Assembly: GCA_027013145.1 (NCBI GenBank)
Contig: JALUXX010000016.1
Span: 22,983 to 86,982, forward strand
Source: Gammaproteobacteria bacterium
Lineage (GTDB): Bacteria; Pseudomonadota; Gammaproteobacteria; 21-64-14
Direction: 5' to 3'
Length of the DNA: 64,000 nt
A model generated the notes under the pieces. That model was not told the DNA's origin. It did no database searches and worked only from the letters and a program-made list of their open reading frames with translations. Positions 1-64,000 of the stretch are shown in pieces (positions within the stretch are counted from its first letter, which is position 1; every line of letters starts with the position of its first letter). Position numbers and translations under genes: made by a program.

Positions 1-906
1 ATCGACAAGTCGTTCACGATCACGGATTTCTGGCGCTGGTGGGTGGTGCACCTCTGGGTGGAGCAGTCCTTCGAGTTCTTCGCCGCCTGCGTCAGCGCCT
101 ACCTGCTGATGGCCACCGGACTGGTCTCGCGCATCGTCGCCGAGCGCACCGTCCTGTTCGAGTTGATCCTGGTGTTCCTGGGCGGCGTACTCGGTACCGG
201 ACACCACTGGTACTGGGTCGGCGAGCCGAAAATCTGGGTGCCCCTGGGGAGCATGTTCTCGTTCATCGAGGTGCTGCCGCTGCTCCTGATGGTCATCGAG
301 GCCGTCGAACAGCGTCGGGTCATCCGGCGCCAGCACGGACGTTTCCCGTACTCGCTGGCGTACACCTACATCATCGGCGCGGCCTTCTGGAATTTCGTGG
401 GCGCCGGCGTGTTCGGCGGCGGGACCCTGAACGCCCCGCTCGTCAACTACTACGAACATGCGACGTTCCTCACCCTGAACCACGCGCACACCGCGCTGTT
501 CGGGGCCTTCGGGCTGCTCGGGATCGGGATGATCTACTTCTGCCTGCGCTACGCCGCCGGCGAGCGCGCCCCGTGGAGCGACCGGATCGGGATCTGGGCC
601 TTCTGGCTCTACAACCTCGGACTGGTGCTGTGGATCGTGCTGAACTTCTTCCCGATCGGCTGGGCGCAGCTCGCCGCGGTGTATGAACACGGGCTTGCGT
701 ACGCGCGCAGCGTGAAGTTCTACGATACGACGCTGTTGTGGCAATGGTTGCGCTTCCCGGGCGATGTCGTATTCGCGGCCGGTGCGTTGTTGATGGCCTG
801 GGACATCTTCGCCAAACTGCGCCCGTTCGCCCGCGGCTTCGCGCCGGTCGCGCAGGACTCCGGCGGTGTACCGTTGCGCGGGCCGGCCGCCCGTCGTCGG
901 GACTGA
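1..906 (+). CDS. norB: Nitric oxide reductase large subunit NorB, C-terminal ~300 aa; the 5' end lies outside the window
   Basis: Reading frame is open from nt 1. The product is a polytopic membrane protein with His-rich heme-copper-oxidase-like motifs (GHHWYW, HAHTALFG, AFWLYNLG) typical of NorB/cNOR. Confidence 0.8.
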   Translation: MDKSFTITDFWRWWVVHLWVEQSFEFFAACVSAYLLMATGLVSRIVAERTVLFELILVFLGGVLGTGHHWYWVGEPKIWVPLGSMFSFIEVLPLLLMVIEAVEQRRVIRRQHGRFPYSLAYTYIIGAAFWNFVGAGVFGGGTLNAPLVNYYEHATFLTLNHAHTALFGAFGLLGIGMIYFCLRYAAGERAPWSDRIGIWAFWLYNLGLVLWIVLNFFPIGWAQLAAVYEHGLAYARSVKFYDTTLLWQWLRFPGDVVFAAGALLMAWDIFAKLRPFARGFAPVAQDSGGVPLRGPAARRRD

Positions 907-1102
907 CGACGCGGGCGCGGGTCTTTACCCGGCCGGATCGGGTGCGGGGGCCGCGAGGCGCCGGATCAGTGGTAGGATGGAGCGGGCCCCGGTCCGGTCG
1001 GCGGGGTCACTGGCCCGGTCCGTTCGTAGGCGTCGGTCTGCGTGCTACGACGCTACGGACGGGCCCGGTCGGTAGGGCTGCAGGCTTCGCGGGGGTGACG
1101 AG

Positions 1103-1642
1103 ATGTCGTTTTCGATGCCGGCGCCGGATTTCGATGACCCGTTGGGGCTGTTGGCGGCCTGCCACGGCCGCATCCGCGAGCGTTGTGCGACGCTCGTGCG
1201 GCTCCCCGCGCACCTGACCGCGCATGGCGCCGACGCCGCGGCGCGGACCGCCGCGGGCCGGATCCTGACCTACTTCGAAACCGCCGCGCCGCATCACCAC
1301 GCCGACGAGGAGCAGGACCTTTTTCCGCTGTTGCGGGGGCGTGCGCGCGACGGGGGCAGGGATGAGATCGTACGCCTGATCGACGGACTTGCCGCCGAAC
1401 ACGCGGAGCTCGATCGGGCGTGGTGCGCCCTCAGGCCTCGGCTGGAGGCGTTGCGGGACGGTGATCCGGCGCTGCTGTCGGACGCCTCGGCGGTGGATCC
1501 GCTCGTACGCCTGTACGAGGGTCACATGGTTCGTGAGGAGGAAGGCGTGTTCGCCTATGCGCGGGCCGTTCTCGGAGACTCCGAGCGTCGCGTTCTCGGT
1601 CAGGCGATGGCGCGGCGGCGGGGGTGCGCGCAGGAATCCTAA
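1103..1642 (+). CDS. Hemerythrin-like (HHE cation-binding) domain protein, probably an NO-responsive NorA/DnrN/ScdA-type protein
   Basis: 179 aa with paired His/Glu motifs (HHHADEEQDLF, EHAELDR, EGHMVREEEGVF) spaced as in hemerythrin-like domains. It lies directly downstream of norB. Confidence 0.6.
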   Translation: MSFSMPAPDFDDPLGLLAACHGRIRERCATLVRLPAHLTAHGADAAARTAAGRILTYFETAAPHHHADEEQDLFPLLRGRARDGGRDEIVRLIDGLAAEHAELDRAWCALRPRLEALRDGDPALLSDASAVDPLVRLYEGHMVREEEGVFAYARAVLGDSERRVLGQAMARRRGCAQES

Positions 1643-1863
1643 CGGACGCTTGAAGAAACGGCCCGCCGAGGCGGGGGAGTGGCGTCGCGCACGCGGATCG
1701 GACACGGTCATGTTCCACGCGGCGAGCCCGCGCGCGGAGCTGCCTCGGGCGCCGCGCGTCGCGAACGCCCGTCCCGAACGGTTTCAACAAGCGGTCAAGG
1801 GGCGTAGGAGCGGGAGAGTCGACGGCTGCCCGGGTGCGCCGCGCGCCCGCGCCGGAAGAGCGG

Positions 1864-2082
1864 TCAGCGTTGGTCGGGCGGCAGCGCCATCTTTCCTTGC
1901 TGCGCGATGGCCGCGCGTCGCTCGCGCGCGAACCGCCGCACCGCACCGACCATCGGCTTGAGTTCCGCGGCGGCGGCAAGGGAGTCTTCGACGGTCGCGG
2001 CCTTGCGCGCCTGTTGCGGCGCCGAGGCGAACTGCGGCTTGTGCGCCAGGGAACTCTCGTCTTCGTCGCTCATCGCGTGCAT
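1864..2082 (-). CDS. Small hypothetical protein (~72 aa)
   Basis: Minus-strand ORF with strong GC3 bias. An internal ATG is preceded by GGAGG on the minus strand. No recognisable domain. Confidence 0.35.
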   Translation of the reverse strand: MHAMSDEDESSLAHKPQFASAPQQARKAATVEDSLAAAAELKPMVGAVRRFARERRAAIAQQGKMALPPDQR

Positions 2083-2514
2083 ACCTCCGGTGCGGACGTG
2101 CCGCTTACGCTGGAGTAAGTGCGCGGGTTTGTCAAGCAGCGCCCCTGGGGGTCTCCGACAGTGCATGCGGCGACGGTTCCGGGTGACCGGTCGCGCCGTT
2201 TTGAGCGCGCCCGTCGGTCGTGCGCGTTTCGGGTATCGCGCGCCGAGTTGTTGGAAAGCCCCGGCGCGCGAATCGATCACGCGGAGGGTCTATCCTCCGG
2301 ACCTGCGCCGGGCCTTCCTCCAGGTTGCGGTGGGGCGTGAACCGTTTGTGCAGGTCAGAACGATTTAACGAACGGTTTAGAAATCCAAACGGTTCGTGGA
2401 GCGGTCTGCAGGTAGACTGACGGTGCGGTCAATCGGGTCTCTGTGGCGCGCGCGGGGCGGAATATCAGGCGGCGTGGCTAAAGATTTATTGAAAGTAAAA
2501 GAAGTAGTTAAAAA

Positions 2515-2670
2515 ACTTAAACTGTAATTTATCGCAATCCTCTTCCACACTCCATCTCGACACCGAGTGCTGGTCTTCTTGTTCGATCCTCGACAGTACA
2601 TTCGGCGACTACCGGCATGAAATTAAATAATCATTTAAGTTTATATTTGTAAACTTAAACTGTTATTTAT
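2515..2670. promoter_or_regulatory. AT-rich cbbL upstream region with two copies of an 18-nt motif, ACTTAAACTGT(A/T)ATTTAT, at about 2515-2532 and 2653-2670; candidate LysR/CbbR operator and promoter region
   Basis: A sharp AT-rich island in otherwise ~68% GC DNA, 115 nt upstream of the cbbL start. The same TTAAACTGTATTTTAT core recurs in the cbbR-aldolase intergenic region at about 19847-19862. Confidence 0.35.
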
Positions 2671-2784
2671 TTTCAACCTCACCCAGACTGCATCCCCAGT
2701 TCGAAGGCCCTGGGCAGTCCGGATACGGGCACGAGGCCGCCGGGTGAACACGCAAATTTTGGCAACTCTAGGAGGACTCCTCAG

Positions 2785-4197
2785 ATGAGCGCGAGCTACC
2801 AAGCGGGTGTGAAAGAGTACCGCCAGATGTACTGGACCCCCGACTATGTGCCGCTGGATACGGATCTCTTGGCGTGTTTCAAGTGCACGGGCCAGCCGGG
2901 TGTGCCGCGCGAAGAGGTCGCCGCGGCCGTGGCCGCCGAGTCCTCCACCGGCACCTGGAGCACGGTGTGGTCGGAGCTGCTGACGGACCTCGAGTACTAC
3001 AAGGGCCGTGCGTATCGGATCGAAGACGTCCCCGGAGATTCGGAGTCGTTCTACGCCTTCGTGGCCTATCCGATCGATCTGTTCGAGGAGGGTTCGATCG
3101 TGAACGTGCTGACCTCGCTGGTCGGCAACGTGTTCGGGTTCAAGGCCCTCAAGCACCTTCGCCTGGAGGACATCCGCTTTCCGATCGCCTACATCAAGAC
3201 CTGTCTCGGTCCCCCCAACGGCATCCAGGTCGAGCGCGACAAGCTCAACAAGTACGGGCGCCCGCTGCTCGGCTGCACCATCAAACCCAAGCTCGGGCTG
3301 TCGGCCAAGAACTACGGGCGCGCGGTCTACGAGTGCCTGCGCGGCGGTCTCGATCTGACCAAGGACGACGAGAACGTCAACTCGCAGCCCTTCATGCGCT
3401 GGCAGAACCGCTATGAGTTCGTCGCCGAGGCGGTATTGAAGGCGCAGGCCGAGACCGGGGAGCGCAAGGGCCACTACCTGAACGTCACCGCCCCGGACCC
3501 GGAGCAGATGTACGAGCGCGCGGAGTTCGCCAAGGAATTGGGCATGCCGATCATCATGCACGACTTCCTGACCGGTGGATTCACCGCCAATACCGGGCTC
3601 GCGAAGTGGTGCCGCAAGAACGGTATGCTCCTGCATATTCACCGCGCGATGCACGCCGTGATCGACCGCCATCCAAAGCATGGCATCCACTTCCGGGTGC
3701 TCGCCAAGTGCCTGCGACTGTCCGGCGGCGATCATCTCCACGCCGGCACCGTGGTCGGCAAGCTCGAAGGCGATCGCGCATCGACCTTGGGCTTCGTGGA
3801 CCAGCTTCGCGAATCGTTCGTCCCGGAGGACCGTTCGCGCGGGATATTTTTCGATCAGGACTGGGGCTCGATGCCGGGCGTCTTCCCGGTGGCATCGGGC
3901 GGCATCCATGTCTGGCACATGCCGGCGCTGGTCACGATCTTCGGCGACGACTCCTGCCTGCAGTTCGGCGGCGGCACGCAGGGCCATCCCTGGGGCAACG
4001 CCGCGGGTGCGGCGGCCAACCGCGTGGCGCTTGAGGCCTGCGTCAAGGCGCGTAACGAAGGGCGTGAACTCGAGAAGGAGGCACGCGAGATCCTCACCGA
4101 GGCGGCCGCCAAGAGCCCGGAGCTGGCGATGGCAATGGAAACGTGGAAAGAGATCAAGTTCGAGTTCGAGACGGTGGACAAGCTGGACCTGGCCTGA
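2785..4197 (+). CDS. cbbL: RuBisCO large subunit, form IA
   Basis: 470 aa with near-canonical form I large-subunit sequence ([34 protein letters not shown], active-site region KPKLGLS). RBS AGGAGG precedes the ATG. Confidence 0.97.
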
Positions 4198-4255
4198 GTG
4201 CTGCAGGACGGCCCTGACCGGTTCCGAACCGATTCCCCTTTAGGAGACGATCATC

Positions 4256-4600
4256 ATGCCAAGCACATTCGAGATGGGTGACTACCAGACTGCGCATACG
4301 CTGGAGACCTTCGGGTTTCTGCCGTCGATGTCGCAGGACGAGATTCATCAGCAGATCGCGTACATCATCGCCCAGGGGTGGACGCCGGCCATCGAGCACG
4401 AGCACCCCTCCCAGGCAGACAGCGACTACTGGACGATGTGGAAGCTGCCGTTCTTCGGTGAGACCAATCTGGGCAACGTCGTAAGCGAGCTCGAGGCCTG
4501 TCACCGGGCGTATCCGGATCACCACATCCGGCTGATCGGCTACGACAACTACACCCAGTCGCAGGGCCTGTCGTTCGTCGTCTTCGAAGGTCGCAACTGA
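4256..4600 (+). CDS. cbbS: RuBisCO small subunit
   Basis: 114 aa with the conserved small-subunit pattern (ETFGFLP, QIAYIIAQGW, MWKLPFFG). Immediately downstream of cbbL. Confidence 0.95.
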   Translation: MPSTFEMGDYQTAHTLETFGFLPSMSQDEIHQQIAYIIAQGWTPAIEHEHPSQADSDYWTMWKLPFFGETNLGNVVSELEACHRAYPDHHIRLIGYDNYTQSQGLSFVVFEGRN

Positions 4601-4641
4601 AACGGCGGGGAACGCGCATCATCGACACGGTGGGGTGAGCC

Positions 4642-6975
4642 ATGGCACAGATTGCGAACAATACACGCGCGGCCGCGCGCGCCAGGCGGCGGGCTCTGGC
4701 CGCCCAGGGCAAGGCCGGGATCCGTACGGGCGCGGGGGCCGCGGGCGGCCGACCCGAGCGGGCGGTCGGCCCGGCGTCGGCGTCGACGTCGGCGGGCGGT
4801 GCGGGTGCGGCGTCGGGCCCCGTCGCCGTGGGCCCGGCGGCGCGCACCGCGTCCCGCGCCCGACGCAGGGCCATGGCCGCCCGCGGTAAGGCCGGGCTCG
4901 TCCGCAGTGACCGAACGCCTGCCGGCGGGGCCGCTCCCGCACCACGTGAGGCGGGCGCGACTCCGCCCAAGGCGGGCGGCTGCGGGTGCGGATGCAAGGC
5001 CGGCCGGGCGGGCGACCGTGGCGGGCCGGAGGCACCGGTGGCCGCGCCCACGCCCGGGGCGGCTGCGCCGGCTCCCTCCCTGGCGCCGGCGGCGCGGAGC
5101 ATTCCGCGCACCGCGGCCGCGGCGGTGACGATGAATCCCACACGGGCCGCGGCCCTGGCCCGGCGCCGGGCGACGTCCACGCGCGGCAAGGCGGGCCTGC
5201 GCGGGAACGGCGCATCGCAGGCGCAACGGGCACGGGCGGCGAATCCGAACCTGTCGAGCCGGGACCTTGCCCGGGTCGTGCGCGCACAGCGCAGTCAGAA
5301 CGGCTCGGCCGGGCAGAAGAAATCCGAGCCCTGCGGGCGCAGGCGCGGGAGCCGAACGAGCGGGGCCGCCGTGGGTCCGGCGCAGGATGCGCCGTGGAAG
5401 GTCGGCGCCGGCGAGACCGCGCGCGGGCAGATCGTGACCGGCACGATGGTGGGACGCAGCGTGCGGACGACCGGGGACGAATACAGTACCTGCCGCAACG
5501 TGACCGGCACCGAATACATGGGTGCCGACATCTTTCGCCAGTTCTGTCAGACCGATCCCCCGCGACCGCCGCGCAAGGTCAGAGTCAGCCCGACGGGCTA
5601 CGGGAACCGGGTCACCGGCGTCGAGGTGGGGCGCAGTCGCAGCGTGACCGGTGACGAACCCGGAACGTGCAAACGCGTGACCGGCACGCAATATGTCGGT
5701 GCGAACCAGGCCGAGGCCTTCTGCGGTTCGAAGGCCGGAGGCCCCGGCGCGATACCGTCGGACCCGATGAAGATCACTTCCTCCAAGACCCGCAAGGGTA
5801 AGGTCGTGACCGGGAACAACGTGGGCCGTTCCCGGCGCGTGACCGGGGACGAACCCGGGGCCGACCGCGATCCGACGGGGACCCAGTACATGCCGCGGGG
5901 CGACGACACGGCGCCGGCCAAGGTCGGCGCCAGCCGGACACTGCGCGGCGGTGCGGTGACGGGAAGCCTCGTCGGGCGCAGCGCGCGGGTGACCGGTGAC
6001 GAACCGGGGAGCTGCCGCAACGTCACCGGGGACGACTATATCGGCGAAGAGCAGTATCGCGACTTCTGCCCCGCGACCCCGCGACCCGAGGATCGGAAGG
6101 TCGGGCTTTCGCAGACGCTGAAGGGCGAGGTGGTGACCGGTACGTTGACGGGTCGCTCGTCCAGGGTCACCGGGGACGAGCCGGGTACCTGCAAGGCCAT
6201 CACCGGTACCCCGTATGCCGGTGCGGAACAGTACCGCGGATACTGCGCGCCGGAGGAGGCGAAGATGGCGGCCGCCCGCACCCGTCAGTTGCGATCGACC
6301 CCGGGCCCGGTGATGACCGGCCAACAACCCGGTATCGGCGGCAAACTGACCGGCGCCCACAAAGGCGCCTGCGAGGATGTGAGCGGTACGCCGTACGTCG
6401 GCGCGGATCAGTTCGCGGCGGCGTGTCCGGCGGTCCCCGCGCAGCCGGGCAGCCCGGATTTCCCGCAATCCCTGGGCGGGACCCCGTGGGGGCGGTTCAG
6501 CGTCGCGCCGCCTGCGCATGCCGCGCAACGGGAGGAGGCCGCGAGCGGGGTGACCGGTACCGCGTACGGGCAGGGACACATCACGGGCCCGTTCAGCATG
6601 GCGCCGGGCAAGGTCACGGGGACCGAGGAGGCGCGATTCGGGCGCGCCGGGTCCGCTCCGCAGGAGCCGCCGGAGACCGCGCCGCTCGTGGAGGGACGCG
6701 TGAAGTCGCGGATCTCCGGGGAAGGCATGGACGCGGGACCGAAGATCACCGGGGACGACTGGGATCGCGGCGATCGCGTTACCGGCACCGAGGGTTCGTC
6801 GGCGATGCGGCGCAATCCCACGCGGCGGGGCGGCCCGATGAGCGCCACGCCGGCGGTCTCCCAGCCGGCGAAGCGAAATGACGAACTGCCGGAGCCCCGC
6901 AACAAGGTGACCGGCGGGAGCGGGAATACGGACCGCGGCGCACTGGTGACCTACTCGGGCGGCGCCCGGGGTTGA
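4642..6975 (+). CDS. csoS2: Carboxysome scaffold protein CsoS2
   Basis: 777 aa, intrinsically repetitive. N-terminal repeats are RRRALxAQGKAG-type. The middle region has many V(T/S)G(T/D)EY and RVTGDEPG repeats with conserved Cys. Located between cbbS and csoSCA as in all alpha-carboxysome loci. Confidence 0.9.
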   Translation: MAQIANNTRAAARARRRALAAQGKAGIRTGAGAAGGRPERAVGPASASTSAGGAGAASGPVAVGPAARTASRARRRAMAARGKAGLVRSDRTPAGGAAPAPREAGATPPKAGGCGCGCKAGRAGDRGGPEAPVAAPTPGAAAPAPSLAPAARSIPRTAAAAVTMNPTRAAALARRRATSTRGKAGLRGNGASQAQRARAANPNLSSRDLARVVRAQRSQNGSAGQKKSEPCGRRRGSRTSGAAVGPAQDAPWKVGAGETARGQIVTGTMVGRSVRTTGDEYSTCRNVTGTEYMGADIFRQFCQTDPPRPPRKVRVSPTGYGNRVTGVEVGRSRSVTGDEPGTCKRVTGTQYVGANQAEAFCGSKAGGPGAIPSDPMKITSSKTRKGKVVTGNNVGRSRRVTGDEPGADRDPTGTQYMPRGDDTAPAKVGASRTLRGGAVTGSLVGRSARVTGDEPGSCRNVTGDDYIGEEQYRDFCPATPRPEDRKVGLSQTLKGEVVTGTLTGRSSRVTGDEPGTCKAITGTPYAGAEQYRGYCAPEEAKMAAARTRQLRSTPGPVMTGQQPGIGGKLTGAHKGACEDVSGTPYVGADQFAAACPAVPAQPGSPDFPQSLGGTPWGRFSVAPPAHAAQREEAASGVTGTAYGQGHITGPFSMAPGKVTGTEEARFGRAGSAPQEPPETAPLVEGRVKSRISGEGMDAGPKITGDDWDRGDRVTGTEGSSAMRRNPTRRGGPMSATPAVSQPAKRNDELPEPRNKVTGGSGNTDRGALVTYSGGARG

Positions 6976-7005
6976 GGCGGCTGAGCGACGGGTAGAGGCG
7001 AAGCG

Positions 7006-8514
7006 ATGTTGAGCCACCGTTATTCGACGATCAGGGGTGCGGTGCACCAGGCGGGCGCGCCGCGCCGCCGCCCCGGAGCGGCGGGCGCCGCGCGCCCGGC
7101 GCCGGCGCGGATCGCCGCGTCGCATCCGCTCGCGCGGTCGGAGGAGAATGCGCGGCTGTTCGACTACGAGTGCCGCGTGAAAGACTCCTTCGACGGGATC
7201 GTACCCACGCTCAAGCGCATCTCGGCGCTGCAACACGAATGCGACTTCGAGGCCCGCGCGCAAGGGCTTGCGCGCGATGAGCTTGGATTCGAGCTCCCAC
7301 AGGAGATCCTCGCGGACGCGTGGGTCGAGCAACTCGATATGCGGCGTCTGTTCGCCTGGTGCCTCTTCCAGACCTACCGGCGCTTCTGCGATGAATTTTT
7401 CACGGCCGACCCTCTCGGCGCGCGGGACGACGACGGGTTCCAGGGACTTCTGCAGGAATGCGGGTTCCACCTCCTCGACGTATCGCCCTGTGCGGACGGT
7501 CGCCTGGCGCACGTCATCCGCTATGTGTTTCGCCTTCCCTTCCGGGTGGTGCGGCGCAAGTCCTACGCCGGCGCCCTGTTCGACATCCAGGACAGCCTGG
7601 ACAAGTGGACGGAGACCGAGCTGTTGCGCTATCGGGAGGGTCGGCCCAACGCCGCCGACGCGCCGACGCGTTACCTCAAGGCGGTCGTCTACCACTACAG
7701 CTCGAGCGACCCCGGGCGCGAGGGGTGCGCCGCGCACGGCTCCGACGCACGCGTTGCCGCGCGCGCGGGTCTGGAGCGGCTCGAGAGCTTCCGGCAGGCC
7801 GTGCAGAACACCTACTGCTGCGGGGCCTCGATCGACCTCCTGCTGATCGGCCTGGATACCGACACGGACGCCATCCGCGTTCACGCCCCGGGCGGGGACG
7901 GGGGAATCGCCCTCGAGAATTATATCGACGCCGCGCGGCTCTATGATCTCACCCGTCCGCTCACCGCGCAGCAGGGGCGCGAGCGCATCGCGGCGAGCGT
8001 GCAGGAGGCCGCGCCGGATGCGCCGGCGGGCATGCGGCGCATGATCTCGCAGCTCCTCGAACACAATCTGTCGCAGATCGATTACGTGCGCAGATACCGC
8101 AACGGCCGCTATTCCGACATCGGTCATGCCGAGCGGTTCATCGGCGTTGGAAAGGGTTTCGAGGAGGTACAGCTCCGCAACCTCACTTATTTCGCCTATC
8201 TCGATACCGTCGAGGAGGCGGTGCCGGATCTGGACGTCGGAGTGAAGATCTTCTCGCGCCTGAACGTCGCTCACGGCCTGCCGATCCCCGTCGTGGTGCG
8301 TTTCGACTACCAGGGGCATGTGCCTGGTGCGCGCGAGCGCGCGGTGGCGCAGTGCGGGCGGGTGGCCGCGGCGATCGGCGATCGCTATGCGGATCTGGCC
8401 GGGCGCGGCCTGCTGCACACGCTGTTGTCGGTCCGTGATTGCGCGGCCGGGGGCGCCATCGAGGTACTGGGGTGCTCGGTGACGGACCCCGCCGGCGGAG
8501 GCACGCGGCGATGA
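7006..8514 (+). CDS. csoS3: Carboxysome shell carbonic anhydrase CsoSCA (CsoS3)
   Basis: 502 aa, in the conserved position after csoS2 and before csoS4A. Size and composition match the CsoSCA family. Confidence 0.85.
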   Translation: MLSHRYSTIRGAVHQAGAPRRRPGAAGAARPAPARIAASHPLARSEENARLFDYECRVKDSFDGIVPTLKRISALQHECDFEARAQGLARDELGFELPQEILADAWVEQLDMRRLFAWCLFQTYRRFCDEFFTADPLGARDDDGFQGLLQECGFHLLDVSPCADGRLAHVIRYVFRLPFRVVRRKSYAGALFDIQDSLDKWTETELLRYREGRPNAADAPTRYLKAVVYHYSSSDPGREGCAAHGSDARVAARAGLERLESFRQAVQNTYCCGASIDLLLIGLDTDTDAIRVHAPGGDGGIALENYIDAARLYDLTRPLTAQQGRERIAASVQEAAPDAPAGMRRMISQLLEHNLSQIDYVRRYRNGRYSDIGHAERFIGVGKGFEEVQLRNLTYFAYLDTVEEAVPDLDVGVKIFSRLNVAHGLPIPVVVRFDYQGHVPGARERAVAQCGRVAAAIGDRYADLAGRGLLHTLLSVRDCAAGGAIEVLGCSVTDPAGGGTRR

Positions 8515-8783
8515 AGATCTGTCAGGTGGAGCGGCCGCTGGTGGCCACCAACCGGATCCCCGGCCTCGAGCATCGGCACCTGCAGGTGGTGCGGGACGGC
8601 GCCGCCCTGGCGGTGGCGGTCGATGCGGTGGGCTGCATTCCGGGTGACTGGGTGATTTGCGTGGGCAGTTCTGCCGCGCGCGAGGCGGCGGGCAGCAAGG
8701 AGTACCCGAGCGATCTCACGATCGTCGGAATCATCGACCACTGGCCGCCGGAATCGGCTCAGCCGCAAACGGCTCAGGAGTGA
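8511..8783 (+). CDS. csoS4A: Carboxysome vertex (pentamer) protein CsoS4A, EutN/CcmL family
   Basis: ~90 aa starting MKICQVERPLVATNRIPGLEH, the EutN/CcmL fold signature. Its ATG overlaps the csoSCA stop. Confidence 0.85.
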   Translation: MKICQVERPLVATNRIPGLEHRHLQVVRDGAALAVAVDAVGCIPGDWVICVGSSAAREAAGSKEYPSDLTIVGIIDHWPPESAQPQTAQE

Positions 8784-8793
8784 GGTGGGCGAC

Positions 8794-9105
8794 ATGGACA
8801 TCCTGGAAGTGGAAGCGCCGCTCGTATGCACGCGCCGGATCGCAGGACTGAAACAGACCAGCTTACGGGTATTGCGCGACGCCGCCGGTCGGCGCCACGT
8901 GGCGGTCGATCCGGTAGGCGCCCGCGAGGGCAATTGGGTGTTCACGGTGAGCGGTTCGGCGGCGCGGTACGCGACCGGCGATTTCGATGTCCTGACCGAT
9001 CTGACCATCGGGGGAATCATCGACTTCTGGAAACCGGTTGGGGCTGCGGCGGGCGATCGCGGCGATCCGGCAGCGACTGCGGGCGGCGATGCCCGCAACG
9101 GGTGA
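8794..9105 (+). CDS. csoS4B: Carboxysome vertex protein CsoS4B, EutN/CcmL family
   Basis: Paralog of CsoS4A (MDILEVEAPLVCTRRIAGLKQTSLRVL). The ATG is preceded by GAGGTG. Confidence 0.8.
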   Translation: MDILEVEAPLVCTRRIAGLKQTSLRVLRDAAGRRHVAVDPVGAREGNWVFTVSGSAARYATGDFDVLTDLTIGGIIDFWKPVGAAAGDRGDPAATAGGDARNG

Positions 9106-9153
9106 GGGGTAGGGCGTTAATCCTTTTTCAATCCTGACGACGGAGAGACGAAG

Positions 9154-9468
9154 ATGGCAAGCGAGAACTACGGTATTGCACTGGGCATGATCGAAACCCG
9201 CGGGTTGGTTCCCGCCATCGAGGCGGCGGACGCGATGACCAAGGCCGCCGAGGTGCGCCTGATCGGGCGCGAGTTCGTCGGCGGCGGATATGTCACCGTG
9301 CTGGTGCGCGGGGAGACCGGCGCGGTCAACGCGGCGGTGCGTGCCGGCGCCGATGCGTGCGAGCGTGTCGGAGACGGCCTGGTCGCCGCGCACATCATCG
9401 CGCGTCCGCACCGCGAGGTCGAGCCGATTCTGCCCCCGGGCGGAACCAAATCGGCTGCCGCGGCTTAA
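9154..9468 (+). CDS. csoS1: Carboxysome hexameric shell protein CsoS1 (BMC-H) with a short C-terminal extension
   Basis: Canonical BMC domain ([43 protein letters not shown]). Confidence 0.9.
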
Positions 9469-9510
9469 ACGGCGCGTCACTCAAGATTGATTCGACAGGA
9501 GATTCCAGCC

Positions 9511-9834
9511 ATGGCCAACGGTACCTATGGTATTGCGCTCGGCATGATCGAAACCCGCGGGCTGGTGCCCGCCATCGAGGCGGCGGACGCGATGACCAAG
9601 GCCGCCGAGGTGCGCCTGATCGCGCGCGAGTTCGTCGGCGGCGGATACGTCACCGTGATGGTGCGCGGGGAGACCGGCGCGGTCAACGCGGCGGTGCGTG
9701 CCGGCGCCGATGCGTGCGAGCGTGTCGGAGACGGCCTGGTCGCCGCGCACATCATCGCCCGCCCGCACCGGGAGGTCGAGCCGGTTCTGGGAGGCGAGGG
9801 TGCCATGGCGGGCAATCGGCCGGCGCGCAGCTGA
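9511..9834 (+). CDS. csoS1: Carboxysome hexameric shell protein CsoS1 (BMC-H), second copy
   Basis: Nearly identical BMC domain to the first copy. AGGAG RBS before ATG 9511. Confidence 0.9.
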   Translation: MANGTYGIALGMIETRGLVPAIEAADAMTKAAEVRLIAREFVGGGYVTVMVRGETGAVNAAVRAGADACERVGDGLVAAHIIARPHREVEPVLGGEGAMAGNRPARS

Positions 9835-9874
9835 CTGAGTGCCCGGGAATGGATCGACTGACGAGCCCGCCGTC

Positions 9875-10354
9875 ATGAACTCGCCGCAATCGGATCCGCG
9901 GATACTCGGGTATCTCGGCCGGGCGCTGAGTCTGGAGCTCAGCGCGGTCCAGCAGTACACCACCCAGGCCCGCCTCGCGGCGGCCTGGGGGCTGGCCCGG
10001 CCGGCGGAACGCCTGCGTACCGAGGCGATGGAGGAGATGGGGCACGTCGAGCGGGTGATCGCACGGATGTTGGCCCTCGGCGCTGCACCGAACGCATCGG
10101 TGCTCAGGCCGGTCGGTCTGGGCCGGGACCTGCGTGAGCTGCTACAGCAGGATCGGGCGCTGGAGGGCGAGTTGGTGCGCTTGTACACCGACGCCACCCG
10201 CTACTGCGTGAGTGGGGGCGATCACGACGGTCGCCTGTTTTTCGAAACGCTCCTCGAAGAGGAGCGGGAGCACGGACGCGAACTCGATCGCTGGCTGGAT
10301 TCGCTGCAACGCCCGGAAGCGGTTGCGGCCCAACCGGAGCGGGCGACGTTTTAG
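9875..10354 (+). CDS. Bacterioferritin/ferritin-like protein associated with the carboxysome operon
   Basis: Four-helix ferritin-like signature (LELSAVQQYTTQARL, EEMGHVERV, EEEREHGREL). A Bfr-like gene in this position is typical of cso operons. Confidence 0.7.
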   Translation: MNSPQSDPRILGYLGRALSLELSAVQQYTTQARLAAAWGLARPAERLRTEAMEEMGHVERVIARMLALGAAPNASVLRPVGLGRDLRELLQQDRALEGELVRLYTDATRYCVSGGDHDGRLFFETLLEEEREHGRELDRWLDSLQRPEAVAAQPERATF

Positions 10355-10408
10355 CCCCGGGAAGGCCGAGCGGCTTCGGGTGGAGCAAACGATTGGAGGG
10401 GACTCCTC

Positions 10409-10672
10409 ATGAGCGAGCACTGGCAGGAACGTGACCGGCCACCCCGGCTCGAGCGGCGTTACGGGTTTGCGGACTACTCCGCACTGCGTGACTTTCTCGA
10501 TCGGGCGGCGGCCTTGTCGGAGCGCGAGGGTTTCTATCCGGACATGGGCTTCGGGCGCGACTACGTGAACGTGACGATCCACGCGGAGGAAGGGGCCGGG
10601 GAGCTGAGTTCCGACCGGCGGCGCTTCGCCGAGGCGCTCGACAAGCTGCAGGCGCCGGCGCCGGTGGATTGA
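10409..10672 (+). CDS. Pterin-4a-carbinolamine dehydratase-like RuBisCO assembly factor (acRAF)
   Basis: 87 aa PCD/DCoH-like fold pattern (GFADYSALRDFLD, EGFYPDMGFGRDYVNVTIH). Conserved position downstream of bfr-like in alpha-carboxysome loci. GGAGGG RBS. Confidence 0.7.
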   Translation: MSEHWQERDRPPRLERRYGFADYSALRDFLDRAAALSEREGFYPDMGFGRDYVNVTIHAEEGAGELSSDRRRFAEALDKLQAPAPVD

Positions 10673-10679
10673 CCGGGAC

Positions 10680-11306
10680 ATGACGGTCATCGCGCTGGTA
10701 GGCAACAAGGGCGGCGCAGGGAAGACCACGATCGCCGTCAACCTCGCCAGCGCGCTGGCCCGGAACGGGTCCACTGCCGTATTCGACTCCGATCCGCAGG
10801 GTTCGGTGCTGCAGTGGCAGGCGATCGCGGGGCCGGATCGGGCGCCGATCGTCGTCGATACCGCCGACGGTCTGGAGGATGTGTTCGCGCGCAGCGCCCA
10901 CCGCTATGGGCACGTGATCATCGATTGCCCGCCCTCGGTCCACGCGACCCAAACTCATGTCGCCCTGGCGGTGAGCGAGGTCGCCCTGGTGCCGGTGCAG
11001 CCGTCCCCGCTGGATCTATGGGCCACGGTCCATATCGAGCATGCCATCGAGGCGGCGCGGCGTGTCAATCCGGGATTGAGGGCATTGCTGGTGATCAATC
11101 AACTCGAGTCGCGGACCACGCTGTCGCGGCTGATGCGCGACGCCCTGGCGGAGCTCGAGCTGCCGGCGGCGCGCACCGCCATCCGCAGACGTGCCGTCTA
11201 CCGGGCGAGCGTCCTCGAGGGGAAGAGCGTCCTGGACATGGGGCGGCGCGGCGCGGCCGCAGCCGCGGAGATTCGATCGCTGCTCAGCGAGGTGACGACA
11301 CCATGA
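10680..11306 (+). CDS. mcdA: ParA-family ATPase McdA (maintenance of carboxysome distribution)
   Basis: Deviant Walker A (GNKGGAGKTT) and ParA/MinD fold. Sits in the carboxysome operon, followed by a small disordered partner gene. Confidence 0.75.
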   Translation: MTVIALVGNKGGAGKTTIAVNLASALARNGSTAVFDSDPQGSVLQWQAIAGPDRAPIVVDTADGLEDVFARSAHRYGHVIIDCPPSVHATQTHVALAVSEVALVPVQPSPLDLWATVHIEHAIEAARRVNPGLRALLVINQLESRTTLSRLMRDALAELELPAARTAIRRRAVYRASVLEGKSVLDMGRRGAAAAAEIRSLLSEVTTP

Positions 11307-11533
11307 GTACTTCCGACAAGACCGGCCGGAAACTGGTCGATTCGCTGCGTAAGACGAAGGCCGCGGCCGCCGGCAAAGATACGGCATCGCCCGCGGAGGG
11401 AGAGGCCTCATCCGGGTCACCGGAGGGGGCGACGGGGGCGAAGGGGTCGAATCCGGCACGGCGTGCCGCCGCCCGGAGCGCGGGCGCAGCGGGCGATCCC
11501 TATCAAAGCGGCGGGCGGGTATGGCCGGATTGA
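11303..11533 (+). CDS. mcdB: McdB-like partner protein of McdA (small, disordered, conserved C-terminal Trp)
   Basis: 76 aa of low-complexity, basic/Ala/Gly-rich sequence ending GGRVWPD. Its ATG overlaps the mcdA stop. Alpha-type McdB proteins are short, disordered and carry an invariant C-terminal tryptophan. Confidence 0.5.
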   Translation: MSTSDKTGRKLVDSLRKTKAAAAGKDTASPAEGEASSGSPEGATGAKGSNPARRAAARSAGAAGDPYQSGGRVWPD

Positions 11534-11575
11534 GCCGATGCCGACCCGCGAGTCTGACCTGCTGATGGCGGAGCC

Positions 11576-13258
11576 ATGAAGGCGCTGGTCGTCGCCGTGG
11601 CGGCGGTGCCGTTCGCATCCGCGCTGCTGGTTCAGTTGTTCGGCGCGCGCCTGAGGCGGGGGGCGGCCCGCGTCAGTGTGGGCGCCGTTGCGCTTACCTT
11701 CGTCCTCGCCGCGGCAACGCTCGCCCTGGCGTTGGACGGTCACGCGCCCGCGCAATTCGCGCTGGCACGTCAGTGGGGGATACTTCTCTTCGACCCCCTG
11801 AGCACCTTGATGGCCGTGGTGATATCGGGAATCAGCCTCGTCGTCCATGTCTACTCGGTCCGCTATATGGCCGAAGAGCCCGGCTATGCGCGCTTCTTCG
11901 TCCTGTTGGACCTCATGACGGGCACGCTGCTGGTGATGGTGGCGGCCGGCGATCTGATCACGCTGCTGGCCGCTTGGCACCTGATCGGTGTGCTCCTCTA
12001 TTTCCTGCTCGGACACGATGCCCGCAGCCGCGCGGCCCACCGCTACGCGTCGTGGACCCTGATCACCTACCGGCTTGGCGATTTGCCGCTGGTGCTCGCG
12101 GCCGGCCTGCTCTATCACGCGTACGGAACGTGGTCGTTGCCGAAGATCTTCGCCGCGATCGGCACCGATCCGCGCGCCCACGCCGTTCTGGGCGTACCGT
12201 TGCCGGAGGTCGTGGCGGCCCTCGTCGCGCTCGCCGCGTTCGCGCGTTCCGCCCAGTTCCTCCTCCATACCTGGCTCCCCTACACGATGTCGGGCCCGAC
12301 CCCGGTTTCGGCCCTGATGCATGCGGGGATCGTGAATGCGGGGGGGTTCCTGATCAACCGGTTCGCACCCGTGTTCGTTCACACGGCCGACGTACTGCCC
12401 GGCGTCTTCATCGTCGGGTTGATCACCGCGCTGATCGGGTCGAGCCTCATGCTGACCCAGAACGACATCAAAAAGTCGCTGGGCTACTCCACCATGGGGC
12501 AGATGGGCTTCATGATCATGGAGTGCGGCGTGGGCGCCTTCGCGCTGGCCATCTTTCATCTGATATCACACGGTCTGTTCAAGGGGACCTTGTTTCTGGG
12601 TGCGGGAGGGGTCATCCATTCGGCCCGCGAAGACGACGGGGTGCCCAAAGACGATCTCTACACCTTCGTCGTCGAGAAGCGCCCGGCCAATCAACGCCGA
12701 CCCTGGATCCTGATGGCGGCGATCACTCTCGCCGTTCCGGTGGTGATCCTGATGGCGGCGCACTTCCTCGTGTCCCAGGATTATTTCCAGGAGCAGGGCG
12801 CGATCGTGCTCCTGTTTTTCGGCTGGATCACGGGAGCGCAGTTGATATTCGCGACCTACCGCATGCGCGCGCAGAACTTCTGGCGGCTGGTGGTGCTGAG
12901 CGTCTTCTCGTTTGCGATCGTGATCGTCGGCTATACGCTGATCAGCCACGCCTTCGATCTCTTCCTGTATCCGGACGCGTCGTTCCGGCGCGGACTGTTC
13001 GCCGCGGCCGATATCGGTGCCGTGAGATTCGACGCCCTGGTCGGCCTCGTGACCGTTTCCATCGTCGCCGGCTGGGTGTTCACCTACTACTCCGAGCAGG
13101 GGAGGGGGCGGCGCCGGGAGGTCCGGGCGGGGCGTTGGTGGTCGACCCTGTACGCCCTCGGCTCCCGGGAATTTTTTTTGACCGACTTGTATACGCGCCT
13201 GGCGCGGGCGCTCGAGGCTGCGGCTACACGGCTCAACGTATGGTTGAGGTGGGTCTGA
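11576..13258 (+). CDS. dabB: DabB, the NuoL/MrpA-like proton-pumping membrane subunit of a DAB inorganic-carbon accumulation complex
   Basis: 560 aa with ~14 TM helices and complex I antiporter-like motifs (WHLIGVLLYFLLGH, THAGIVNAGGFL, LISHGLFKGTLFLGAG). Followed by a DUF2309 (DabA) gene. Confidence 0.75.
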   Translation: MKALVVAVAAVPFASALLVQLFGARLRRGAARVSVGAVALTFVLAAATLALALDGHAPAQFALARQWGILLFDPLSTLMAVVISGISLVVHVYSVRYMAEEPGYARFFVLLDLMTGTLLVMVAAGDLITLLAAWHLIGVLLYFLLGHDARSRAAHRYASWTLITYRLGDLPLVLAAGLLYHAYGTWSLPKIFAAIGTDPRAHAVLGVPLPEVVAALVALAAFARSAQFLLHTWLPYTMSGPTPVSALMHAGIVNAGGFLINRFAPVFVHTADVLPGVFIVGLITALIGSSLMLTQNDIKKSLGYSTMGQMGFMIMECGVGAFALAIFHLISHGLFKGTLFLGAGGVIHSAREDDGVPKDDLYTFVVEKRPANQRRPWILMAAITLAVPVVILMAAHFLVSQDYFQEQGAIVLLFFGWITGAQLIFATYRMRAQNFWRLVVLSVFSFAIVIVGYTLISHAFDLFLYPDASFRRGLFAAADIGAVRFDALVGLVTVSIVAGWVFTYYSEQGRGRRREVRAGRWWSTLYALGSREFFLTDLYTRLARALEAAATRLNVWLRWV

Positions 13259-13259
13259 T

Positions 13260-14024
13260 ATGGGTACGCCGGGTCTTTGGAGCGTCGCGATCTTTCTGCC
13301 GCTCTTTCCGCTGAGCGTGATCTTCAATGCGCTGTTCGCCCGGGTCGGCAATGCGCCGATGCGGGCGATTATCCTGCTCGCATGGCCGCAGGTCGGACTC
13401 GTCCTGTTCGGAATTTTGCCGCCCGGGCGGGTAGCCGGGGGGGTGGTCGCGTTGGCGGTGCTGGGGTCGCTCCTCTACGCGTTCCGCGCGATCGCGCTGC
13501 GGGATGTGGACCGCTGGACCGGCTACATCGCGACTTCCGCATGGGCGCTGTTGTGGCCGGCTCTCGCACATCACGCAGCGATCGACACCCTGCGGCTCTA
13601 CGCGTTGGGTTTCAGCGTTCCACTGGCGCTGTTGGTACTGGTGGCCGACGCACTGAAGCGGCGCTTCGGGGCCGCGTACGCCGGACTCTATGGCGGAACC
13701 GTGCGGATGCTTCCGAGGCTGGCCGGCGCGACGGCGCTGGTGGTGCTGGCGGCGGTCGCGGTGCCGTTGTTTCCGGGCTTCTTCGCGCTGGTGGCGGTCA
13801 TGGTTACGACGATTCCGGAGCAGCCGTGGCTCGCGGTGTGCGTCGGGCTCACGTGGCTGCTTTGGACCTGGGGCGGAATCCGGCTGCTGCAGGGATTGAT
13901 CGTGGGTCCGGGTGAGGCGGTTGCGCCGGTCGCGGATCTGAGTCGCGTCGAGTTCGGATTCTACGTCCTGACGCTCGCCCTGCTGATTGCCGGTGCGTTG
14001 CGGCTGCCGGGGGTGACGGCATGA
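13260..14024 (+). CDS. Hypothetical polytopic membrane protein encoded between dabB and dabA
   Basis: 254 aa with ~7 predicted TM segments and high GC3. Translationally coupled: it starts 2 nt after the dabB stop and overlaps the dabA start by 4 nt. No motif I can assign. Confidence 0.5.
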   Translation: MGTPGLWSVAIFLPLFPLSVIFNALFARVGNAPMRAIILLAWPQVGLVLFGILPPGRVAGGVVALAVLGSLLYAFRAIALRDVDRWTGYIATSAWALLWPALAHHAAIDTLRLYALGFSVPLALLVLVADALKRRFGAAYAGLYGGTVRMLPRLAGATALVVLAAVAVPLFPGFFALVAVMVTTIPEQPWLAVCVGLTWLLWTWGGIRLLQGLIVGPGEAVAPVADLSRVEFGFYVLTLALLIAGALRLPGVTA

Positions 14025-17000
14025 GTCTGAGGCTCGGGCAGACGCTGAAGATCCGCGCCATGGCCTACGTCGCGGGCGAGCCGATCCCGTTCTTCTGGCC
14101 GATGCGTTCCTTCATTCATCACAATCCGCTCCATGGCCTCGAACACCATCCGTTTCCGGAGGCGGTGGCGCGCGGTGAGCGGCTCTTTCAGGCCCGCGGC
14201 TTCCTTCCGCGGAGCGGATATCAACGGTATCTGCGCCTCGGCAAGGTCGACCGGGCGGCGCTCGGCGCCGGGGTGGAGGCCTTCCTGGCGCAACGGGAGG
14301 CGGTGGCGGGGATCGATCTTCCCAAGTGGATTCTTGCGCTGATGACGCGCATGGATCGGCCGGTCGTCGCGGGGAGCGGACTCGCCCGTGAGGCCGACGT
14401 CGTGGTCGCCCTGCGGGGCGGTCCCATCCGCGGGACGGTTCCGGGAGCGGATCATGTGCGCGCGCGTCTGCGCGAGGAGCTGCTGGATTCGCGCCCGGTC
14501 TACGAGGCGGTCGACCTCCTGTTCGGTACCGGGGTCGGCGCGGAACTGGACGAACTGGTGATCAAAAGCTGCCTCGATTTCTTCGACGAGGGTCAGTCGG
14601 TGTGGTCGATGCCGGGGCGCGAGCGGGGATTTTTCGCCGCCTGGCGGGAGATTGCGCGGCGCAGCGGGCGTCTGTACCTGCGCGGACTCCACATCGGGCG
14701 CATCCTGCGCGACGAGGAGGGCCCGGAGGCGGTGATCGTACGCGTCATGGAGACGCTCGGCGTGGGCGAGGGGCGGTGGACGACCTACTTCACCCGCGAG
14801 CTGGCGCGTCTTCACGGCTGGGCCGGCTTCATCCGGTGGCGGTCGGGCGCAAGGCACTATTACTGGGCGCAGCGCTATCCGGCCGATCTCGTGGATTTCC
14901 TCGCTGTGCGACTGGCGCTCGGGCTCGCGCTGCTCGGCGAGCGGGCCCGGACCGGGCCCACGACGGAGCCGGAACTGGAGCGGTTCATCGAGGACCGGTG
15001 GCGCGAGGCGTATCTGCGTCACGAGCTGTTTTCCGGGGCGGTGCTGCCGGCGATGGCGGCCCGGGTGGAACGTACCCTCGCGGCCGGACGGCCCGCACGG
15101 ATCGAGCGGCTCTACGAGGAGTATGTTGCCGCGAAGCGGGCCGAGGAGGCACGCGATCAGGCCGAGCGTCTTCAGGTTCTTGCCGCAATGAGTGATGGGC
15201 AGGAGGCGCTCTCGCGCTTGTCCGCCGAAGACCTGGGGCGCCTAGTCGGGATCCTGAGAGACTTCGAGCGCGGCGAAGGGATGATCTGGTTGAACGCCAT
15301 GGAGAATCGCGCCGTCGAGCGCCTGCTCGGGGGCATCCGGCCCGGCGCCCCACCGGCCGACGGGAAGCGGCCGTTCGCCCAGGCGCTGTTTTGTATCGAC
15401 ACGCGGTCGGAGCGCATCCGGCGTCACCTTGAGGGCGTCGGGGACTACGAGACCTACGGCATCGCGGGATTTTTCGGCGTTCCCGTCAGTTTCATGGAGC
15501 TGGGCAAAGGCAGCGAAGTGCATCTCTGCCCGGTTCTGCTCACGCCGAAGAACCTGGTAATGGAAATCGCGGTCGCCCAAGGCAACGACGACGTTACGGC
15601 GCTCACCGTGTTGGAGAAGGCTTTCCACGAACTGAAGGAATCGGTCCTGAGTCCGTTCGTGACCGTCGAGGCGATCGGCCTGCTCTTCGGTTTCGATATG
15701 GTAGGCAAGACCCTGCTGCCCGAGCGCTACAACCGCTGGCGCAAGCGGTTGCACCAGCGCAAGCCGCGCACCCATCTGCTGCTGGACAAGCTCAGCCGCG
15801 AGCAGGCCGATTCCGTTATCCGCGCGGTGCAGCGCGCCGTGATTGCGAAGGCGATTGCGCAGGAGTTCGGCCTGGAGGCCGAGCAGATCCACGATGCCGT
15901 GGTTCGCGAGCTGCGCGAGGTCGCGATGGGGCATGCCCAGGGGGCCCCGAAGCTGGCGGCGATGCTGGGGCTGGACGCTACGTCCGAACAGGCGTTCATC
16001 GGCCGGCTGCGGACCGTATACCGCATCAATCCATCCGTGGTGCGGCTCCAGATGGAGCGACTGGGTCGGCTCGGCTTCAGCCTCGACGAGCAGGTGGTCT
16101 TCGTCGCCCAGGCCCTCAAGGCCATCGGTCTGACGGAGAACTTCTCGCGATTCGTGTTGCTGGTAGGGCACGGCAGTACGTCGGAGAACAATCCCTACGA
16201 GTCCGCGCTCGACTGCGGCGCCTGCGGCGGGAATCAGGGACTGGTGAACGCCAGGGTCCTCGCCCAGATGGCGAACAAGCCGGCCGTGCGGCGTAGGCTG
16301 CGCGAGCAGGGGATCGATATTCCGGAGGACACTTGGTTCTTCCCGGCGCTGCACGATACCACGACCGACGAGTTGCGGCTGTTCGACCTCGACCGGGTGC
16401 CCGCCTCCCATGTCGTGTACATGGATCGGCTGCGCAAAGGGTTGCTCGCCGCATCCAGACTGTGCACGCAGGAGCGGATGCCGACGCTGCTGCCGTCGCC
16501 CGCCTCCCTCTCTCCGGCGGCCGCGTCGCGATATGCGGCACGCAACGCGCTCGATTGGTCCCAGGTGCGCCCGGAATGGGGGCTTGCGGGCAACGCATAC
16601 TTCATCATCGGCCGTCGTGCGTTGACGCAATCGTTCGCGCTCGAGGGGCGCGCGTTTCTGCATTCCTACGACTACCGTATCGATCCGAAGCGGCGGCTGC
16701 TGGAGACCATCCTGACCGGGCCCCTGGTGGTCGGCCAGTGGATCAACATGGAGCATTATTTTTCCACCGTGGACAATGAACGCTTCGGCAGCGGCAGCAA
16801 GGCCTACCACAACGTGGCCGGCCGCTTCGGGGTGATGACCGGGAATCTGAGCGATCTGCGCACCGGGCTCCCGGCTCAGACGGTGCTCGATCGCGGGTTC
16901 CCGTATCACGAGCCGCTGCGACTGATTACGGTGATCGAGGCCCCGTTCGATCACGCTTGGCGCGCCGTGGAGGAGGTATCCGTGGTCAAGTATCTCGTGC

Positions 17001-17137
17001 GAAACGGCTGGATTCGCCTGTTGATCGTGGATCCGGAGCGCCATTGCGTCGACGTGTACGAGGACGCGGCCTGGAGCCGGCGGCCGTTCCCGGGGACCGT
17101 TCAGTCGCAGCCGGCCGAGGAGTCCGTGCCATCATGA
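14021..17137 (+). CDS. dabA: DabA (DUF2309), the beta-carbonic-anhydrase-like catalytic subunit of the DAB inorganic-carbon pump
   Basis: 1038 aa, the size and composition of DabA/DUF2309. Contains a C-x-D-x-R-type motif (FCIDTRSERIRRHLE) and a later His/Cys motif resembling beta-CA zinc ligands. Paired with a NuoL-like gene. Confidence 0.75.
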   Translation: MSLRLGQTLKIRAMAYVAGEPIPFFWPMRSFIHHNPLHGLEHHPFPEAVARGERLFQARGFLPRSGYQRYLRLGKVDRAALGAGVEAFLAQREAVAGIDLPKWILALMTRMDRPVVAGSGLAREADVVVALRGGPIRGTVPGADHVRARLREELLDSRPVYEAVDLLFGTGVGAELDELVIKSCLDFFDEGQSVWSMPGRERGFFAAWREIARRSGRLYLRGLHIGRILRDEEGPEAVIVRVMETLGVGEGRWTTYFTRELARLHGWAGFIRWRSGARHYYWAQRYPADLVDFLAVRLALGLALLGERARTGPTTEPELERFIEDRWREAYLRHELFSGAVLPAMAARVERTLAAGRPARIERLYEEYVAAKRAEEARDQAERLQVLAAMSDGQEALSRLSAEDLGRLVGILRDFERGEGMIWLNAMENRAVERLLGGIRPGAPPADGKRPFAQALFCIDTRSERIRRHLEGVGDYETYGIAGFFGVPVSFMELGKGSEVHLCPVLLTPKNLVMEIAVAQGNDDVTALTVLEKAFHELKESVLSPFVTVEAIGLLFGFDMVGKTLLPERYNRWRKRLHQRKPRTHLLLDKLSREQADSVIRAVQRAVIAKAIAQEFGLEAEQIHDAVVRELREVAMGHAQGAPKLAAMLGLDATSEQAFIGRLRTVYRINPSVVRLQMERLGRLGFSLDEQVVFVAQALKAIGLTENFSRFVLLVGHGSTSENNPYESALDCGACGGNQGLVNARVLAQMANKPAVRRRLREQGIDIPEDTWFFPALHDTTTDELRLFDLDRVPASHVVYMDRLRKGLLAASRLCTQERMPTLLPSPASLSPAAASRYAARNALDWSQVRPEWGLAGNAYFIIGRRALTQSFALEGRAFLHSYDYRIDPKRRLLETILTGPLVVGQWINMEHYFSTVDNERFGSGSKAYHNVAGRFGVMTGNLSDLRTGLPAQTVLDRGFPYHEPLRLITVIEAPFDHAWRAVEEVSVVKYLVRNGWIRLLIVDPERHCVDVYEDAAWSRRPFPGTVQSQPAEESVPS

Positions 17138-17460
17138 AGAACCTGAACCTGAGCCCCCTCAAGAAGCTGGAAATCATCCTCGGCGGCGAACACCAGGCGT
17201 TCGCCACCGACGTTCTGGATCGCGCCGGCGTCAAAGGCTATACGATCGTCAACAACCTTTCGGGAAAAGGCAGTCATGGCTTTCACGAGGGACACCTCAT
17301 GTTCAATGAGGACGATGTCCTGATCATGATCATTGCGGCCGTCCCGGCGGATCTGGTCACTGCGATCCTCGAGGGGCTCGCGCCCTTTTACAACGAGCAT
17401 TCCGGAGTGGTGTTCATTTCGGACATTCAGGTGACCCGGTTGGTGAAATTCAGCGGTTGA
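17134..17460 (+). CDS. PII-like signalling protein, carboxysome-associated CPII type
   Basis: 108 aa with the GlnB-like fold pattern (KLEIILGGEHQAFATDVLDRAGVKGYTIV...GKGSHG). Its ATG overlaps the dabA stop. CPII proteins are encoded next to carbon-transporter genes in cso loci. Confidence 0.7.
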   Translation: MKNLNLSPLKKLEIILGGEHQAFATDVLDRAGVKGYTIVNNLSGKGSHGFHEGHLMFNEDDVLIMIIAAVPADLVTAILEGLAPFYNEHSGVVFISDIQVTRLVKFSG

Positions 17461-17602
17461 GCGCCGGGCGTGCATCGTGCCCCGCGAGCAGCCCCGAGCG
17501 GCGGTAGTACAGTGACACGACCCTTCGGGCGCCGGCCCTGCGAGCGGGGCGGCGGCCGGACGACTGCGGCCCGAGGTGCGGAGGCACCAACCCTGCGCGA
17601 CC

Positions 17603-18217
17603 ATGATTCAGCTACGTACATACGTCTACATCGACTCTCTGCAGCCGCAGCTCGCTGAGTATATGGCGACCGTATCGCAGGGGTTTCTGCCCGTTCCGGG
17701 CGACGCGTGCCTGTGGGTGGAGGTCTCTCCGGGCATGGCGATTCACCGGTTGACGGACATCGCCTTGAAGGCGACGCGGGTCAATCTGGCGCAGCAGGTG
17801 GTGGAGCGGGCGTACGGATCGATGGTGATCCATCATCGCGACCAGAGCGACGTCCAGGAAGCCGGTAGGGTCATCCTGCATCACCTCGGCGCGTCGGTGG
17901 AGGACCGCCAGCACTGCGATATCGCCTGGCAGGAAGTGATCCGGGGGATGACCCCCGATCACACCGTGCTCATCAACCGGCAGAACCGCCGCGGTTCGAT
18001 GATGCTTCCGGAGCAGAGTATGTTCATCCTGGAGACGGAGCCCGCCGGGTACGTCGTCTATGCGGCGAATCAGGCGGAGAAGGCGGCCAACATCACCCTG
18101 ATCGACGTACGCGCGGTCGGCGCCTACGGGCGCCTGACGCTGTCGGGGCACGAGGCGGATGTGGACGAGGCCGCGGCCGCGGCGATCGCGGCGGTGCAAC
18201 GTCCCTCGGGGACCTGA
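17603..18217 (+). CDS. Putative tandem-BMC-domain shell protein (CsoS1D-like, BMC-T)
   Basis: Two degenerate BMC-like segments ([26 protein letters not shown] and [28 protein letters not shown]). The position after CPII matches csoS1D in other alpha-carboxysome loci. The alternative start at 17576 is not excluded. Confidence 0.5.
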
Positions 18218-18220
18218 GCC

Positions 18221-18826
18221 GTGCACCGTCGCCGCCTGCTCGATCTGCTGTCCGCGCATCGCACGCCGTTTCTGGAGGAGGCGGCCTACGTCCGACGCGC
18301 CCGGGAGTTCATTTCCGCCCACCCGGGTTGCTTCGGCTGTGACTATTGGCCGGCGCACGTCACCGGCTCCTCGTGGGTGCTCAATCCGCGGCGCTCGCAC
18401 GTGCTGCTGGTGCATCACCGAAAGCACGGGCGCTGGTTTCAGCCGGGTGGGCACGCGGACGGGAATCCGGATATCCTCGCCGTCGCGCTGCGGGAGACCG
18501 CGGAGGAAAGCGGTGTCGCACCCGGCGCGATCCGGCTGCTGGACGAGCGCATCTTCGATCTGGACATCCACCGGATCCCGGCGAGCGTGCGCGGTCCGGC
18601 GCACGAGCACATCGATGTGCGTTTTCTGGTCGAGATCGACGACGGCGTCCCGCTGCGGGGCAGCGAGGAATCCTACGAGGTACGCTGGGTCCCGCTGCAC
18701 GAGGTCAGTCGCTACAACAACAATCGCTCGACGTTCCGCATGGTGGAGAAGACGCGACGACGGCGCGCGGCGGCGGCCAGCGGCGGGTTGCTGAACGGTG
18801 TTCGCGGCGGATCGGAGTTCGCCTGA
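18221..18826 (+). CDS. NUDIX hydrolase
   Basis: NUDIX box (GGHADGNPDILAVALRETAEESGV). GTG start. Confidence 0.7.
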   Translation: MHRRRLLDLLSAHRTPFLEEAAYVRRAREFISAHPGCFGCDYWPAHVTGSSWVLNPRRSHVLLVHHRKHGRWFQPGGHADGNPDILAVALRETAEESGVAPGAIRLLDERIFDLDIHRIPASVRGPAHEHIDVRFLVEIDDGVPLRGSEESYEVRWVPLHEVSRYNNNRSTFRMVEKTRRRRAAAASGGLLNGVRGGSEFA

Positions 18827-18876
18827 TCCAGGGGCGGCGGTGCCCGGGCGGGCTCGGTCGCGCGGAGGTCGGCGAT

Positions 18877-19797
18877 TCAGGCCGTCGCGGCCGCGTTTCC
18901 GCTCGCATGGCGGGACATCAGGAACTCCTTGAACGCCTGGGCGGCGGGCGAGAGCACCTTGTGATCCGGATAGACGAGGTACCACTGGCGTTCCAGCGGG
19001 AGGCCCTGAACGTCGAGTAATGCGAGGTCGCCGCGCGCCAGCTCGGCTTCGGCGGTGATCTTCGCGAGGATGGAGATCCCGAGCTTGCTCGACACGGTCT
19101 GCTTGATCGCCTCGTTGCTTCCGAGTTCCATGCGTGTGCGCGGCGCCGTTCCGTGACGCTGGAAGAAGGCCTCGCAGCCGAGGCGGGTCCCGGAGCCGCG
19201 CTCGCGCGCGATGAACGGCTCTTCGGCCAGCCGCTGCGGTGTGATCGATTTTTCGCGCGTCAGCGGGTGATCCGGGTGGGCGATGGCGACCATGGGGTTG
19301 GGCGCGAACGGGATGGCGACGACGTTCAGGTTGTCAGGGGGCTGACCGAGGACGTAGAGGTCGTCCTGGTTTTGCACCAGGCGTTCGAGCATCGCCTTGC
19401 GGTTGCCGACGAACAGGGATACCTCGATGCCGGGGTGTTGCGCGCTCAATTGCCCGAGGAGTTGCGGGATGAAGTATTTGGCGGTGGTCAGGATGGAGAC
19501 GCTGAGTGTGCCGCTCTCCAGGCCCTGTATGGCCGCGAGCTCCTGGGCGAGACGCTCCATCCGCGCGGCCACGTCGCGGCAGGCGGAGGCCATGACCTTG
19601 CCGGCCTGGGTGAGGTAGAGGCGCTTTCCGACCTGCTCGACCAGTGGCTGGCCGGCGGCTTCGGCGAGTTGCTTGACCTGGATCGAGACGGCGGGCGGCG
19701 TCAGGTGAAGCGCTTCGGCCGTGCGCGTGATGCTCATATGCCGCGCAAGGGCGTCGAAGATTCGCAACTGATGCAGGGTCGCGCGTCGGATGGACAT
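18877..19797 (-). CDS. cbbR: LysR-family transcriptional regulator, CbbR-like
   Basis: N-terminal HTH (LHQLRIFDALARHMSITRTAEALHLTPPAVSIQVKQLAE) and a LysR substrate-binding domain with the CbbR-like segment ELGSNEAIKQTVSSKLGISIL. Divergent from the aldolase gene. Confidence 0.6.
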   Translation of the reverse strand: MSIRRATLHQLRIFDALARHMSITRTAEALHLTPPAVSIQVKQLAEAAGQPLVEQVGKRLYLTQAGKVMASACRDVAARMERLAQELAAIQGLESGTLSVSILTTAKYFIPQLLGQLSAQHPGIEVSLFVGNRKAMLERLVQNQDDLYVLGQPPDNLNVVAIPFAPNPMVAIAHPDHPLTREKSITPQRLAEEPFIARERGSGTRLGCEAFFQRHGTAPRTRMELGSNEAIKQTVSSKLGISILAKITAEAELARGDLALLDVQGLPLERQWYLVYPDHKVLSPAAQAFKEFLMSRHASGNAAATA

Positions 19798-19846
19798 AGG
19801 TCCCTTGGAACTCTTTAAGAATTATTTAAACAAGAATTAATAAAAT

Positions 19847-19862
19847 TAAACTGTATTTTATC
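19847..19862. promoter_or_regulatory. TTAAACTGTATTTTAT motif in the AT-rich cbbR/aldolase divergent intergenic region; candidate CbbR operator
   Basis: Same core as the two cbbL-upstream motifs. Lies 65 nt upstream of the cbbR start on the opposite strand. Confidence 0.3.
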
Positions 19863-20060
19863 ACTGACCACCCATAAACTGCAACTTGTCCCGGGTCATC
19901 CTCCCCAGTCCGCCCGCGGGACGCCGCCCGCTTCCGTGCCTCGGGTCCACTCGTGGTGCGCGACGACAGCCGCGTCGCTGGGACGTGGCTTGGCGGTCTT
20001 TGGGGGCGACCCGAGGGTCGGGGTGCGAGCCGTGCGAGGCAGACGGCCAGGAGCGGTGTG

Positions 20061-21275
20061 ATGTCGTTGGTTGCGATGCGGGATCTGCTGGAACACGCCT
20101 ACCGGCACAACTACGCCGTGGGGGCCTTCGATCTATGCGGCCTGGAGTTCCTCGACGGCGTGATCGCCGCGGCCGAGCGTTGTCGTGCGCCGGTGATCCT
20201 CAATCTCGACCAGCCGCGGTGTGGCGCTTCCGATTTCGATCGCTTGCTGCCCGCCGCGGAGGCGGCGGCCCGGCAGGCCGTCGTTCCGGTCGCGATCCAT
20301 CTGGATCGCGGGGCGGACATCGAGGCTGCCGTGCATGCCGTCAACCGCGGCTGCAACGGCGTGATGGTCGACGCTTCGGATCGCGAGCTGGGAGATAACA
20401 TCCGGATCACCCGGGAAGTCGTGTCCATGGCGCAGGGATGCGGCGTTGCGGTCGAGGGCAAACTCGGCGGTGTCGATGGTGTCGACGGCGCCGGCGAAGT
20501 CGTCTATACCGGCGTCGCCGAGGCGCGCGCCTATGTCGAGCGTACCGGAGTGGATTTTCTGGCGGTGTCGATCGGTGCCGATACCGGGCGCTCCCGCAGC
20601 AGGCCCCGCCTCAACTGGCAGCGGCTCAAGCAGATCAACGAGACTCTCCGCATCCCCCTGGTCATCCACGGTGGGGACGGAATCTCCGACGACCAGTTTC
20701 GCCGGCTGATCGCCAACGGCGTGGCCAAGATCCACCACCCGACCGTACTCGTCGACGCCGCCGGAGAGCGGCTGCGCGCGGGCGCGAGGAAGGGTGCCGG
20801 GGCGGACTACCGTGCGGTGATGCGCGAGGTCCGCAAGGGCGTGGAGCAGGAGGCCGAGTGTTACATGCGGTTGTGGGGGGGCGCGGGACGCGCCGCCGAA
20901 GTTCTGGAGCAATGCCGCGGTTGGGAGCCCGTCGAACACGCGGTCTTCCACGGTCGCGATGGGCTCGGCGAAGAGGAGGTCGCGGTGGTGATCGAGGAGG
21001 GCCGGCGTGCGTTCAGCGCCATCCCGGGCGTGCGCGCGGTGCGTACCGGAGAGGTGGTGCAGACCGACCGGCGCTTCGGTTGGCTGTTGAGCGTCTGCCA
21101 CCCGGCGGTCATCGGCGCCTATCGTGAACATCCGTCTTATGTCGCGTTCGCGCGCACGCGCGCGGAGCGCCTCTCCAGTCTTCCGTCGGTGGCGGACGAT
21201 GCCGCTCCCCACCGCCCGCGGCCGGCCGCGCGGGCGCAGGAGGCGGCGTCCGTCGCCTGGTCGCGCGGGCGCTGA
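20061..21275 (+). CDS. Class II fructose/ketose-bisphosphate aldolase (CbbA-like) fused to a C-terminal Dabb (stress-responsive alpha+beta barrel) domain
   Basis: N-terminal ~290 aa match the class II aldolase pattern (MSLVAMRDLLEHAYRHNYAVGAFD, VAIHLDRG, IHGGDGISDDQF). C-terminal ~100 aa match Dabb (EHAVFHGRDGLGEEEVAVVIEEGRRAFSAIPGV...HPAVIGAYREHPSYVAFA). One uninterrupted ORF. Confidence 0.75.
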   Translation: MSLVAMRDLLEHAYRHNYAVGAFDLCGLEFLDGVIAAAERCRAPVILNLDQPRCGASDFDRLLPAAEAAARQAVVPVAIHLDRGADIEAAVHAVNRGCNGVMVDASDRELGDNIRITREVVSMAQGCGVAVEGKLGGVDGVDGAGEVVYTGVAEARAYVERTGVDFLAVSIGADTGRSRSRPRLNWQRLKQINETLRIPLVIHGGDGISDDQFRRLIANGVAKIHHPTVLVDAAGERLRAGARKGAGADYRAVMREVRKGVEQEAECYMRLWGGAGRAAEVLEQCRGWEPVEHAVFHGRDGLGEEEVAVVIEEGRRAFSAIPGVRAVRTGEVVQTDRRFGWLLSVCHPAVIGAYREHPSYVAFARTRAERLSSLPSVADDAAPHRPRPAARAQEAASVAWSRGR

Positions 21276-21530
21276 TTTTCGCCCGCCGGTGCCGCGGCGC
21301 CGGGAGGGCCGCTCGACAGGGCCGGCCCGGCACGGGCCGGCGTCTGCGATGCCTCCGGCGCCCGCTTCAGGCCCGGGTGTCCGCGCGGGCGGGGAGGGCA
21401 TTGCGCGCCCATCCGCGCAATCCGGTGCTAGAATTGCGCCCCAAGCTCATCGATCGGTAACGCCTGCCGGCCCGTCGCGCAGCGCTGCGAGGCCGGCGGC
21501 GCCCGCGGGCGTTTTCGGGGGAGACTGACC

Positions 21531-22028
21531 ATGACCGCGCTGGTCGGCATCATCATGGGATCCGACTCGGACTGGGAGACGATGGGTCACGCGGCCCGGA
21601 CCCTGCAGCGGCTGGAGATCCCGCACGAGGTCGAGATCGTATCGGCCCACCGCACCCCCGACCGTCTGTTCGAATACGCCGAGTCCGCCCAGGGGCGCGG
21701 GCTCGAGGTCATCATCGCCGGTGCCGGGGGCGCGGCGCACCTGCCCGGGATGACGGCGGCGAAGACGCCGCTGCCGGTGCTGGGCGTCCCGGTACAGTCG
21801 CGCGCGCTGAACGGACTGGATTCCCTGCTGTCCATCGTCCAGATGCCCGCGGGCGTGCCCGTCGGGACGCTCGCGATCGGGGCCGCGGGGGCGACCAACG
21901 CGGCGCTGCTCGCCGCGGCGATCCTCGGGAACAAATATCCGGAATACCGCCGGGCGCTGATCGAGTTTCGGGAGCGGCAGACGCAGGCGGTACTGGAGAA
22001 GCCCAGACCCCGGGATCCCGCGGCGTGA
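21531..22028 (+). CDS. purE: N5-carboxyaminoimidazole ribonucleotide mutase
   Basis: 165 aa with a canonical PurE sequence ([35 protein letters not shown]). Confidence 0.9.
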
Positions 22029-23107
22029 TCGTAGGTGTACTCGGGGCGGGCCAGCTCGCACGGATGCTGGCGCTGGCCGGGCGCCCGCTAGGTCTCGACT
22101 TCGCATTCCTCTCTCCGGATCCCGACAGTTGCGCGGCCGCCCTGGGGCGACATATCTGCGCGGATTTCGACGACGAAGCGGCCCTCGCGCGCCTCGCCGC
22201 GGACGCCGCGGTGGTGACCTATGAGTTCGAGAATGCGCCGCTCGCGGGCGCGCGCCGCCTCGGCGAGCGCGTAACGCTTCTTCCCCCCGCACCGGCCCTG
22301 GCGGCGGCGCAGGACCGGCTGGAGGAGAAGCGACTGTTCCGGGCGCTGGGGGTCGAAACCCCGACCTTCGTCCCCGTCGACGATCCCGCCCGGTTGGCCG
22401 ATGCGGCCGGGCGCACGGGCTATCCGGCGGTCCTCAAGACGCGGCGTATGGGCTACGACGGCAAGGGGCAGGCGATCGTTCGCGACGAGGCGGATCTCGA
22501 GCCCGCCTGGACGCGCCTGGGCGGAGCGCCCTCGATACTGGAGGCGTTCGTTCCCTACGAGCGCGAGGTCTCGATCGTCGCGGTGCGTGCCCGTGACGGG
22601 CGGACGGCCTTCTACCCGCTCTGCGAGAACACTCACCGGGACGGAATCCTGCGCCTTTCGGTCGCTCGACCGGACGACCCGATGGAGGCCGCGGCGCAGG
22701 CCGGCGCCCGCCGCCTGCTCGAGGCCCTCGATTACGTCGGCGTGCTGGCCCTGGAATTCTTCCAGGTCGGCGGCCGCCTTCTGGCGAACGAGTTCGCCCC
22801 GCGGGTGCACAACTCCGGTCACTGGACCATCGAGGGCGCCGAGTGCAGCCAGTTCGAGAATCACCTGCGCGCGATCATGGGCTGGCCCCTCGGTGCCACC
22901 GATCCGATCGGATGGGCGGCGATGGTGAACTTCATCGGCACGCTTCCCGCAGCCGCCGAGGTGCTGGCGCTCCCGCACGTGCACTTCCACGACTATGGAA
23001 AGGCCCCGCGGCCCGGGCGCAAGCTCGGCCACGCCACGGTCCGCGCGGACAGCGCCGAAGACGTCGCACGAATCGTACCGGAGCTGCTCAGGCTCGCCTC
23101 GTCGTGA
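22025..23107 (+). CDS. purK: N5-carboxyaminoimidazole ribonucleotide synthetase
   Basis: ATP-grasp enzyme of the PurK family ([31 protein letters not shown]). GTG start overlapping the purE stop. Confidence 0.85.
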
Positions 23108-23943
23108 GCGCTCGCACCGCGGCGCGCCCCGCGTCCTCGGGCCGCGCGGCGTCTTGCGCCTGGAATCCAATTCAAAATCCGTCTGCGCCGCCCCGTACGG
23201 TGTTGCGGATCCTGTCGCGAGGCTCGATGGTCGAACGTGAACCGCGCGTCTCGCAGGCCCCGCGCCTCGCCTGCCCCCCGCTAACAACCTTGTGACGGGG
23301 TCCGGGCCTTTCGGCATCTGGACTTATGGGGGGCGGCTTCGGGCTGTCGGCTTGCGAGGTCGTGTCATATAAGGTAGGGTAGCTGCCGGAGCCGTTTACG
23401 GCCGCGGCGGCGAGCGTGTCGCGTGGGCCGCCGGGCGGTCAAGCCCCGCAGGCGAATCAGACGCGGGAGTGTTTGATTCGTCGAGTTGGAAAGTCCGTCC
23501 CGGACCTTTCAACGAGCGGTTGGACGGCTCCGTCGCAACGGGGGTGGACACCAACGGTGCCCCCTCATCAAATGCGGCCCGCACGGGCCGCCCGTAGTGG
23601 GTAGCCTGGCCGGGTTATCGTGTCGCGCTTGCGGCGGTCGGCAATCCGACGAGGGCGCCGATACCCGGCGTCGCGCGCGATGGCCGTTCTTCCCGGACGG
23701 CCGTGCGTCCCCGAGGCCGGGGTCGCGGGGCACGAATCGCCAAGTCGGGCTTCGAGCGGTGGCGACACCGGTTCGTGGGGGGGCGGCGCCCGGGAGCCCG
23801 TCTCCCGCCGATATCGCAACGCAGGCCGGACGCCGACCTTTTATCCCTCTGGGACCGTGCGGTCGCGCGCGCCGGGAAAAATTCGATGCCGCCGGGATCC
23901 CGATCGCCGGGCGCGCCGGCACGTCCGCCTTGGAGGGTATGCA

Positions 23944-24756
23944 ATGAGCGCACAGGCATTTGGAGAAAATCCGCTGAAGGTTCGCGCGACGGACCACTAC
24001 CATGAGGAGTATGTCCACTCGTTCGTTCAAAAGTGGGACCAGTTGATCGACTGGGATGCCCGCGCCAACAGCGAGGGCGGCTTTTTCATCGAGGCCCTCA
24101 GACGACACGGAGCAACGAAGGTGCTCGACGTCGCGACGGGAACCGGCTTCCATTCCGTGCGGTTGTTGCGCGCGGGTTTCGAGGTGACCAGCGTCGACGG
24201 CAGCGCGGAGATGCTCGCCAAGGCGTTCGAGAACGGCAGGCGCAACGGCCAGATTCTGAAAATCGTACATGCGGACTGGCGCTGGTTGAACCGCGACGTG
24301 CACGGCAAGTTCGACGCCGTGATCTGTCTCGGAAACTCCTTCACCCATCTCTTCTCCGAACGCGATCGTCGAAAGGCGCTTGCGGAGTTCTATGCGGCGC
24401 TGCGCCACGACGGAATCCTGATCCTCGACCAACGGAACTATGATGCGATCCTGTCCGAGGACTACCAAAATCGGCATACGTATTATTACTGCGGAGAAAA
24501 CGTGCGTGCGGAGCCGGAGCACGTCGATCCCGGTCTGGCCCGGTTTCGGTACGAGTTTCCGGACGGATCCGTGTTCCACCTGAACATGTTTCCGCTGCGG
24601 AAGGACTACGTCCGCGGGCTCATGCAGGACGTCGGGTTCCAGAACATCGAAACCTACGGGGACTTCCAGGAGACGCATCGCAGCGACGTTCCGGATTTCT
24701 TCATACACGTCGCGTCGAAGCGCTATGAGCACCCTGCATCGGAGGACTCGGAATGA
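23944..24756 (+). CDS. gsmt: Glycine/sarcosine N-methyltransferase (first step of betaine synthesis by glycine methylation)
   Basis: Very close match to halophile GSMT sequences (ENPLKVRATDHYHEEYVHSFVQKWDQLIDWDARA, VLDVATGTGFHSVRLLRAGFEVTSVDGSAEML, CLGNSFTHLF). Confidence 0.85.
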   Translation: MSAQAFGENPLKVRATDHYHEEYVHSFVQKWDQLIDWDARANSEGGFFIEALRRHGATKVLDVATGTGFHSVRLLRAGFEVTSVDGSAEMLAKAFENGRRNGQILKIVHADWRWLNRDVHGKFDAVICLGNSFTHLFSERDRRKALAEFYAALRHDGILILDQRNYDAILSEDYQNRHTYYYCGENVRAEPEHVDPGLARFRYEFPDGSVFHLNMFPLRKDYVRGLMQDVGFQNIETYGDFQETHRSDVPDFFIHVASKRYEHPASEDSE

Positions 24757-25598
24757 CGGGGGAAGCGGATGCGGCGCGCGTGACGCAGGACTACTACGAC
24801 AGTGCGGATGCCGACACGTTCTATGAGAGGATCTGGGGCGGGGAGGATATCCACATCGGGATCTACGAGTCGGAGGAGGAGCCGATCCGCGCTGCGAGCC
24901 GGAGAACCGTCGAACGGATGGCGGAGTTGGTGGCCGATCTCCCGCCGGGCACGCGCGTACTCGATCTGGGATCGGGCTACGGCGGGGCTGCGCGTTTTCT
25001 GGCCGAGAACCGTGGTTTCCAGGTCGAGTGCCTGAACATCAGCGAGCGTCAGAACCGGCGCAACCGGCGTCTGAATGCGGAGCGCGGCCTGGACGGGCGG
25101 GTCCGCGTCACGGACGGTGACTTCGAGAACGTGCCGTTTCCCGACGCGCAGTTCGATCTTGTCTGGTCGCAGGATGCCATCCTGCACAGCGGGAACAAGG
25201 ACAAGGTGTTCGCGGAGATCGCGCGCGTGTTGCGCCCCGGCGGCACGCTGCTATTTACGGATCCGATGCAGAGCGACGAGTGTCCCGATGGAGTTCTGAC
25301 CCCGATCCTCGAACGGATCCATCTGCGCGCGCTCGGCTCCCCGGGGCTCTATCGGGAACTGGCGTCTGGCGTGCGTCTGGATGAGGTCGCCTTCGCCGAT
25401 TATAGTCCCCACCTGCCGACGCATTACCGCCGGGTGGGGGAGGAACTGGGCCGACGGGGGGCGGACCTGGCCGGCGAGGTGTCCGGCGAGTACATGGAGC
25501 GGATGTTGCGCGGCCTCGGGCACTGGGTGGAGGGCGGTGCCGCCGGGCACCTATGTTGGGGGATATTCCGGTTCCGCAAGGCGGCCGGCCCCGACTGA
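24753..25598 (+). CDS. sdmt: Sarcosine/dimethylglycine N-methyltransferase
   Basis: SAM-methyltransferase fold (VLDLGSGYGGAARFLAE) with SDMT-like N- and C-terminal regions. Start overlaps the gsmt stop. Confidence 0.8.
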   Translation: MTGEADAARVTQDYYDSADADTFYERIWGGEDIHIGIYESEEEPIRAASRRTVERMAELVADLPPGTRVLDLGSGYGGAARFLAENRGFQVECLNISERQNRRNRRLNAERGLDGRVRVTDGDFENVPFPDAQFDLVWSQDAILHSGNKDKVFAEIARVLRPGGTLLFTDPMQSDECPDGVLTPILERIHLRALGSPGLYRELASGVRLDEVAFADYSPHLPTHYRRVGEELGRRGADLAGEVSGEYMERMLRGLGHWVEGGAAGHLCWGIFRFRKAAGPD

Positions 25599-25613
25599 CG
25601 CGCGTGTCGGAAG

Positions 25614-26522
25614 TCAGGGGCGGGGCGCGGGCCGGGGCGTCTGCGCGCCGGGCGCAGATTCCCCCAGCCAGCGGTCGACGAGTGCCGGATGGTCGGCGAG
25701 CCAGCGCCGGGCGGCGACCGCGGGGCGCGTGCCGGCGCGGATATCGAGCATGACGGCGTTCATGTCCGCGCTCGTCCAGTAGAAGCGCTTGAGAAACAGC
25801 AATACCGGCATCGCCTTGTGCGGGAGGCGGCGCGATACGACCGTGCCGATATAGCCCCCTTTTCCGTAGACGTCCTTGGGGTCCTTCAGGTACTTCAGTT
25901 TCCACTTCGCCCACATCCAGTGCGGGGTCCAGCCGGTGACGACGATCCAGCGATGGTGGCGTTCGGCGCGCGCCAGCATGGCCGTCATCGCCGCGCCGGA
26001 ACTCTGTATCAGTCGGAAGTGCAGCCCGTAGCGCCGGATGGCCTCCTGGGTCTTCATCATGATGCCGGCTCCGGGATCGATGCCGATGATCCTGCCGCGA
26101 AAGCGGTTGCGGTACGCTGCAAGCTGCCCGATCGAGTCGATCGGCACGTAATCGGGTACGACGAGGCCGATACGGGTGCCGATCAGATTGGGGCCGAGGT
26201 CGATGACGTCGGGCCACAGCTTCTCGTAATAGGCACGGTGCGTATTGGGCAGCCACGCCGAGACGATTGCGTCGAGACGCCCGCGCGCGACGCCTTCCCA
26301 CATCGGACCCGCATCCAGGGACAGGAGCTTCACGGGATAGCCCAGACCGTCGTGGATCACTGCGGCGACGACGTTGGCCGACGCAACGTTGGACGACCAG
26401 CTCTGTACATAGCCGATGCGGATGACCGGCTTGGACGCGGCGGCCGCTGCGATCGCCGCTGCGGGCAGCGCCGCGATCAACGTCAACAGAGCGATGAGGA
26501 CCGTTCGAACGCGTTGATACAT
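25614..26522 (-). CDS. Glycine betaine/proline ABC transporter substrate-binding protein (ProX/OpuAC family)
   Basis: Signal peptide plus periplasmic binding-protein fold of the ProX/OpuAC type. Operon with ProW/ProV-like genes. Confidence 0.75.
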   Translation of the reverse strand: MYQRVRTVLIALLTLIAALPAAAIAAAAASKPVIRIGYVQSWSSNVASANVVAAVIHDGLGYPVKLLSLDAGPMWEGVARGRLDAIVSAWLPNTHRAYYEKLWPDVIDLGPNLIGTRIGLVVPDYVPIDSIGQLAAYRNRFRGRIIGIDPGAGIMMKTQEAIRRYGLHFRLIQSSGAAMTAMLARAERHHRWIVVTGWTPHWMWAKWKLKYLKDPKDVYGKGGYIGTVVSRRLPHKAMPVLLFLKRFYWTSADMNAVMLDIRAGTRPAVAARRWLADHPALVDRWLGESAPGAQTPRPAPRP

Positions 26523-26525
26523 CGA

Positions 26526-27371
26526 TTACCTCCGTCGTTTGCCGTGTCCCAGACCCTGCGTGATGCGGTCGAGTACGATCGCCACGATCACGACCGCCAG
26601 CCCGGCCTCGAACCCGGCCCCGATCTCCAGACGGGTGATCCCTTCGAGCACGTTCTTTCCGAGCCCGCCGGCGCCGATCATGGCGGCGATCACAACCATG
26701 GAAAGCGCCAGCATGATGGACTGGTTCAGTCCCGCAAGGATCGTCGGCATGGCCATGGGGATGCGCACCTTCCACAAGGTCTGCGCAGGGGTCGCGCCGA
26801 AGGCCTCGGCCGCCTCGATCAGATCGTGCGGAACCTGCCGGATCCCGAGGCTGGTGAGGCGGATCAGCGGAGGGATGGCGAAAATGAACGTGGCGATGAC
26901 GCCGGGGACCAGGCCCAACCCGAACAACATGACCGCCGGGATCAGGTAGACGAAAGCCGGCATCGTCTGCATGAGATCGAGCAACGGGCGCAACGTGCGC
27001 TCCGCGCGACGGCTGACGGCCGACAGGATCCCCAGTGGAAAGCCGATCGCGAACACGATCAGCTCCGCGCACAACACCAGGGCGAGCGTGACCATGGTCG
27101 GACCCCAGAGGCCCATGTTCGCGATCAGCGCGAGGCCGGCGAGCGCGAAGATGCCGGCCCGTGTCCCGGCGCTCCACCAGGTGAGCAGCGCGAGCACCAG
27201 GATCGCCACGGGTACGGGCACGGCCGCGAGGCCGTGCTGGAGGGCGGAGATGACGATATACAGGCCCGAGCTGACATGGTGGAAGGCGCCGTCGTAGCGG
27301 TCGAGGAGGAAGTTGACGGCCTCCTCCGACCACCTGCCGACCGGGATCCTGAAGGCGGAGAGGCCCGTCAT
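26526..27371 (-). CDS. Glycine betaine ABC transporter permease (ProW/OpuAB family)
   Basis: Six-TM permease with an EAA-like loop (EAAEAFGATPAQTLWKVRIPMAMPTIL). Confidence 0.8.
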   Translation of the reverse strand: MTGLSAFRIPVGRWSEEAVNFLLDRYDGAFHHVSSGLYIVISALQHGLAAVPVPVAILVLALLTWWSAGTRAGIFALAGLALIANMGLWGPTMVTLALVLCAELIVFAIGFPLGILSAVSRRAERTLRPLLDLMQTMPAFVYLIPAVMLFGLGLVPGVIATFIFAIPPLIRLTSLGIRQVPHDLIEAAEAFGATPAQTLWKVRIPMAMPTILAGLNQSIMLALSMVVIAAMIGAGGLGKNVLEGITRLEIGAGFEAGLAVVIVAIVLDRITQGLGHGKRRR

Positions 27372-28618
27372 GCGGTCGTCTCCGGTCCGTCGGCGGTTGC
27401 GTCCGCGCCTTTGCCGTCGCCGACCAGGGTCGCACCGCGGTGCGCCAGTCCCGCAAGCAGCGCCTGTCGCGAGATGATCCCGCGGACCGGGCCGCCGCCG
27501 GATTCGCGTACCGCGATCGGCGCGGCGTCCGCGGCGGCGAGCACGATGACCTCGGCGAGCGGGGTGTCCGCAGGGACGGTGCGCACCGGTTGCAGAACCG
27601 CGTCGCCGATCGGGGCGTCGGCGCCCGCCAGCCGCGCCAGTTCATCGGCGGTCACCAGGCCGTGGGGCGCACCCCCGGGGTCCACGACGCAGGCGCACGT
27701 CAGCCCCGCCTCCCGCAGCCGGTCGAGCACGGATGCGGGCCGGGCGGCCGCGCCCGCGACCCCGTGGGAGACCGCGACGACCCCGGCGGTGAGCGCACGG
27801 GCCGGGTCCACGCCGCTGACGAATCGGGCGACGTAGTCGTCCGCAGGCGACGCTACGATCTGCGCAGGGGTTCCGACCTGCACCAGGCGGCCGTCGCGCA
27901 GGATCGCAATCCGGTCGCCGAGTCTGAGTGCCTCATCGAGGTCGTGCGTGACGAATACGATCGTTTTGCGCAGGCGTGCCTGTAGCGCGAGAAGTTCCCG
28001 TTGCAGGTCGGCGCGGATGAGCGGGTCGAGCGCGCTGAAGGCCTCGTCCATCAGCAGAATGTCGGGTGAGACGGCCAACGCCCGCGCCAGGCCCACGCGC
28101 TGGCGCATCCCGCCGGAGAGCTCGTCGGGCCGCCGCGTCTCCCAGCCCCGCAGTCCGACCAGTTCCAGTGCCTCTGCGGCACGCGCACGCCGTTCGGCGC
28201 GTGGTGTTCCCTGTATTTCGAGCCCGAACTCGACGTTCCCGCGTACGGTACGGTGCGGCAACAGTGCGAAGTGCTGGAAGACCATCCCGAAACGGCTGCG
28301 GCGCAGCGCGAGCAGTTCGCGCCGGGGGAGGGAGGCGAGGTCCCGGCCGGCGATCAGTACGCGCCCCGCGGTGGGTCGATGCAGGCCGTTGAGGAGGCGC
28401 AACAGGGTGGACTTCCCGCTGCCCGACAGGCCCATGACCACGAAGACCTCCCCGCGGCGGATCTCCAGGCTTAGATCGTCGAGGGCGAGCACCCACCCGT
28501 GTTCCCGGCGCAGGGCGTCCCGATCGGCGCCGGCGCGCAGGCGTTCGAGCGCCCGCTCCGGCCGCGGGCCGAAGACCTTGGATACGGACGAGACCTGGAT
28601 TTCCGGGGTTTCATGCAC
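27368..28618 (-). CDS. Glycine betaine ABC transporter ATP-binding protein with tandem C-terminal CBS domains (ProV/OpuAA family)
   Basis: Walker A (GLSGSGKST), ABC signature (LSGGMRQRVGLARA), Walker B (LLMDEAFSALD), then a CBS pair. The likely start is an internal GTG near 28618; the ORF is open to 28711. Confidence 0.75.
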   Translation of the reverse strand: MHETPEIQVSSVSKVFGPRPERALERLRAGADRDALRREHGWVLALDDLSLEIRRGEVFVVMGLSGSGKSTLLRLLNGLHRPTAGRVLIAGRDLASLPRRELLALRRSRFGMVFQHFALLPHRTVRGNVEFGLEIQGTPRAERRARAAEALELVGLRGWETRRPDELSGGMRQRVGLARALAVSPDILLMDEAFSALDPLIRADLQRELLALQARLRKTIVFVTHDLDEALRLGDRIAILRDGRLVQVGTPAQIVASPADDYVARFVSGVDPARALTAGVVAVSHGVAGAAARPASVLDRLREAGLTCACVVDPGGAPHGLVTADELARLAGADAPIGDAVLQPVRTVPADTPLAEVIVLAAADAAPIAVRESGGGPVRGIISRQALLAGLAHRGATLVGDGKGADATADGPETTA

Positions 28619-28792
28619 GATGCGGCATTCAGGGAGGCGGTCGGGGACAAACGATGGAGGTCGCCCACTATAGAGGCCCCACCGGGCCGCCGCAACCCGG
28701 TGGCGGTGCATTCGGCGCCGCGGCCGGGTGCGGGTCTGCTAGACTGAACGGGTGGCGGTTTACACCCCGCCTCGCGGTGTGAGGGCCGAGCC

Positions 28793-30268
28793 ATGCCGGT
28801 CGCGGACGGGACGGGGATGCCCGAGGGGATCCCGGACGAGTTCCTGGGCGGGATCCCCGCGGCATCGGAGATGGATACGTGGCGCCGGTGGTGGGAGGCG
28901 CGCGGCGCGGAGCTGTCGGCGGCGGTGGACCGGGCGGGTACGCCGTGGCTGCGGATGTACGATCGCACGGGTGCGCGCGTCGACACGGTGTGCATGCCCG
29001 GCGGCTATCGGGAACTGTTGCAGCGCGGATACGCGGCCGGCATCATCTCCCGGGTCTTCGAGCACGACTCCCTGCTGCCCTTCTACCGCCTCGGCTATCT
29101 CGTCGCCTACCACGATCCGGGCTTGTACTGCCCATACACGGTATCGCTCGCCACCGCCGTGGCGCTCCACAAGTACGCGTCCGACGAGGTACGCGAGCGC
29201 TTTCTGCCGCCGATGCTGCGTACCGACGAAGAGGTGTGGCAGGGCGCGACCTGGATGACGGAGATCCGCGGCGGCTCGGACCTCGGCTCCAACGTCGATA
29301 CCACGGCGTTCGCCGACGGCGCACGCTGGCGGCTGCGCGGAGAGAAATACTTCGCGAGCAACGTCGGCGCGGAGCTCGCCGTCGTCGCCGCGCGCCCCGA
29401 AGGCGCGCCCGACGGCGTGCGCGGACTTGCCCTGTACCTGGTCCCGCGCGAGCGCGCGGACGGCACGCGCAACTACCGGATTCGCAGGCTCAAGGACAAG
29501 ATCGCCACGCGTTCGGTGCCCACCGGCGAGGTCGAGCTGTGCGACAGCGAGGGCTGGCTGCTCGGGGCGGCGGAGCAGGGTGTGTACCTGATCCTCGAGG
29601 TGCTCAACCTCTCGCGCGTGGCCAACGCCGTCGCGAGCGCGGCCTTGGCGCAGCGCGCGCTCGATGAGGCGCGAGCGTTCGCCGCGCAGCGCGTGGCCTT
29701 CGGCCTCCCGGTCCTCGAACAACCCCTGCTGCGCGCGCAGTTCGCCGCCCGCCGCGACGGCCTCGCCGGCGCCGTCGCCCTCGCCTGCGCCGCGGCGCGC
29801 GAACTCGACGCCGTGTGGCGCCTGCGCCCACCCTACGATGCGCGCTACCACCGCTTCCGCCTGCTCGCCCATCTCGCCAAGTACTGGACCGCCGAGTTTG
29901 CCGCACAGACCGCGAAGTGGGCCATGGAGGTCCACGGCGGCCTCGGCGTGCTCGCCGAGTACCCGGTGGAGCGCGGGTTTCGGGAGGCGATGATCCTGTC
30001 GATCTGGGAGGGTACGGCGCACCGCCAGATCCTCGACGGCCTCGAGGTGATGCAACGCCGGCAGGCGCACCGCGCGCTTCTGGAGTGGCTCGCACCGTGG
30101 GGCGACGCGGTCGCCGCCGGGGATCTGCGCGCGCGGCTCGACGCGCACCTCGCGCTGCCCGAGGCGCGGCGCGAGGCGGAGGCGGAGGCCGTGTTCGCCG
30201 AGCTGGCGCGTTTCACGGCGGATGCACTGCGCGCGGCCGGTCCCGGAGCCGCGGCGGGGCCGGCATGA
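28793..30268 (+). CDS. Acyl-CoA dehydrogenase family protein (AidB-like)
   Basis: 491 aa with ACAD-like middle and C-terminal domains (TEIRGGSDLGS, YFASNVGAELAVV). The precise start is uncertain. Confidence 0.65.
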   Translation: MPVADGTGMPEGIPDEFLGGIPAASEMDTWRRWWEARGAELSAAVDRAGTPWLRMYDRTGARVDTVCMPGGYRELLQRGYAAGIISRVFEHDSLLPFYRLGYLVAYHDPGLYCPYTVSLATAVALHKYASDEVRERFLPPMLRTDEEVWQGATWMTEIRGGSDLGSNVDTTAFADGARWRLRGEKYFASNVGAELAVVAARPEGAPDGVRGLALYLVPRERADGTRNYRIRRLKDKIATRSVPTGEVELCDSEGWLLGAAEQGVYLILEVLNLSRVANAVASAALAQRALDEARAFAAQRVAFGLPVLEQPLLRAQFAARRDGLAGAVALACAAARELDAVWRLRPPYDARYHRFRLLAHLAKYWTAEFAAQTAKWAMEVHGGLGVLAEYPVERGFREAMILSIWEGTAHRQILDGLEVMQRRQAHRALLEWLAPWGDAVAAGDLRARLDAHLALPEARREAEAEAVFAELARFTADALRAAGPGAAAGPA

Positions 30269-31140
30269 ATACCCCCGGTGCGCGCCTGCGCCAGGCCCTC
30301 GAGATCGAGCGCCCGCTGCAGATCGTCGGCGTGCCCAACGCCTACTGCGCCCGGCTCGCCGCGCGTGCCGGTTTCCGCGCCGTCTATCTCTCCGGGGCCG
30401 GCGTCGCCAACGCCGCCTTCGGCCGGCCCGATCTTGGGCTGACGACGCGCGCCGAGGTGGTGGAGGAGGCGCGGCGCATCGCCGCGGTCTCGTCGTTGCC
30501 ACTGTTGGTCGACGTCGACACCGGCTGGGGGGACGAGATCGGGGCGTGCGTGCGCGAGCTCGAGGACGCCGGCGCCGCCGGGTTGCACGTCGAAGATCAG
30601 GTCGAGGCCAAACGCTGCGGGCACCGCCCCGGAAAACAACTGGTCGGTCCCGAGGAGATGTTCGTGCGCCTGGAAGCGGCGTTGGCGGCACGGCGCGATC
30701 CGGCCTTCGTGATCATGGCACGCACCGATGCCGCCGGGGTGGAGGGACTGGATGCGGCGATCGCGCGCGCGCGCGCCTACGTCGCCGCCGGGGCGGACAT
30801 GGTCTTCGCCGAGGCCTTGTCCTCGCTGGAGGAGTACCGCCGCTTCGTCGCGGCCGTGGCGGTGCCGGTGCTCGCCAACCTGACCGAGTTCGGGCGCACG
30901 CCGCTGTTCGATCGCGACGAGATCGCGCCCACCGGCGTGCGCATGCTGCTCTACCCGTTGAGCGCGTTCCGGGCGATGAGCGCGGCCGCCGAGGGTGTGT
31001 ACACGGCGATCCGCCGCGAGGGGAGCCAGCGGAGCTGGCTGGCACGGATGCAGACGCGCGCGGCGCTCTACGAGGTCCTCGATTACGACGCCGCCGAGCG
31101 CGCCCAACGCGCCGGGCCCGACGGGGAGCCGGAGGTGTGA
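30265..31140 (+). CDS. prpB: 2-Methylisocitrate lyase
   Basis: PEP mutase/isocitrate lyase superfamily with the KRCGH catalytic motif (EDQVEAKRCGHRPGKQLV) and DTGWG. Confidence 0.8.
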   Translation: MNTPGARLRQALEIERPLQIVGVPNAYCARLAARAGFRAVYLSGAGVANAAFGRPDLGLTTRAEVVEEARRIAAVSSLPLLVDVDTGWGDEIGACVRELEDAGAAGLHVEDQVEAKRCGHRPGKQLVGPEEMFVRLEAALAARRDPAFVIMARTDAAGVEGLDAAIARARAYVAAGADMVFAEALSSLEEYRRFVAAVAVPVLANLTEFGRTPLFDRDEIAPTGVRMLLYPLSAFRAMSAAAEGVYTAIRREGSQRSWLARMQTRAALYEVLDYDAAERAQRAGPDGEPEV

Positions 31141-32252
31141 GCGCCGGCGCCGGTCTCGCGGGCGTGGTCGCGGGCGAGACCGCGATCAGCACGGTGGAGG
31201 CCGACGGCCGCGGCCTGCGCTATCGCGGCTACGCCATTGAGGACCTGGCGGCGCACGCGCGCTTCGAGGAGGTTGCCTTCCTGCTGCTCTACGGTGAGCT
31301 GCCCGACCGGCGGGCACTGGCGGACTTCGAGGCGCGGACGGCGCGCCTGCGTGCGCCACCGGCCGCGGTCACGGCGATCCTCGACGCGCTGCCCGGGGGC
31401 GTCCACCCGATGGACGCGTTGCGCAGCGCCGTCTCCGTCCTCGGGGCCGTGGAGCCGGAGCGCGGCTTCGAGGGCCAGGAGGCGGTGGCCGAGCGCCTGC
31501 TCGCCGTGCTCCCGGCGTTGCTGCTGCACTGGTATACGCGTATCGATACCGGCATCGCGCCCCGGTCCGCGGCGGACGGCGCCGGGCTGGCCGAGGCCTT
31601 CCTGCGGATGCTGCACGGGCGAACGCCGCCGCCGACGCACCGGCGTGCGCTCGAAGTCTCGCTGATCCTCTACGCCGAGCACGAGTTCAACGCCTCGACC
31701 TTCGCCGCGCGCGTGACGGCCTCGACACGCGCCGACTTGCACTCCTGCATCACCACGGCGATCGGCACGCTCCGCGGACCGCTGCACGGAGGCGCGAACG
31801 AGGCCGCGATGGCGTTTCTGGACCCGCTCGCGGATCCCGACGCCGCCGAGGCCGCGGTGCTCGACGCATTGCGCGCGCACCGGCGGGTCATGGGCTTCGG
31901 CCACCGTGTCTACCGCGGGGAGGACCCGCGCAGCGCGCTGATCAAACCGTGGAGCCGCCGCCTGGCGGCAGAGGCGCGCGACGAGCGGCTGTTCGCCGTC
32001 TCCGAACGCGTGGAGGCGGTGATGCGGCGCGAGAAGGGGTTGTTTCCGAATCTCGACTTCTACAGCGCCTCGCTCTACCGGTTCCTGGGGATCCCGACGG
32101 CGCTCTACACCCCGCTGTTCGCGTGCGCGCGCATGGCGGGTTGGGCCGCGCACGTGATCGAGCAGCGGCGCGTCGGCCGCCTGATCCGCCCGCTCGCCCG
32201 CTACACGGGCCCGGCGCCGCGACCCTATGTCCCGCTGGAGGCGCGCGGGTGA
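31137..32252 (+). CDS. prpC: 2-Methylcitrate synthase
   Basis: Citrate-synthase family (GFGHRVYRGEDPRSA, LFPNLDFYSASLY). GTG start overlapping the prpB stop. Confidence 0.8.
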   Translation: MSAGAGLAGVVAGETAISTVEADGRGLRYRGYAIEDLAAHARFEEVAFLLLYGELPDRRALADFEARTARLRAPPAAVTAILDALPGGVHPMDALRSAVSVLGAVEPERGFEGQEAVAERLLAVLPALLLHWYTRIDTGIAPRSAADGAGLAEAFLRMLHGRTPPPTHRRALEVSLILYAEHEFNASTFAARVTASTRADLHSCITTAIGTLRGPLHGGANEAAMAFLDPLADPDAAEAAVLDALRAHRRVMGFGHRVYRGEDPRSALIKPWSRRLAAEARDERLFAVSERVEAVMRREKGLFPNLDFYSASLYRFLGIPTALYTPLFACARMAGWAAHVIEQRRVGRLIRPLARYTGPAPRPYVPLEARG

Positions 32253-33664
32253 GCCGTGTCCCGGACGAAGCCGATGCGCTCCTGAGCGAACTCGCCGCCT
32301 ACGCCTGCGACTACGAGCCGCGCGATGCGGAGGCGTTCGCCACCGCGCGCGAGTGCCTGTTCGACAGCCTCGCCTGCGCGCTGCTCGCCGGCGCCGATCC
32401 CGACTGCCGGCGCGTGCTCGCCGCGCCGGCCGAGGGGTTCGAGGTGCGCGATGGTCTCCGGCCCCCGGGGGCTACGCGCGCGCTCGATCCGGTCGCTGCG
32501 GCCTTCGACCTCGGCACCCGCATCCGCTGGCTCGACTTCAATGATACGTGGCTCGCGGCCGAATGGGGCCATCCCTCCGACAACCTCGGCGGGCTCCTCG
32601 CCGCGGCGCTGCTCGCGGCGCGTCGCGGCCCCGCCCCGAGCGTGCGCGACCTGCTCGGCGCGATGATCAAGGCCTACGAGATCCAGGGCGGCCTCGCCCT
32701 CGGCAACGCCCTCAACGAGGCCGGTCTCGATCACGTCGTGTTCGTGCGCGTCGCCACCGCACTCGCGGCGGGCGCGCTGCTCGGCGCCGAGCGCGCGCAA
32801 TTGCTCGCCGCCGCCGCGCACGCCTGGGTCGACGGCGGCCCCTTGCGCGTCTACCGCCACGCGCCGGACGCCGGCCCGCGCAAGGGCTGGGCGGCGGGCG
32901 ACGCGACCGCGCGCGGCTTGTGGCTGGCGCTGCTCGCCCTGCGCGGGGAGCCGGGCTGTCCGCACGCACTGAGCACGCCGGTGTGGGGATTCCGCGACGC
33001 GCTGCTGCGCGGGCGCGAGCCGGTCCTCGCGCGCCCGCTCGGCGAGTACGTCATGCCCAACGTCCTGTTCAAAGTAGCCTTCCCCGCCGAGTTCCACGGC
33101 CAGACCGCCGTCGAGGCGGCGCTGCGCCTGCACCCGCGGGTGCAGGGACGCTGGGAGGCGATCGAGAGCATCCGCATCGAGACCCAGCGCCCGGCGCTGC
33201 GCATCATCCACAAGCCCGGCCCGCTGCGCAATCCGGCCGATCGAGACCATTCCATCGACTACATGGTGGCGGTGGCGTTGCTGCGCGGCGCACTGGAGAG
33301 CGCCGACTACGGCGACGCGGGCGCCGCCGATCCGCGCATCGACGCCCTGCGCGCGCGCATGGAGGTGGTCGAGAACCCGGAGTTCACCCGTGCCTACTAC
33401 GACCCCGCGCGGCGCGCGATCCCCAACGCCATGAGGATCCGCTTCGCCGACGGCACCGCCACCGAGCGCGTCGCGATCGACTACCCGCTCGGCCACCGCC
33501 GCCGCCGCGCCGAGGCGCGCCCGCTGCTGCGGGAGAAATTCCGCTCCGCCGCCGAGCCCGCCCTCGGCCGCGAGCGCTGCACCCGCCTCCTCGCGCTCCT
33601 CGACGACCCGGCCCTCGACACCCTCCCCATCACAACCTTCGCCGACCAATTTCGGGGACAGTGA
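32249..33664 (+). CDS. prpD: 2-Methylcitrate dehydratase (MmgE/PrpD family)
   Basis: MmgE/PrpD family length and pattern. GTG start overlapping the prpC stop. Its last 7 codons lie inside the first copy of a 19-bp tandem repeat. Confidence 0.75.
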   Translation: MSRVPDEADALLSELAAYACDYEPRDAEAFATARECLFDSLACALLAGADPDCRRVLAAPAEGFEVRDGLRPPGATRALDPVAAAFDLGTRIRWLDFNDTWLAAEWGHPSDNLGGLLAAALLAARRGPAPSVRDLLGAMIKAYEIQGGLALGNALNEAGLDHVVFVRVATALAAGALLGAERAQLLAAAAHAWVDGGPLRVYRHAPDAGPRKGWAAGDATARGLWLALLALRGEPGCPHALSTPVWGFRDALLRGREPVLARPLGEYVMPNVLFKVAFPAEFHGQTAVEAALRLHPRVQGRWEAIESIRIETQRPALRIIHKPGPLRNPADRDHSIDYMVAVALLRGALESADYGDAGAADPRIDALRARMEVVENPEFTRAYYDPARRAIPNAMRIRFADGTATERVAIDYPLGHRRRRAEARPLLREKFRSAAEPALGRERCTRLLALLDDPALDTLPITTFADQFRGQ

Positions 33665-33710
33665 GAATTTCGCGACCAATTTCGGGGACAGCGACCAATT
33701 TCGGGGACAG
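33643..33710. repeat. Three copies of the 19-bp unit CGACCAATTTCGGGGACAG: one at 33643-33661 overlapping the prpD stop, then two exactly tandem at 33673-33691 and 33692-33710
   Basis: Read directly. Copies 2 and 3 are perfect and abut. Copy 1 is separated by 11 nt. The last copy runs into the left boundary element. Confidence 0.85.
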
Positions 33711-33841
33711 TGTACTTAATTGTTGGCGATCGTCTGTTGCGCGGTTGCAGCAGTTCGTGGGCCGGGGCCCCGTTGAACGGACGTTGACGCCGGCGCGATC
33801 CTGCGAGCGGACGAGCCTCTCAAATAAGTAAACTGTCCCCG
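33700..33841. repeat. ~142-bp element with inverted-repeat termini (5' TTCGGGGACAGTGTAC ... AGTAAACTGTCCCCG 3'), left copy
   Basis: The termini CGGGGACAG and CTGTCCCCG are reverse complements. A second, ~70% similar copy with identical termini lies at about 60348-60484 in the same orientation. Confidence 0.6.
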
Positions 33842-33954
33842 CATTTCAATACTGAAATTATTTCGGATCCGTACCCGCGCGGGTCTGTGTTCCCGGCTGC
33901 GGCTTCCGTTCAAACTCTCGTAAATTCAAACAGAAAAGTTCTTTATCCCGGAGT

Positions 33955-33970
33955 TGGCACGTTCGTTGCG
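33955..33970 (+). promoter_or_regulatory. Sigma-54 (RpoN) promoter, -24/-12 elements TGGCAC-N5-TTGCG
   Basis: Perfect match to TGGCAC-N5-TTGC(A/T) with correct GG/GC spacing, ~110 nt upstream of the CDS starting at 34078. A sigma-54 activator is encoded 10 kb downstream. Confidence 0.55.
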
Positions 33971-34077
33971 AACGAAACGCGTGCCGGCGGCCGGCGTGGC
34001 CGCGCGGGTCCGGCCGGACAGAGCGGACAGAGCTTAGACGCGGACTAGGGCTTCGACAGCGATTTCGCGAGGAGACG

Positions 34078-35514
34078 ATGATGGAGACTTGTTCCCGAGG
34101 ACACCGAAGGGGCGTTGCCCGACTCGGCCGGGTCGTGCCGCGGGCGAAAGGCGTCGGCGTAGCGCTCGCCGGCGGCCTGCTGCTTCTGGGCGGGGTAGGA
34201 AACGCCGCGGCCCGCTCCTGGGAGTTGAACGGGCCGGCGTGGCACCTCCCGACACCCGCGCATTCGCGCGCGATGGGGGTGCCCGGGCGGGCGCCCGCGA
34301 GTGGGTTCGCCGGAAGCTGGCAGAACGTGGATCGCAATACGCGCGGTCTCACGCGCGTGGATATCGTGCGCGCCGGTGCGGGTTACCGAGTCCGGGCCTG
34401 GGGCCGCTGTCACCCCCGTGACTGCGACTGGGGGAGCGCACCGGCGCAGATCTACGCCCCGTCGCCGTCGGCACGGCGCGACGTGGCGCTCACGGCGCAG
34501 TTCCGCGAGCCGAGCGGAACGATGACCCTGGTGCTCCATAACCGCGGGAGCCGGCTGAGCGCGGAGGTGTTTCGGGCGTTCGATCCGGCGCACGCCTCCG
34601 GGCGCCGCAATTATCTGATGACCGCGCAACTGACCCGTTCGGCCACCCGGCCGAGCGTCGGCATGGGCGGCGCCGCTCCATCGGGGTCCGCGGGTACGAG
34701 GCCACCGGCCGGCGGGCGTCCCGCCGGCGCGCAGGCGCGCTTCCGGGTCATCGTCACCGGTTTCACCGTGAACCAGCAGACCTGGGACGACGCCCTTAAC
34801 CATGACGGAAAAGGAGACGAGGTGTTCCTGCTCACGCACGTGGCCGAGCTGAGCTCATCCGGGAAGGAGGTGCTCGCCTCGGATGTCCGCTCACGCGTGA
34901 TGGGCGATACCAACGGCTGGAAGGGAAGGGTGCACGCGGGGACGGCATGGACGGGTATCTTCGGCGGTCCGCGCGGCGGGCTGGCGACGGGGGATCAGTA
35001 TCCCAGCACGCGCCCCTGGCAGGTGCGGGGACGGGTCTTCGAAGACCGTGCGCCGGAACTCGTGTGGCAGGGAACACTCCGGAGGGGGGACGGCGGCGTG
35101 CTGATCGTACCGACCATCTGGGAATGGGACGAGGCCGGCGGAGATGCGATCGTCCGCGACTGGGCGGCGCTGGTGCAGAAGCTGGACAAGGCCGCGGGGC
35201 CTCTGATCAACGCCGCCAGCGGCGGGGAGGCGAAGCCGTTCGTCGACGCGGCCGGCGCCACATGGGGCGTGCTGCGCAGCAACGAGTTGGCCAGGGTGCT
35301 CGGGCACGCCGCCACCCGTCCCATCGGCCTGCGCGAGGCGGGCAAGGGTCGTCAGGTGTTCCGGCCGACGATCATCCGGCTCAACTACGACATCGCCGAG
35401 CGCCTGCTGCGCAGCAACTTCGGCAAGGGGCCCGGTGTGCTGGAGGTCCAGTATCAGGATTCCTCGCGCCTGCGCGGGGACTACACGCTGTACGTGAAGG
35501 TGCAGCGCATGTGA
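34078..35514 (+). CDS. Hypothetical secreted protein (478 aa)
   Basis: GAGGAG RBS. N-terminal signal-like hydrophobic segment. High GC3. No recognisable domain. Confidence 0.55.
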   Translation: MMETCSRGHRRGVARLGRVVPRAKGVGVALAGGLLLLGGVGNAAARSWELNGPAWHLPTPAHSRAMGVPGRAPASGFAGSWQNVDRNTRGLTRVDIVRAGAGYRVRAWGRCHPRDCDWGSAPAQIYAPSPSARRDVALTAQFREPSGTMTLVLHNRGSRLSAEVFRAFDPAHASGRRNYLMTAQLTRSATRPSVGMGGAAPSGSAGTRPPAGGRPAGAQARFRVIVTGFTVNQQTWDDALNHDGKGDEVFLLTHVAELSSSGKEVLASDVRSRVMGDTNGWKGRVHAGTAWTGIFGGPRGGLATGDQYPSTRPWQVRGRVFEDRAPELVWQGTLRRGDGGVLIVPTIWEWDEAGGDAIVRDWAALVQKLDKAAGPLINAASGGEAKPFVDAAGATWGVLRSNELARVLGHAATRPIGLREAGKGRQVFRPTIIRLNYDIAERLLRSNFGKGPGVLEVQYQDSSRLRGDYTLYVKVQRM

Positions 35515-35595
35515 CGAGGCCGCCGCCGGCGCCCGCACGGGCGCCGGCGGGCCGACGGCCAATGGGCGGACGGGTCGGTACAAGGGGGGAATTAC

Positions 35596-36021
35596 ATGAG
35601 CATCGGACATCGGATACGGGGTTCGGGAGCGGTCGCCAATTCGCTGCGCGCCGCGCTTTTTGGGGTGCTTCTCGGCAGCGCCGGTGCCGCTTCCGCGGCC
35701 CCGGGCGGGATGGTCGGCCTGGTCTACGACTTCGGGCGCAGTGTGGGCGTGACGATCAAGTTGCTTTCGTCCAATCATCGGCACCGGGCCGTGGGCGAGA
35801 TCGGCGTTTCGTACTTTCCGTTCTCGCGGACGGGGCGTTTCGGCCTCGATGTCGGCGGCGGCTACAACCTGACGAAGTCGTCCGTGACCGTCGGCTGGGA
35901 TTTTCTCGGCAGGACGGTGCAGATCGGCGCCGGTTACGTCAACACGGTGGAGGACCATGCGGCCGCGGCGCCACCGCCCGCGCCCCCGCCACCGATCTTC
36001 TCGAAGCCGACGGTGCAATGA
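35596..36021 (+). CDS. Small hypothetical secreted protein (141 aa)
   Basis: Signal peptide (LFGVLLGSAGAASAAPG), beta-rich Gly/Val composition, Pro-rich tail. Confidence 0.45.
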   Translation: MSIGHRIRGSGAVANSLRAALFGVLLGSAGAASAAPGGMVGLVYDFGRSVGVTIKLLSSNHRHRAVGEIGVSYFPFSRTGRFGLDVGGGYNLTKSSVTVGWDFLGRTVQIGAGYVNTVEDHAAAAPPPAPPPPIFSKPTVQ

Positions 36022-36030
36022 GTCGCCGGG

Positions 36031-36696
36031 GTGGTGGTGGCGGCGCGCCAGGGTCGCGGAGACCGGTGGTCCCGGCACGGAGCGGGGGGGGCGCCGCCGG
36101 CGCGCCCGCTCCGGACGGCGGTGCTCGCGTGGGCCCTTTTCGCCATGGGTCCGGCGTCGTGGGCGATGGGCGCAGGGGGGCCGCGGTGGACCATCGGCAG
36201 GGCGCAGATCGTGGGTTCTCCCCGGGAGACGGTGGGGCGCGCCGGGCTCTATCTCGAGTTGAGTCTGCGCAATACCGGTGCGTTGCGGCGCGCTCCGGTC
36301 CGGATATTCGGCCGCTGGAGGCGCGTGAACCCGCATCCCCAGCGAAGGACCGCACGCAATGGTGCGGCACAGGCGTGGCGGGGGACGCCCGGTGCAACGG
36401 CCTGGCGCCCGCGTCCGCCGGCGTCCGGCGGCGGGCGCCGTTGGCTTCCCGGTCCGGGGCCGACGGAAGAGGAACGCCACGCGGAGGAAACCGGGCAGGC
36501 ACGGGGCACGCTGCCGGCGGGAATGCGCCTGTTGGGGCGCTACAGATCGGATCTGAGCCTGGGCTACACGGCAATACTGCGCGTTCCGCTGGCCGCGTTG
36601 GGCCCGGCCCCCGGATCGGCTCCGGTGGTCGACGTCGCGGTGATGACGGGAGTGGTGGTCACCGATCGGCGCTTCGTGGGAGTCGGAATGGAGTGA
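36031..36696 (+). CDS. Possible hypothetical protein (weak call; start undefined)
   Basis: Strong GC3 bias throughout the frame, but no clear start/RBS and odd composition. The overlapping minus-strand ORFs look like shadows. Confidence 0.3.
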   Translation: MVVAARQGRGDRWSRHGAGGAPPARPLRTAVLAWALFAMGPASWAMGAGGPRWTIGRAQIVGSPRETVGRAGLYLELSLRNTGALRRAPVRIFGRWRRVNPHPQRRTARNGAAQAWRGTPGATAWRPRPPASGGGRRWLPGPGPTEEERHAEETGQARGTLPAGMRLLGRYRSDLSLGYTAILRVPLAALGPAPGSAPVVDVAVMTGVVVTDRRFVGVGME

Positions 36697-36766
36697 GGTG
36701 CGCGGGAGAGGCGCTTCGGGAGACGGTCAACGCGGTTCTGTCATGAGTCTGACAGTGGAGGCGGAT

Positions 36767-37495
36767 ATGTCTTTTCACAGGGTCTGTATCGTCTGGCGGG
36801 GGGCGGTTGCGGCCGTCATGGTGTTCGGCATGGCCGGTTGCGCGACCGCGAGCCGACCGACGGTCGACAACTCGTACACCAGTCACGAACTGGCAAGCCT
36901 GCCGCCGCTGCGGGCGCGGCCGAAGACGGTGACCATCTATCGGTTCACCACCAGTGTCGACGAGGTGTCGGCGCGGGCGGCCACCGACATGTTCACGACG
37001 GCGCTGATCAAGTCTCACCGGTTCGCCGTACTCGAGCGACAGCGGCTCAGTGAGGGTGTGTTGCGCGAGAAACAGATGAACTCCCAGGGCATGACCACCG
37101 GAAACGTCGGTCGCGCCACCCTGGCCGGCGCCGACTACATCTTTTACGGGACGGTCAGCGAAGCCAACGCGGATGCGTCGGATACGGGCGTGGGCGCGAC
37201 TCTCCGCGGGCTCGGTGTGGAGGGCAGCGGGCAGAAGGCGGTGATCGCGGTCGATGTGCGGGTCGTCGATGCGCATACCGGCGCCGTTCTCGACGCGGTC
37301 GACGTGCGCCGCCCGGTGACGCAGGGTGGTGTCGGCGTATCCGGGGTCGGGGCGTTCGTCCAGAGCTTCACGCACACCGATCTCCAGGGGGCCGACGTCT
37401 CGCTCCACAAGGCGCACAAGGAGGGTGTGGACCGCGCGCTGCGCGAGTGCATCGAAGAGGCCGTCTATCAGCTCGCGAGGCGGTTCTCCAATTGA
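36767..37495 (+). CDS. CsgG-family outer-membrane lipoprotein (curli-type secretion channel family)
   Basis: GGAGG RBS. Lipobox (VFGMAGC). CsgG-like segments (TIYRFTTSVDEV, FTTALIKSHRFAVLERQRL, ADYIFYGTVSE, AVIAVDVRVVDAHTGAVL). Confidence 0.65.
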   Translation: MSFHRVCIVWRGAVAAVMVFGMAGCATASRPTVDNSYTSHELASLPPLRARPKTVTIYRFTTSVDEVSARAATDMFTTALIKSHRFAVLERQRLSEGVLREKQMNSQGMTTGNVGRATLAGADYIFYGTVSEANADASDTGVGATLRGLGVEGSGQKAVIAVDVRVVDAHTGAVLDAVDVRRPVTQGGVGVSGVGAFVQSFTHTDLQGADVSLHKAHKEGVDRALRECIEEAVYQLARRFSN

Positions 37496-37500
37496 TCGCC

Positions 37501-38685
37501 ATGAACGTCCGATGGGGTCTTTGGGTCGGCCTGCTGGTCTGCGCCCCGCTCGCGGCGAATACGGTCCGGGCCGGCGGTTGGCGGGTGACGGAGCTGCGTC
37601 TCAATACGCCGACGATGGAGGGCCAGTGGTACGCGTCGGATTCCCCCCTGGCGCGGGGTCTCGGGATCCGGGCGGGTTATATGGCGTTGTATACGATCGA
37701 GGTGTTGCCGGGTCTCCAATATACCCTGCAGCTGCGTGTGCCGCGCGCAGCGGAGCGGGTCCGGGTGTACGCCTACGATCGCTGGCCGCTGTCGGCCGGA
37801 GCACGCCGGTTCGCGTTGCCGAGCGGACCGGTCACCTGGCCGCCGCGTGCACGACGGATCTCGTACCGCTGGCGGATCGGGATCTCCCCGCGGAGCACCG
37901 GGACACTGTTGTACCTCATGGTGTGGTTTCCGCGCCCCTGGCCGTCGGGTCCGGTGACGGCCCCGGTCCTGCTCGTGCGTTCGCCGCCCATCGTTCCGAC
38001 CCACCGCATCGGACGCGGCATAACCTATCTGGACGGCCCGCGCGATCTGCTGCTCTCCGGCGAGTCCGGTGCGGTCTCCTATACGCTGCTGCCGGCCGCG
38101 CCGGCCGTGCCGGTCCGGTCCGCCCGGGTGTGGACGGCCCCGCGCGATCTGGTCATCAATGGGCGTTTCAGCGCGGGTCTGCGAGGCTGGGTGCCGCGGA
38201 CCGGCGCCGACGGTCGCGGCCTGGAGCCGACCATTGGATCGCAGGGACTGCGTCTTGCGCCGGGCACCGGAGTGCGCTCGCAACTCGATGCGGACGTCGC
38301 CCGTGCACGGACGCTGGTTCTTTGGGCCGACGTGCGTCTCGGGCGGGCGACGAGCGGCGATGGCGGGCGGACGACCGGTGACCCCGGACTGACGATCGCG
38401 CTGTGCTTGCGCGACGAGGCGGGAAGACGCCACTGCGGTCGACATTCGGATCGGATCGAGTTCTTCAGGCAGGGCAAGGGAAACGCGGCGACGGCCGTCG
38501 CCGCGGGCCGTATCCGGCGCCTGATCCCGGCGGGAACCTGGTACCGGTTCCAGATCGATCTCGCCGGCGGTCCGTCGCATCCCGCGCACATCGACTCGAT
38601 CGATCTGTCGGCGGGTACGGCCGGGACGGCGTGGGTGCGCGAGGTGCATCTCATACGAGGGGGGACGAGTGATGCGGGTGATTGA
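37501..38685 (+). CDS. Hypothetical secreted protein (394 aa)
   Basis: Signal peptide (MNVRWGLWVGLLVCAPLAANTVRA). No recognisable domain. Confidence 0.5.
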   Translation: MNVRWGLWVGLLVCAPLAANTVRAGGWRVTELRLNTPTMEGQWYASDSPLARGLGIRAGYMALYTIEVLPGLQYTLQLRVPRAAERVRVYAYDRWPLSAGARRFALPSGPVTWPPRARRISYRWRIGISPRSTGTLLYLMVWFPRPWPSGPVTAPVLLVRSPPIVPTHRIGRGITYLDGPRDLLLSGESGAVSYTLLPAAPAVPVRSARVWTAPRDLVINGRFSAGLRGWVPRTGADGRGLEPTIGSQGLRLAPGTGVRSQLDADVARARTLVLWADVRLGRATSGDGGRTTGDPGLTIALCLRDEAGRRHCGRHSDRIEFFRQGKGNAATAVAAGRIRRLIPAGTWYRFQIDLAGGPSHPAHIDSIDLSAGTAGTAWVREVHLIRGGTSDAGD

Positions 38686-39730
38686 AACCTGGAGCACTGC
38701 GGTTCTCGTGCTGGTGTTGGCGGTGGCCGCGGACCCGTTGTGTGCGGGCCCGCTCGATCGCGGCCCGATGGCGCCGCGCGTCAATCCGGCGACCAATGAC
38801 ATGCTGCGTGTGCCCGGCGTGGTCGGTATGGACCGGCAGGGTGCGCTCGCGACGCTCGAGCAGGCCGGCCTGAACCCGCGGATCCACGAGCTGCGCAAGG
38901 TCACGAAACGCTATGCCGGCCGCGAGGGTACGGTGGTGCGCCAGTTACCGCTTCCGGGCGGTATGGCGATGTTGGGGTCCTCGGTGAGCATCACAGTGTA
39001 TGACCCCGGCGGCAGTGAGGGCGGCGTTGGTGCGGGCGGCCCCCCCGCTCAGCCGCCGTCTTATCCCGACAACGGCGGGCCCGGCTACGATGGCTCCGAC
39101 TACGGCGGTTACGACACCGGCGGGGCGCCGCCGTACGGGTCCGGGTCCGGCGGCGTCGATAGCGGTGGCGCCGGCGATGCGGGAGCGGTTGGTGGTGGAG
39201 ACGCGGGACCGCCGTTGCCGGGTGGATGGAGCGGTCCGAGCGCGCCGGCGGCCGGGGCCGGTGAAGGTCCCGCCCCCGCAGACGCGGGCGGGGCACCGGC
39301 CCCTGGACCCGCCACCGGCAACCTCCCGCTGAAGGCCCCCGCACCGTTGCCGGTACCCTCATCCCCGCCGTCGCAACCCCTCCCGGCCGGTCCGCTTCCG
39401 GTGCCCAAGCCGGTCGCGGTGCCGTCGACGCCCGCGCCCGCGTTGCACGCGCCGATCCCCGAGCCGAAGGCGCCGGTGGGCGGAACCGGCGCACGCCCGA
39501 AGCCTTCCCTGCGGCCGCCGCCGGAGCGCCGGTTGCCGCCTCCGCGACCGCAGCCCCCGGCGCCGGTCGTGACGCCCGCGCCGGTTCCGGTATCGCCGCA
39601 TATTCCGAAGCCCGTTGTGCCGATCCCGCCGGACGGGTCCGGCACGGGTGCTGCGCCGGTTCCACGGCCGGCCTTGCCGAGACGGAAAGAACCCCGCCGC
39701 CTGTCGGCCCCGCCCGAAGGCGTTCCGTAG
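38672..39730 (+). CDS. Secreted protein with one PASTA-like domain and a ~230-aa Pro/Gly/Ala-rich tail
   Basis: Signal peptide. PASTA-like module (VPGVVGMDRQGALATLEQAGLNPRIHELRK...GTVVRQLPLPGGMAMLGSSVSITV) followed by low-complexity PxxP-type repeats. Confidence 0.5.
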   Translation: MRVIETWSTAVLVLVLAVAADPLCAGPLDRGPMAPRVNPATNDMLRVPGVVGMDRQGALATLEQAGLNPRIHELRKVTKRYAGREGTVVRQLPLPGGMAMLGSSVSITVYDPGGSEGGVGAGGPPAQPPSYPDNGGPGYDGSDYGGYDTGGAPPYGSGSGGVDSGGAGDAGAVGGGDAGPPLPGGWSGPSAPAAGAGEGPAPADAGGAPAPGPATGNLPLKAPAPLPVPSSPPSQPLPAGPLPVPKPVAVPSTPAPALHAPIPEPKAPVGGTGARPKPSLRPPPERRLPPPRPQPPAPVVTPAPVPVSPHIPKPVVPIPPDGSGTGAAPVPRPALPRRKEPRRLSAPPEGVP

Positions 39731-39784
39731 CCGGGCGGCGTGGGTATCCACGGGGTCGTAGACAACTGCAAAGAGGGGATCGTC

Positions 39785-40516
39785 ATGGAAAACAAGCAGC
39801 ACGGCGTCACCGCAACTTCAAAGGGCAACCGGCCGCACGCTTCCGCGCCGACCGGGATCGTTGCGACCTTCGTCGCCGTCGTAACCCGGCCGGCGGAGTT
39901 CTTTTCCGCAATGCCCCGGACGGGCGGCTACGGTCAACCGCTGATCTTCATGGTCGTCATGGGCGTCGCGGGCGGGCTCATACGTGCCGTGCTCGGCATG
40001 CTCGGTCTCCTCACCGCGGGATCCACGGCCACGGCGCTGACCGGAATCATCCTCGCGCCGGTCCTGATCCTGATCTTCGGCTTCATCGGTGCAGCGATCC
40101 TGTTCATCATCTGGAAGATGATGGGTTCGCAGCGGGACTTCGAGACCGCATACCGGTGCGTTGCATACGGCAGCGCGATTTCGCCTTTGACGCAATTCCT
40201 TATGCTGATACCCTATCTGGGCATCGTCTTGGCCCTCGGATGGTGGGCGTTCATCCTCGTGGCCGCCAGCACCCAGGTTCACGATGTGGGGCGGAGTGTC
40301 GCGATCACAGTCTTCGGCGGGATCGCCGCGGTGCTGGCCCTGGCGGGTATCGGTATGCAGTTCACGGCTCAGCGGATGGTGAATTCGCTGACCAGGACGC
40401 AGCAGCAACTGCAACTCGATCAGACCCGGGATCCGGCCAAGGCCGCACAGGATCTTGGCAAGCTGCTCCAGCAGATGCAGAAGGCGTCCGGGCAGGGAGG
40501 CAGCGCGGGGCGCTGA
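39785..40516 (+). CDS. Yip1-domain (DUF1282-like) integral membrane protein
   Basis: GAGGGG RBS. Five TM helices in the Yip1-like arrangement. Conserved Gly-rich TM segments. Confidence 0.55.
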   Translation: MENKQHGVTATSKGNRPHASAPTGIVATFVAVVTRPAEFFSAMPRTGGYGQPLIFMVVMGVAGGLIRAVLGMLGLLTAGSTATALTGIILAPVLILIFGFIGAAILFIIWKMMGSQRDFETAYRCVAYGSAISPLTQFLMLIPYLGIVLALGWWAFILVAASTQVHDVGRSVAITVFGGIAAVLALAGIGMQFTAQRMVNSLTRTQQQLQLDQTRDPAKAAQDLGKLLQQMQKASGQGGSAGR

Positions 40517-40852
40517 CCCTCCACGCGGCCGAGCCGCAGCTTTCCGTTTCGTGTTCGACACGGCCGTATGCCGCGCGCCCGGCGCCGACCGCGCGGGGAC
40601 ACGTCCTTCATCTCTCGGCATCCCCCAGCGGGCATATGGGCGTTCCCGGCTGCGGCCCGTCCGGCACCGGCGCTATAATTCGGTCAAGGGCGAGGGATCC
40701 CGTCGGCGCCGGCCGTGCCGCGCTCGCGGCGCGACCTGGCGGCGGGATGCGACGGGGACGTTCGGCAGGGACGCGCGCGGCGCGTGGTCGGCGCCCGATG
40801 TGCCGGTCGGTACCCGCCCGCAGATGGTTTTCGGCCGAGTCGGGGGGCTCGC

Positions 40853-43800
40853 ATGGAACAGGGGGGTGATCCGCAGGGGGACGTCTTCTCCGGTCGTCTG
40901 TCGTTACCGCGGCAGCCGTGCCCGGTGTACCGGCGCGGGCGCCTACATCGGCGCATCGGGGAGGCCCTCGAAGCGGGCGCGTCGGTGTGGGTTTATGGGC
41001 AGCCGGGGGCCGGCAAGACGACCCTGGTTGCGAGCTATCTCGAGGCAGAACCGAACCCGGCGTTCTGGTACACGCTGACGTCGGAGGACGCGGATCCGCC
41101 GACCTTCTTCCGCCACCTGGGTTCGCTCCTCGGGGATCGAGCGGGGTCCGCGGGGCTGCCGCAATGGGCCCCGAACCTCGGCTACGACCCGCTGGCGTTC
41201 GCGCGTAACTTCTTCGCCGTCTTCTGCGAGTCCCTCCCCGCGAAGGCCGTCCTCGTTCTCGACGATCACCACGAGGTCGAGGGGCGCGGGGCGATGGACA
41301 CGCTCGTTCGCGCCCTCCTGGAGGCTTTCGCCGGACATCGGTCCTGCGTCGTGATCAGTCGGAGCCGGCCACCGGAAACGCTGGTGCGAGCGATGGCCCG
41401 CGGCGCGTTGGAGTGCGTCGACGGCGAGGATTTGCGTTTCAGCGACGAGGAGGCGCGGGGCATCGTTGAGAAACGGGTGCCCGCGCCCTTGCGTGGGGCC
41501 ATCGACGTCAAAGGCGTGAATCGCCGTGCACGCGGGTGGGCTTTGGGCCTGGTCCTGTTGGTGCAACAGGCCCTGTCGGGCGGCGCGGCGGCGGACGCGG
41601 CGGGACCCGCACCGGATACGATCCTGGGTTACTTCGCGGGCGAGTTCGCGAGCCGTGAAAGGGACGACGATCTCGATCTGCTGATCACTGCATCGTTGTT
41701 TTCATACCTGACCTACGGGATCGCGCGCAAGATCGCGGGGCCGGCCGGCGGTGCCGCGTGGATCGACGATCTATGTCGGAAGAACCTCTTCGTCACACGT
41801 TACCAGTCCGGGTCGGGTGAAACGGCTTTCCGGCTCCATCCCTTGTTTCGGGACTACCTGCACTGGGAGGCCGCGCGGCGGCTGAGTGAGCCGGAGTTGA
41901 ACCGGCGCCGTGTTCTGGCCGCCGCAACGCTTGCGGAATCCGGCCGTCGGGAGGAGGCGGTGGGGTTGTATCTCGCGGGGCGCGCGTGGGAGCAGGCGGA
42001 GGCCGAATTGCTCGACCTCGCGTGGGTACGTTACCAGTCGGGAGAGATCGAGACCCTGAGACACTGGCTCGGCGCCCTTCCCCAGGAGCGCGTCCGGCGC
42101 AGCGGATGGCTGTCCCTGTGGGCGGGCGCCTGCGCGGCGGCGGCCGAGGTCGGCGCAGGACAGGAGGCGCTGCAGCGCGCGTACGCCCTCCTGCGCCCGG
42201 AGGCGGACGCGACGGGGACGTTGCTGGCCTGGTGCTTCATGGTCGAAGGGCAGGTGCTCGGGTGGAGCGATCCCCGGGACCTCGATGCGCTGATCGCGGA
42301 TTTCGCCGACCTGGAGCCGATGCTGGGGCGGGTCGAGCGCCCCCTCGCCGGGCGGGCGATGCTGGCGATGTTCGCGGCGGTCGCGGTCCGCGCCCCCTAT
42401 CCGCCCCGGGCGGACGCGTGGGCGCAACGGGTCGAAGCAGGGTTGCGGGAAGCGGACGAGGAGATCGCGCGCGCGTTCGGGACCGCGCAGTTGGCTTCGT
42501 TCTACGGTTTCAACCGCGGCCGTTTCGAGAAGGCCGCGGCGGTCGTGAACGAACTCGCCGCACGGGCGGGCAGCGAGGAATCCAACCCCGTCGCGCAAAT
42601 CATCTACCTGGCCTATCAAGCGGTGGTCGAACTGTGGGCGCAGGGGGAGCCGGCCCGAAGTCTGGAGACGGTGCGCAAGGGAATCGCGGCGGCGGAGGCG
42701 AGCGGGATACGGTTGCTCGACTTCCTACTCCAGTCCACCGGTGCCTGGTGTGCCCTGGCGGCGGGCGATTACGACGCTGCGCGTCACCACCTCGGCGCGA
42801 TGGGGTCCGAATTGAATCGGCGCGCCTGGTTGAACCGCTGCGTGTTTCATGACACTTCGGCGCTCCTCGCCTGTCACTCGGGCGACTTGGCGGCGGCGCG
42901 TGGGGGTTCGGAGCAAAGTCTCGAATTCGCCCGGCGCAGCGGGATGCCCTTTGCGGAAGCGGCCTGTCTGATGACGGCCTCGAGGGTGCGGAGTCTGTCG
43001 GGAGAATGGGAGGAGGCCGTGCGGCTCAGGGAGGCGGCCGCCGCGATCGGTCGCAGTATGGACAACCCGTTCATCCTCGCCCAACTGGCATGGTTCGAGT
43101 CCTCGGATTACCTGGAGCGCGGGCGGGAGGACGCGGCGGTCGTCGCGTTGCGGAAGGGCTTTTCGGCGGGCCGGCTCGCCGGTTTGCATGGAAACCTCTG
43201 GCTGCGCCGCGAGGAGCTGGCGCGTCTCTGCGCGTTCGCGCTGCGCCACGAGATCGAGACCGACTACGTACGGCGGCGCATCGCCCGCAACCGCCTGCGC
43301 GCGCCGCAGGCCGAGGCCGGTCCGGAATGGCCGTTTATGCTACGGGTACGTGTACTCGGTGGACTGAAGGTCGAGGTGCTGGGCTCGGATCGATATCGGA
43401 CGCTGCGCCTCAAGGGACGCCCGGCACAACTTCTCGAGGCCCTTCTGTGGCTCGGGCCGGAGTCGGTCAGTCAGGAGCGCCTGAGCGACTGCCTGTGGCC
43501 CGATGCGGACGGGGATGCGGCGCGTCGCAACATCGACGTGACCGCGCACCGTCTCCGCAAGGCACTGGGTGACGATCGCCTGTTGGCGTTCGAGCAAGGG
43601 CGGGTGGGCCTGGCGCCGGGGCTGGCGTGGAGCGATCTCGGCGGGCTCGAGGCGACGCGACAGGCGCTGGTCGCCGAGCTTCAAGGACAGCCGGAGGCGT
43701 CCCGGGTGGGGGCCCTGCAGCAGCGCTTGCTCGACTGGGCCGACGCGCTCGCCCGCACCACCCCGGAATCCGTGCCCGCGGCGCTTGCCGGGGCATGTGC

Positions 43801-44092
43801 GGCGCGGCGCAGCGAATTCGTCTCCACCCTCGACCGCCTGGCCGCGTATTGGCAAAAACAGGAGGTCTGGCGCAAGGAGGTGGAGGCGTTGCAGGCACGG
43901 GTTCGCCTCGAGCCGGCGGCCGAGCGTCCCCATCTGCGGATGATGCGTATCTACGTGGCACAGGGCCTGCACGGGGAGGCATTGGGTGCCTACGAGGCCT
44001 GCCGGCGAAACCTGGAGCGTAGCGTCGGAATCCCGCCGGGGCCGGAAATCGAGGCCGCGCGGGAAGAAATCTTGCGAATTACAAATAGTTGA
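40853..44092 (+). CDS. Large ATPase transcriptional regulator: N-terminal P-loop NTPase, central helical/TPR-like region, C-terminal OmpR-type winged-helix DNA-binding domain plus BTAD (SARP-like domains in inverted order)
   Basis: Walker A (VYGQPGAGKTTLV). Near the C-terminus, an OmpR/SARP-type DNA-binding segment (VLGGLKVEVLGSDRYRTLRLKGRPAQLLEALLWLGPESVSQERLSDCLW) is followed by a BTAD-like segment (RMMRIYVAQGLHGEALGAYEACRRNLERSVGIPPGPEI). Confidence 0.65.
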   Translation: MEQGGDPQGDVFSGRLSLPRQPCPVYRRGRLHRRIGEALEAGASVWVYGQPGAGKTTLVASYLEAEPNPAFWYTLTSEDADPPTFFRHLGSLLGDRAGSAGLPQWAPNLGYDPLAFARNFFAVFCESLPAKAVLVLDDHHEVEGRGAMDTLVRALLEAFAGHRSCVVISRSRPPETLVRAMARGALECVDGEDLRFSDEEARGIVEKRVPAPLRGAIDVKGVNRRARGWALGLVLLVQQALSGGAAADAAGPAPDTILGYFAGEFASRERDDDLDLLITASLFSYLTYGIARKIAGPAGGAAWIDDLCRKNLFVTRYQSGSGETAFRLHPLFRDYLHWEAARRLSEPELNRRRVLAAATLAESGRREEAVGLYLAGRAWEQAEAELLDLAWVRYQSGEIETLRHWLGALPQERVRRSGWLSLWAGACAAAAEVGAGQEALQRAYALLRPEADATGTLLAWCFMVEGQVLGWSDPRDLDALIADFADLEPMLGRVERPLAGRAMLAMFAAVAVRAPYPPRADAWAQRVEAGLREADEEIARAFGTAQLASFYGFNRGRFEKAAAVVNELAARAGSEESNPVAQIIYLAYQAVVELWAQGEPARSLETVRKGIAAAEASGIRLLDFLLQSTGAWCALAAGDYDAARHHLGAMGSELNRRAWLNRCVFHDTSALLACHSGDLAAARGGSEQSLEFARRSGMPFAEAACLMTASRVRSLSGEWEEAVRLREAAAAIGRSMDNPFILAQLAWFESSDYLERGREDAAVVALRKGFSAGRLAGLHGNLWLRREELARLCAFALRHEIETDYVRRRIARNRLRAPQAEAGPEWPFMLRVRVLGGLKVEVLGSDRYRTLRLKGRPAQLLEALLWLGPESVSQERLSDCLWPDADGDAARRNIDVTAHRLRKALGDDRLLAFEQGRVGLAPGLAWSDLGGLEATRQALVAELQGQPEASRVGALQQRLLDWADALARTTPESVPAALAGACAARRSEFVSTLDRLAAYWQKQEVWRKEVEALQARVRLEPAAERPHLRMMRIYVAQGLHGEALGAYEACRRNLERSVGIPPGPEIEAAREEILRITNS

Positions 44093-44136
44093 AATGATGC
44101 GCCGCTTGCGGTTCCGCAACGCGCGCATGGCCGCGC

Positions 44137-46152
44137 TTGCGAATCTGTAAGCCGGATGTAAGCCCAGCCGTTTCATTATCGTTCCCGACATCGGAACCAT
44201 CGTCGGGAGGGGGGGTGGCCAGCAGCGCCACGACATGGACCACGCCGGGCGGGGCGGAGGCGCCGGGGGCGCCCCGCTACGGGCTGCAGGTCAAGCTCGG
44301 CCTCAGCGTGCTCGTCTCGACGCTGCTATCGGCGTTCATGATCGCCGGCAGCGTGTACCAGTTCGGTCGCGACCGGGTCGACCGTGCCTATGTCGCCGAG
44401 TCGGAGGCGATGGTGCAGGCGGCGAGCCTCGCGTTTTCCCAGGCGCTCGGGCGCCGGGATTTCGTGCTGCTCGACGCCCTGGTCCACGAGCTTCAGAGCC
44501 GCCGTAGACTTCGCATCCAGCAGGCCTACGTCCTCGATCCCACCGGGCGGGTCGTCGCCCACTCGATCGGCTCCGAGTACGGCAAGCACTACCCGGTCCC
44601 TGCGCTGTTGCGGGCGCGGCATCCCTCGCGCCTGTCGCAGGTCGTTTCCTCGACCGGGCCGACCTTCAAGGTCGTGAGCCTGCTGCAAACCCAGGGCCAT
44701 ACCCTCGGCGCCCTCGTGGTTCGTTTCGACGCCGCCGAGCTGGAGCAACGGCTGCGCTCGGAGGTCGTCTGGGTGCTCGAGACCACGCTCCCCATTCTGC
44801 TGTTGTCGGGAATCATCCTGCTGCTGCTCGGGCGCGGAATGACGCGGCGCCTTCAGACCCTTCGCACCCGCATCCGCGCGGTCGGGCGCGGCGAACGACC
44901 CGAACCCGTCCCGGTCCTGGGGAACGACGAGGTCGCGCAGCTTTCCCGGGACTTCAATCAGATGCAGAAAGACCTTGAGGCCCTCCAAGAAAAGGACCGC
45001 GATGCGACGGAGACCATCCGGGGGCTCAATCGCGAACTCACGACCCAGCTTCGCACCGTCGAGCGCCTGAAGGAACAGCTCGCGGAGGAGAATTCCGACC
45101 TGCGCGAGCAGCTCAGGAGCATGGCCGGGGACGCCGAATTCCTCGGGGCATCCGCTCCCGTGCGAAAGCTTCTGGAACAGGCGGCACAGACCGCGGGGCT
45201 CCCGATCAACGTCCTGATCACGGGGGAAAGCGGCACGGGCAAGGAACTCCTCGCGAGCTATATCCACCGGCGCAGCGGGAGGGAGTCGGGACCGTTCGTG
45301 AAGATCAACTGCGCCGCGCTGCCGGTCAATCTGGTCGAGAGCGAACTGTTCGGCCATGAAAAAGGCGCTTTTACCGGTGCGGTTTCGCAGCGGGTGGGAA
45401 AGTTCCAACTCGCCCACGGCGGGACGCTGCTGCTCGACGAGGTCGGGGAGTTGCCTCCCGAGTCGCAGTCCAAACTGCTGCGTGCCCTGCAGCAGGGAGA
45501 GATTCAGCGGGTGGGCGGCAACAAGCCGATCGTGGTCGACGTTCGCGTGATCGCAGCGACGAACCGCGATCTGGCCGAGGACGTGAGGCGGGGCACCTTC
45601 CGGGAGGATCTCTATTACCGGCTCAAGGTCATCGAGCTTCGCTGTCCCGCGCTGCGCGAGCGCATCGATGATCTGCCCATCCTCGCGCAGCATTTCATCG
45701 AACAGTTCGGCCGAAAGCTCGGGCGCAGTGTCGTCGGGATCTCGCCCAGCGCATTGCGCCGGCTCGGCCGCTACCACTGGCCCGGGAACGTCCGCGAGTT
45801 GGAGCACGCCGTGGCCCGTGCGGTCGCCCTGAGCGGGACCCGGGTCCTCGGGCCGGAAGACTTCGATTTCCTGCCCGTCTCCGGGCCGAGCGGCGGCGGC
45901 CGCGAGGCCGGCGGCGGCGGAATCGAAGCGCTCGCCCGCGCGTGCGGGCTCCGTGAGGAGAATCTGGGGGAGGCGCCGTGGGCGCGCATCATGGCGGCCT
46001 GCGAGCGCGTCTGTCTGACCGCCGCCCTCGATCGAAACCGAAATCAAAAAGACGCCGCGGCGATGCTGGGCATCACGCCGACCAAGATCCATCGCCTGAT
46101 CCGGAAACACCGCCTCAAGGGCGAGCCGCAGGGATCGGCCCCGGGAGGCTGA
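44137..46152 (+). CDS. Membrane-anchored sigma-54-dependent transcriptional activator (bEBP): periplasmic sensor between two TM helices, HAMP, AAA+ sigma-54 interaction domain, Fis-type HTH; no receiver domain
   Basis: TM1 (LSVLVSTLLSAFMIAGSVY), ~170-aa extracytoplasmic region, TM2 (VLETTLPILLLSGIILLLLG), HAMP plus coiled coil. AAA+ motifs: Walker A (GESGTGKE), the sigma-54 contact motif GAFTGA (EKGAFTGAVS), Walker B (LLLDEVGEL) and RVIAATNRDL. C-terminal HTH (QKDAAAMLGITPTKIHRLIRK). An alternative GTG start near 44215 follows GGAGGG. Confidence 0.8.
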   Translation: MRICKPDVSPAVSLSFPTSEPSSGGGVASSATTWTTPGGAEAPGAPRYGLQVKLGLSVLVSTLLSAFMIAGSVYQFGRDRVDRAYVAESEAMVQAASLAFSQALGRRDFVLLDALVHELQSRRRLRIQQAYVLDPTGRVVAHSIGSEYGKHYPVPALLRARHPSRLSQVVSSTGPTFKVVSLLQTQGHTLGALVVRFDAAELEQRLRSEVVWVLETTLPILLLSGIILLLLGRGMTRRLQTLRTRIRAVGRGERPEPVPVLGNDEVAQLSRDFNQMQKDLEALQEKDRDATETIRGLNRELTTQLRTVERLKEQLAEENSDLREQLRSMAGDAEFLGASAPVRKLLEQAAQTAGLPINVLITGESGTGKELLASYIHRRSGRESGPFVKINCAALPVNLVESELFGHEKGAFTGAVSQRVGKFQLAHGGTLLLDEVGELPPESQSKLLRALQQGEIQRVGGNKPIVVDVRVIAATNRDLAEDVRRGTFREDLYYRLKVIELRCPALRERIDDLPILAQHFIEQFGRKLGRSVVGISPSALRRLGRYHWPGNVRELEHAVARAVALSGTRVLGPEDFDFLPVSGPSGGGREAGGGGIEALARACGLREENLGEAPWARIMAACERVCLTAALDRNRNQKDAAAMLGITPTKIHRLIRKHRLKGEPQGSAPGG

Positions 46153-46396
46153 GGTCGTCGCTTCTCGGGTGGGCTGCCGTTCACCGCACGACCGGCGGTT
46201 CGACGGACGGGCGCCGCCCGAGTCCGGCTCGTCGTTTGCGACCCGTCGCGGCGGCCGGCGTTTCCGCAGCCGGCCGCGAATCCGGCGAACGGGTCTTGTA
46301 AAAATGAATTTCAATATCGAAACGCTTTCGGTGCCGGAGACGCGGCCACCCACACTGATAAACACCAACTTACTGTTGTTCAGAGGTTTTTCTTTG

Positions 46397-46412
46397 TGGC
46401 CCGGCTCTTGCT
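46397..46412 (+). promoter_or_regulatory. Candidate sigma-54 promoter TGGCCC-N5-TTGCT upstream of the OmpA-fusion gene
   Basis: GG and GC dinucleotides at the canonical 12-nt spacing, ~185 nt upstream of ATG 46595. The -24 element is imperfect (TGGCCC instead of TGGCAC). Confidence 0.4.
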
Positions 46413-46594
46413 TGGCACTTGTCCCGATACGCCGGGGTCTCGTGGTCTGCCCCGAAGACATGTCCCAAAGGATGGAGATGAACGGGCCATGCCACGATTC
46501 GGCTCGCGCCGTCCCCGGCCGAGGCGTCCGGTGGGCGCGCAGCCGCAAGAGCATGTGGTTCGGCCGTCTGCCGGGCGATGAAGAGGATCGCAGA

Positions 46595-47545
46595 ATGACT
46601 CCACATCCGTTGCGAAAAACCGTCGGTTTGCTGGGCTTGCTCTGGGCCCTTGCCCTCGGTCCCGGTGCCGCGCAGGCCGCCGTCCAGACCTTCATCAAGC
46701 CGTATCCCGGCTCCACCGTACACAGCACCTGGACGCACAAGTTTGATCGGGTGATGCTGCCGGCGGGCAAGGTGCATTTCGATAACAAGACGCAAACCGA
46801 TGTTGTGGCCAAAACGATCGAGGTCAAAGGGCGGCTGACCTACGTGGATTACGAAACGCCGGAAGACCGCGGCGGCTTCGAGGTGCTGGAGAACTATAAG
46901 CAGGGGCTTGCCCGGGCGGGCTTCAAGATCCTGTTTTCCTGTTATGCCGCGGCCTGCAGCAAGGGAGGCGATGTCGGCTATGTCCTCAACCGGGACCAGT
47001 TCGGAGACGACCCGCCACAGGTCGGCAGCGACCAGACCGGCTACCTGACCGCGAAGCTGGCGCGTCCCGAGGGTGACGTCTACGCCACCGTGATTGTGGA
47101 TGGGAACAATCACGCCACGGACGTGGCGATCGTCGAGGCCAAACCCATGCAGACGGGCATGGTGAAGGTCGACGCCAAGGCCTTGCTCAACGACATCGAC
47201 CGCACCGGCCACGCCGCCATCTACGGCATTTACTTCGACACCAACAAGGCCACGGTCAAGCCCGCGTCGAAACAGGCGCTGGTCGCGATCGCCAAGCTGC
47301 TCAAGACGCGCCCGAAACTCAAGCTCTACGTGGTCGGCCACACCGACAACGTCGGCACCTTCGACTACAACATGGGCCTGTCCAAACGACGTGCCGAAGC
47401 AGTGGTGGCCGTGCTGGTCAAGCAATACGGCATTGCCTCCGGTCGCCTGCGCGCTGCCGGCGTGGGCCCGCTGGCGCCGGTGCTGGCCAACACCACCGAG
47501 GCGGGGCGCGCCAGGAACCGGCGCGTGGAACTGGTGGCGCAATGA
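46595..47545 (+). CDS. OmpA-family protein: N-terminal DUF4892-like domain carrying a YPGS motif, fused to a C-terminal OmpA/MotB peptidoglycan-binding domain
   Basis: Signal peptide. N-terminal domain (FIKPYPGSTVHSTW...). C-terminal OmpA-like motifs (IYFDTNKATVKP, YVVGHTDNVGTFDYNMGLSKRRAEAV, RNRRVELV). Confidence 0.75.
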   Translation: MTPHPLRKTVGLLGLLWALALGPGAAQAAVQTFIKPYPGSTVHSTWTHKFDRVMLPAGKVHFDNKTQTDVVAKTIEVKGRLTYVDYETPEDRGGFEVLENYKQGLARAGFKILFSCYAAACSKGGDVGYVLNRDQFGDDPPQVGSDQTGYLTAKLARPEGDVYATVIVDGNNHATDVAIVEAKPMQTGMVKVDAKALLNDIDRTGHAAIYGIYFDTNKATVKPASKQALVAIAKLLKTRPKLKLYVVGHTDNVGTFDYNMGLSKRRAEAVVAVLVKQYGIASGRLRAAGVGPLAPVLANTTEAGRARNRRVELVAQ

Positions 47546-47592
47546 GCGGTTCAAAAAACATCAATGTATCAGAAGTCTTGGGGTACTACATC

Positions 47593-48102
47593 ATGAATAA
47601 AACAGGTATATCGCTTGCATCGTTCGTGTTGCTCTGCCTGCTGGGCGCGCAGACCGCAAACGCGGCGCAGCCCATCGCCCCCCGGGTGCCGGTAACCAAA
47701 GAGGGCAAGCTGATCAATTACGACTGGAAAGGCACGTGCCCACCGCAAAGCGAGGTCGGTGTGCCGGCCTATCCGGGCAGCCTGTGCACCAAAGCGGCAA
47801 TGTTCAACAAGCACTCCGGGTTTGTCGAGCTGATATCCGGCACGAGCGCCGCGGCGGTCGTGTCCTGGTATTCCGGCCATCTCTCCGGCTGGCGGCATAC
47901 GAAGGTTATGAGCGGCGACGTCATCTTTGTGCCGCCCGGCGTTGACCTGAACCGTGTGTATCCCGGCTATAGCGACACCAATATCACCATACATAAGCTG
48001 ACGGCCGGCGGCGTGAAACTGAAGAAAATGATTTACGCGTTCCAGGGCACGCCGAAGACACTGATCACTATTGACTATGAAGTCAATGGAGGCATGCGAT
48101 GA
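47593..48102 (+). CDS. Small secreted protein of the YPGS...WY paralog family (169 aa)
   Basis: Signal peptide. Motif AYPGSLC ... VVSWYSGHLSGWRH shared with the next gene and with 51306 and 51836. Confidence 0.5.
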   Translation: MNKTGISLASFVLLCLLGAQTANAAQPIAPRVPVTKEGKLINYDWKGTCPPQSEVGVPAYPGSLCTKAAMFNKHSGFVELISGTSAAAVVSWYSGHLSGWRHTKVMSGDVIFVPPGVDLNRVYPGYSDTNITIHKLTAGGVKLKKMIYAFQGTPKTLITIDYEVNGGMR

Positions 48103-48611
48103 AAGCCTATGCGGTCTATGCAATTGCAACGGCTTTGGCGGCTCTAAACGGGGCGCCGGTTGTGGCTGCGCCGGTCGCGCCGCATCCTCCGCTTAGCAAG
48201 CTCGGAAAGCAGATGCTGGCGGCGCAGCATGGCAAGGCTAGAAAAGTTTGTCCCGATGCGGCTTACGTCGCCATGCCGATCTATCCGGGTTCTTTGTGTG
48301 TTTCAAACACCACGATTTCGAGCAATGGAAGGAAGGATCCGCTGGAAGTGCTCGTGCTCGTCAGCAATGATGCCGTGGCAAAAGTTCGCGGCTGGTATAG
48401 AAAACACCTCAAGGGCTGGAAGTACAACTCCGAGTTTGGAAACTACGCACCTCCTGGCTGGAGTATCCGGACAATTATGTCCATGCCACAGGTCGAGATC
48501 GAGAAAGCCGACGACACCAGCCTCTGGATGTACAAGATCGCCTATGACTTGAAAGGGGTGCATACCCTCATCAACATCTACTACAAACCGCATCGGGGCG
48601 CGAGGCCGTGA
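48099..48611 (+). CDS. Small secreted protein of the YPGS...WY paralog family (170 aa)
   Basis: Signal peptide. IYPGSLC ... VRGWYRKHLKGWKY. Start overlaps the stop of the preceding paralog. Confidence 0.5.
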   Translation: MKAYAVYAIATALAALNGAPVVAAPVAPHPPLSKLGKQMLAAQHGKARKVCPDAAYVAMPIYPGSLCVSNTTISSNGRKDPLEVLVLVSNDAVAKVRGWYRKHLKGWKYNSEFGNYAPPGWSIRTIMSMPQVEIEKADDTSLWMYKIAYDLKGVHTLINIYYKPHRGARP

Positions 48612-48972
48612 AATCTGTTGGCTGCGCCACGACTGTCAATCGTCCGCCGGCCAGTTTGTCCGACGGAGGCGATTGAAACAGGGGCGCGATGAAGGAACTT
48701 GCCGCAATCGTTATGGCCGTGGCATTCACTGCCATGCCGATCGACGCGGCGACCGCGGGGTGCCGGACGGGGGCTGGGTGCCGGACACGATGAAGGGCTT
48801 GCGCACAAGCCTCCCGCGCCTGCCTGCGCCGCCGCCGGAACCGGGCGACCCGGGCGGTCGCTCAACGCCCTGGGGCGCGCGGCTGCGCGTCGCGCCCTTG
48901 CGCGGGTGGGAGGGACGCTGGATGTCGCCCTGCGAGGACGTCCGGTGCCTGGCGGTAACCGAGGAGAAAGAC

Positions 48973-49317
48973 ATGAAGCGATGCACGATTGCATGGAAGA
49001 TGGCCGCGGGCCTTTTTGCACTCGCCCTGGCGGGCATGCTGCCTAGTTTCGCCTCGGGGCGCCAGCTTTGGGCGGGAGGACGGAACGTCGATCCCGCCAC
49101 GCCGGCCTGCGCCGTGGAGAAGGCGGCCGCGAAACAAGCGCTCTTCCAATGGGACATCTGCATGGGTGGGCAGACCAAGCCGCCCGTCATGGGCGGCAAC
49201 GCGACCGTCTACTACCTCGAGCGGCGCAGGCGATGTGCGCCCAAATACCGTATCTTCACCCGCGCCGAGAACCGCTTGAATGCCTGCCAGGAGCGCCGGA
49301 AGGGCCACCCGCGCTGA
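48973..49317 (+). CDS. Small Cys-containing secreted protein (114 aa)
   Basis: GGAGAAAG RBS. Signal peptide (MAAGLFALALAGMLPSFASG). Five Cys residues. Confidence 0.4.
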   Translation: MKRCTIAWKMAAGLFALALAGMLPSFASGRQLWAGGRNVDPATPACAVEKAAAKQALFQWDICMGGQTKPPVMGGNATVYYLERRRRCAPKYRIFTRAENRLNACQERRKGHPR

Positions 49318-49382
49318 GCCTGGGTGACGATCGAAAGGAACGGCGGACACGCGTGGCCGGCGAAAGACATAGGAGAGGCGTC

Positions 49383-51212
49383 ATGAACGTCCATGCACAA
49401 CACCCGATCCGTGCGGCGGCGCTCGCCATGTTGTGGGTCGCACTGCTCATCCCACCGTCGCAGGCAGCGATGAACCGTGGCCGGCCGATCAACTGGGGCG
49501 GAGGGATCGGCCGGGACGCACGGGCGAATGGACCGCATTTCAGCCAATGGCGTCCGCTGTGGCGTTTCGTTTGGTCGGCAACGAGGCGCAACTACGATAT
49601 GCGCCCCGCGCCGAGTGTGGCCGGTTCGCCGAACTGCCCGGCGGATCTCGGCATCGGTCCGATCGTCGAGCGTATCATCGGCACGACCTATAGCCACCGC
49701 TACGGGGATGCGGTCCATGCGCTGGGTCAGTTTCAGAGGCGTCTGCTTTGCCTCGACCCCGACGGGGCGCACGGAGTGGACTTCGCGCTCTCCGCGTTCA
49801 ACGCCCTGGCCGTGCGCGACCTGCATGGGCGCGAGCGGGATGAGGCGGTGATCGGTTCGTTCAATGCGGGCCTGCTCGCCTTCGATACGGTTCAATACAG
49901 CGGACGCAGTTGGTGGCTGCCCGTCATGTACCACGACTACAACACCGAGCGGTCGCTGATCCGCCGCTTCCCGGGTACCGCCCTGGGGCTGTGGCTGTAC
50001 GACGTTCGGGACGGGCGGCTCCACCAGCTCACGTTCGGCCGCGCAAACCCGGCGGTCTACCGGGGCCTGATGCGCGCATTCGCCCATCCGGGCGTATTCG
50101 GGCAGGGCGACTGCAGCCTGCTCGGCATGGCGGGCACGGGATTCGTCTGCGGCGGGGGCGGCGGTGATAACCGCTGGATGGGCGGCGGTGGCGGCGGTGC
50201 CGGTGGCGGCGGCGGGAGCGGCATGGGCGGCGGCTCGGGCGCTGGCCTGAGCTGCATGGTGTCGGCCGCGATGAACACCGGCAGTCTCGGCACACTTTCG
50301 TGCATGGTGCGCGCCGGTGGTCTGGGCGGGACGCGTATACCCGTGACCGCCACCTCCCACCTGCAGATTCAGGGCGTTTTCGACACACAATGCGCCCAAA
50401 ACGACGGGTCGGGTAAGGCGCCGAGACTGCCCGATTACGACAAGACGAAGGCCGGGAGCGAGCACGCGGATGCCAAGGAAAGCCACTGGTACGATGCCGT
50501 TCTCAATTTCATTCATGACTTGAATTTCGTCAACGGCGGCTCCGGAGGGGGTGGTTCCTCGTCCTCGTCGGGTAGCCAGAGCAAGCCGCCGCCGGAACCG
50601 CAGCCGGGTCAGGTTGGGTATGGGCAAATGAAGGCAGCCAGGGATGCATACTTCGACAGGCAGCGGGCCAAGCTCAACAAGCACGGATTGAAGAAATTCA
50701 AGAACAAGGGCGGCCATGCGGTGAATGGCGGGGTTGCCGGCGGGGGCAGCGGCTGCGGCGGCAATGGGACCAACGCCGCGGCGCGGGTGGCGGCCCTGTT
50801 TGCCTGTACGGGAACCGGCAGCGCCCGCGGCGGGATGAGCGCATCGGGGCCGCGCTTTCCGGGTGCCGGCGGCGGCGGGCCGCTCTCGATGCCCGGGCCG
50901 GCCGCTGGCGGGGTGGGCGCGCCGAGCGGGCTGCTCTCCTGTGCCATGCAGGGTGGAAGACTCGTGCGTGCCGGTGTCCATGACAGGCGCTGTCAGCAGA
51001 CCGATTGCGCGCCCGGCGCAAGCTGCTCCTGCAACGGCTCGGGCGGCCCTGGCCAGGCCGCGGCCATCGGAGCCGCCGGGCGTCGGGCGGTCAGCAGCCC
51101 CAACAACGCCAACTGGGGCGCGATCGATTTTGGGCGCAATCATTATGGCAACGGCGGCGGTTTTACCGGCCCGAAGATTCCGGGGCACGGCGGGGGGCCG
51201 AGCAAGCGGTAA
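49383..51212 (+). CDS. Glycine-rich, Cys-containing secreted protein (609 aa)
   Basis: AGGAGAGG RBS. Signal peptide. Long poly-Gly/Ser tracts (GGGGGDNRWMGGGGGGAGGGGGSGMGGGSGAG). 19 Cys residues. Confidence 0.55.
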   Translation: MNVHAQHPIRAAALAMLWVALLIPPSQAAMNRGRPINWGGGIGRDARANGPHFSQWRPLWRFVWSATRRNYDMRPAPSVAGSPNCPADLGIGPIVERIIGTTYSHRYGDAVHALGQFQRRLLCLDPDGAHGVDFALSAFNALAVRDLHGRERDEAVIGSFNAGLLAFDTVQYSGRSWWLPVMYHDYNTERSLIRRFPGTALGLWLYDVRDGRLHQLTFGRANPAVYRGLMRAFAHPGVFGQGDCSLLGMAGTGFVCGGGGGDNRWMGGGGGGAGGGGGSGMGGGSGAGLSCMVSAAMNTGSLGTLSCMVRAGGLGGTRIPVTATSHLQIQGVFDTQCAQNDGSGKAPRLPDYDKTKAGSEHADAKESHWYDAVLNFIHDLNFVNGGSGGGGSSSSSGSQSKPPPEPQPGQVGYGQMKAARDAYFDRQRAKLNKHGLKKFKNKGGHAVNGGVAGGGSGCGGNGTNAAARVAALFACTGTGSARGGMSASGPRFPGAGGGGPLSMPGPAAGGVGAPSGLLSCAMQGGRLVRAGVHDRRCQQTDCAPGASCSCNGSGGPGQAAAIGAAGRRAVSSPNNANWGAIDFGRNHYGNGGGFTGPKIPGHGGGPSKR

Positions 51213-51305
51213 GGATGGACAGGTGTCCCGGCGGCGATAGAACGACTGCCGGGGAGATCCCTCACAGTACCAACAAACGTCGATATTCATGAAGGAGCAT
51301 CCACA

Positions 51306-51779
51306 ATGAATCGAAAGACATTCGTCCTGGGCCTGGCCCTGACGGTCGTCACGACCCCAGCCCCGGCCGCCGGCATCCCGCTTCCGGGCCACCGGCCCAA
51401 GAACCTGTCTTCCGACGCGTTTCAATTTGTTCTGCAGCAGCTTCGGCGAATCAAGCAGTTCGATCTGAAAACGCTGGGCATTCCATTGGCAAAAAGCCTG
51501 CGTCTTGCGGGTGCTTTCGGAGATCCAGCGCATCCCTTTGGGCTGGATGCGGTGTCGCCGAAGGACATGGAGACCATGCTGGCCTGGTATCACGAACGGC
51601 TCCCGGATTGGAAGGTGTCGTTCCACTTCAAAGGTAAAACTGCCACCCTGACGTCGCCCCGGTCCGCGGGAACAAAAGTCACCATCCTGAATTGCTCAGG
51701 CGGTACCTATCAACTGTACCCATGCGGTTCCGTAGTGCGGTTCTACAACACGCCGCCCGTTCCTCCCGCAGCACCATGA
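51306..51779 (+). CDS. Small secreted protein, distant member of the WY-motif paralog family (157 aa)
   Basis: AAGGAG RBS. Signal peptide. METMLAWYHERLPDWKV resembles the shared motif. Confidence 0.45.
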   Translation: MNRKTFVLGLALTVVTTPAPAAGIPLPGHRPKNLSSDAFQFVLQQLRRIKQFDLKTLGIPLAKSLRLAGAFGDPAHPFGLDAVSPKDMETMLAWYHERLPDWKVSFHFKGKTATLTSPRSAGTKVTILNCSGGTYQLYPCGSVVRFYNTPPVPPAAP

Positions 51780-51835
51780 AGCACAAGCCGTGAGCCATGG
51801 CCATGAGAACCCGCAATACTCCAGGCGAATCAGGT

Positions 51836-52939
51836 ATGAATCCGATGTCGGGAAACACAAAGCGGTTGGGCGTGGCCATGCTGCGCTGGGTACTGGCCGG
51901 ACCGGCATTGGGATTGTCGGGCCAGGCACTCGCCGGTGCGGTGCCGATCTACCCGGGTGCCGCGCTCGATCCGGTGGCAAGTGCGCAGGAGAGCCACCTC
52001 CGCGAACACGCTGTGAAGGTTTATATTTCGCATGATTCGCTACAGCAGGTCCGGGCTTGGTATCAGCCCAGACTGGCGAAGCAGAGCATTGCAGGATGCA
52101 CATTCAAAGATCCGAAGGAAGGCTGCGGCGCATTCAAACAGACTTGCGAATCGATCGCCATGGCCGGGCGGTGGGTGCAGTGCACGGACGGGATCGTGCT
52201 GAAATGGAACTACATCCCACCCGGCGGCAGCATGGTGGACGCTTTCAATGCCGGCGTACACCTCGTCGGGTGGCGCATCCCGCCCAAGTCCAAGAAGCCC
52301 GCGGCTGCGCACGCCACGCCGCAGAAACCGCAGCGGCTGACGGGACGGGCCGCCGAGACCATGGCGCAGCTCGACGCCATGTCGGCGCAGCTGCAGGCGG
52401 CAACCAAGCAGGCGATGCAACAAGCGGATGCGGAAGGAAAAAGTCTTGGGCTGACGGACACCGTCCGATTCGCAGGCATTCCGGACATGCCGTTCAAGGG
52501 ACTCAAGGACGAAGTGCTCGCCGGTCGTCACCGCCAGCAGGAACTCGAGGCGCTTTACCGAAAGTATCGGTGGCTGACGGCGGCCTTCTATCCGATGAAA
52601 AGGACCGTCAACGGCGTCGAAGACTACGCGCACTGGCTGATCGCCAGGACCGAAGCCCGTATTCATAAGCCACAACAAGCAGCCATCGAGGCTGCGGGCC
52701 AACACGGCGAAGATCCGGCGCAAGCGCAAGCGCGGATGCAGCAATTGATTCGGCAGGGCCGGATGGATGAGGCACGCAAGCTGGGCGAACAAATGGCGGT
52801 CGCCATGCAGGGGGCGGAGCGAAGCGGTAACGTCGTGACGCAACTCCAGTCCAGAGATCACTGGCAGGAATGGGTGGCGGTGATCAAGAAGCTGGCCGCT
52901 CACGCCTACAAGACAAAAATCATTATCGACACGTTCTGA
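51836..52939 (+). CDS. Secreted protein with an N-terminal YPGA...WY family domain and a C-terminal coiled-coil-like region (~367 aa)
   Basis: Signal peptide. PIYPGAALDP ... VRAWYQPRLAKQ. C-terminal Gln/Ala-rich helical region. An alternative start at 51797 is possible. Confidence 0.5.
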   Translation: MNPMSGNTKRLGVAMLRWVLAGPALGLSGQALAGAVPIYPGAALDPVASAQESHLREHAVKVYISHDSLQQVRAWYQPRLAKQSIAGCTFKDPKEGCGAFKQTCESIAMAGRWVQCTDGIVLKWNYIPPGGSMVDAFNAGVHLVGWRIPPKSKKPAAAHATPQKPQRLTGRAAETMAQLDAMSAQLQAATKQAMQQADAEGKSLGLTDTVRFAGIPDMPFKGLKDEVLAGRHRQQELEALYRKYRWLTAAFYPMKRTVNGVEDYAHWLIARTEARIHKPQQAAIEAAGQHGEDPAQAQARMQQLIRQGRMDEARKLGEQMAVAMQGAERSGNVVTQLQSRDHWQEWVAVIKKLAAHAYKTKIIIDTF

Positions 52940-52962
52940 GGAAATGAATAGGAGGAACCAGG

Positions 52963-53412
52963 ATGAGAACCGTCCCGATGACCGTCGCCGCCCTCTGGCT
53001 GTTCGCCGTGGTCGTGCCGTCCGCCGCCAATGCCGCAGCACCCAGGCTCAAGCCCGGCCTGTGGGAGACTACCGCCACCAGCGTCATGGTCGGCACACCC
53101 TTCTCGCCGCCGCCGCAGACCGGCAAGACTTGCCTGACCGAGAAGCAGATCGCCCACCCCTGGGCCGCGCTCCAGGCCAACAAGAACCAGCACTGTAGGT
53201 TCACCCACGTGGAGGTCCACGCGCATTCGGCGAGCTGGCGCATGGAGTGCGACGGGCAGGGCGGGCACATGATCGGAACGGGCACCAGCAAGTACCCCGA
53301 TCCGACGCACATGCAGGGGATGACCCATATGACCGTGAACGCCGGCGGCGAGCAGATGAAGATCGACGTCACCACCGTCGGGCACTGGGTCCGCGCCTCC
53401 TGCCCGAAGTGA
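52963..53412 (+). CDS. Small secreted protein, DUF3617-like (149 aa)
   Basis: AGGAGG RBS. Signal peptide. KPGLWETTAT motif. Four Cys residues. Confidence 0.5.
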   Translation: MRTVPMTVAALWLFAVVVPSAANAAAPRLKPGLWETTATSVMVGTPFSPPPQTGKTCLTEKQIAHPWAALQANKNQHCRFTHVEVHAHSASWRMECDGQGGHMIGTGTSKYPDPTHMQGMTHMTVNAGGEQMKIDVTTVGHWVRASCPK

Positions 53413-53451
53413 CCCGAGGCAGCGTGTCACCAGGCCCACCGGAGCGAATCG

Positions 53452-56184
53452 ATGCCGCCCTCGCCCCGCCTGCACCGGTACTGCACCCTGCTCGTGGCGC
53501 TGTCGACGCTGCCGGCCCCGGCGGGGTCGGTGCAGGCCGATCCCGGCCCGAACTCTCCGTTCGCCGGCATGAGCCAGCGCCGGATGTGGTGCCAGGTACT
53601 CCAACAGGGCATCAGCAGTCCCGCGCGCCAGGCGCATGCGCGCGAGGAGTGTTTCGGCAAGCTGGCGCGCTTCGACAAGGTCGAGACCTGGCAGGGGCGC
53701 CTGACGCTCACCCGGCACTACATCTGCGCCGACCAAAGCGGGACCAAGACCGTGCGTGCGCGCTTTGCCCTCAAGCGCACGCCCTACCTCAGCAACGCCG
53801 AGGTCGCGGGCTCGATCAAGGCCCAGGTCCCTAAAGCGGCGAACGTCTTTCAACAGGCCATGGCGCGCATGCCCGGCGCGAAAGTCGTCATCCGGCGAGA
53901 CCCGACGACCGGCTACACGGAGGGCCCCAACGAGCTGAGCTGGTTCCTGACCGCCGGCACGCTGGACGCGTCCATCGGCACCCGCGGCAGCGACGGCGAC
54001 ACCGCGCACAGCGAAAACGGCAGCGGTTCGGCGGCCATCTCACGCCAGGCGCGCTTGATCTTCGACCTCGAGCAGGGCACCTGGAGCCTGGAGCTGCCGC
54101 CGCTGGACGAGAAGGGCTTTCCGGTCACCAGGGTCACGAGCTCGCCCGAGGGCAGCACGACCGAACACGACCGCGAATCGATGGACGACGTCAGCTCGCT
54201 CGACGGCTATACCGACGATCGGGGCCTGAACAAGTTGCCAGGCACCGGCCTGCAACTGGTCGGACATGTCACGACGCAGGAGGGCGACTGCGAGCGCGAC
54301 GAACTGAGCTGGCGCCTCGCGCCGGCGGCCGACTGCGCCTCGTACAAATACCTGACGCTCGGGATAGAAGACCCCGTTGCCGGCACCCGATGGATCTTCG
54401 ACAGCCATGACGCGCCCGCCGGGCTCGGTCCCGTCAGACTCGACGGGGGCGCTGAATACGCCCAGGACAAGGCGGTCGTGAACATAGACGACATGGTGCA
54501 ATGGACGCCGCCCCGAATCCCCGGTACCACGCTCCACGCAAAGCCCGTCGACCTCTTCGGCGCCTCGCTCACCCTTTCGTATAGCGGCATGCCGGCCACC
54601 AACAGCGACTTCGGCAAGGCCGTTGTGCGATTAGAGATTCCCGACCTGCCGAACTGCGTTGCACCGGAGAGCCGGACCGTGCGACTGTTCTTCGCACGTG
54701 ACGGGCACGGCAATCCCGAGGGCAAGCGCGAGCCGAACTGGTTCTACTACTGGATGCAGAGCAAGGCGGGGGCCGGTCATACCGAAAAAGATGTGGTCTT
54801 CGAGACGGGTTGCGACCCGACAAAACTCGGCTATTTCTACATGCACTATCCCTTCTCCGCGCGCGTGCATATCTGTTCGGCCGCAAAGGGTGTGACAGCC
54901 TCGAGGGACGTCTACGGAGAAGTGGCCTTTGGAATCGATCAGTTCGCTTTGACCATTCGCCACGAGTTCGTGCACAAGATGCTCTACGACGAGGGCCTGC
55001 GGGCCTTCGATGCGTCGTGGTACCACAAGTACGGATTCTCATATTTCAAGCGCGAGGATTATCTTGCCGCGAAGGCCAAGCTCGATCCCGATCGCGACTA
55101 CCTCACCTCCGCCGAAGAACGCAAATACGGCCTCTCTCCCTGGATAAAGGATACACACTGCACCGGCCAGGACGACAACGAATACCTCGCTTACAAGCTC
55201 TCGACCAAACACTGGAAGCTCGGTTCCGCGGATCGACAGGATTGGTCCTGCCCGGGGCGTCAGGGACGCGCCCCCGAGAACGGCCAACCCGACGGGGACT
55301 GCGCCCTGGTGCCTCCCTCGCCCGGCGGGGGCCACTGGCCCGGGTGCGCGGCGCCTCGTGTACGAACGGGATCGCGGAGGTCGAACCCGCGGGAAGCCTC
55401 ACCGGGTGATGAATTGCATTCGGTGCGCGGGGTGGGGATGGCGGACGCCGTGCCCGCGCCGAGCCCGCGTACCACGGACGTGCCAGGGGCGTCTTCCAAG
55501 GCCAATCACACCGGGAACGCCACCGCCCCGGCCGCGGGCGGTGCCGCGGGCATTGCGACGCGATTGAAGAGCCCCGATCCGATGACCCGCTTGCGGGCCT
55601 TGCGCGACTTGGTGACCGCCGGCGGTGGGCCGGCGCCCGGCACGTCAGCGAAACAGGTCCTGGGTGCGCTGGCCTCGGAAGTGAACGGTCCGCCCGCGCC
55701 TCAGCCCATCCGCAACGGCTACCTGCCGCAGGGGGCCTGGCGCCGTGTGCAATACGCACGGCTCAGTGCCCGCTTACCCGAGAAGGCGCTGAGCGTGCTC
55801 TATCGCAGGCATCTCGAGGCCGGCGGCCCGACGAAGAGCTGGCTCGCCATCACGCTGGGCGATGCCGGCGACGCGCGCCTTACGGGTGAGCTGATCGCGC
55901 TGGTGCATGAGGCGCCCGACTGGCCGACCCGCTGGGCCGCGGCCGAGGCTCTGGGTGCCATCGGTTCCCCGGTCGCGGTGCGTGCGCTGGAGGACGTGAT
56001 GCAACATGATGCCGCGACTACGACGATGCAGTCGGACGCAGCCGCTCCGGTCACGTTTTACCCCGTGCGTGAGCAGGCTGCGGGTGCGCTCTTGCGCCTG
56101 GGTATCGGGGTTCACCTCGTCGGACCGGATACCTACGTCGTCGACACGGCCGCGCCGGACCCGCAATCGTCGGTTGTACGTTGA
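53452..56184 (+). CDS. Large secreted protein (910 aa) with an HExxH zinc-metallopeptidase-like motif and C-terminal HEAT/PBS-lyase-type repeats
   Basis: Signal peptide (LLVALSTLPAPAGSVQA). HEFVH at IRHEFVHKMLYDEG. C-terminal HEAT-like repeats (LGDAGDARLTGELIALVHEAPDWPTRWAAAEALGAIGSPVAVRALEDVM). Confidence 0.6.
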   Translation: MPPSPRLHRYCTLLVALSTLPAPAGSVQADPGPNSPFAGMSQRRMWCQVLQQGISSPARQAHAREECFGKLARFDKVETWQGRLTLTRHYICADQSGTKTVRARFALKRTPYLSNAEVAGSIKAQVPKAANVFQQAMARMPGAKVVIRRDPTTGYTEGPNELSWFLTAGTLDASIGTRGSDGDTAHSENGSGSAAISRQARLIFDLEQGTWSLELPPLDEKGFPVTRVTSSPEGSTTEHDRESMDDVSSLDGYTDDRGLNKLPGTGLQLVGHVTTQEGDCERDELSWRLAPAADCASYKYLTLGIEDPVAGTRWIFDSHDAPAGLGPVRLDGGAEYAQDKAVVNIDDMVQWTPPRIPGTTLHAKPVDLFGASLTLSYSGMPATNSDFGKAVVRLEIPDLPNCVAPESRTVRLFFARDGHGNPEGKREPNWFYYWMQSKAGAGHTEKDVVFETGCDPTKLGYFYMHYPFSARVHICSAAKGVTASRDVYGEVAFGIDQFALTIRHEFVHKMLYDEGLRAFDASWYHKYGFSYFKREDYLAAKAKLDPDRDYLTSAEERKYGLSPWIKDTHCTGQDDNEYLAYKLSTKHWKLGSADRQDWSCPGRQGRAPENGQPDGDCALVPPSPGGGHWPGCAAPRVRTGSRRSNPREASPGDELHSVRGVGMADAVPAPSPRTTDVPGASSKANHTGNATAPAAGGAAGIATRLKSPDPMTRLRALRDLVTAGGGPAPGTSAKQVLGALASEVNGPPAPQPIRNGYLPQGAWRRVQYARLSARLPEKALSVLYRRHLEAGGPTKSWLAITLGDAGDARLTGELIALVHEAPDWPTRWAAAEALGAIGSPVAVRALEDVMQHDAATTTMQSDAAAPVTFYPVREQAAGALLRLGIGVHLVGPDTYVVDTAAPDPQSSVVR

Positions 56185-57042
56185 CGATGCGGCCTGGTCC
56201 GATGCATCCGCCCGCCGCTCAGCGGGCCCGCCGTCGGGGGCGGTTGGGATGGCGGGCGGGCCACGCGTTTGTACCGGACGCGCGGCGACTTCGGGAAGGA
56301 GACCTTATCGGAGCGGGCGTCGCGTAAGGGCATGGGGCGCTGCGCTCGGCTGAGAAGGGCGAAATACATCAGAACGCCATTCAAACGAACGTAACGCAAT
56401 ATTGAACCCCGCTCTTGCGATGCTGTGACGGATGGCCCGGTTTGAGCCCGCCGGTGCATTCACCGTCCGCGGCACGATGGCGCAATTGATGTCGTAGTCG
56501 ACCGCACCCGTATGTCACGTCGTCGTCGCGTCCGTCGCCGCGGCCCGGTCATTGCGGTACGCCGATCGAGGCGCGGCAACGGGTCGTCGCGGCTGGCGGT
56601 GCCGTCCCGCCACCGACTGAGAGATTGCAGGCCACGTAGCGCCCGCGGCGGCGCGCATGCATTTCAAAACCGAAATTGTTACGGATCCGCATGCAGGCCG
56701 AATCGGATGCGAACCGCTCGGGCCTGCATACCCCATTGTAATACCGCTATGTTTTCTCAGCGCCCGCGTTTGGCATGGAGATTGCCGTATCCGGCGCAAG
56801 GCGAGGGGCGTCGTGTCCCGAGAAGGACGCGGAACATCGAGCTTGAGGTTGGACTTGCCGCCCGCACGGCCAGCTCGCGCGGGTCTCCGGAAGGATGCCG
56901 GAGGCGTCCACCGGAGAGGTCCGCGTGTATCGCCCCGGAGGCCGGCCGCGGCCCGGAGTCACGGTGCTGAACGGGTCACAAAATCGACCACGTCGCCATC
57001 ACGGATTTTGCATTGTATGTCTTTTCTCGGGAGAAATGACCA

Positions 57043-59523
57043 GTGAACGTTGAAGACCGATCCGCACTTCCGCTTATGCCGATGCTTTTACTGTTCGCCT
57101 TGCTGGCGCTGCCGTCGATGGTCCAGGCTGCCGTCGGCCAATACTGGGAGTGGGAGAATCCGATCCCGCAGGGCAACACGCTGAATGCGGTTGCATGGAA
57201 CGGCAGTAATCTCTACGTGGCCGTCGGGGATCGCGGCACGGTGATGACCAGTCCCGATGCGGTTTCCTGGATGGCCTCCAACGTCGGAAACACGAATCGT
57301 CTCACGGCGGCGGCATGGGGGAACGGGAGATTCGTGGCCGCGGATGATATGGGCGGGATAGTTACCAGCCCGGACGGCGGGAATTGGACGCCCCGTACGT
57401 CGAACTCGAACTACTATGGGATCTCCGGTTTGGTGTGGAATGGAAGCGAATTCGTCGCGGTAGGCGGCGGTGGCGTCATCCTGACCAGTCCGGACGGAAT
57501 CACATGGACATCGATAGTCCCGGGGGCGGGTTCGGCGCACAACCTCAGCGCGGTTGGCTGGAACGGCATGCAGTTCGTCGCGGTAGGTCAGGCGGGTACC
57601 GTACGCACCAGCCCGGACGGCATCCACTGGACGACGCGGACCTCCGGCACGACGGCCGATCTCGCCGGTGTGGTCTGGGCCGGCGCGAAATGGGTGGCCG
57701 TAGGCGGAAACACGGTTCTGACCAGCGCCGACGGCATTACGTGGACAGCCCAGACCGGAGTCACGTCCAATTTTCTGTTGGCCGTGGGCTGCAAGAGCAG
57801 CGAATTGGTTGCGCTGGGCGGAAACGTCACCCTGACCAGCGCCGACGGCGTGAGCTGGACGCAACACAACAACGTCACCTATAGGTTGAACGCGCTCTTG
57901 TGGAACGGCAGCGAATTCGTCGCCGTCGGAGACGGCGGAAAGATCGCTGTCAGCACCGATGGCTCCGTATGGACGTCTCGGACGCAGAACGTGCTGGACG
58001 TGCCGGGGCGGTACGAACCCTCTGTCGGTGGCATCGGATGGTTCGCGGTCAAGGGCGAGTTCGTCGCCGTTACCAACCAGGGGTTGGTGTTGAGGAGCCG
58101 TGACGGATTGCATTGGTCGGTCACGGATACCGGGATCGGCAACAACCTCAGTGCCCTTGACTGTACGAGCACCGAGTGCGTGGCCGTCGGTGCCGGCGGT
58201 CACATCGCAACCAGCCTGGATGCCGCGACCTGGACGCCGCAGACTTCGGGTACGAGCAACACGCTTTATGATGTCGCCTGGGACGCGAAAAACGCTCAGT
58301 TCGTGGCCGTGGGGGCCAACGGGACGATTCTCACCAGCGCGGACGGTGCCGCCTGGGTAGCGCAGAGTTCCGGCACGACGCAGAATCTATTCGGCGTTCA
58401 TGCGGGAGGCGGCGGCATCGTGGCCGTGGGTGGGAACGGAACCATCCTCACCAGCGCGGACGGGACCGTATGGAACGCACGAACCTCCGGCGCCACGTCA
58501 CGTTTGAGTGCGATCACCTTTGGCGGCGGAAAGTACGTCGCGGTCACCCAGCTTACGGGTAAGGCGCTCATCAGTGCCGATGGGGTGACGTGGACGCCGT
58601 ACTCGCTTCCCTCGTTCGCCATCCTGGATACCGTGATATGGGACGGGAAGTATTTCTTCGCAGGAGGACCGCAGTCGCCGGTATTCGTCAGTTCGGACGG
58701 AATGAACTGGACCTCGTACGATACGGGCGCGGACCCCGCGCCGCTGGCGATAGCGACGAACGGAAACGCCAACGCGTCCATCGCTGTCATGGGCGGTTTC
58801 AGCGGCTCGATTCTGGCCTCTGTCCAGCCGGCGCCCACCGGATTGCAGGCCGTGACGGTGACGCAACCGGGTCCGGGTTCGGAAACGTTCAACATTCAGG
58901 GCATGAGTTCGTTGACGGTCGCCGCAAGTTCCGGCAACCAAACGCTGTTGCCGGACGCCGGCATTGCGGGCGCATCGACTTGCAGATCGGCCGGAAGCTG
59001 CACGCTTACATTGCATCCCGCGGCCGGGCGGACCGGCACCGCAGCGGTGACCGTGACCGTTACCGATGGCCATGGACAAAGCGGAAAAGGCACCTTCCAG
59101 GTAACGGTCGGGCCACCGCCGCCACCGAGCGCGAGCGGCTTTTCCAATATCACGATCGCGCAACCGAACGGCGGCAGCGAAAAGTTTGCGGTGACGGGAT
59201 CCGGTACGCTGACAGTAACGGTGCATTCTGGCAACCAGGGACTGTTGCCCGATGCCAATATTGGCGGCGCAGCGAGCTGCACGTCGGCCGGGAACTGCGT
59301 GCTGACGCTGCAGCCGGTTGCACAACAGGCCGGGACCGCCGCGGTGGGTGTGACGGTGAGTGACGCCTACGGGCAGAGTTCAGGCGGCACCTTCACGGTG
59401 TCGGTCAAGGCGGCGCCGTCTGCGGCCGGCGGTGGCGGCGGTGGCCTCGGGCCGTGGATGCTCTTGGGCCTGCTGGGGCTCCTGCCGTGGCGGCTGCGCC
59501 GCCGCGTGTCCCGGCGTGTCTGA
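57043..59523 (+). CDS. Secreted protein with 12 BNR/Asp-box repeats (two beta-propeller-like units), two Ig-like domains and a GlyGly-CTERM-like C-terminal sorting signal (826 aa)
   Basis: Signal peptide. Twelve S-x-D-G-x-x-W-T repeats (TSPDGGNWT, TSADGITWT, SSDGMNWT and similar), each with a (W/F)xGxxFVAVG strand. Two ~100-aa beta-sandwich-like repeats (VTVTDGHGQSGKGTFQVTV / VGVTVSDAYGQSSGGTFTVSV). C-terminus GGGGGGLGPWMLLGLLGLLPWRLRRRVSRRV: Gly-run, TM helix, Arg cluster. Confidence 0.65.
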   Translation: MNVEDRSALPLMPMLLLFALLALPSMVQAAVGQYWEWENPIPQGNTLNAVAWNGSNLYVAVGDRGTVMTSPDAVSWMASNVGNTNRLTAAAWGNGRFVAADDMGGIVTSPDGGNWTPRTSNSNYYGISGLVWNGSEFVAVGGGGVILTSPDGITWTSIVPGAGSAHNLSAVGWNGMQFVAVGQAGTVRTSPDGIHWTTRTSGTTADLAGVVWAGAKWVAVGGNTVLTSADGITWTAQTGVTSNFLLAVGCKSSELVALGGNVTLTSADGVSWTQHNNVTYRLNALLWNGSEFVAVGDGGKIAVSTDGSVWTSRTQNVLDVPGRYEPSVGGIGWFAVKGEFVAVTNQGLVLRSRDGLHWSVTDTGIGNNLSALDCTSTECVAVGAGGHIATSLDAATWTPQTSGTSNTLYDVAWDAKNAQFVAVGANGTILTSADGAAWVAQSSGTTQNLFGVHAGGGGIVAVGGNGTILTSADGTVWNARTSGATSRLSAITFGGGKYVAVTQLTGKALISADGVTWTPYSLPSFAILDTVIWDGKYFFAGGPQSPVFVSSDGMNWTSYDTGADPAPLAIATNGNANASIAVMGGFSGSILASVQPAPTGLQAVTVTQPGPGSETFNIQGMSSLTVAASSGNQTLLPDAGIAGASTCRSAGSCTLTLHPAAGRTGTAAVTVTVTDGHGQSGKGTFQVTVGPPPPPSASGFSNITIAQPNGGSEKFAVTGSGTLTVTVHSGNQGLLPDANIGGAASCTSAGNCVLTLQPVAQQAGTAAVGVTVSDAYGQSSGGTFTVSVKAAPSAAGGGGGGLGPWMLLGLLGLLPWRLRRRVSRRV

Positions 59524-59801
59524 CAGGTGAAGGGTACTCGCCGCGGTGCGCATTCCGACATGAGCGGGTACGCGCACGCCCGGAGGGCCACACCATGAAT
59601 GCCAGGGCTGGCGACCTGCTCTTCTGGTGCGACGTGCTCGGCAGTTACACCGACGCGGGCTACATGGGTACCCGGCATGCGGAGGCCTCGGTGACGCCGT
59701 TCCCACATGGCTCCTGATGCGGATGGGTTTCACGGAAATCCAAAGGGGCGGGCGGATGCGACTGCATCCGGGAATTCGCCAAGAAAACCGGAGGGAAGGA
59801 G

Positions 59802-60272
59802 ATGCATAAATGCTATCTGTCGGTCCTATTCGCCCTGCCGCTCCTGCTGCCCGGCCTGGCCGGTGCGCGCAGCGCTGGCGGGCCCGACTGGGGCGGCGTT
59901 CTGCGCCAGCCGTCGCGCCCGCGATTACCAAGGCCGGGGCATCATGGGCCGTGCCATCTCGACGGCACCGTGTGGGCCAGCGGCTCGGCCCGCAACCGGA
60001 ATACCGACCATCTCCACCTCACGCTGAAGCATCGCTGGAACGGAGGGCTGACGCGGGTCTACGGCGTTCGCAACCAGTACAGGCCGGAGGAATACGCAGT
60101 GGTCGTTTATCAGACCAATAGGAACTTGGTGCACATCCTGCGCTACTACGCGCCGCAGAGGCGTATCACCGACGATAGCGGGAGCCTGTCCGCCGATTGC
60201 CGGCACATGAGACTCTCGGGCGTCACAAGTGACGGCGCGTTTGGTGGCGGTAGACTCTATCGGGAACGGTAG
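59802..60272 (+). CDS. Small secreted hypothetical protein (156 aa)
   Basis: GAAGGAG RBS. Signal peptide (LSVLFALPLLLPGLAGA). GC3 bias. Confidence 0.4.
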   Translation: MHKCYLSVLFALPLLLPGLAGARSAGGPDWGGVLRQPSRPRLPRPGHHGPCHLDGTVWASGSARNRNTDHLHLTLKHRWNGGLTRVYGVRNQYRPEEYAVVVYQTNRNLVHILRYYAPQRRITDDSGSLSADCRHMRLSGVTSDGAFGGGRLYRER

Positions 60273-60347
60273 GCTGCGGCGCCGGCGAAGACGAATGCGA
60301 CGTGTCCAGGACCACAGACGCTCAAGAGGTCCTCCATGACCGTTGAA

Positions 60348-60484
60348 TTCGGGGACAGTGTACCAATTTGGCCCTTGCCCGTTGTGCGGTTACGGTACCC
60401 CGTGGACCGCCGCTCTATCGGTGACCACTGGTGTCCGCGCGTCCCGCGACTGGATGGTGACCTGAAATTAGTAAACTGTCCCCG
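60348..60484. repeat. ~137-bp element with inverted-repeat termini (TTCGGGGACAGTGTAC ... AGTAAACTGTCCCCG), right copy, ending 11 nt from the tRNA-Arg 3' end
   Basis: Same termini and orientation as the element at 33700-33841. Internal similarity, for example GTTGTGCGGTTACGGTAC against GTTGCGCGGTTGCAGCAG. Confidence 0.6.
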
Positions 60485-60495
60485 AAAAGGGGGGG

Positions 60496-60572
60496 TGGCG
60501 CCCCGGCCAGGATTTGAACCTGGGACCTTCCCCTTAGGAGGGGGATGCTCTATCCAGCTGAGCTACCGGGGC
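60496..60572 (-). tRNA. tRNA-Arg (anticodon CCU), 77 nt, with genomically encoded CCA
   Basis: Minus-strand sequence GCCCCGGTAGCTCAGCTGGATAGAGCATCCCCCTCCTAAGGGGAAGGTCCCAGGTTCAAATCCTGGCCGGGGCGCCA. It has a 7-bp acceptor stem, D stem GCTC/GAGC, anticodon stem TCCCC/GGGGA with loop CTCCTAA (anticodon CCT), T stem CCAGG/CCTGG and GGTTCAAATCC T-loop. Confidence 0.9.
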
Positions 60573-60631
60573 GGGCCCGCCTATGGTAGCGGCTCGACGG
60601 GCGGAACCAAAGGGCCGGGCCGGCGGTTCGG

Positions 60632-61573
60632 TCAACTGAACCAGAAGGAGACCTCGCGGCGCAGGAACTCCTCGGCCGGCAGGTAGTGGGAGCCGTCGCA
60701 GGAGAAGGTCAGGCGTACGAGGCCGTTCATGATGTTGAGCGACGCCGAGCGCAGGTAAATGGTCTCGTCGGCGCGGCGCAGGGCCTTGAACTGTTCGAGC
60801 ACGGGGCGCACGAGGTCCGGGGCCAAGGTGGCCTCCTCGGGGTAGGGCCGCTTGGGGTAGGGGAGGCACATCATCGGGTCGATCAGCTCGGCCAGGGTGT
60901 GCAGGCGGTAGTGGTAGGGGTCGTCGTGCAGCCACAGCACCGCGCGCGAGCTTGAGAGGTGCAGTTTGCAGTGGAAGACGCCGTGTTCACGGATCAGCAG
61001 GTCGAACAGCGTGACCACCGTGTCGAGGTGCTCATCCATCGCGCTCGGAACGCGGCGCTGCTGGAAGACGGTCTCGCGGATCGCGGGATCGCCGCGGTAC
61101 TGATGCCAGTCGTTGTGCAGGGCCGCGGTGACCGGTGCGGGCGGGAGGTCCTTGACGTCGAAGTCCGCGGCGACGAAGCCGAGCGGACCGGTGGCGGAGT
61201 GGATCGCCTGCAGCGCGGTGACGCACGGGGAGATCCCATTGCGCCCGGTATAGGGTCGGGACAGGCCGAAACCCCGGTAGGGCAGGGAGCCGGCGAGATA
61301 GGGGCGTGCGGACAGATCCTGGCCGCGGCGGGAGGAGTCCGTCCCCTCGGGTGAGACGTTCGCCGAGACCTGCACGCCGGCGTTGTTGAGCGCGTAGAGC
61401 ATGCGGCAGTGCGGCAGCAGCGGCAGGGTGTCGGCCAGCAGCCGGTCGAGGCGCTCGGGTTCGTTCCAGACCAGGGCACAGTGCCCGGCCAGTTCAGACA
61501 TCGGGCGCTCGAGCCGCTCGGCCAGCGCCGCCTTGCGAAGAAAGATTCCGTCGTTGAACCATGCCATGGTCAT
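60632..61573 (-). CDS. Hypothetical protein (~313 aa)
   Basis: Minus-strand ORF with consistent GC3 bias. No recognisable domain. The start (MTMAWFNDG) is chosen over an upstream in-frame ATG. Confidence 0.5.
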   Translation of the reverse strand: MTMAWFNDGIFLRKAALAERLERPMSELAGHCALVWNEPERLDRLLADTLPLLPHCRMLYALNNAGVQVSANVSPEGTDSSRRGQDLSARPYLAGSLPYRGFGLSRPYTGRNGISPCVTALQAIHSATGPLGFVAADFDVKDLPPAPVTAALHNDWHQYRGDPAIRETVFQQRRVPSAMDEHLDTVVTLFDLLIREHGVFHCKLHLSSSRAVLWLHDDPYHYRLHTLAELIDPMMCLPYPKRPYPEEATLAPDLVRPVLEQFKALRRADETIYLRSASLNIMNGLVRLTFSCDGSHYLPAEEFLRREVSFWFS

Positions 61574-61874
61574 CGCTCTCCTTGCCGTAACGGAACTGTG
61601 CCCGCATCGGGTGGGGCATGAATCGAGACGCATCGATCGCCTGCTTGCGGCGGTTGCGCGCGATTAGCGGTGACGTGGGATTCCAGGATTGTCCCCGTAT
61701 CCCGATGCGGACGGGCGGGAGTATAGCGCCGGTGCGGTGACGGTTGGATGACCGGAATCGGCGACAGCGTCGGGCACGGGCGACGACGTCAGAACAGCCG
61801 TGGGGCGTTGTCCTATGCGGGGCGTCGCGGGACGATCGGTGCGAATGTCGCACATCGATCGTGCGGCGTGCCCG

Positions 61875-62531
61875 CTACTTGTGCGTCGGGGCGAGCCCGG
61901 AAAACAGGTACTCGGCGATCAGGTCGCTGTAGCGCTCCGGATCCGACGCGAAGGTCGCCGCCTTCATGTGGATGAGGACGCTGCGCGCGAGAAAAAAGAA
62001 CACGTCGGCACCCAACAGGAGTGCGGCGACGACGGATACGTCGGCATCTTCGCGTAGCTCGCCGTTTCGTTGGCCGTCGCGGATCATCCGCACGAGCCCG
62101 TCGAAGTGTTCGTCGAAGACCTTTTCGGCGAGTTCCGCACCGCGCCGCGGACCGTTTTCCACGACTTCGCGCAGGAGCAGCCGCGAGACCTCCTCCTGCT
62201 CGAGCAGGTGGCGCAGGTGCGCGCCCGCGGCGTGGCGCAGGCGGGCGTCGAAGGCCCCGTCGCCAGCCATGCGCTCGTGCCAGACCTGGGTGGCCGCGCC
62301 GCAGGCGCGGCGCAGGACCGCGAGGTACAGCCGGTCCTTGGTGCCGAAGTGGTGGAAGACGTTGGCCTTGCTGACACCGGCGCGCGCCGCGATCGCGCTC
62401 ACCGGCACGGCGTTGTAGCCGCGCTCGGCGAACAGGACCTCGGCGGCCTCGAGGATCGCCTCGGCGCCTTTTCGCCGCCGTGGGGTCGGGGCCGGCGCGG
62501 GCGCCGGGACCTGGCGCTGGGTGTTTTCCAT
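61875..62531 (-). CDS. TetR/AcrR-family transcriptional regulator
   Basis: N-terminal TetR HTH (ILEAAEVLFAERGYNAVPVSAIAARAGVSKANVFHHFGTKDRLYLAVL). ~218 aa. Confidence 0.8.
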   Translation of the reverse strand: MENTQRQVPAPAPAPTPRRRKGAEAILEAAEVLFAERGYNAVPVSAIAARAGVSKANVFHHFGTKDRLYLAVLRRACGAATQVWHERMAGDGAFDARLRHAAGAHLRHLLEQEEVSRLLLREVVENGPRRGAELAEKVFDEHFDGLVRMIRDGQRNGELREDADVSVVAALLLGADVFFFLARSVLIHMKAATFASDPERYSDLIAEYLFSGLAPTHK

Positions 62532-62763
62532 GGACCTTCCTCGACCGGTCTTTTCGGGCCCGTCGGGCGTCCGGATCTGACCGTCCGGTCAGCATAGCGC
62601 GCGCCCGGGCGGCTGGCAAGCCGGCGGCGCCGGATGCCGGCGCGCGGGAGTTCGGCTAACATGGCGCCGGCCCGGGGAGCCGCCGGGTGGCGGGGCCGTT
62701 CGTTTCACCGGCGGCGCGTCGTGGGCGGCCCCGGTTTCGTCACCCGATCATTCCGGACCGCCG

Positions 62764-64000
62764 ATGCCGCACGTGCGCCTCGACGCACCGGTACGCGCCG
62801 CCCGTGCGGTGCTCGGTGCCCCGAACCGCTGGGACCTGGTGGCCATTCCACTGGTCCTGGGCCTTCTGTTCGTACTCTCCTGGGGTACGCGGCAGATGGC
62901 GGCGCCCTATCACCTCGGCGAGGCTCTGCCGCTCTCGCTCGACCCGGTGCATCTCCCGTACTACGCGCTGCGCACGACCCTCAGGATGGCGGCGGCGATG
63001 GCGCTGTCGCTGCTGTTCACCTTCACCTACGCGACGCTTGCGGCGAAGAACCGCCGCGCCGAGGCGCTGCTCATCCCGGTGCTCGACGTCCTGCAATCGG
63101 TGCCGATCCTCGGGTTCCTTTCTATTACGGTCGTCGGCTTCATCAACCTGTTCCAGGGGAGTCTGCTGGGTCCCGAGGCCGCGGCGATCTTCGCCATTTT
63201 CACCTCCCAGGCCTGGAATATGGCCTTCAGCTTCTATCACTCGCTGAAGATGGTCCCCAAGGACCTGTCGCAGGCCGCGCACCTGTTCCGGCTCTCGCCG
63301 TGGCGGCGCTTCTGGAAGCTGGAGGTCCCCTTCGCGCTGCCGTCGCTGGTCTGGAACGCCATGATGTCGGCCTCCGGCGGCTGGTTCTTCGTGGTCGCTT
63401 CGGAGGCGATCAGCGTGTCGGGGCATCAGATCCTGCTGCCGGGCGTCGGTTCCTACATCGCGCTCGCGATCGAGCACAAGGATCTGCACGCCATCGGTTA
63501 CGCGATCGCGACGATGTTCGTGGTGATCTTCCTCTACGATCAGTTGCTCTTCCGCCCGCTGGTGGCATGGTCGGAGCGTTTCCGCTTCGAGGCGCTGGCG
63601 ACCGACAGCGTCTCCGAGTCCTGGGTGCTGACCTTGCTGCGGCGCGCGGAGGTCTTCCGGCGCCTGGCGCGGTTGCCGGTCCGGATCGGTGCGAGCCTTG
63701 CACCCGTCCTGCCGCGGCGGCGCGGCCCGACGCGGCCGCTGGTGCTGCTACGCGACCTCATCCGCCGCGAGGAGCGGCTGCTCTCGCGCCTGTGGCGCTA
63801 CGGTCTGATCGTGCTCGTGAGTGCGATGAGTATCGGTTTCGCCCGCTACGTGACGGCGGCGGTGAGCTATCGCGAGATCGGGGAGGTGTTCCTCTACGGC
63901 GCGGCCACGGCGCTGCGCGTGGTGGTCCTCGTGGCCCTCGCCTCGGTGGTCTGGGTGCCGGTCGGGGTGTGGGTCGGCGAGCGTCCGCGGATGGCGCAGG
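62764..64000 (+). CDS. Large ABC transporter permease of the binding-protein-dependent inner-membrane-component family (NitT/TauT-like); 3' end outside the window
   Basis: Open frame from ATG 62764 to the window end with no stop. Multiple TM helices and an EAA-like loop region (SQAAHLFRLSPWRRFWKLEVPFALPSLV). Absent from the ORF track only because it runs off the window. Confidence 0.6.
   Translation, partial: MPHVRLDAPVRAARAVLGAPNRWDLVAIPLVLGLLFVLSWGTRQMAAPYHLGEALPLSLDPVHLPYYALRTTLRMAAAMALSLLFTFTYATLAAKNRRAEALLIPVLDVLQSVPILGFLSITVVGFINLFQGSLLGPEAAAIFAIFTSQAWNMAFSFYHSLKMVPKDLSQAAHLFRLSPWRRFWKLEVPFALPSLVWNAMMSASGGWFFVVASEAISVSGHQILLPGVGSYIALAIEHKDLHAIGYAIATMFVVIFLYDQLLFRPLVAWSERFRFEALATDSVSESWVLTLLRRAEVFRRLARLPVRIGASLAPVLPRRRGPTRPLVLLRDLIRREERLLSRLWRYGLIVLVSAMSIGFARYVTAAVSYREIGEVFLYGAATALRVVVLVALASVVWVPVGVWVGERPRMAQ

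What the first reader, a model, noticed from the sequence alone, without database searches (positions are those of the whole stretch)
57043..59523. 12-BNR-repeat double-propeller protein with Ig-like domains and a GlyGly-CTERM-like tail, but no rhombosortase in the window
The protein has 12 clean Asp-box repeats (S/T-x-D-G-x-x-W-T, each followed by a conserved FVAVG strand), two ~100-aa beta-sandwich repeats, and a terminal Gly6-L-G-P-W plus a hydrophobic helix plus RRR (GGGGGGLGPWMLLGLLGLLPWRLRRRVSRRV).

Gly-run, TM helix and basic cluster is the architecture of GlyGly-CTERM sorting signals processed by rhombosortase. Such cargo proteins are normally few per genome and co-occur with the sortase gene.

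Its presence here suggests the segment's secreted proteins are destined for a specific surface-anchoring pathway encoded elsewhere.

The BNR double propeller resembles Ycf48, sialidase or xyloglucanase-type scaffolds.
Basis: partly seen in the sequence, partly recalled or inferred. Interest (0 to 1): 0.5.

Follow-up and report, generated by a model that had tools for sequence, protein, structure and literature searches.

The report
Surface propeller protein with rhombosortase-type anchor
This gene encodes a secreted double beta-propeller protein on an Ig-like stalk whose glycine-run tail belongs to the known GlyGly-CTERM/rhombosortase surface-anchoring class, so it is a new member of a known system, not a new kind of system.

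Summary
The ORF (57043-59523, +, 826 aa) and its tail are exactly as described. There are 13 S-x-D-G-x-x-W units, not 12. The AlphaFold model points to 14 blades in two seven-bladed propellers, followed by two cadherin-like Ig repeats about 55% identical to each other.

The tail gets no hit from the curated GlyGly-CTERM model (TIGR03501). It touches the MYXO-CTERM cutoff but lacks that signal's invariant Cys. That model failure is uninformative, because poly-Gly tails lying within a few kb of rhombosortase genes elsewhere also get no hit.

Positive evidence:
- The closest homolog (44% identity over 809 aa, running into the tail) passes TIGR03501 and sits 19 bp upstream of a true rhombosortase.
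- The same Ig-plus-tail cassette occurs on YVTN and FG-GAP propeller proteins, and two of those tails pass TIGR03501.
- An HMM built from 12 relatives' tails, without ours, ranks our tail first of 11,804 ORF C-termini.

No rhombosortase lies in the window or the 10 kb beyond it. I could not show whether one exists elsewhere in this uncultured gammaproteobacterial genome. A compositionally indistinguishable lineage does have one.

Verdict: real but fairly ordinary. It is a new member of a known sorting class, with an uncharacterised head domain.

The parts
56771..56785 (+). Candidate sigma-54 (-24/-12) promoter TGGCATGGAGATTGC, 258 nt upstream of the start codon
   Evidence: The strict consensus TGGCAY-N5-TTGC occurs twice in 64 kb against 0.22 expected. 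A looser pattern is not enriched. A sigma-54 activator is encoded at 44137-46152. This is a candidate only.
57029..57034 (+). Shine-Dalgarno GGGAGA, 8 nt before the GTG start
   Evidence: Read directly from the sequence. It supports the 826-aa reading over the 813-aa database gene call (P0001).
57043..59523 (+). Complete ORF, 826 aa plus stop codon
   Evidence: An identical protein is in NCBI/JGI/ENA (P0001) and in Logan (P0121).
57043..57129 (+). Sec-type signal peptide (aa 1-29), with predicted cleavage after VQA
   Evidence: There is a hydrophobic core LLLFALLAL and a V-Q-A|A site. The closest homolog has the equivalent AQA|A followed by the conserved VGQxWxWxNP. This is inferred from the sequence; no predictor was run.
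57142..58824 (+). Tandem beta-propeller head (aa 34-594): 13 blades bearing S-x-D-G-x-x-W plus one motif-less closing blade, probably 7+7
58840..59109 (+). Cadherin-like Ig repeat 1 (aa 600-689) with a CRSAGSC loop
   Evidence: Pfam Cadherin_5 scores 26.5 bits, equal to its cutoff, in 2 stretches. NCBIfam tandem-95 repeat gives a weak hit. AF2 models beta strands. 2,903 library proteins match this C-terminal region at E<=1e-3, including giant tandem-repeat proteins.
59110..59136 (+). Pro-rich linker GPPPPPSAS
   Evidence: Read from the sequence.
59137..59406 (+). Cadherin-like Ig repeat 2 (aa 699-788) with a CTSAGNC loop
   Evidence: It is 50/90 identical to repeat 1.
59407..59520 (+). GlyGly-CTERM-class sorting tail: linker KAAPSAA, Gly6 (59428-59445), hydrophobic helix LGPWMLLGLLGLLPW (59446-59490), basic cluster RLRRRVSRRV (59491-59520)
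   Evidence: AF2 pLDDT is below 50 here, as expected for a linker and membrane segment. There is no TIGR03501 hit. MYXO-CTERM scores 19.5-20.0 against a cutoff of 20, but the tail has no Cys. The tail aligns with P0002's tail. It ranks 1 of 11,804 with the relatives' tail HMM, at 26.7 bits and E 2.9e-6.

Best explanation
The gene encodes a secreted cell-surface protein.

Proposed steps:
1. A Sec signal peptide takes it across the inner membrane, where the C-terminal helix holds it.
2. A rhombosortase, a rhomboid-family intramembrane serine protease encoded elsewhere in the genome, recognises the Gly-run, helix and basic-cluster tail and cuts it off within or next to the glycine run.
3. By analogy with Vibrio cholerae VesB, the new C-terminus is joined to a glycerophosphoethanolamine-containing lipid.
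4. The type II secretion system moves the lipid-anchored protein to the outer face of the outer membrane.

There, two cadherin-like Ig domains act as a stalk that holds out a 14-bladed (7+7) double propeller. The propeller most likely acts as a non-catalytic binding platform; its ligand is unknown.

Shown here: the domain anatomy, the tail's homology to tails with trusted GlyGly-CTERM scores, and the rhombosortase adjacency of the closest homolog.
Inferred: cleavage, lipidation, T2SS export, surface display, the binding role, and the presence of a rhombosortase in this genome.
For: 1. The closest homolog, P0002, is 44% identical over 809 aa, and the alignment runs into the tail (GGGGLGPWMLLGLLGLL against GGGGAMGLWTLLGLLSLAGL). 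Its tail reaches TIGR03501 (15.6 bits, cutoff 15.5). The next gene, 19 bp downstream, is a rhombosortase (TIGR03902, 114.7 bits, cutoff 84).
2. Haft & Varghese 2011 (PMC3237569) accept sub-cutoff tails that are C-terminal, tripartite and homologous through a trusted instance. They state that GlyGly-CTERM never has a Cys in the motif and that MYXO-CTERM always does. All of these criteria are met.
3. The same Ig x2 + Gly-run tail cassette occurs on YVTN-type and FG-GAP-type propeller proteins. Of 10 such tails, P0365 (GGGTLGPWSLLLLGVLGL) scores 19.4 and P0372 scores 16.2 on TIGR03501, and three more score 11.9-14.6.
4. An HMM of 12 relatives' tails, without ours, ranks our tail 1st of 11,804 ORF C-termini (26.7 bits). 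The next hits are cargo tails that were not used for training. One (in L005 and L006) lies directly upstream of a rhombosortase. The others lie about 0.2 kb (L079) and about 3.6 kb (L005, L006) from one.
5. Those rhombosortase-linked poly-Gly tails also get no TIGR03501 hit, so our miss carries little weight.
6. Related rhombosortases head T2SS gsp operons. This agrees with the experimentally shown T2SS dependence (PMC6219818; PMC13393428).
7. A lineage with the same tetranucleotide signature as the window (r 0.99; L013, L016, L100, L101) encodes a rhombosortase scoring 155-158 bits.
8. Head domain: high-confidence AF2 propellers and compact 7-bladed structural matches.
Against: - No rhombosortase lies in the window or the adjacent 10 kb. 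None could be traced to the same assembly (ERZ27262636) or run (SRR7968105). Seven candidates were checked and all came from other samples.
- The curated GlyGly-CTERM model does not detect the tail. The best curated hit is MYXO-CTERM, at its cutoff.
- The hydrophobic segment contains two prolines, which is unusual.
- No T2SS genes are in the window.
- Nothing is known about the function of the propeller family, so the binding role is inferred only from the fold and from the absence of catalytic-family hits.
Confidence: 0.65

Rival explanations
1. The tail is just a C-terminal transmembrane anchor. The protein stays tail-anchored in the inner membrane facing the periplasm and is never processed. 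This would happen if the genome lacks a rhombosortase (orphan or decaying cargo, perhaps horizontally acquired) or if the enzyme does not accept this tail.
For: - No rhombosortase was found in the window plus 10 kb, or traced to this assembly.
- The tail is below the TIGR03501 cutoff.
- The gene lies in a slightly GC-poorer stretch with a somewhat atypical tetranucleotide signature, next to a tRNA-Arg.
- Haft & Varghese list four genomes with GlyGly-CTERM proteins but no rhombosortase.
Against: - The Gly-run/LGxW/LLGLL core is conserved with tails that are trusted or linked to a rhombosortase. Conservation of that kind is not expected for a generic anchor.
- In the 2011 survey, 104 of the 108 genomes with GlyGly-CTERM proteins had a rhombosortase.
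- Relatives by genome signature carry the enzyme.
- A 15-residue helix with two prolines is short for a stable membrane anchor.
Confidence: 0.2
2. The tail is a MYXO-CTERM or another Cys-dependent sorting signal handled by a myxosortase-type (CPBP family) protease.
For: TIGR03901 MYXO-CTERM is the best curated hit, at 19.5-20.0 bits against a cutoff of 20.
Against: - The tail has no cysteine, and the invariant Cys defines MYXO-CTERM (PMC3237569; abstracts of PMC11980579 and 10.1101/2023.06.07.544157).
- The organism is a gammaproteobacterium, not a member of the Myxococcota.
- The 2011 paper notes cross-scoring between the two models.
Confidence: 0.02
3. The propeller is a catalytic BNR-type glycosidase (sialidase or GH74 xyloglucanase-like) or a Ycf48-like assembly factor, not a binding module.
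For: - The S-x-D-G-x-x-W motif resembles an Asp-box.
- One homolog is labelled Ycf48-like, one is labelled PSII assembly factor-like, and one carries PF14870.
- GH74 enzymes are tandem seven-bladed propellers (from general knowledge, not tested here).
Against: - There is no Pfam BNR, PSII_BNR or glycoside-hydrolase hit.
- There is no PDB sequence relative, even with a 45-sequence profile.
- The top 50-60 structural matches are WD40, YncE and Vgb-like compact propellers, with no sialidase, GH74 or Ycf48.
- Blades of ~40 aa leave no room for catalytic insertions.
- Homologs carry adhesin-type accessory domains and cell-surface anchors.
Confidence: 0.06

Closest known systems
GlyGly-CTERM proteins of Vibrio cholerae (VesB, VesA, VesC, Xds, VC1485) processed by the rhombosortase RssP/RrtA
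   Same: Both have a C-terminal tripartite tail: a Gly/Ser-rich motif, a short hydrophobic helix and a basic cluster. Both have an unstructured linker before the tail and an N-terminal Sec signal. The expected route is rhombosortase cleavage, lipid attachment, then T2SS-dependent surface display (PMC6219818, PMC13393428).
   Different: - The passenger is a non-enzymatic double propeller on an Ig stalk, not a protease or nuclease.
- The motif is a six-glycine run followed by LGPW.
- The tail is not detected by TIGR03501.
- No rhombosortase has been shown in this genome.
P0002 and its adjacent rhombosortase (Logan SRR31012010 contig, locus L002)
   Same: P0002 has the same signal peptide context, the same 13-unit propeller, the same Ig repeats and a homologous tail (44% identity over 809 aa). 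It is the nearest relative found.
   Different: P0002 has three Ig repeats instead of two, a weaker basic cluster, and a rhombosortase gene immediately downstream, which suggests a dedicated pair. The window gene has no sortase neighbour.
YVTN-type and FG-GAP-type propeller proteins with the same Ig x2 + Gly-run tail cassette (P0328, P0334, P0355, P0365, P0372, P0381; L005/L006 cargo)
   Same: They share a homologous C-terminal stalk-and-anchor cassette (45-53% identity over the cassette). Some of their tails pass TIGR03501, and some of these genes lie next to rhombosortase genes.
   Different: Their N-terminal propellers belong to unrelated repeat families.
DUF6242 (PF19755) / PF25852-bearing 'Ycf48-like' propeller proteins
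   Same: They share the ~40-aa repeat L..V.W.G..FVAVG..G.ILTS.DG..WT. Thousands of homologs exist in many phyla.
   Different: - Homologs use other anchors, including T9SS tails, SLH, dockerin and Cys-containing tails.
- The family has no established function.
- True Ycf48 is a single seven-bladed propeller of photosynthetic organisms, and it was not recovered by any search here.
Tandem seven-bladed double propellers such as Aip1 (1nr0, 1pgu) and the Nostoc repeat propeller 2ymu
   Same: Overall architecture: two seven-bladed propellers in one chain (Foldseek E 1e-18 to 1e-20).
   Different: Sequence identity is only 8-12%, with no evidence of common descent or shared function.

Membership tests
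GlyGly-CTERM sorting domain (TIGR03501) | Located at the extreme C-terminus of a secreted protein | tested here: met
   The tail occupies aa 789-826 of 826. An N-terminal signal peptide is present.
GlyGly-CTERM sorting domain (TIGR03501) | Tripartite architecture: Gly/Ser-rich motif, hydrophobic helix, basic cluster | tested here: met
   Gly6, then LGPWMLLGLLGLLPW, then RLRRRVSRRV. Definition from PMC3237569 and PMC6219818.
GlyGly-CTERM sorting domain (TIGR03501) | No Cys in the signature motif (this distinguishes it from MYXO-CTERM) | tested here: met
   There is no Cys in aa 789-826. Criterion from PMC3237569.
GlyGly-CTERM sorting domain (TIGR03501) | Score at or above the trusted cutoff of the HMM (15.5 bits) | tested here: not met
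   TIGR03501 gave no hit at E<=10 for four tail constructs. Control: poly-Gly tails near rhombosortase genes in L005, L006 and L070 also give no hit. The authors state that the HMM misses true members.
GlyGly-CTERM sorting domain (TIGR03501) | Extended homology running through a trusted GlyGly-CTERM instance (the curators' rule for sub-cutoff tails) | tested here: met
   P0002 scores 15.6 bits, with 44% identity over 809 aa and an alignment that continues into the tail. Cassette homologs P0365 (19.4) and P0372 (16.2) also pass. The tail HMM built without ours ranks it 1 of 11,804.
GlyGly-CTERM sorting domain (TIGR03501) | Co-occurrence with a rhombosortase (TIGR03902) in the same genome | tested here: inconclusive
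   None is in the window or the next 10 kb. Seven candidate rhombosortases were traced and all came from other samples. Lineages with a matching genome signature do have one.
GlyGly-CTERM sorting domain (TIGR03501) | Cleavage by rhombosortase and lipid attachment | not testable with these tools
   This needs biochemistry, as done for VesB in PMC6219818.
MYXO-CTERM (TIGR03901) | HMM score at or above the cutoff (20 bits) | tested here: inconclusive
   The score is 20.0, 19.6, 19.5 or 17.4 bits, depending on how much of the tail is submitted.
MYXO-CTERM (TIGR03901) | Invariant cysteine in the signature motif | tested here: not met
   The tail has no Cys. Criterion from PMC3237569 and the PMC11980579 abstract.
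BNR / Asp-box repeat propellers (Pfam BNR, PSII_BNR/Ycf48, sialidase clan) | Match to a Pfam BNR-type model | tested here: not met
   The Pfam scan at E<=1 lists no BNR, BNR_2, PSII_BNR or Sortilin-Vps10 model. Among the homologs, one carries PF14870 and two others carry Ycf48-like or PSII assembly factor-like labels.
BNR / Asp-box repeat propellers (Pfam BNR, PSII_BNR/Ycf48, sialidase clan) | Canonical Asp-box S-x-D-x-G-x-T-W in the hairpin between strands 3 and 4 of each blade | tested here: inconclusive
   The motif sits in the hairpin between strands 3 and 4 in the AF2 secondary structure. It reads S-x-D-G-x-x-W, one residue shorter than the canonical form recalled from general knowledge.
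BNR / Asp-box repeat propellers (Pfam BNR, PSII_BNR/Ycf48, sialidase clan) | Detectable relationship to solved BNR, Ycf48 or GH74 structures | tested here: not met
DUF6242 (PF19755) | Score above the gathering threshold (29 bits) | tested here: met
   The score is 33.7 bits, but it covers only profile positions 124-217 of 217 on aa 149-234, which is the repeat part.
Cadherin-like Ig domain (PF17892 Cadherin_5) | Score at or above the gathering threshold (26.5 bits) | tested here: met
   The score is 26.5 bits, exactly at the cutoff, in two stretches. AF2 models beta-sandwich strands with pLDDT 62-83. This is borderline.

The most novel reading that the evidence does not exclude
The cadherin-like Ig x2 + poly-Gly tail may be a portable surface-display cassette that sulfur-oxidising and related uncultured Gammaproteobacteria have fused to at least three unrelated propeller heads (S-x-D-G-x-x-W, YVTN and FG-GAP). 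That would define a family of rhombosortase-anchored surface receptors or adhesins. Because TIGR03501 largely misses its poly-Gly tail variant, this variant could account for genomes reported as 'rhombosortase but no GlyGly-CTERM', such as Thioalkalivibrio sulfidophilus and HTCC5015 in PMC3237569.
Probability: 0.35. Interest if true: 0.4.

Novelty: new member of a known kind. Interest (0 to 1): 0.3.

Why it matters
The finding extends the GlyGly-CTERM/rhombosortase system, studied almost only in Vibrio and Acinetobacter, to non-enzymatic propeller cargo in uncultured autotrophic Gammaproteobacteria.

It shows that the curated model misses a poly-Gly variant of the signal, which affects how such genomes are annotated.

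It also points to a reusable stalk-and-anchor cassette shared by different propeller heads.

It does not reveal a new mechanism. The head domain's ligand remains unknown.

Tried and rejected
1. Same-genome rhombosortase.
- I scanned six-frame ORFs of the window and the +10 kb flank with phmmer. Nothing was found.
- I searched proteins with two rhombosortase seeds.
- I scanned GTDB species genomes and JGI metagenomes with rhombosortase alignments.
- I screened the loci by tetranucleotide correlation.
- I spent the remaining contig look-ups on seven candidates chosen by source combination, identity, amino-acid bias or contig match.
- None came from ERZ27262636 or SRR7968105, so this is unresolved. 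It is not evidence of absence.

2. Measuring relatedness to the rhombosortase-bearing lineage with a matching signature. blastn and tblastx of those loci against the window found no shared genes.

3. Building a tail HMM from cargo near the 80 genome rhombosortase loci. Too few cargo tails lie near the enzyme. I used Ig-cassette homologs instead.

4. Genomic-island idea. The tRNA-Arg 3' end faces the gene and GC is lower, but there is no att repeat and no integrase. Not supported.

5. Sigma-54 regulon idea. Only the strict consensus is enriched; the loose pattern is at chance level.

6. MYXO-CTERM. Rejected because the tail has no Cys.

7. A PEP-CTERM or exosortase tail. No PEP motif and no model hit for our tail.

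8. Other. PF25852, common in homologs, is not in the local Pfam copy, so I could not name it.
Full report
**Observation**

The ORF at 57043-59523 (+) is real. It has the third-position GC bias of this genome's genes (0.77). A GGGAGA Shine-Dalgarno lies 8 nt before the GTG start. An identical product is held by NCBI, JGI and ENA (P0001, called 13 aa shorter) and by Logan (P0121, 826 aa). The word-indexed search gave 4,721 homologs at E<=1e-3 among the 8,000 candidates scored.

The window comes from an uncultured, high-GC, Chromatiales-like gammaproteobacterium with an alpha-carboxysome operon. Its species-specific protein clusters have only one or two members.

**Anatomy**

- Residues 1-29 look like a Sec signal peptide (LLLFALLAL core, VQA|A). 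The closest homolog has the equivalent site.
- Residues 34-594 contain 13, not 12, units of S/T-x-D-G/A-x-x-W, spaced 38-41 aa apart with one gap of 48. The motif is one residue shorter than the canonical Asp-box.
- Pfam detects no BNR-type model. It reports only DUF6242 (33.7 bits, cutoff 29) and Cadherin_5 exactly at its cutoff.
- An AlphaFold2 model built on 45 homologs has a mean pLDDT of 82.7, with the propeller region mostly above 90. The tail is below 50.
- The model's secondary structure shows 14 groups of four strands. The last group lacks the motif and appears to be completed by the N-terminal strand YWEWEN.
- Foldseek's best PDB matches are tandem seven-bladed double propellers such as 2ymu and Aip1.
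- I therefore read the head as 7+7 blades. This is inferred, because I could not inspect coordinates.
- No sialidase, GH74 or Ycf48 structure appears among the top matches. Sequence and profile searches of the PDB return nothing.
- Two Ig-like repeats follow (aa 600-689 and 699-788). They are 50/90 identical and each has a C-x5-C loop. A PPPPP linker joins them.
- The tail is KAAPSAA-GGGGGG-LGPWMLLGLLGLLPW-RLRRRVSRRV.

**What the tail is**

The curated GlyGly-CTERM model TIGR03501 gave no hit for four constructs of the tail. The best curated hit is MYXO-CTERM, at 19.5-20.0 bits against a cutoff of 20.

Four lines of evidence say otherwise.

1. The closest homolog.
   - P0002 is 44% identical over 809 residues. 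A global alignment of the C-termini continues into the tail core.
   - P0002's tail just passes TIGR03501 (15.6 against 15.5).
   - The gene 19 bp downstream is a rhombosortase (TIGR03902, 114.7 bits, cutoff 84).

2. The published curation rules (Haft & Varghese 2011).
   - The HMM cannot find all true members.
   - GlyGly-CTERM never has a Cys in the motif, while MYXO-CTERM always does.
   - Our tail meets all of these and has no Cys.

3. The shared cassette.
   - An exhaustive HMMER search with aa 590-826 found 2,903 library proteins at E<=1e-3.
   - Many are giant tandem-repeat proteins.
   - A subset has the same two Ig repeats plus a Gly-run tail on other propeller heads, of YVTN type and FG-GAP type.
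   - Of ten such tails, P0365 (GGGTLGPWSLLLLGVLGL) scores 19.4 and P0372 scores 16.2 on TIGR03501. Three more score 11.9-14.6.

4. The tail HMM.
   - I built an HMM from 12 relatives' tails, leaving ours out, and scored 11,804 ORF C-termini from the window and all fetched loci.
   - Our tail ranked first (26.7 bits, E 2.9e-6).
   - The next hits were cargo tails that were not used for training. One (in L005 and L006) lies directly upstream of a rhombosortase. The others lie about 0.2 kb (L079) and about 3.6 kb (L005, L006) from one.
   - Tails of this poly-Gly kind in L005, L006 and L070 are themselves invisible to TIGR03501, so the curated model is insensitive to them.

**Context of rhombosortases**

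Relatives of the L002 enzyme either head a type II secretion gsp operon (L003, L004) or directly follow an FG-GAP propeller protein with a Gly11-17 tail (L005, L006). All of these enzymes score well above the TIGR03902 cutoff.

This fits the experimentally established route. VesB is cleaved by rhombosortase, linked to a glycerophosphoethanolamine-containing moiety, and moved to the surface by the T2SS (PMC6219818). The tail alone is sufficient for targeting to the enzyme (PMC13393428).

**The missing piece**

No rhombosortase is encoded in the window or in the 10 kb to its right. I tried to find one from the same organism:
- protein searches;
- scans of GTDB species genomes and JGI metagenomes;
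- compositional screening of the loci;
- tracing of seven candidates.

All traced candidates come from other samples.

One lineage has a tetranucleotide signature as close to the window as the window's own quarters are (r 0.99). It comprises Bacterium BMS3Bbin13, an uncultured Chromatiales MAG and two metagenome contigs. It carries a rhombosortase scoring 155-158 bits. I could not measure its relatedness to our organism, because no genes are shared between those loci and the window.

Presence of the enzyme in this genome therefore remains an inference. The 2011 survey reports that 104 of the 108 genomes with GlyGly-CTERM proteins had a rhombosortase. It also reports that cargo lies next to the enzyme mainly when a genome has a single cargo.

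**Regulation and surroundings**

An 858-bp non-coding gap precedes the gene. It contains TGGCATGGAGATTGC (56771-56785), a match to the sigma-54 -24/-12 consensus.
- The strict pattern occurs twice in the window against 0.22 expected.
- A looser pattern is at chance level.
- A sigma-54 activator with HAMP and HTH_8 domains is encoded at 44137-46152.

I treat this as a candidate promoter only.

The tRNA-Arg downstream faces the gene with its 3' end, and the stretch is slightly GC-poorer. I found no att repeat and no integrase.

**Verdict**

The central interpretation, a GlyGly-CTERM-type sorting tail, is well supported by homology and by the rhombosortase adjacency of its relatives. This holds although the tail fails the curated HMM.

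The protein is best described as a new member of a known sorting class with an uncharacterised 7+7 propeller head on a cadherin-like stalk.

Modest points of interest:
- a poly-Gly tail variant that the curated model misses;
- a stalk-and-anchor cassette shared by three unrelated propeller types.

Noticed in passing
window 56771-56785 and 33955-33969; activator at 44137-46152: There are two exact matches to the sigma-54 -24/-12 consensus TGGCAY-N5-TTGC (0.22 expected). One lies 258 nt upstream of the target gene. The other lies about 110 nt upstream of the ORF starting at 34078. A sigma-54 enhancer-binding protein (Sigma54_activat, HAMP, HTH_8) is encoded between them.
   Followed up: partly
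window 56185-57042: An 858-bp stretch between the HEAT-repeat gene and the target has no called gene in the public annotations and no ORF with clear coding bias. It is unusually long for this compact genome.
   Followed up: partly
window 34078-40516: A same-strand cluster of seven ORFs, mostly without Pfam hits, includes a CsgG-like secretion channel (36698-37495), a PASTA-domain protein and a Yip1-domain membrane protein. A sigma-54-like site precedes it, and a 1,125-aa AAA/BTAD/Trans_reg_C regulator (40715-44092) follows it.
   Followed up: partly
window 53452-56184: The 910-aa protein just upstream of the target has a hydrophobic N-terminus, C-terminal HEAT repeats and an HEFVH (HExxH, zinc-metalloprotease-like) motif. 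No family hit explains the N-terminal 700 aa.
   Followed up: no
window 46169-53412: A run of same-strand genes lies upstream of the target: an OmpA-family protein, then six ORFs of 149-609 aa. Only one of the six has a Pfam hit (DUF3617). The same gene order is present in the ENA and Logan copies of the locus.
   Followed up: partly
window 2785-17137: This stretch holds a complete-looking alpha-carboxysome region (form IA RuBisCO large and small subunits, CsoS2-like, CsoSCA-like, shell proteins). A DAB-type pair (561 aa and 1,039 aa) follows it. The assignments rest on translated sequence and cluster names, not on a dedicated scan.
   Followed up: partly
window 60496-60572 (-): A tRNA-Arg(CCT) has its 3' end pointing toward the target gene. 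The 46-62 kb stretch has lower GC (0.60-0.69) than the rest, and the last quarter of the window has the lowest tetranucleotide correlation (0.981). No att-like repeat and no integrase were found.
   Followed up: yes
window 57043 vs 57082: The NCBI/JGI/ENA gene call (P0001, 813 aa) starts at an ATG 13 codons inside the ORF, with no ribosome-binding site. The GTG at 57043 has a good Shine-Dalgarno and gives a more complete signal peptide (Logan call P0121).
   Followed up: yes
L003 8001-16648 and L004 3822-12469: In two related gammaproteobacterial contigs the rhombosortase gene is the first gene of a gspC-D-E-F-G-H-I-J type II secretion operon. This is a genomic link between the sortase and the secretion system it feeds.
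   Followed up: partly
L005 2725-12172 and L006 1818-8237: Here a rhombosortase lies between two poly-Gly-tailed cargo genes upstream (one of them an FG-GAP propeller with a Gly11-17 run whose length differs between samples) and a LysR / form I RuBisCO / CbbX cluster downstream. The glycine run length appears to vary between populations.
   Followed up: partly
one search hits P0286-P0300: The cadherin-like Ig repeat with the CxxxGxC loop also builds giant proteins of 2,000-5,800 aa with up to about 30 tandem copies. These are presumably fibrillar adhesins.
   Followed up: no
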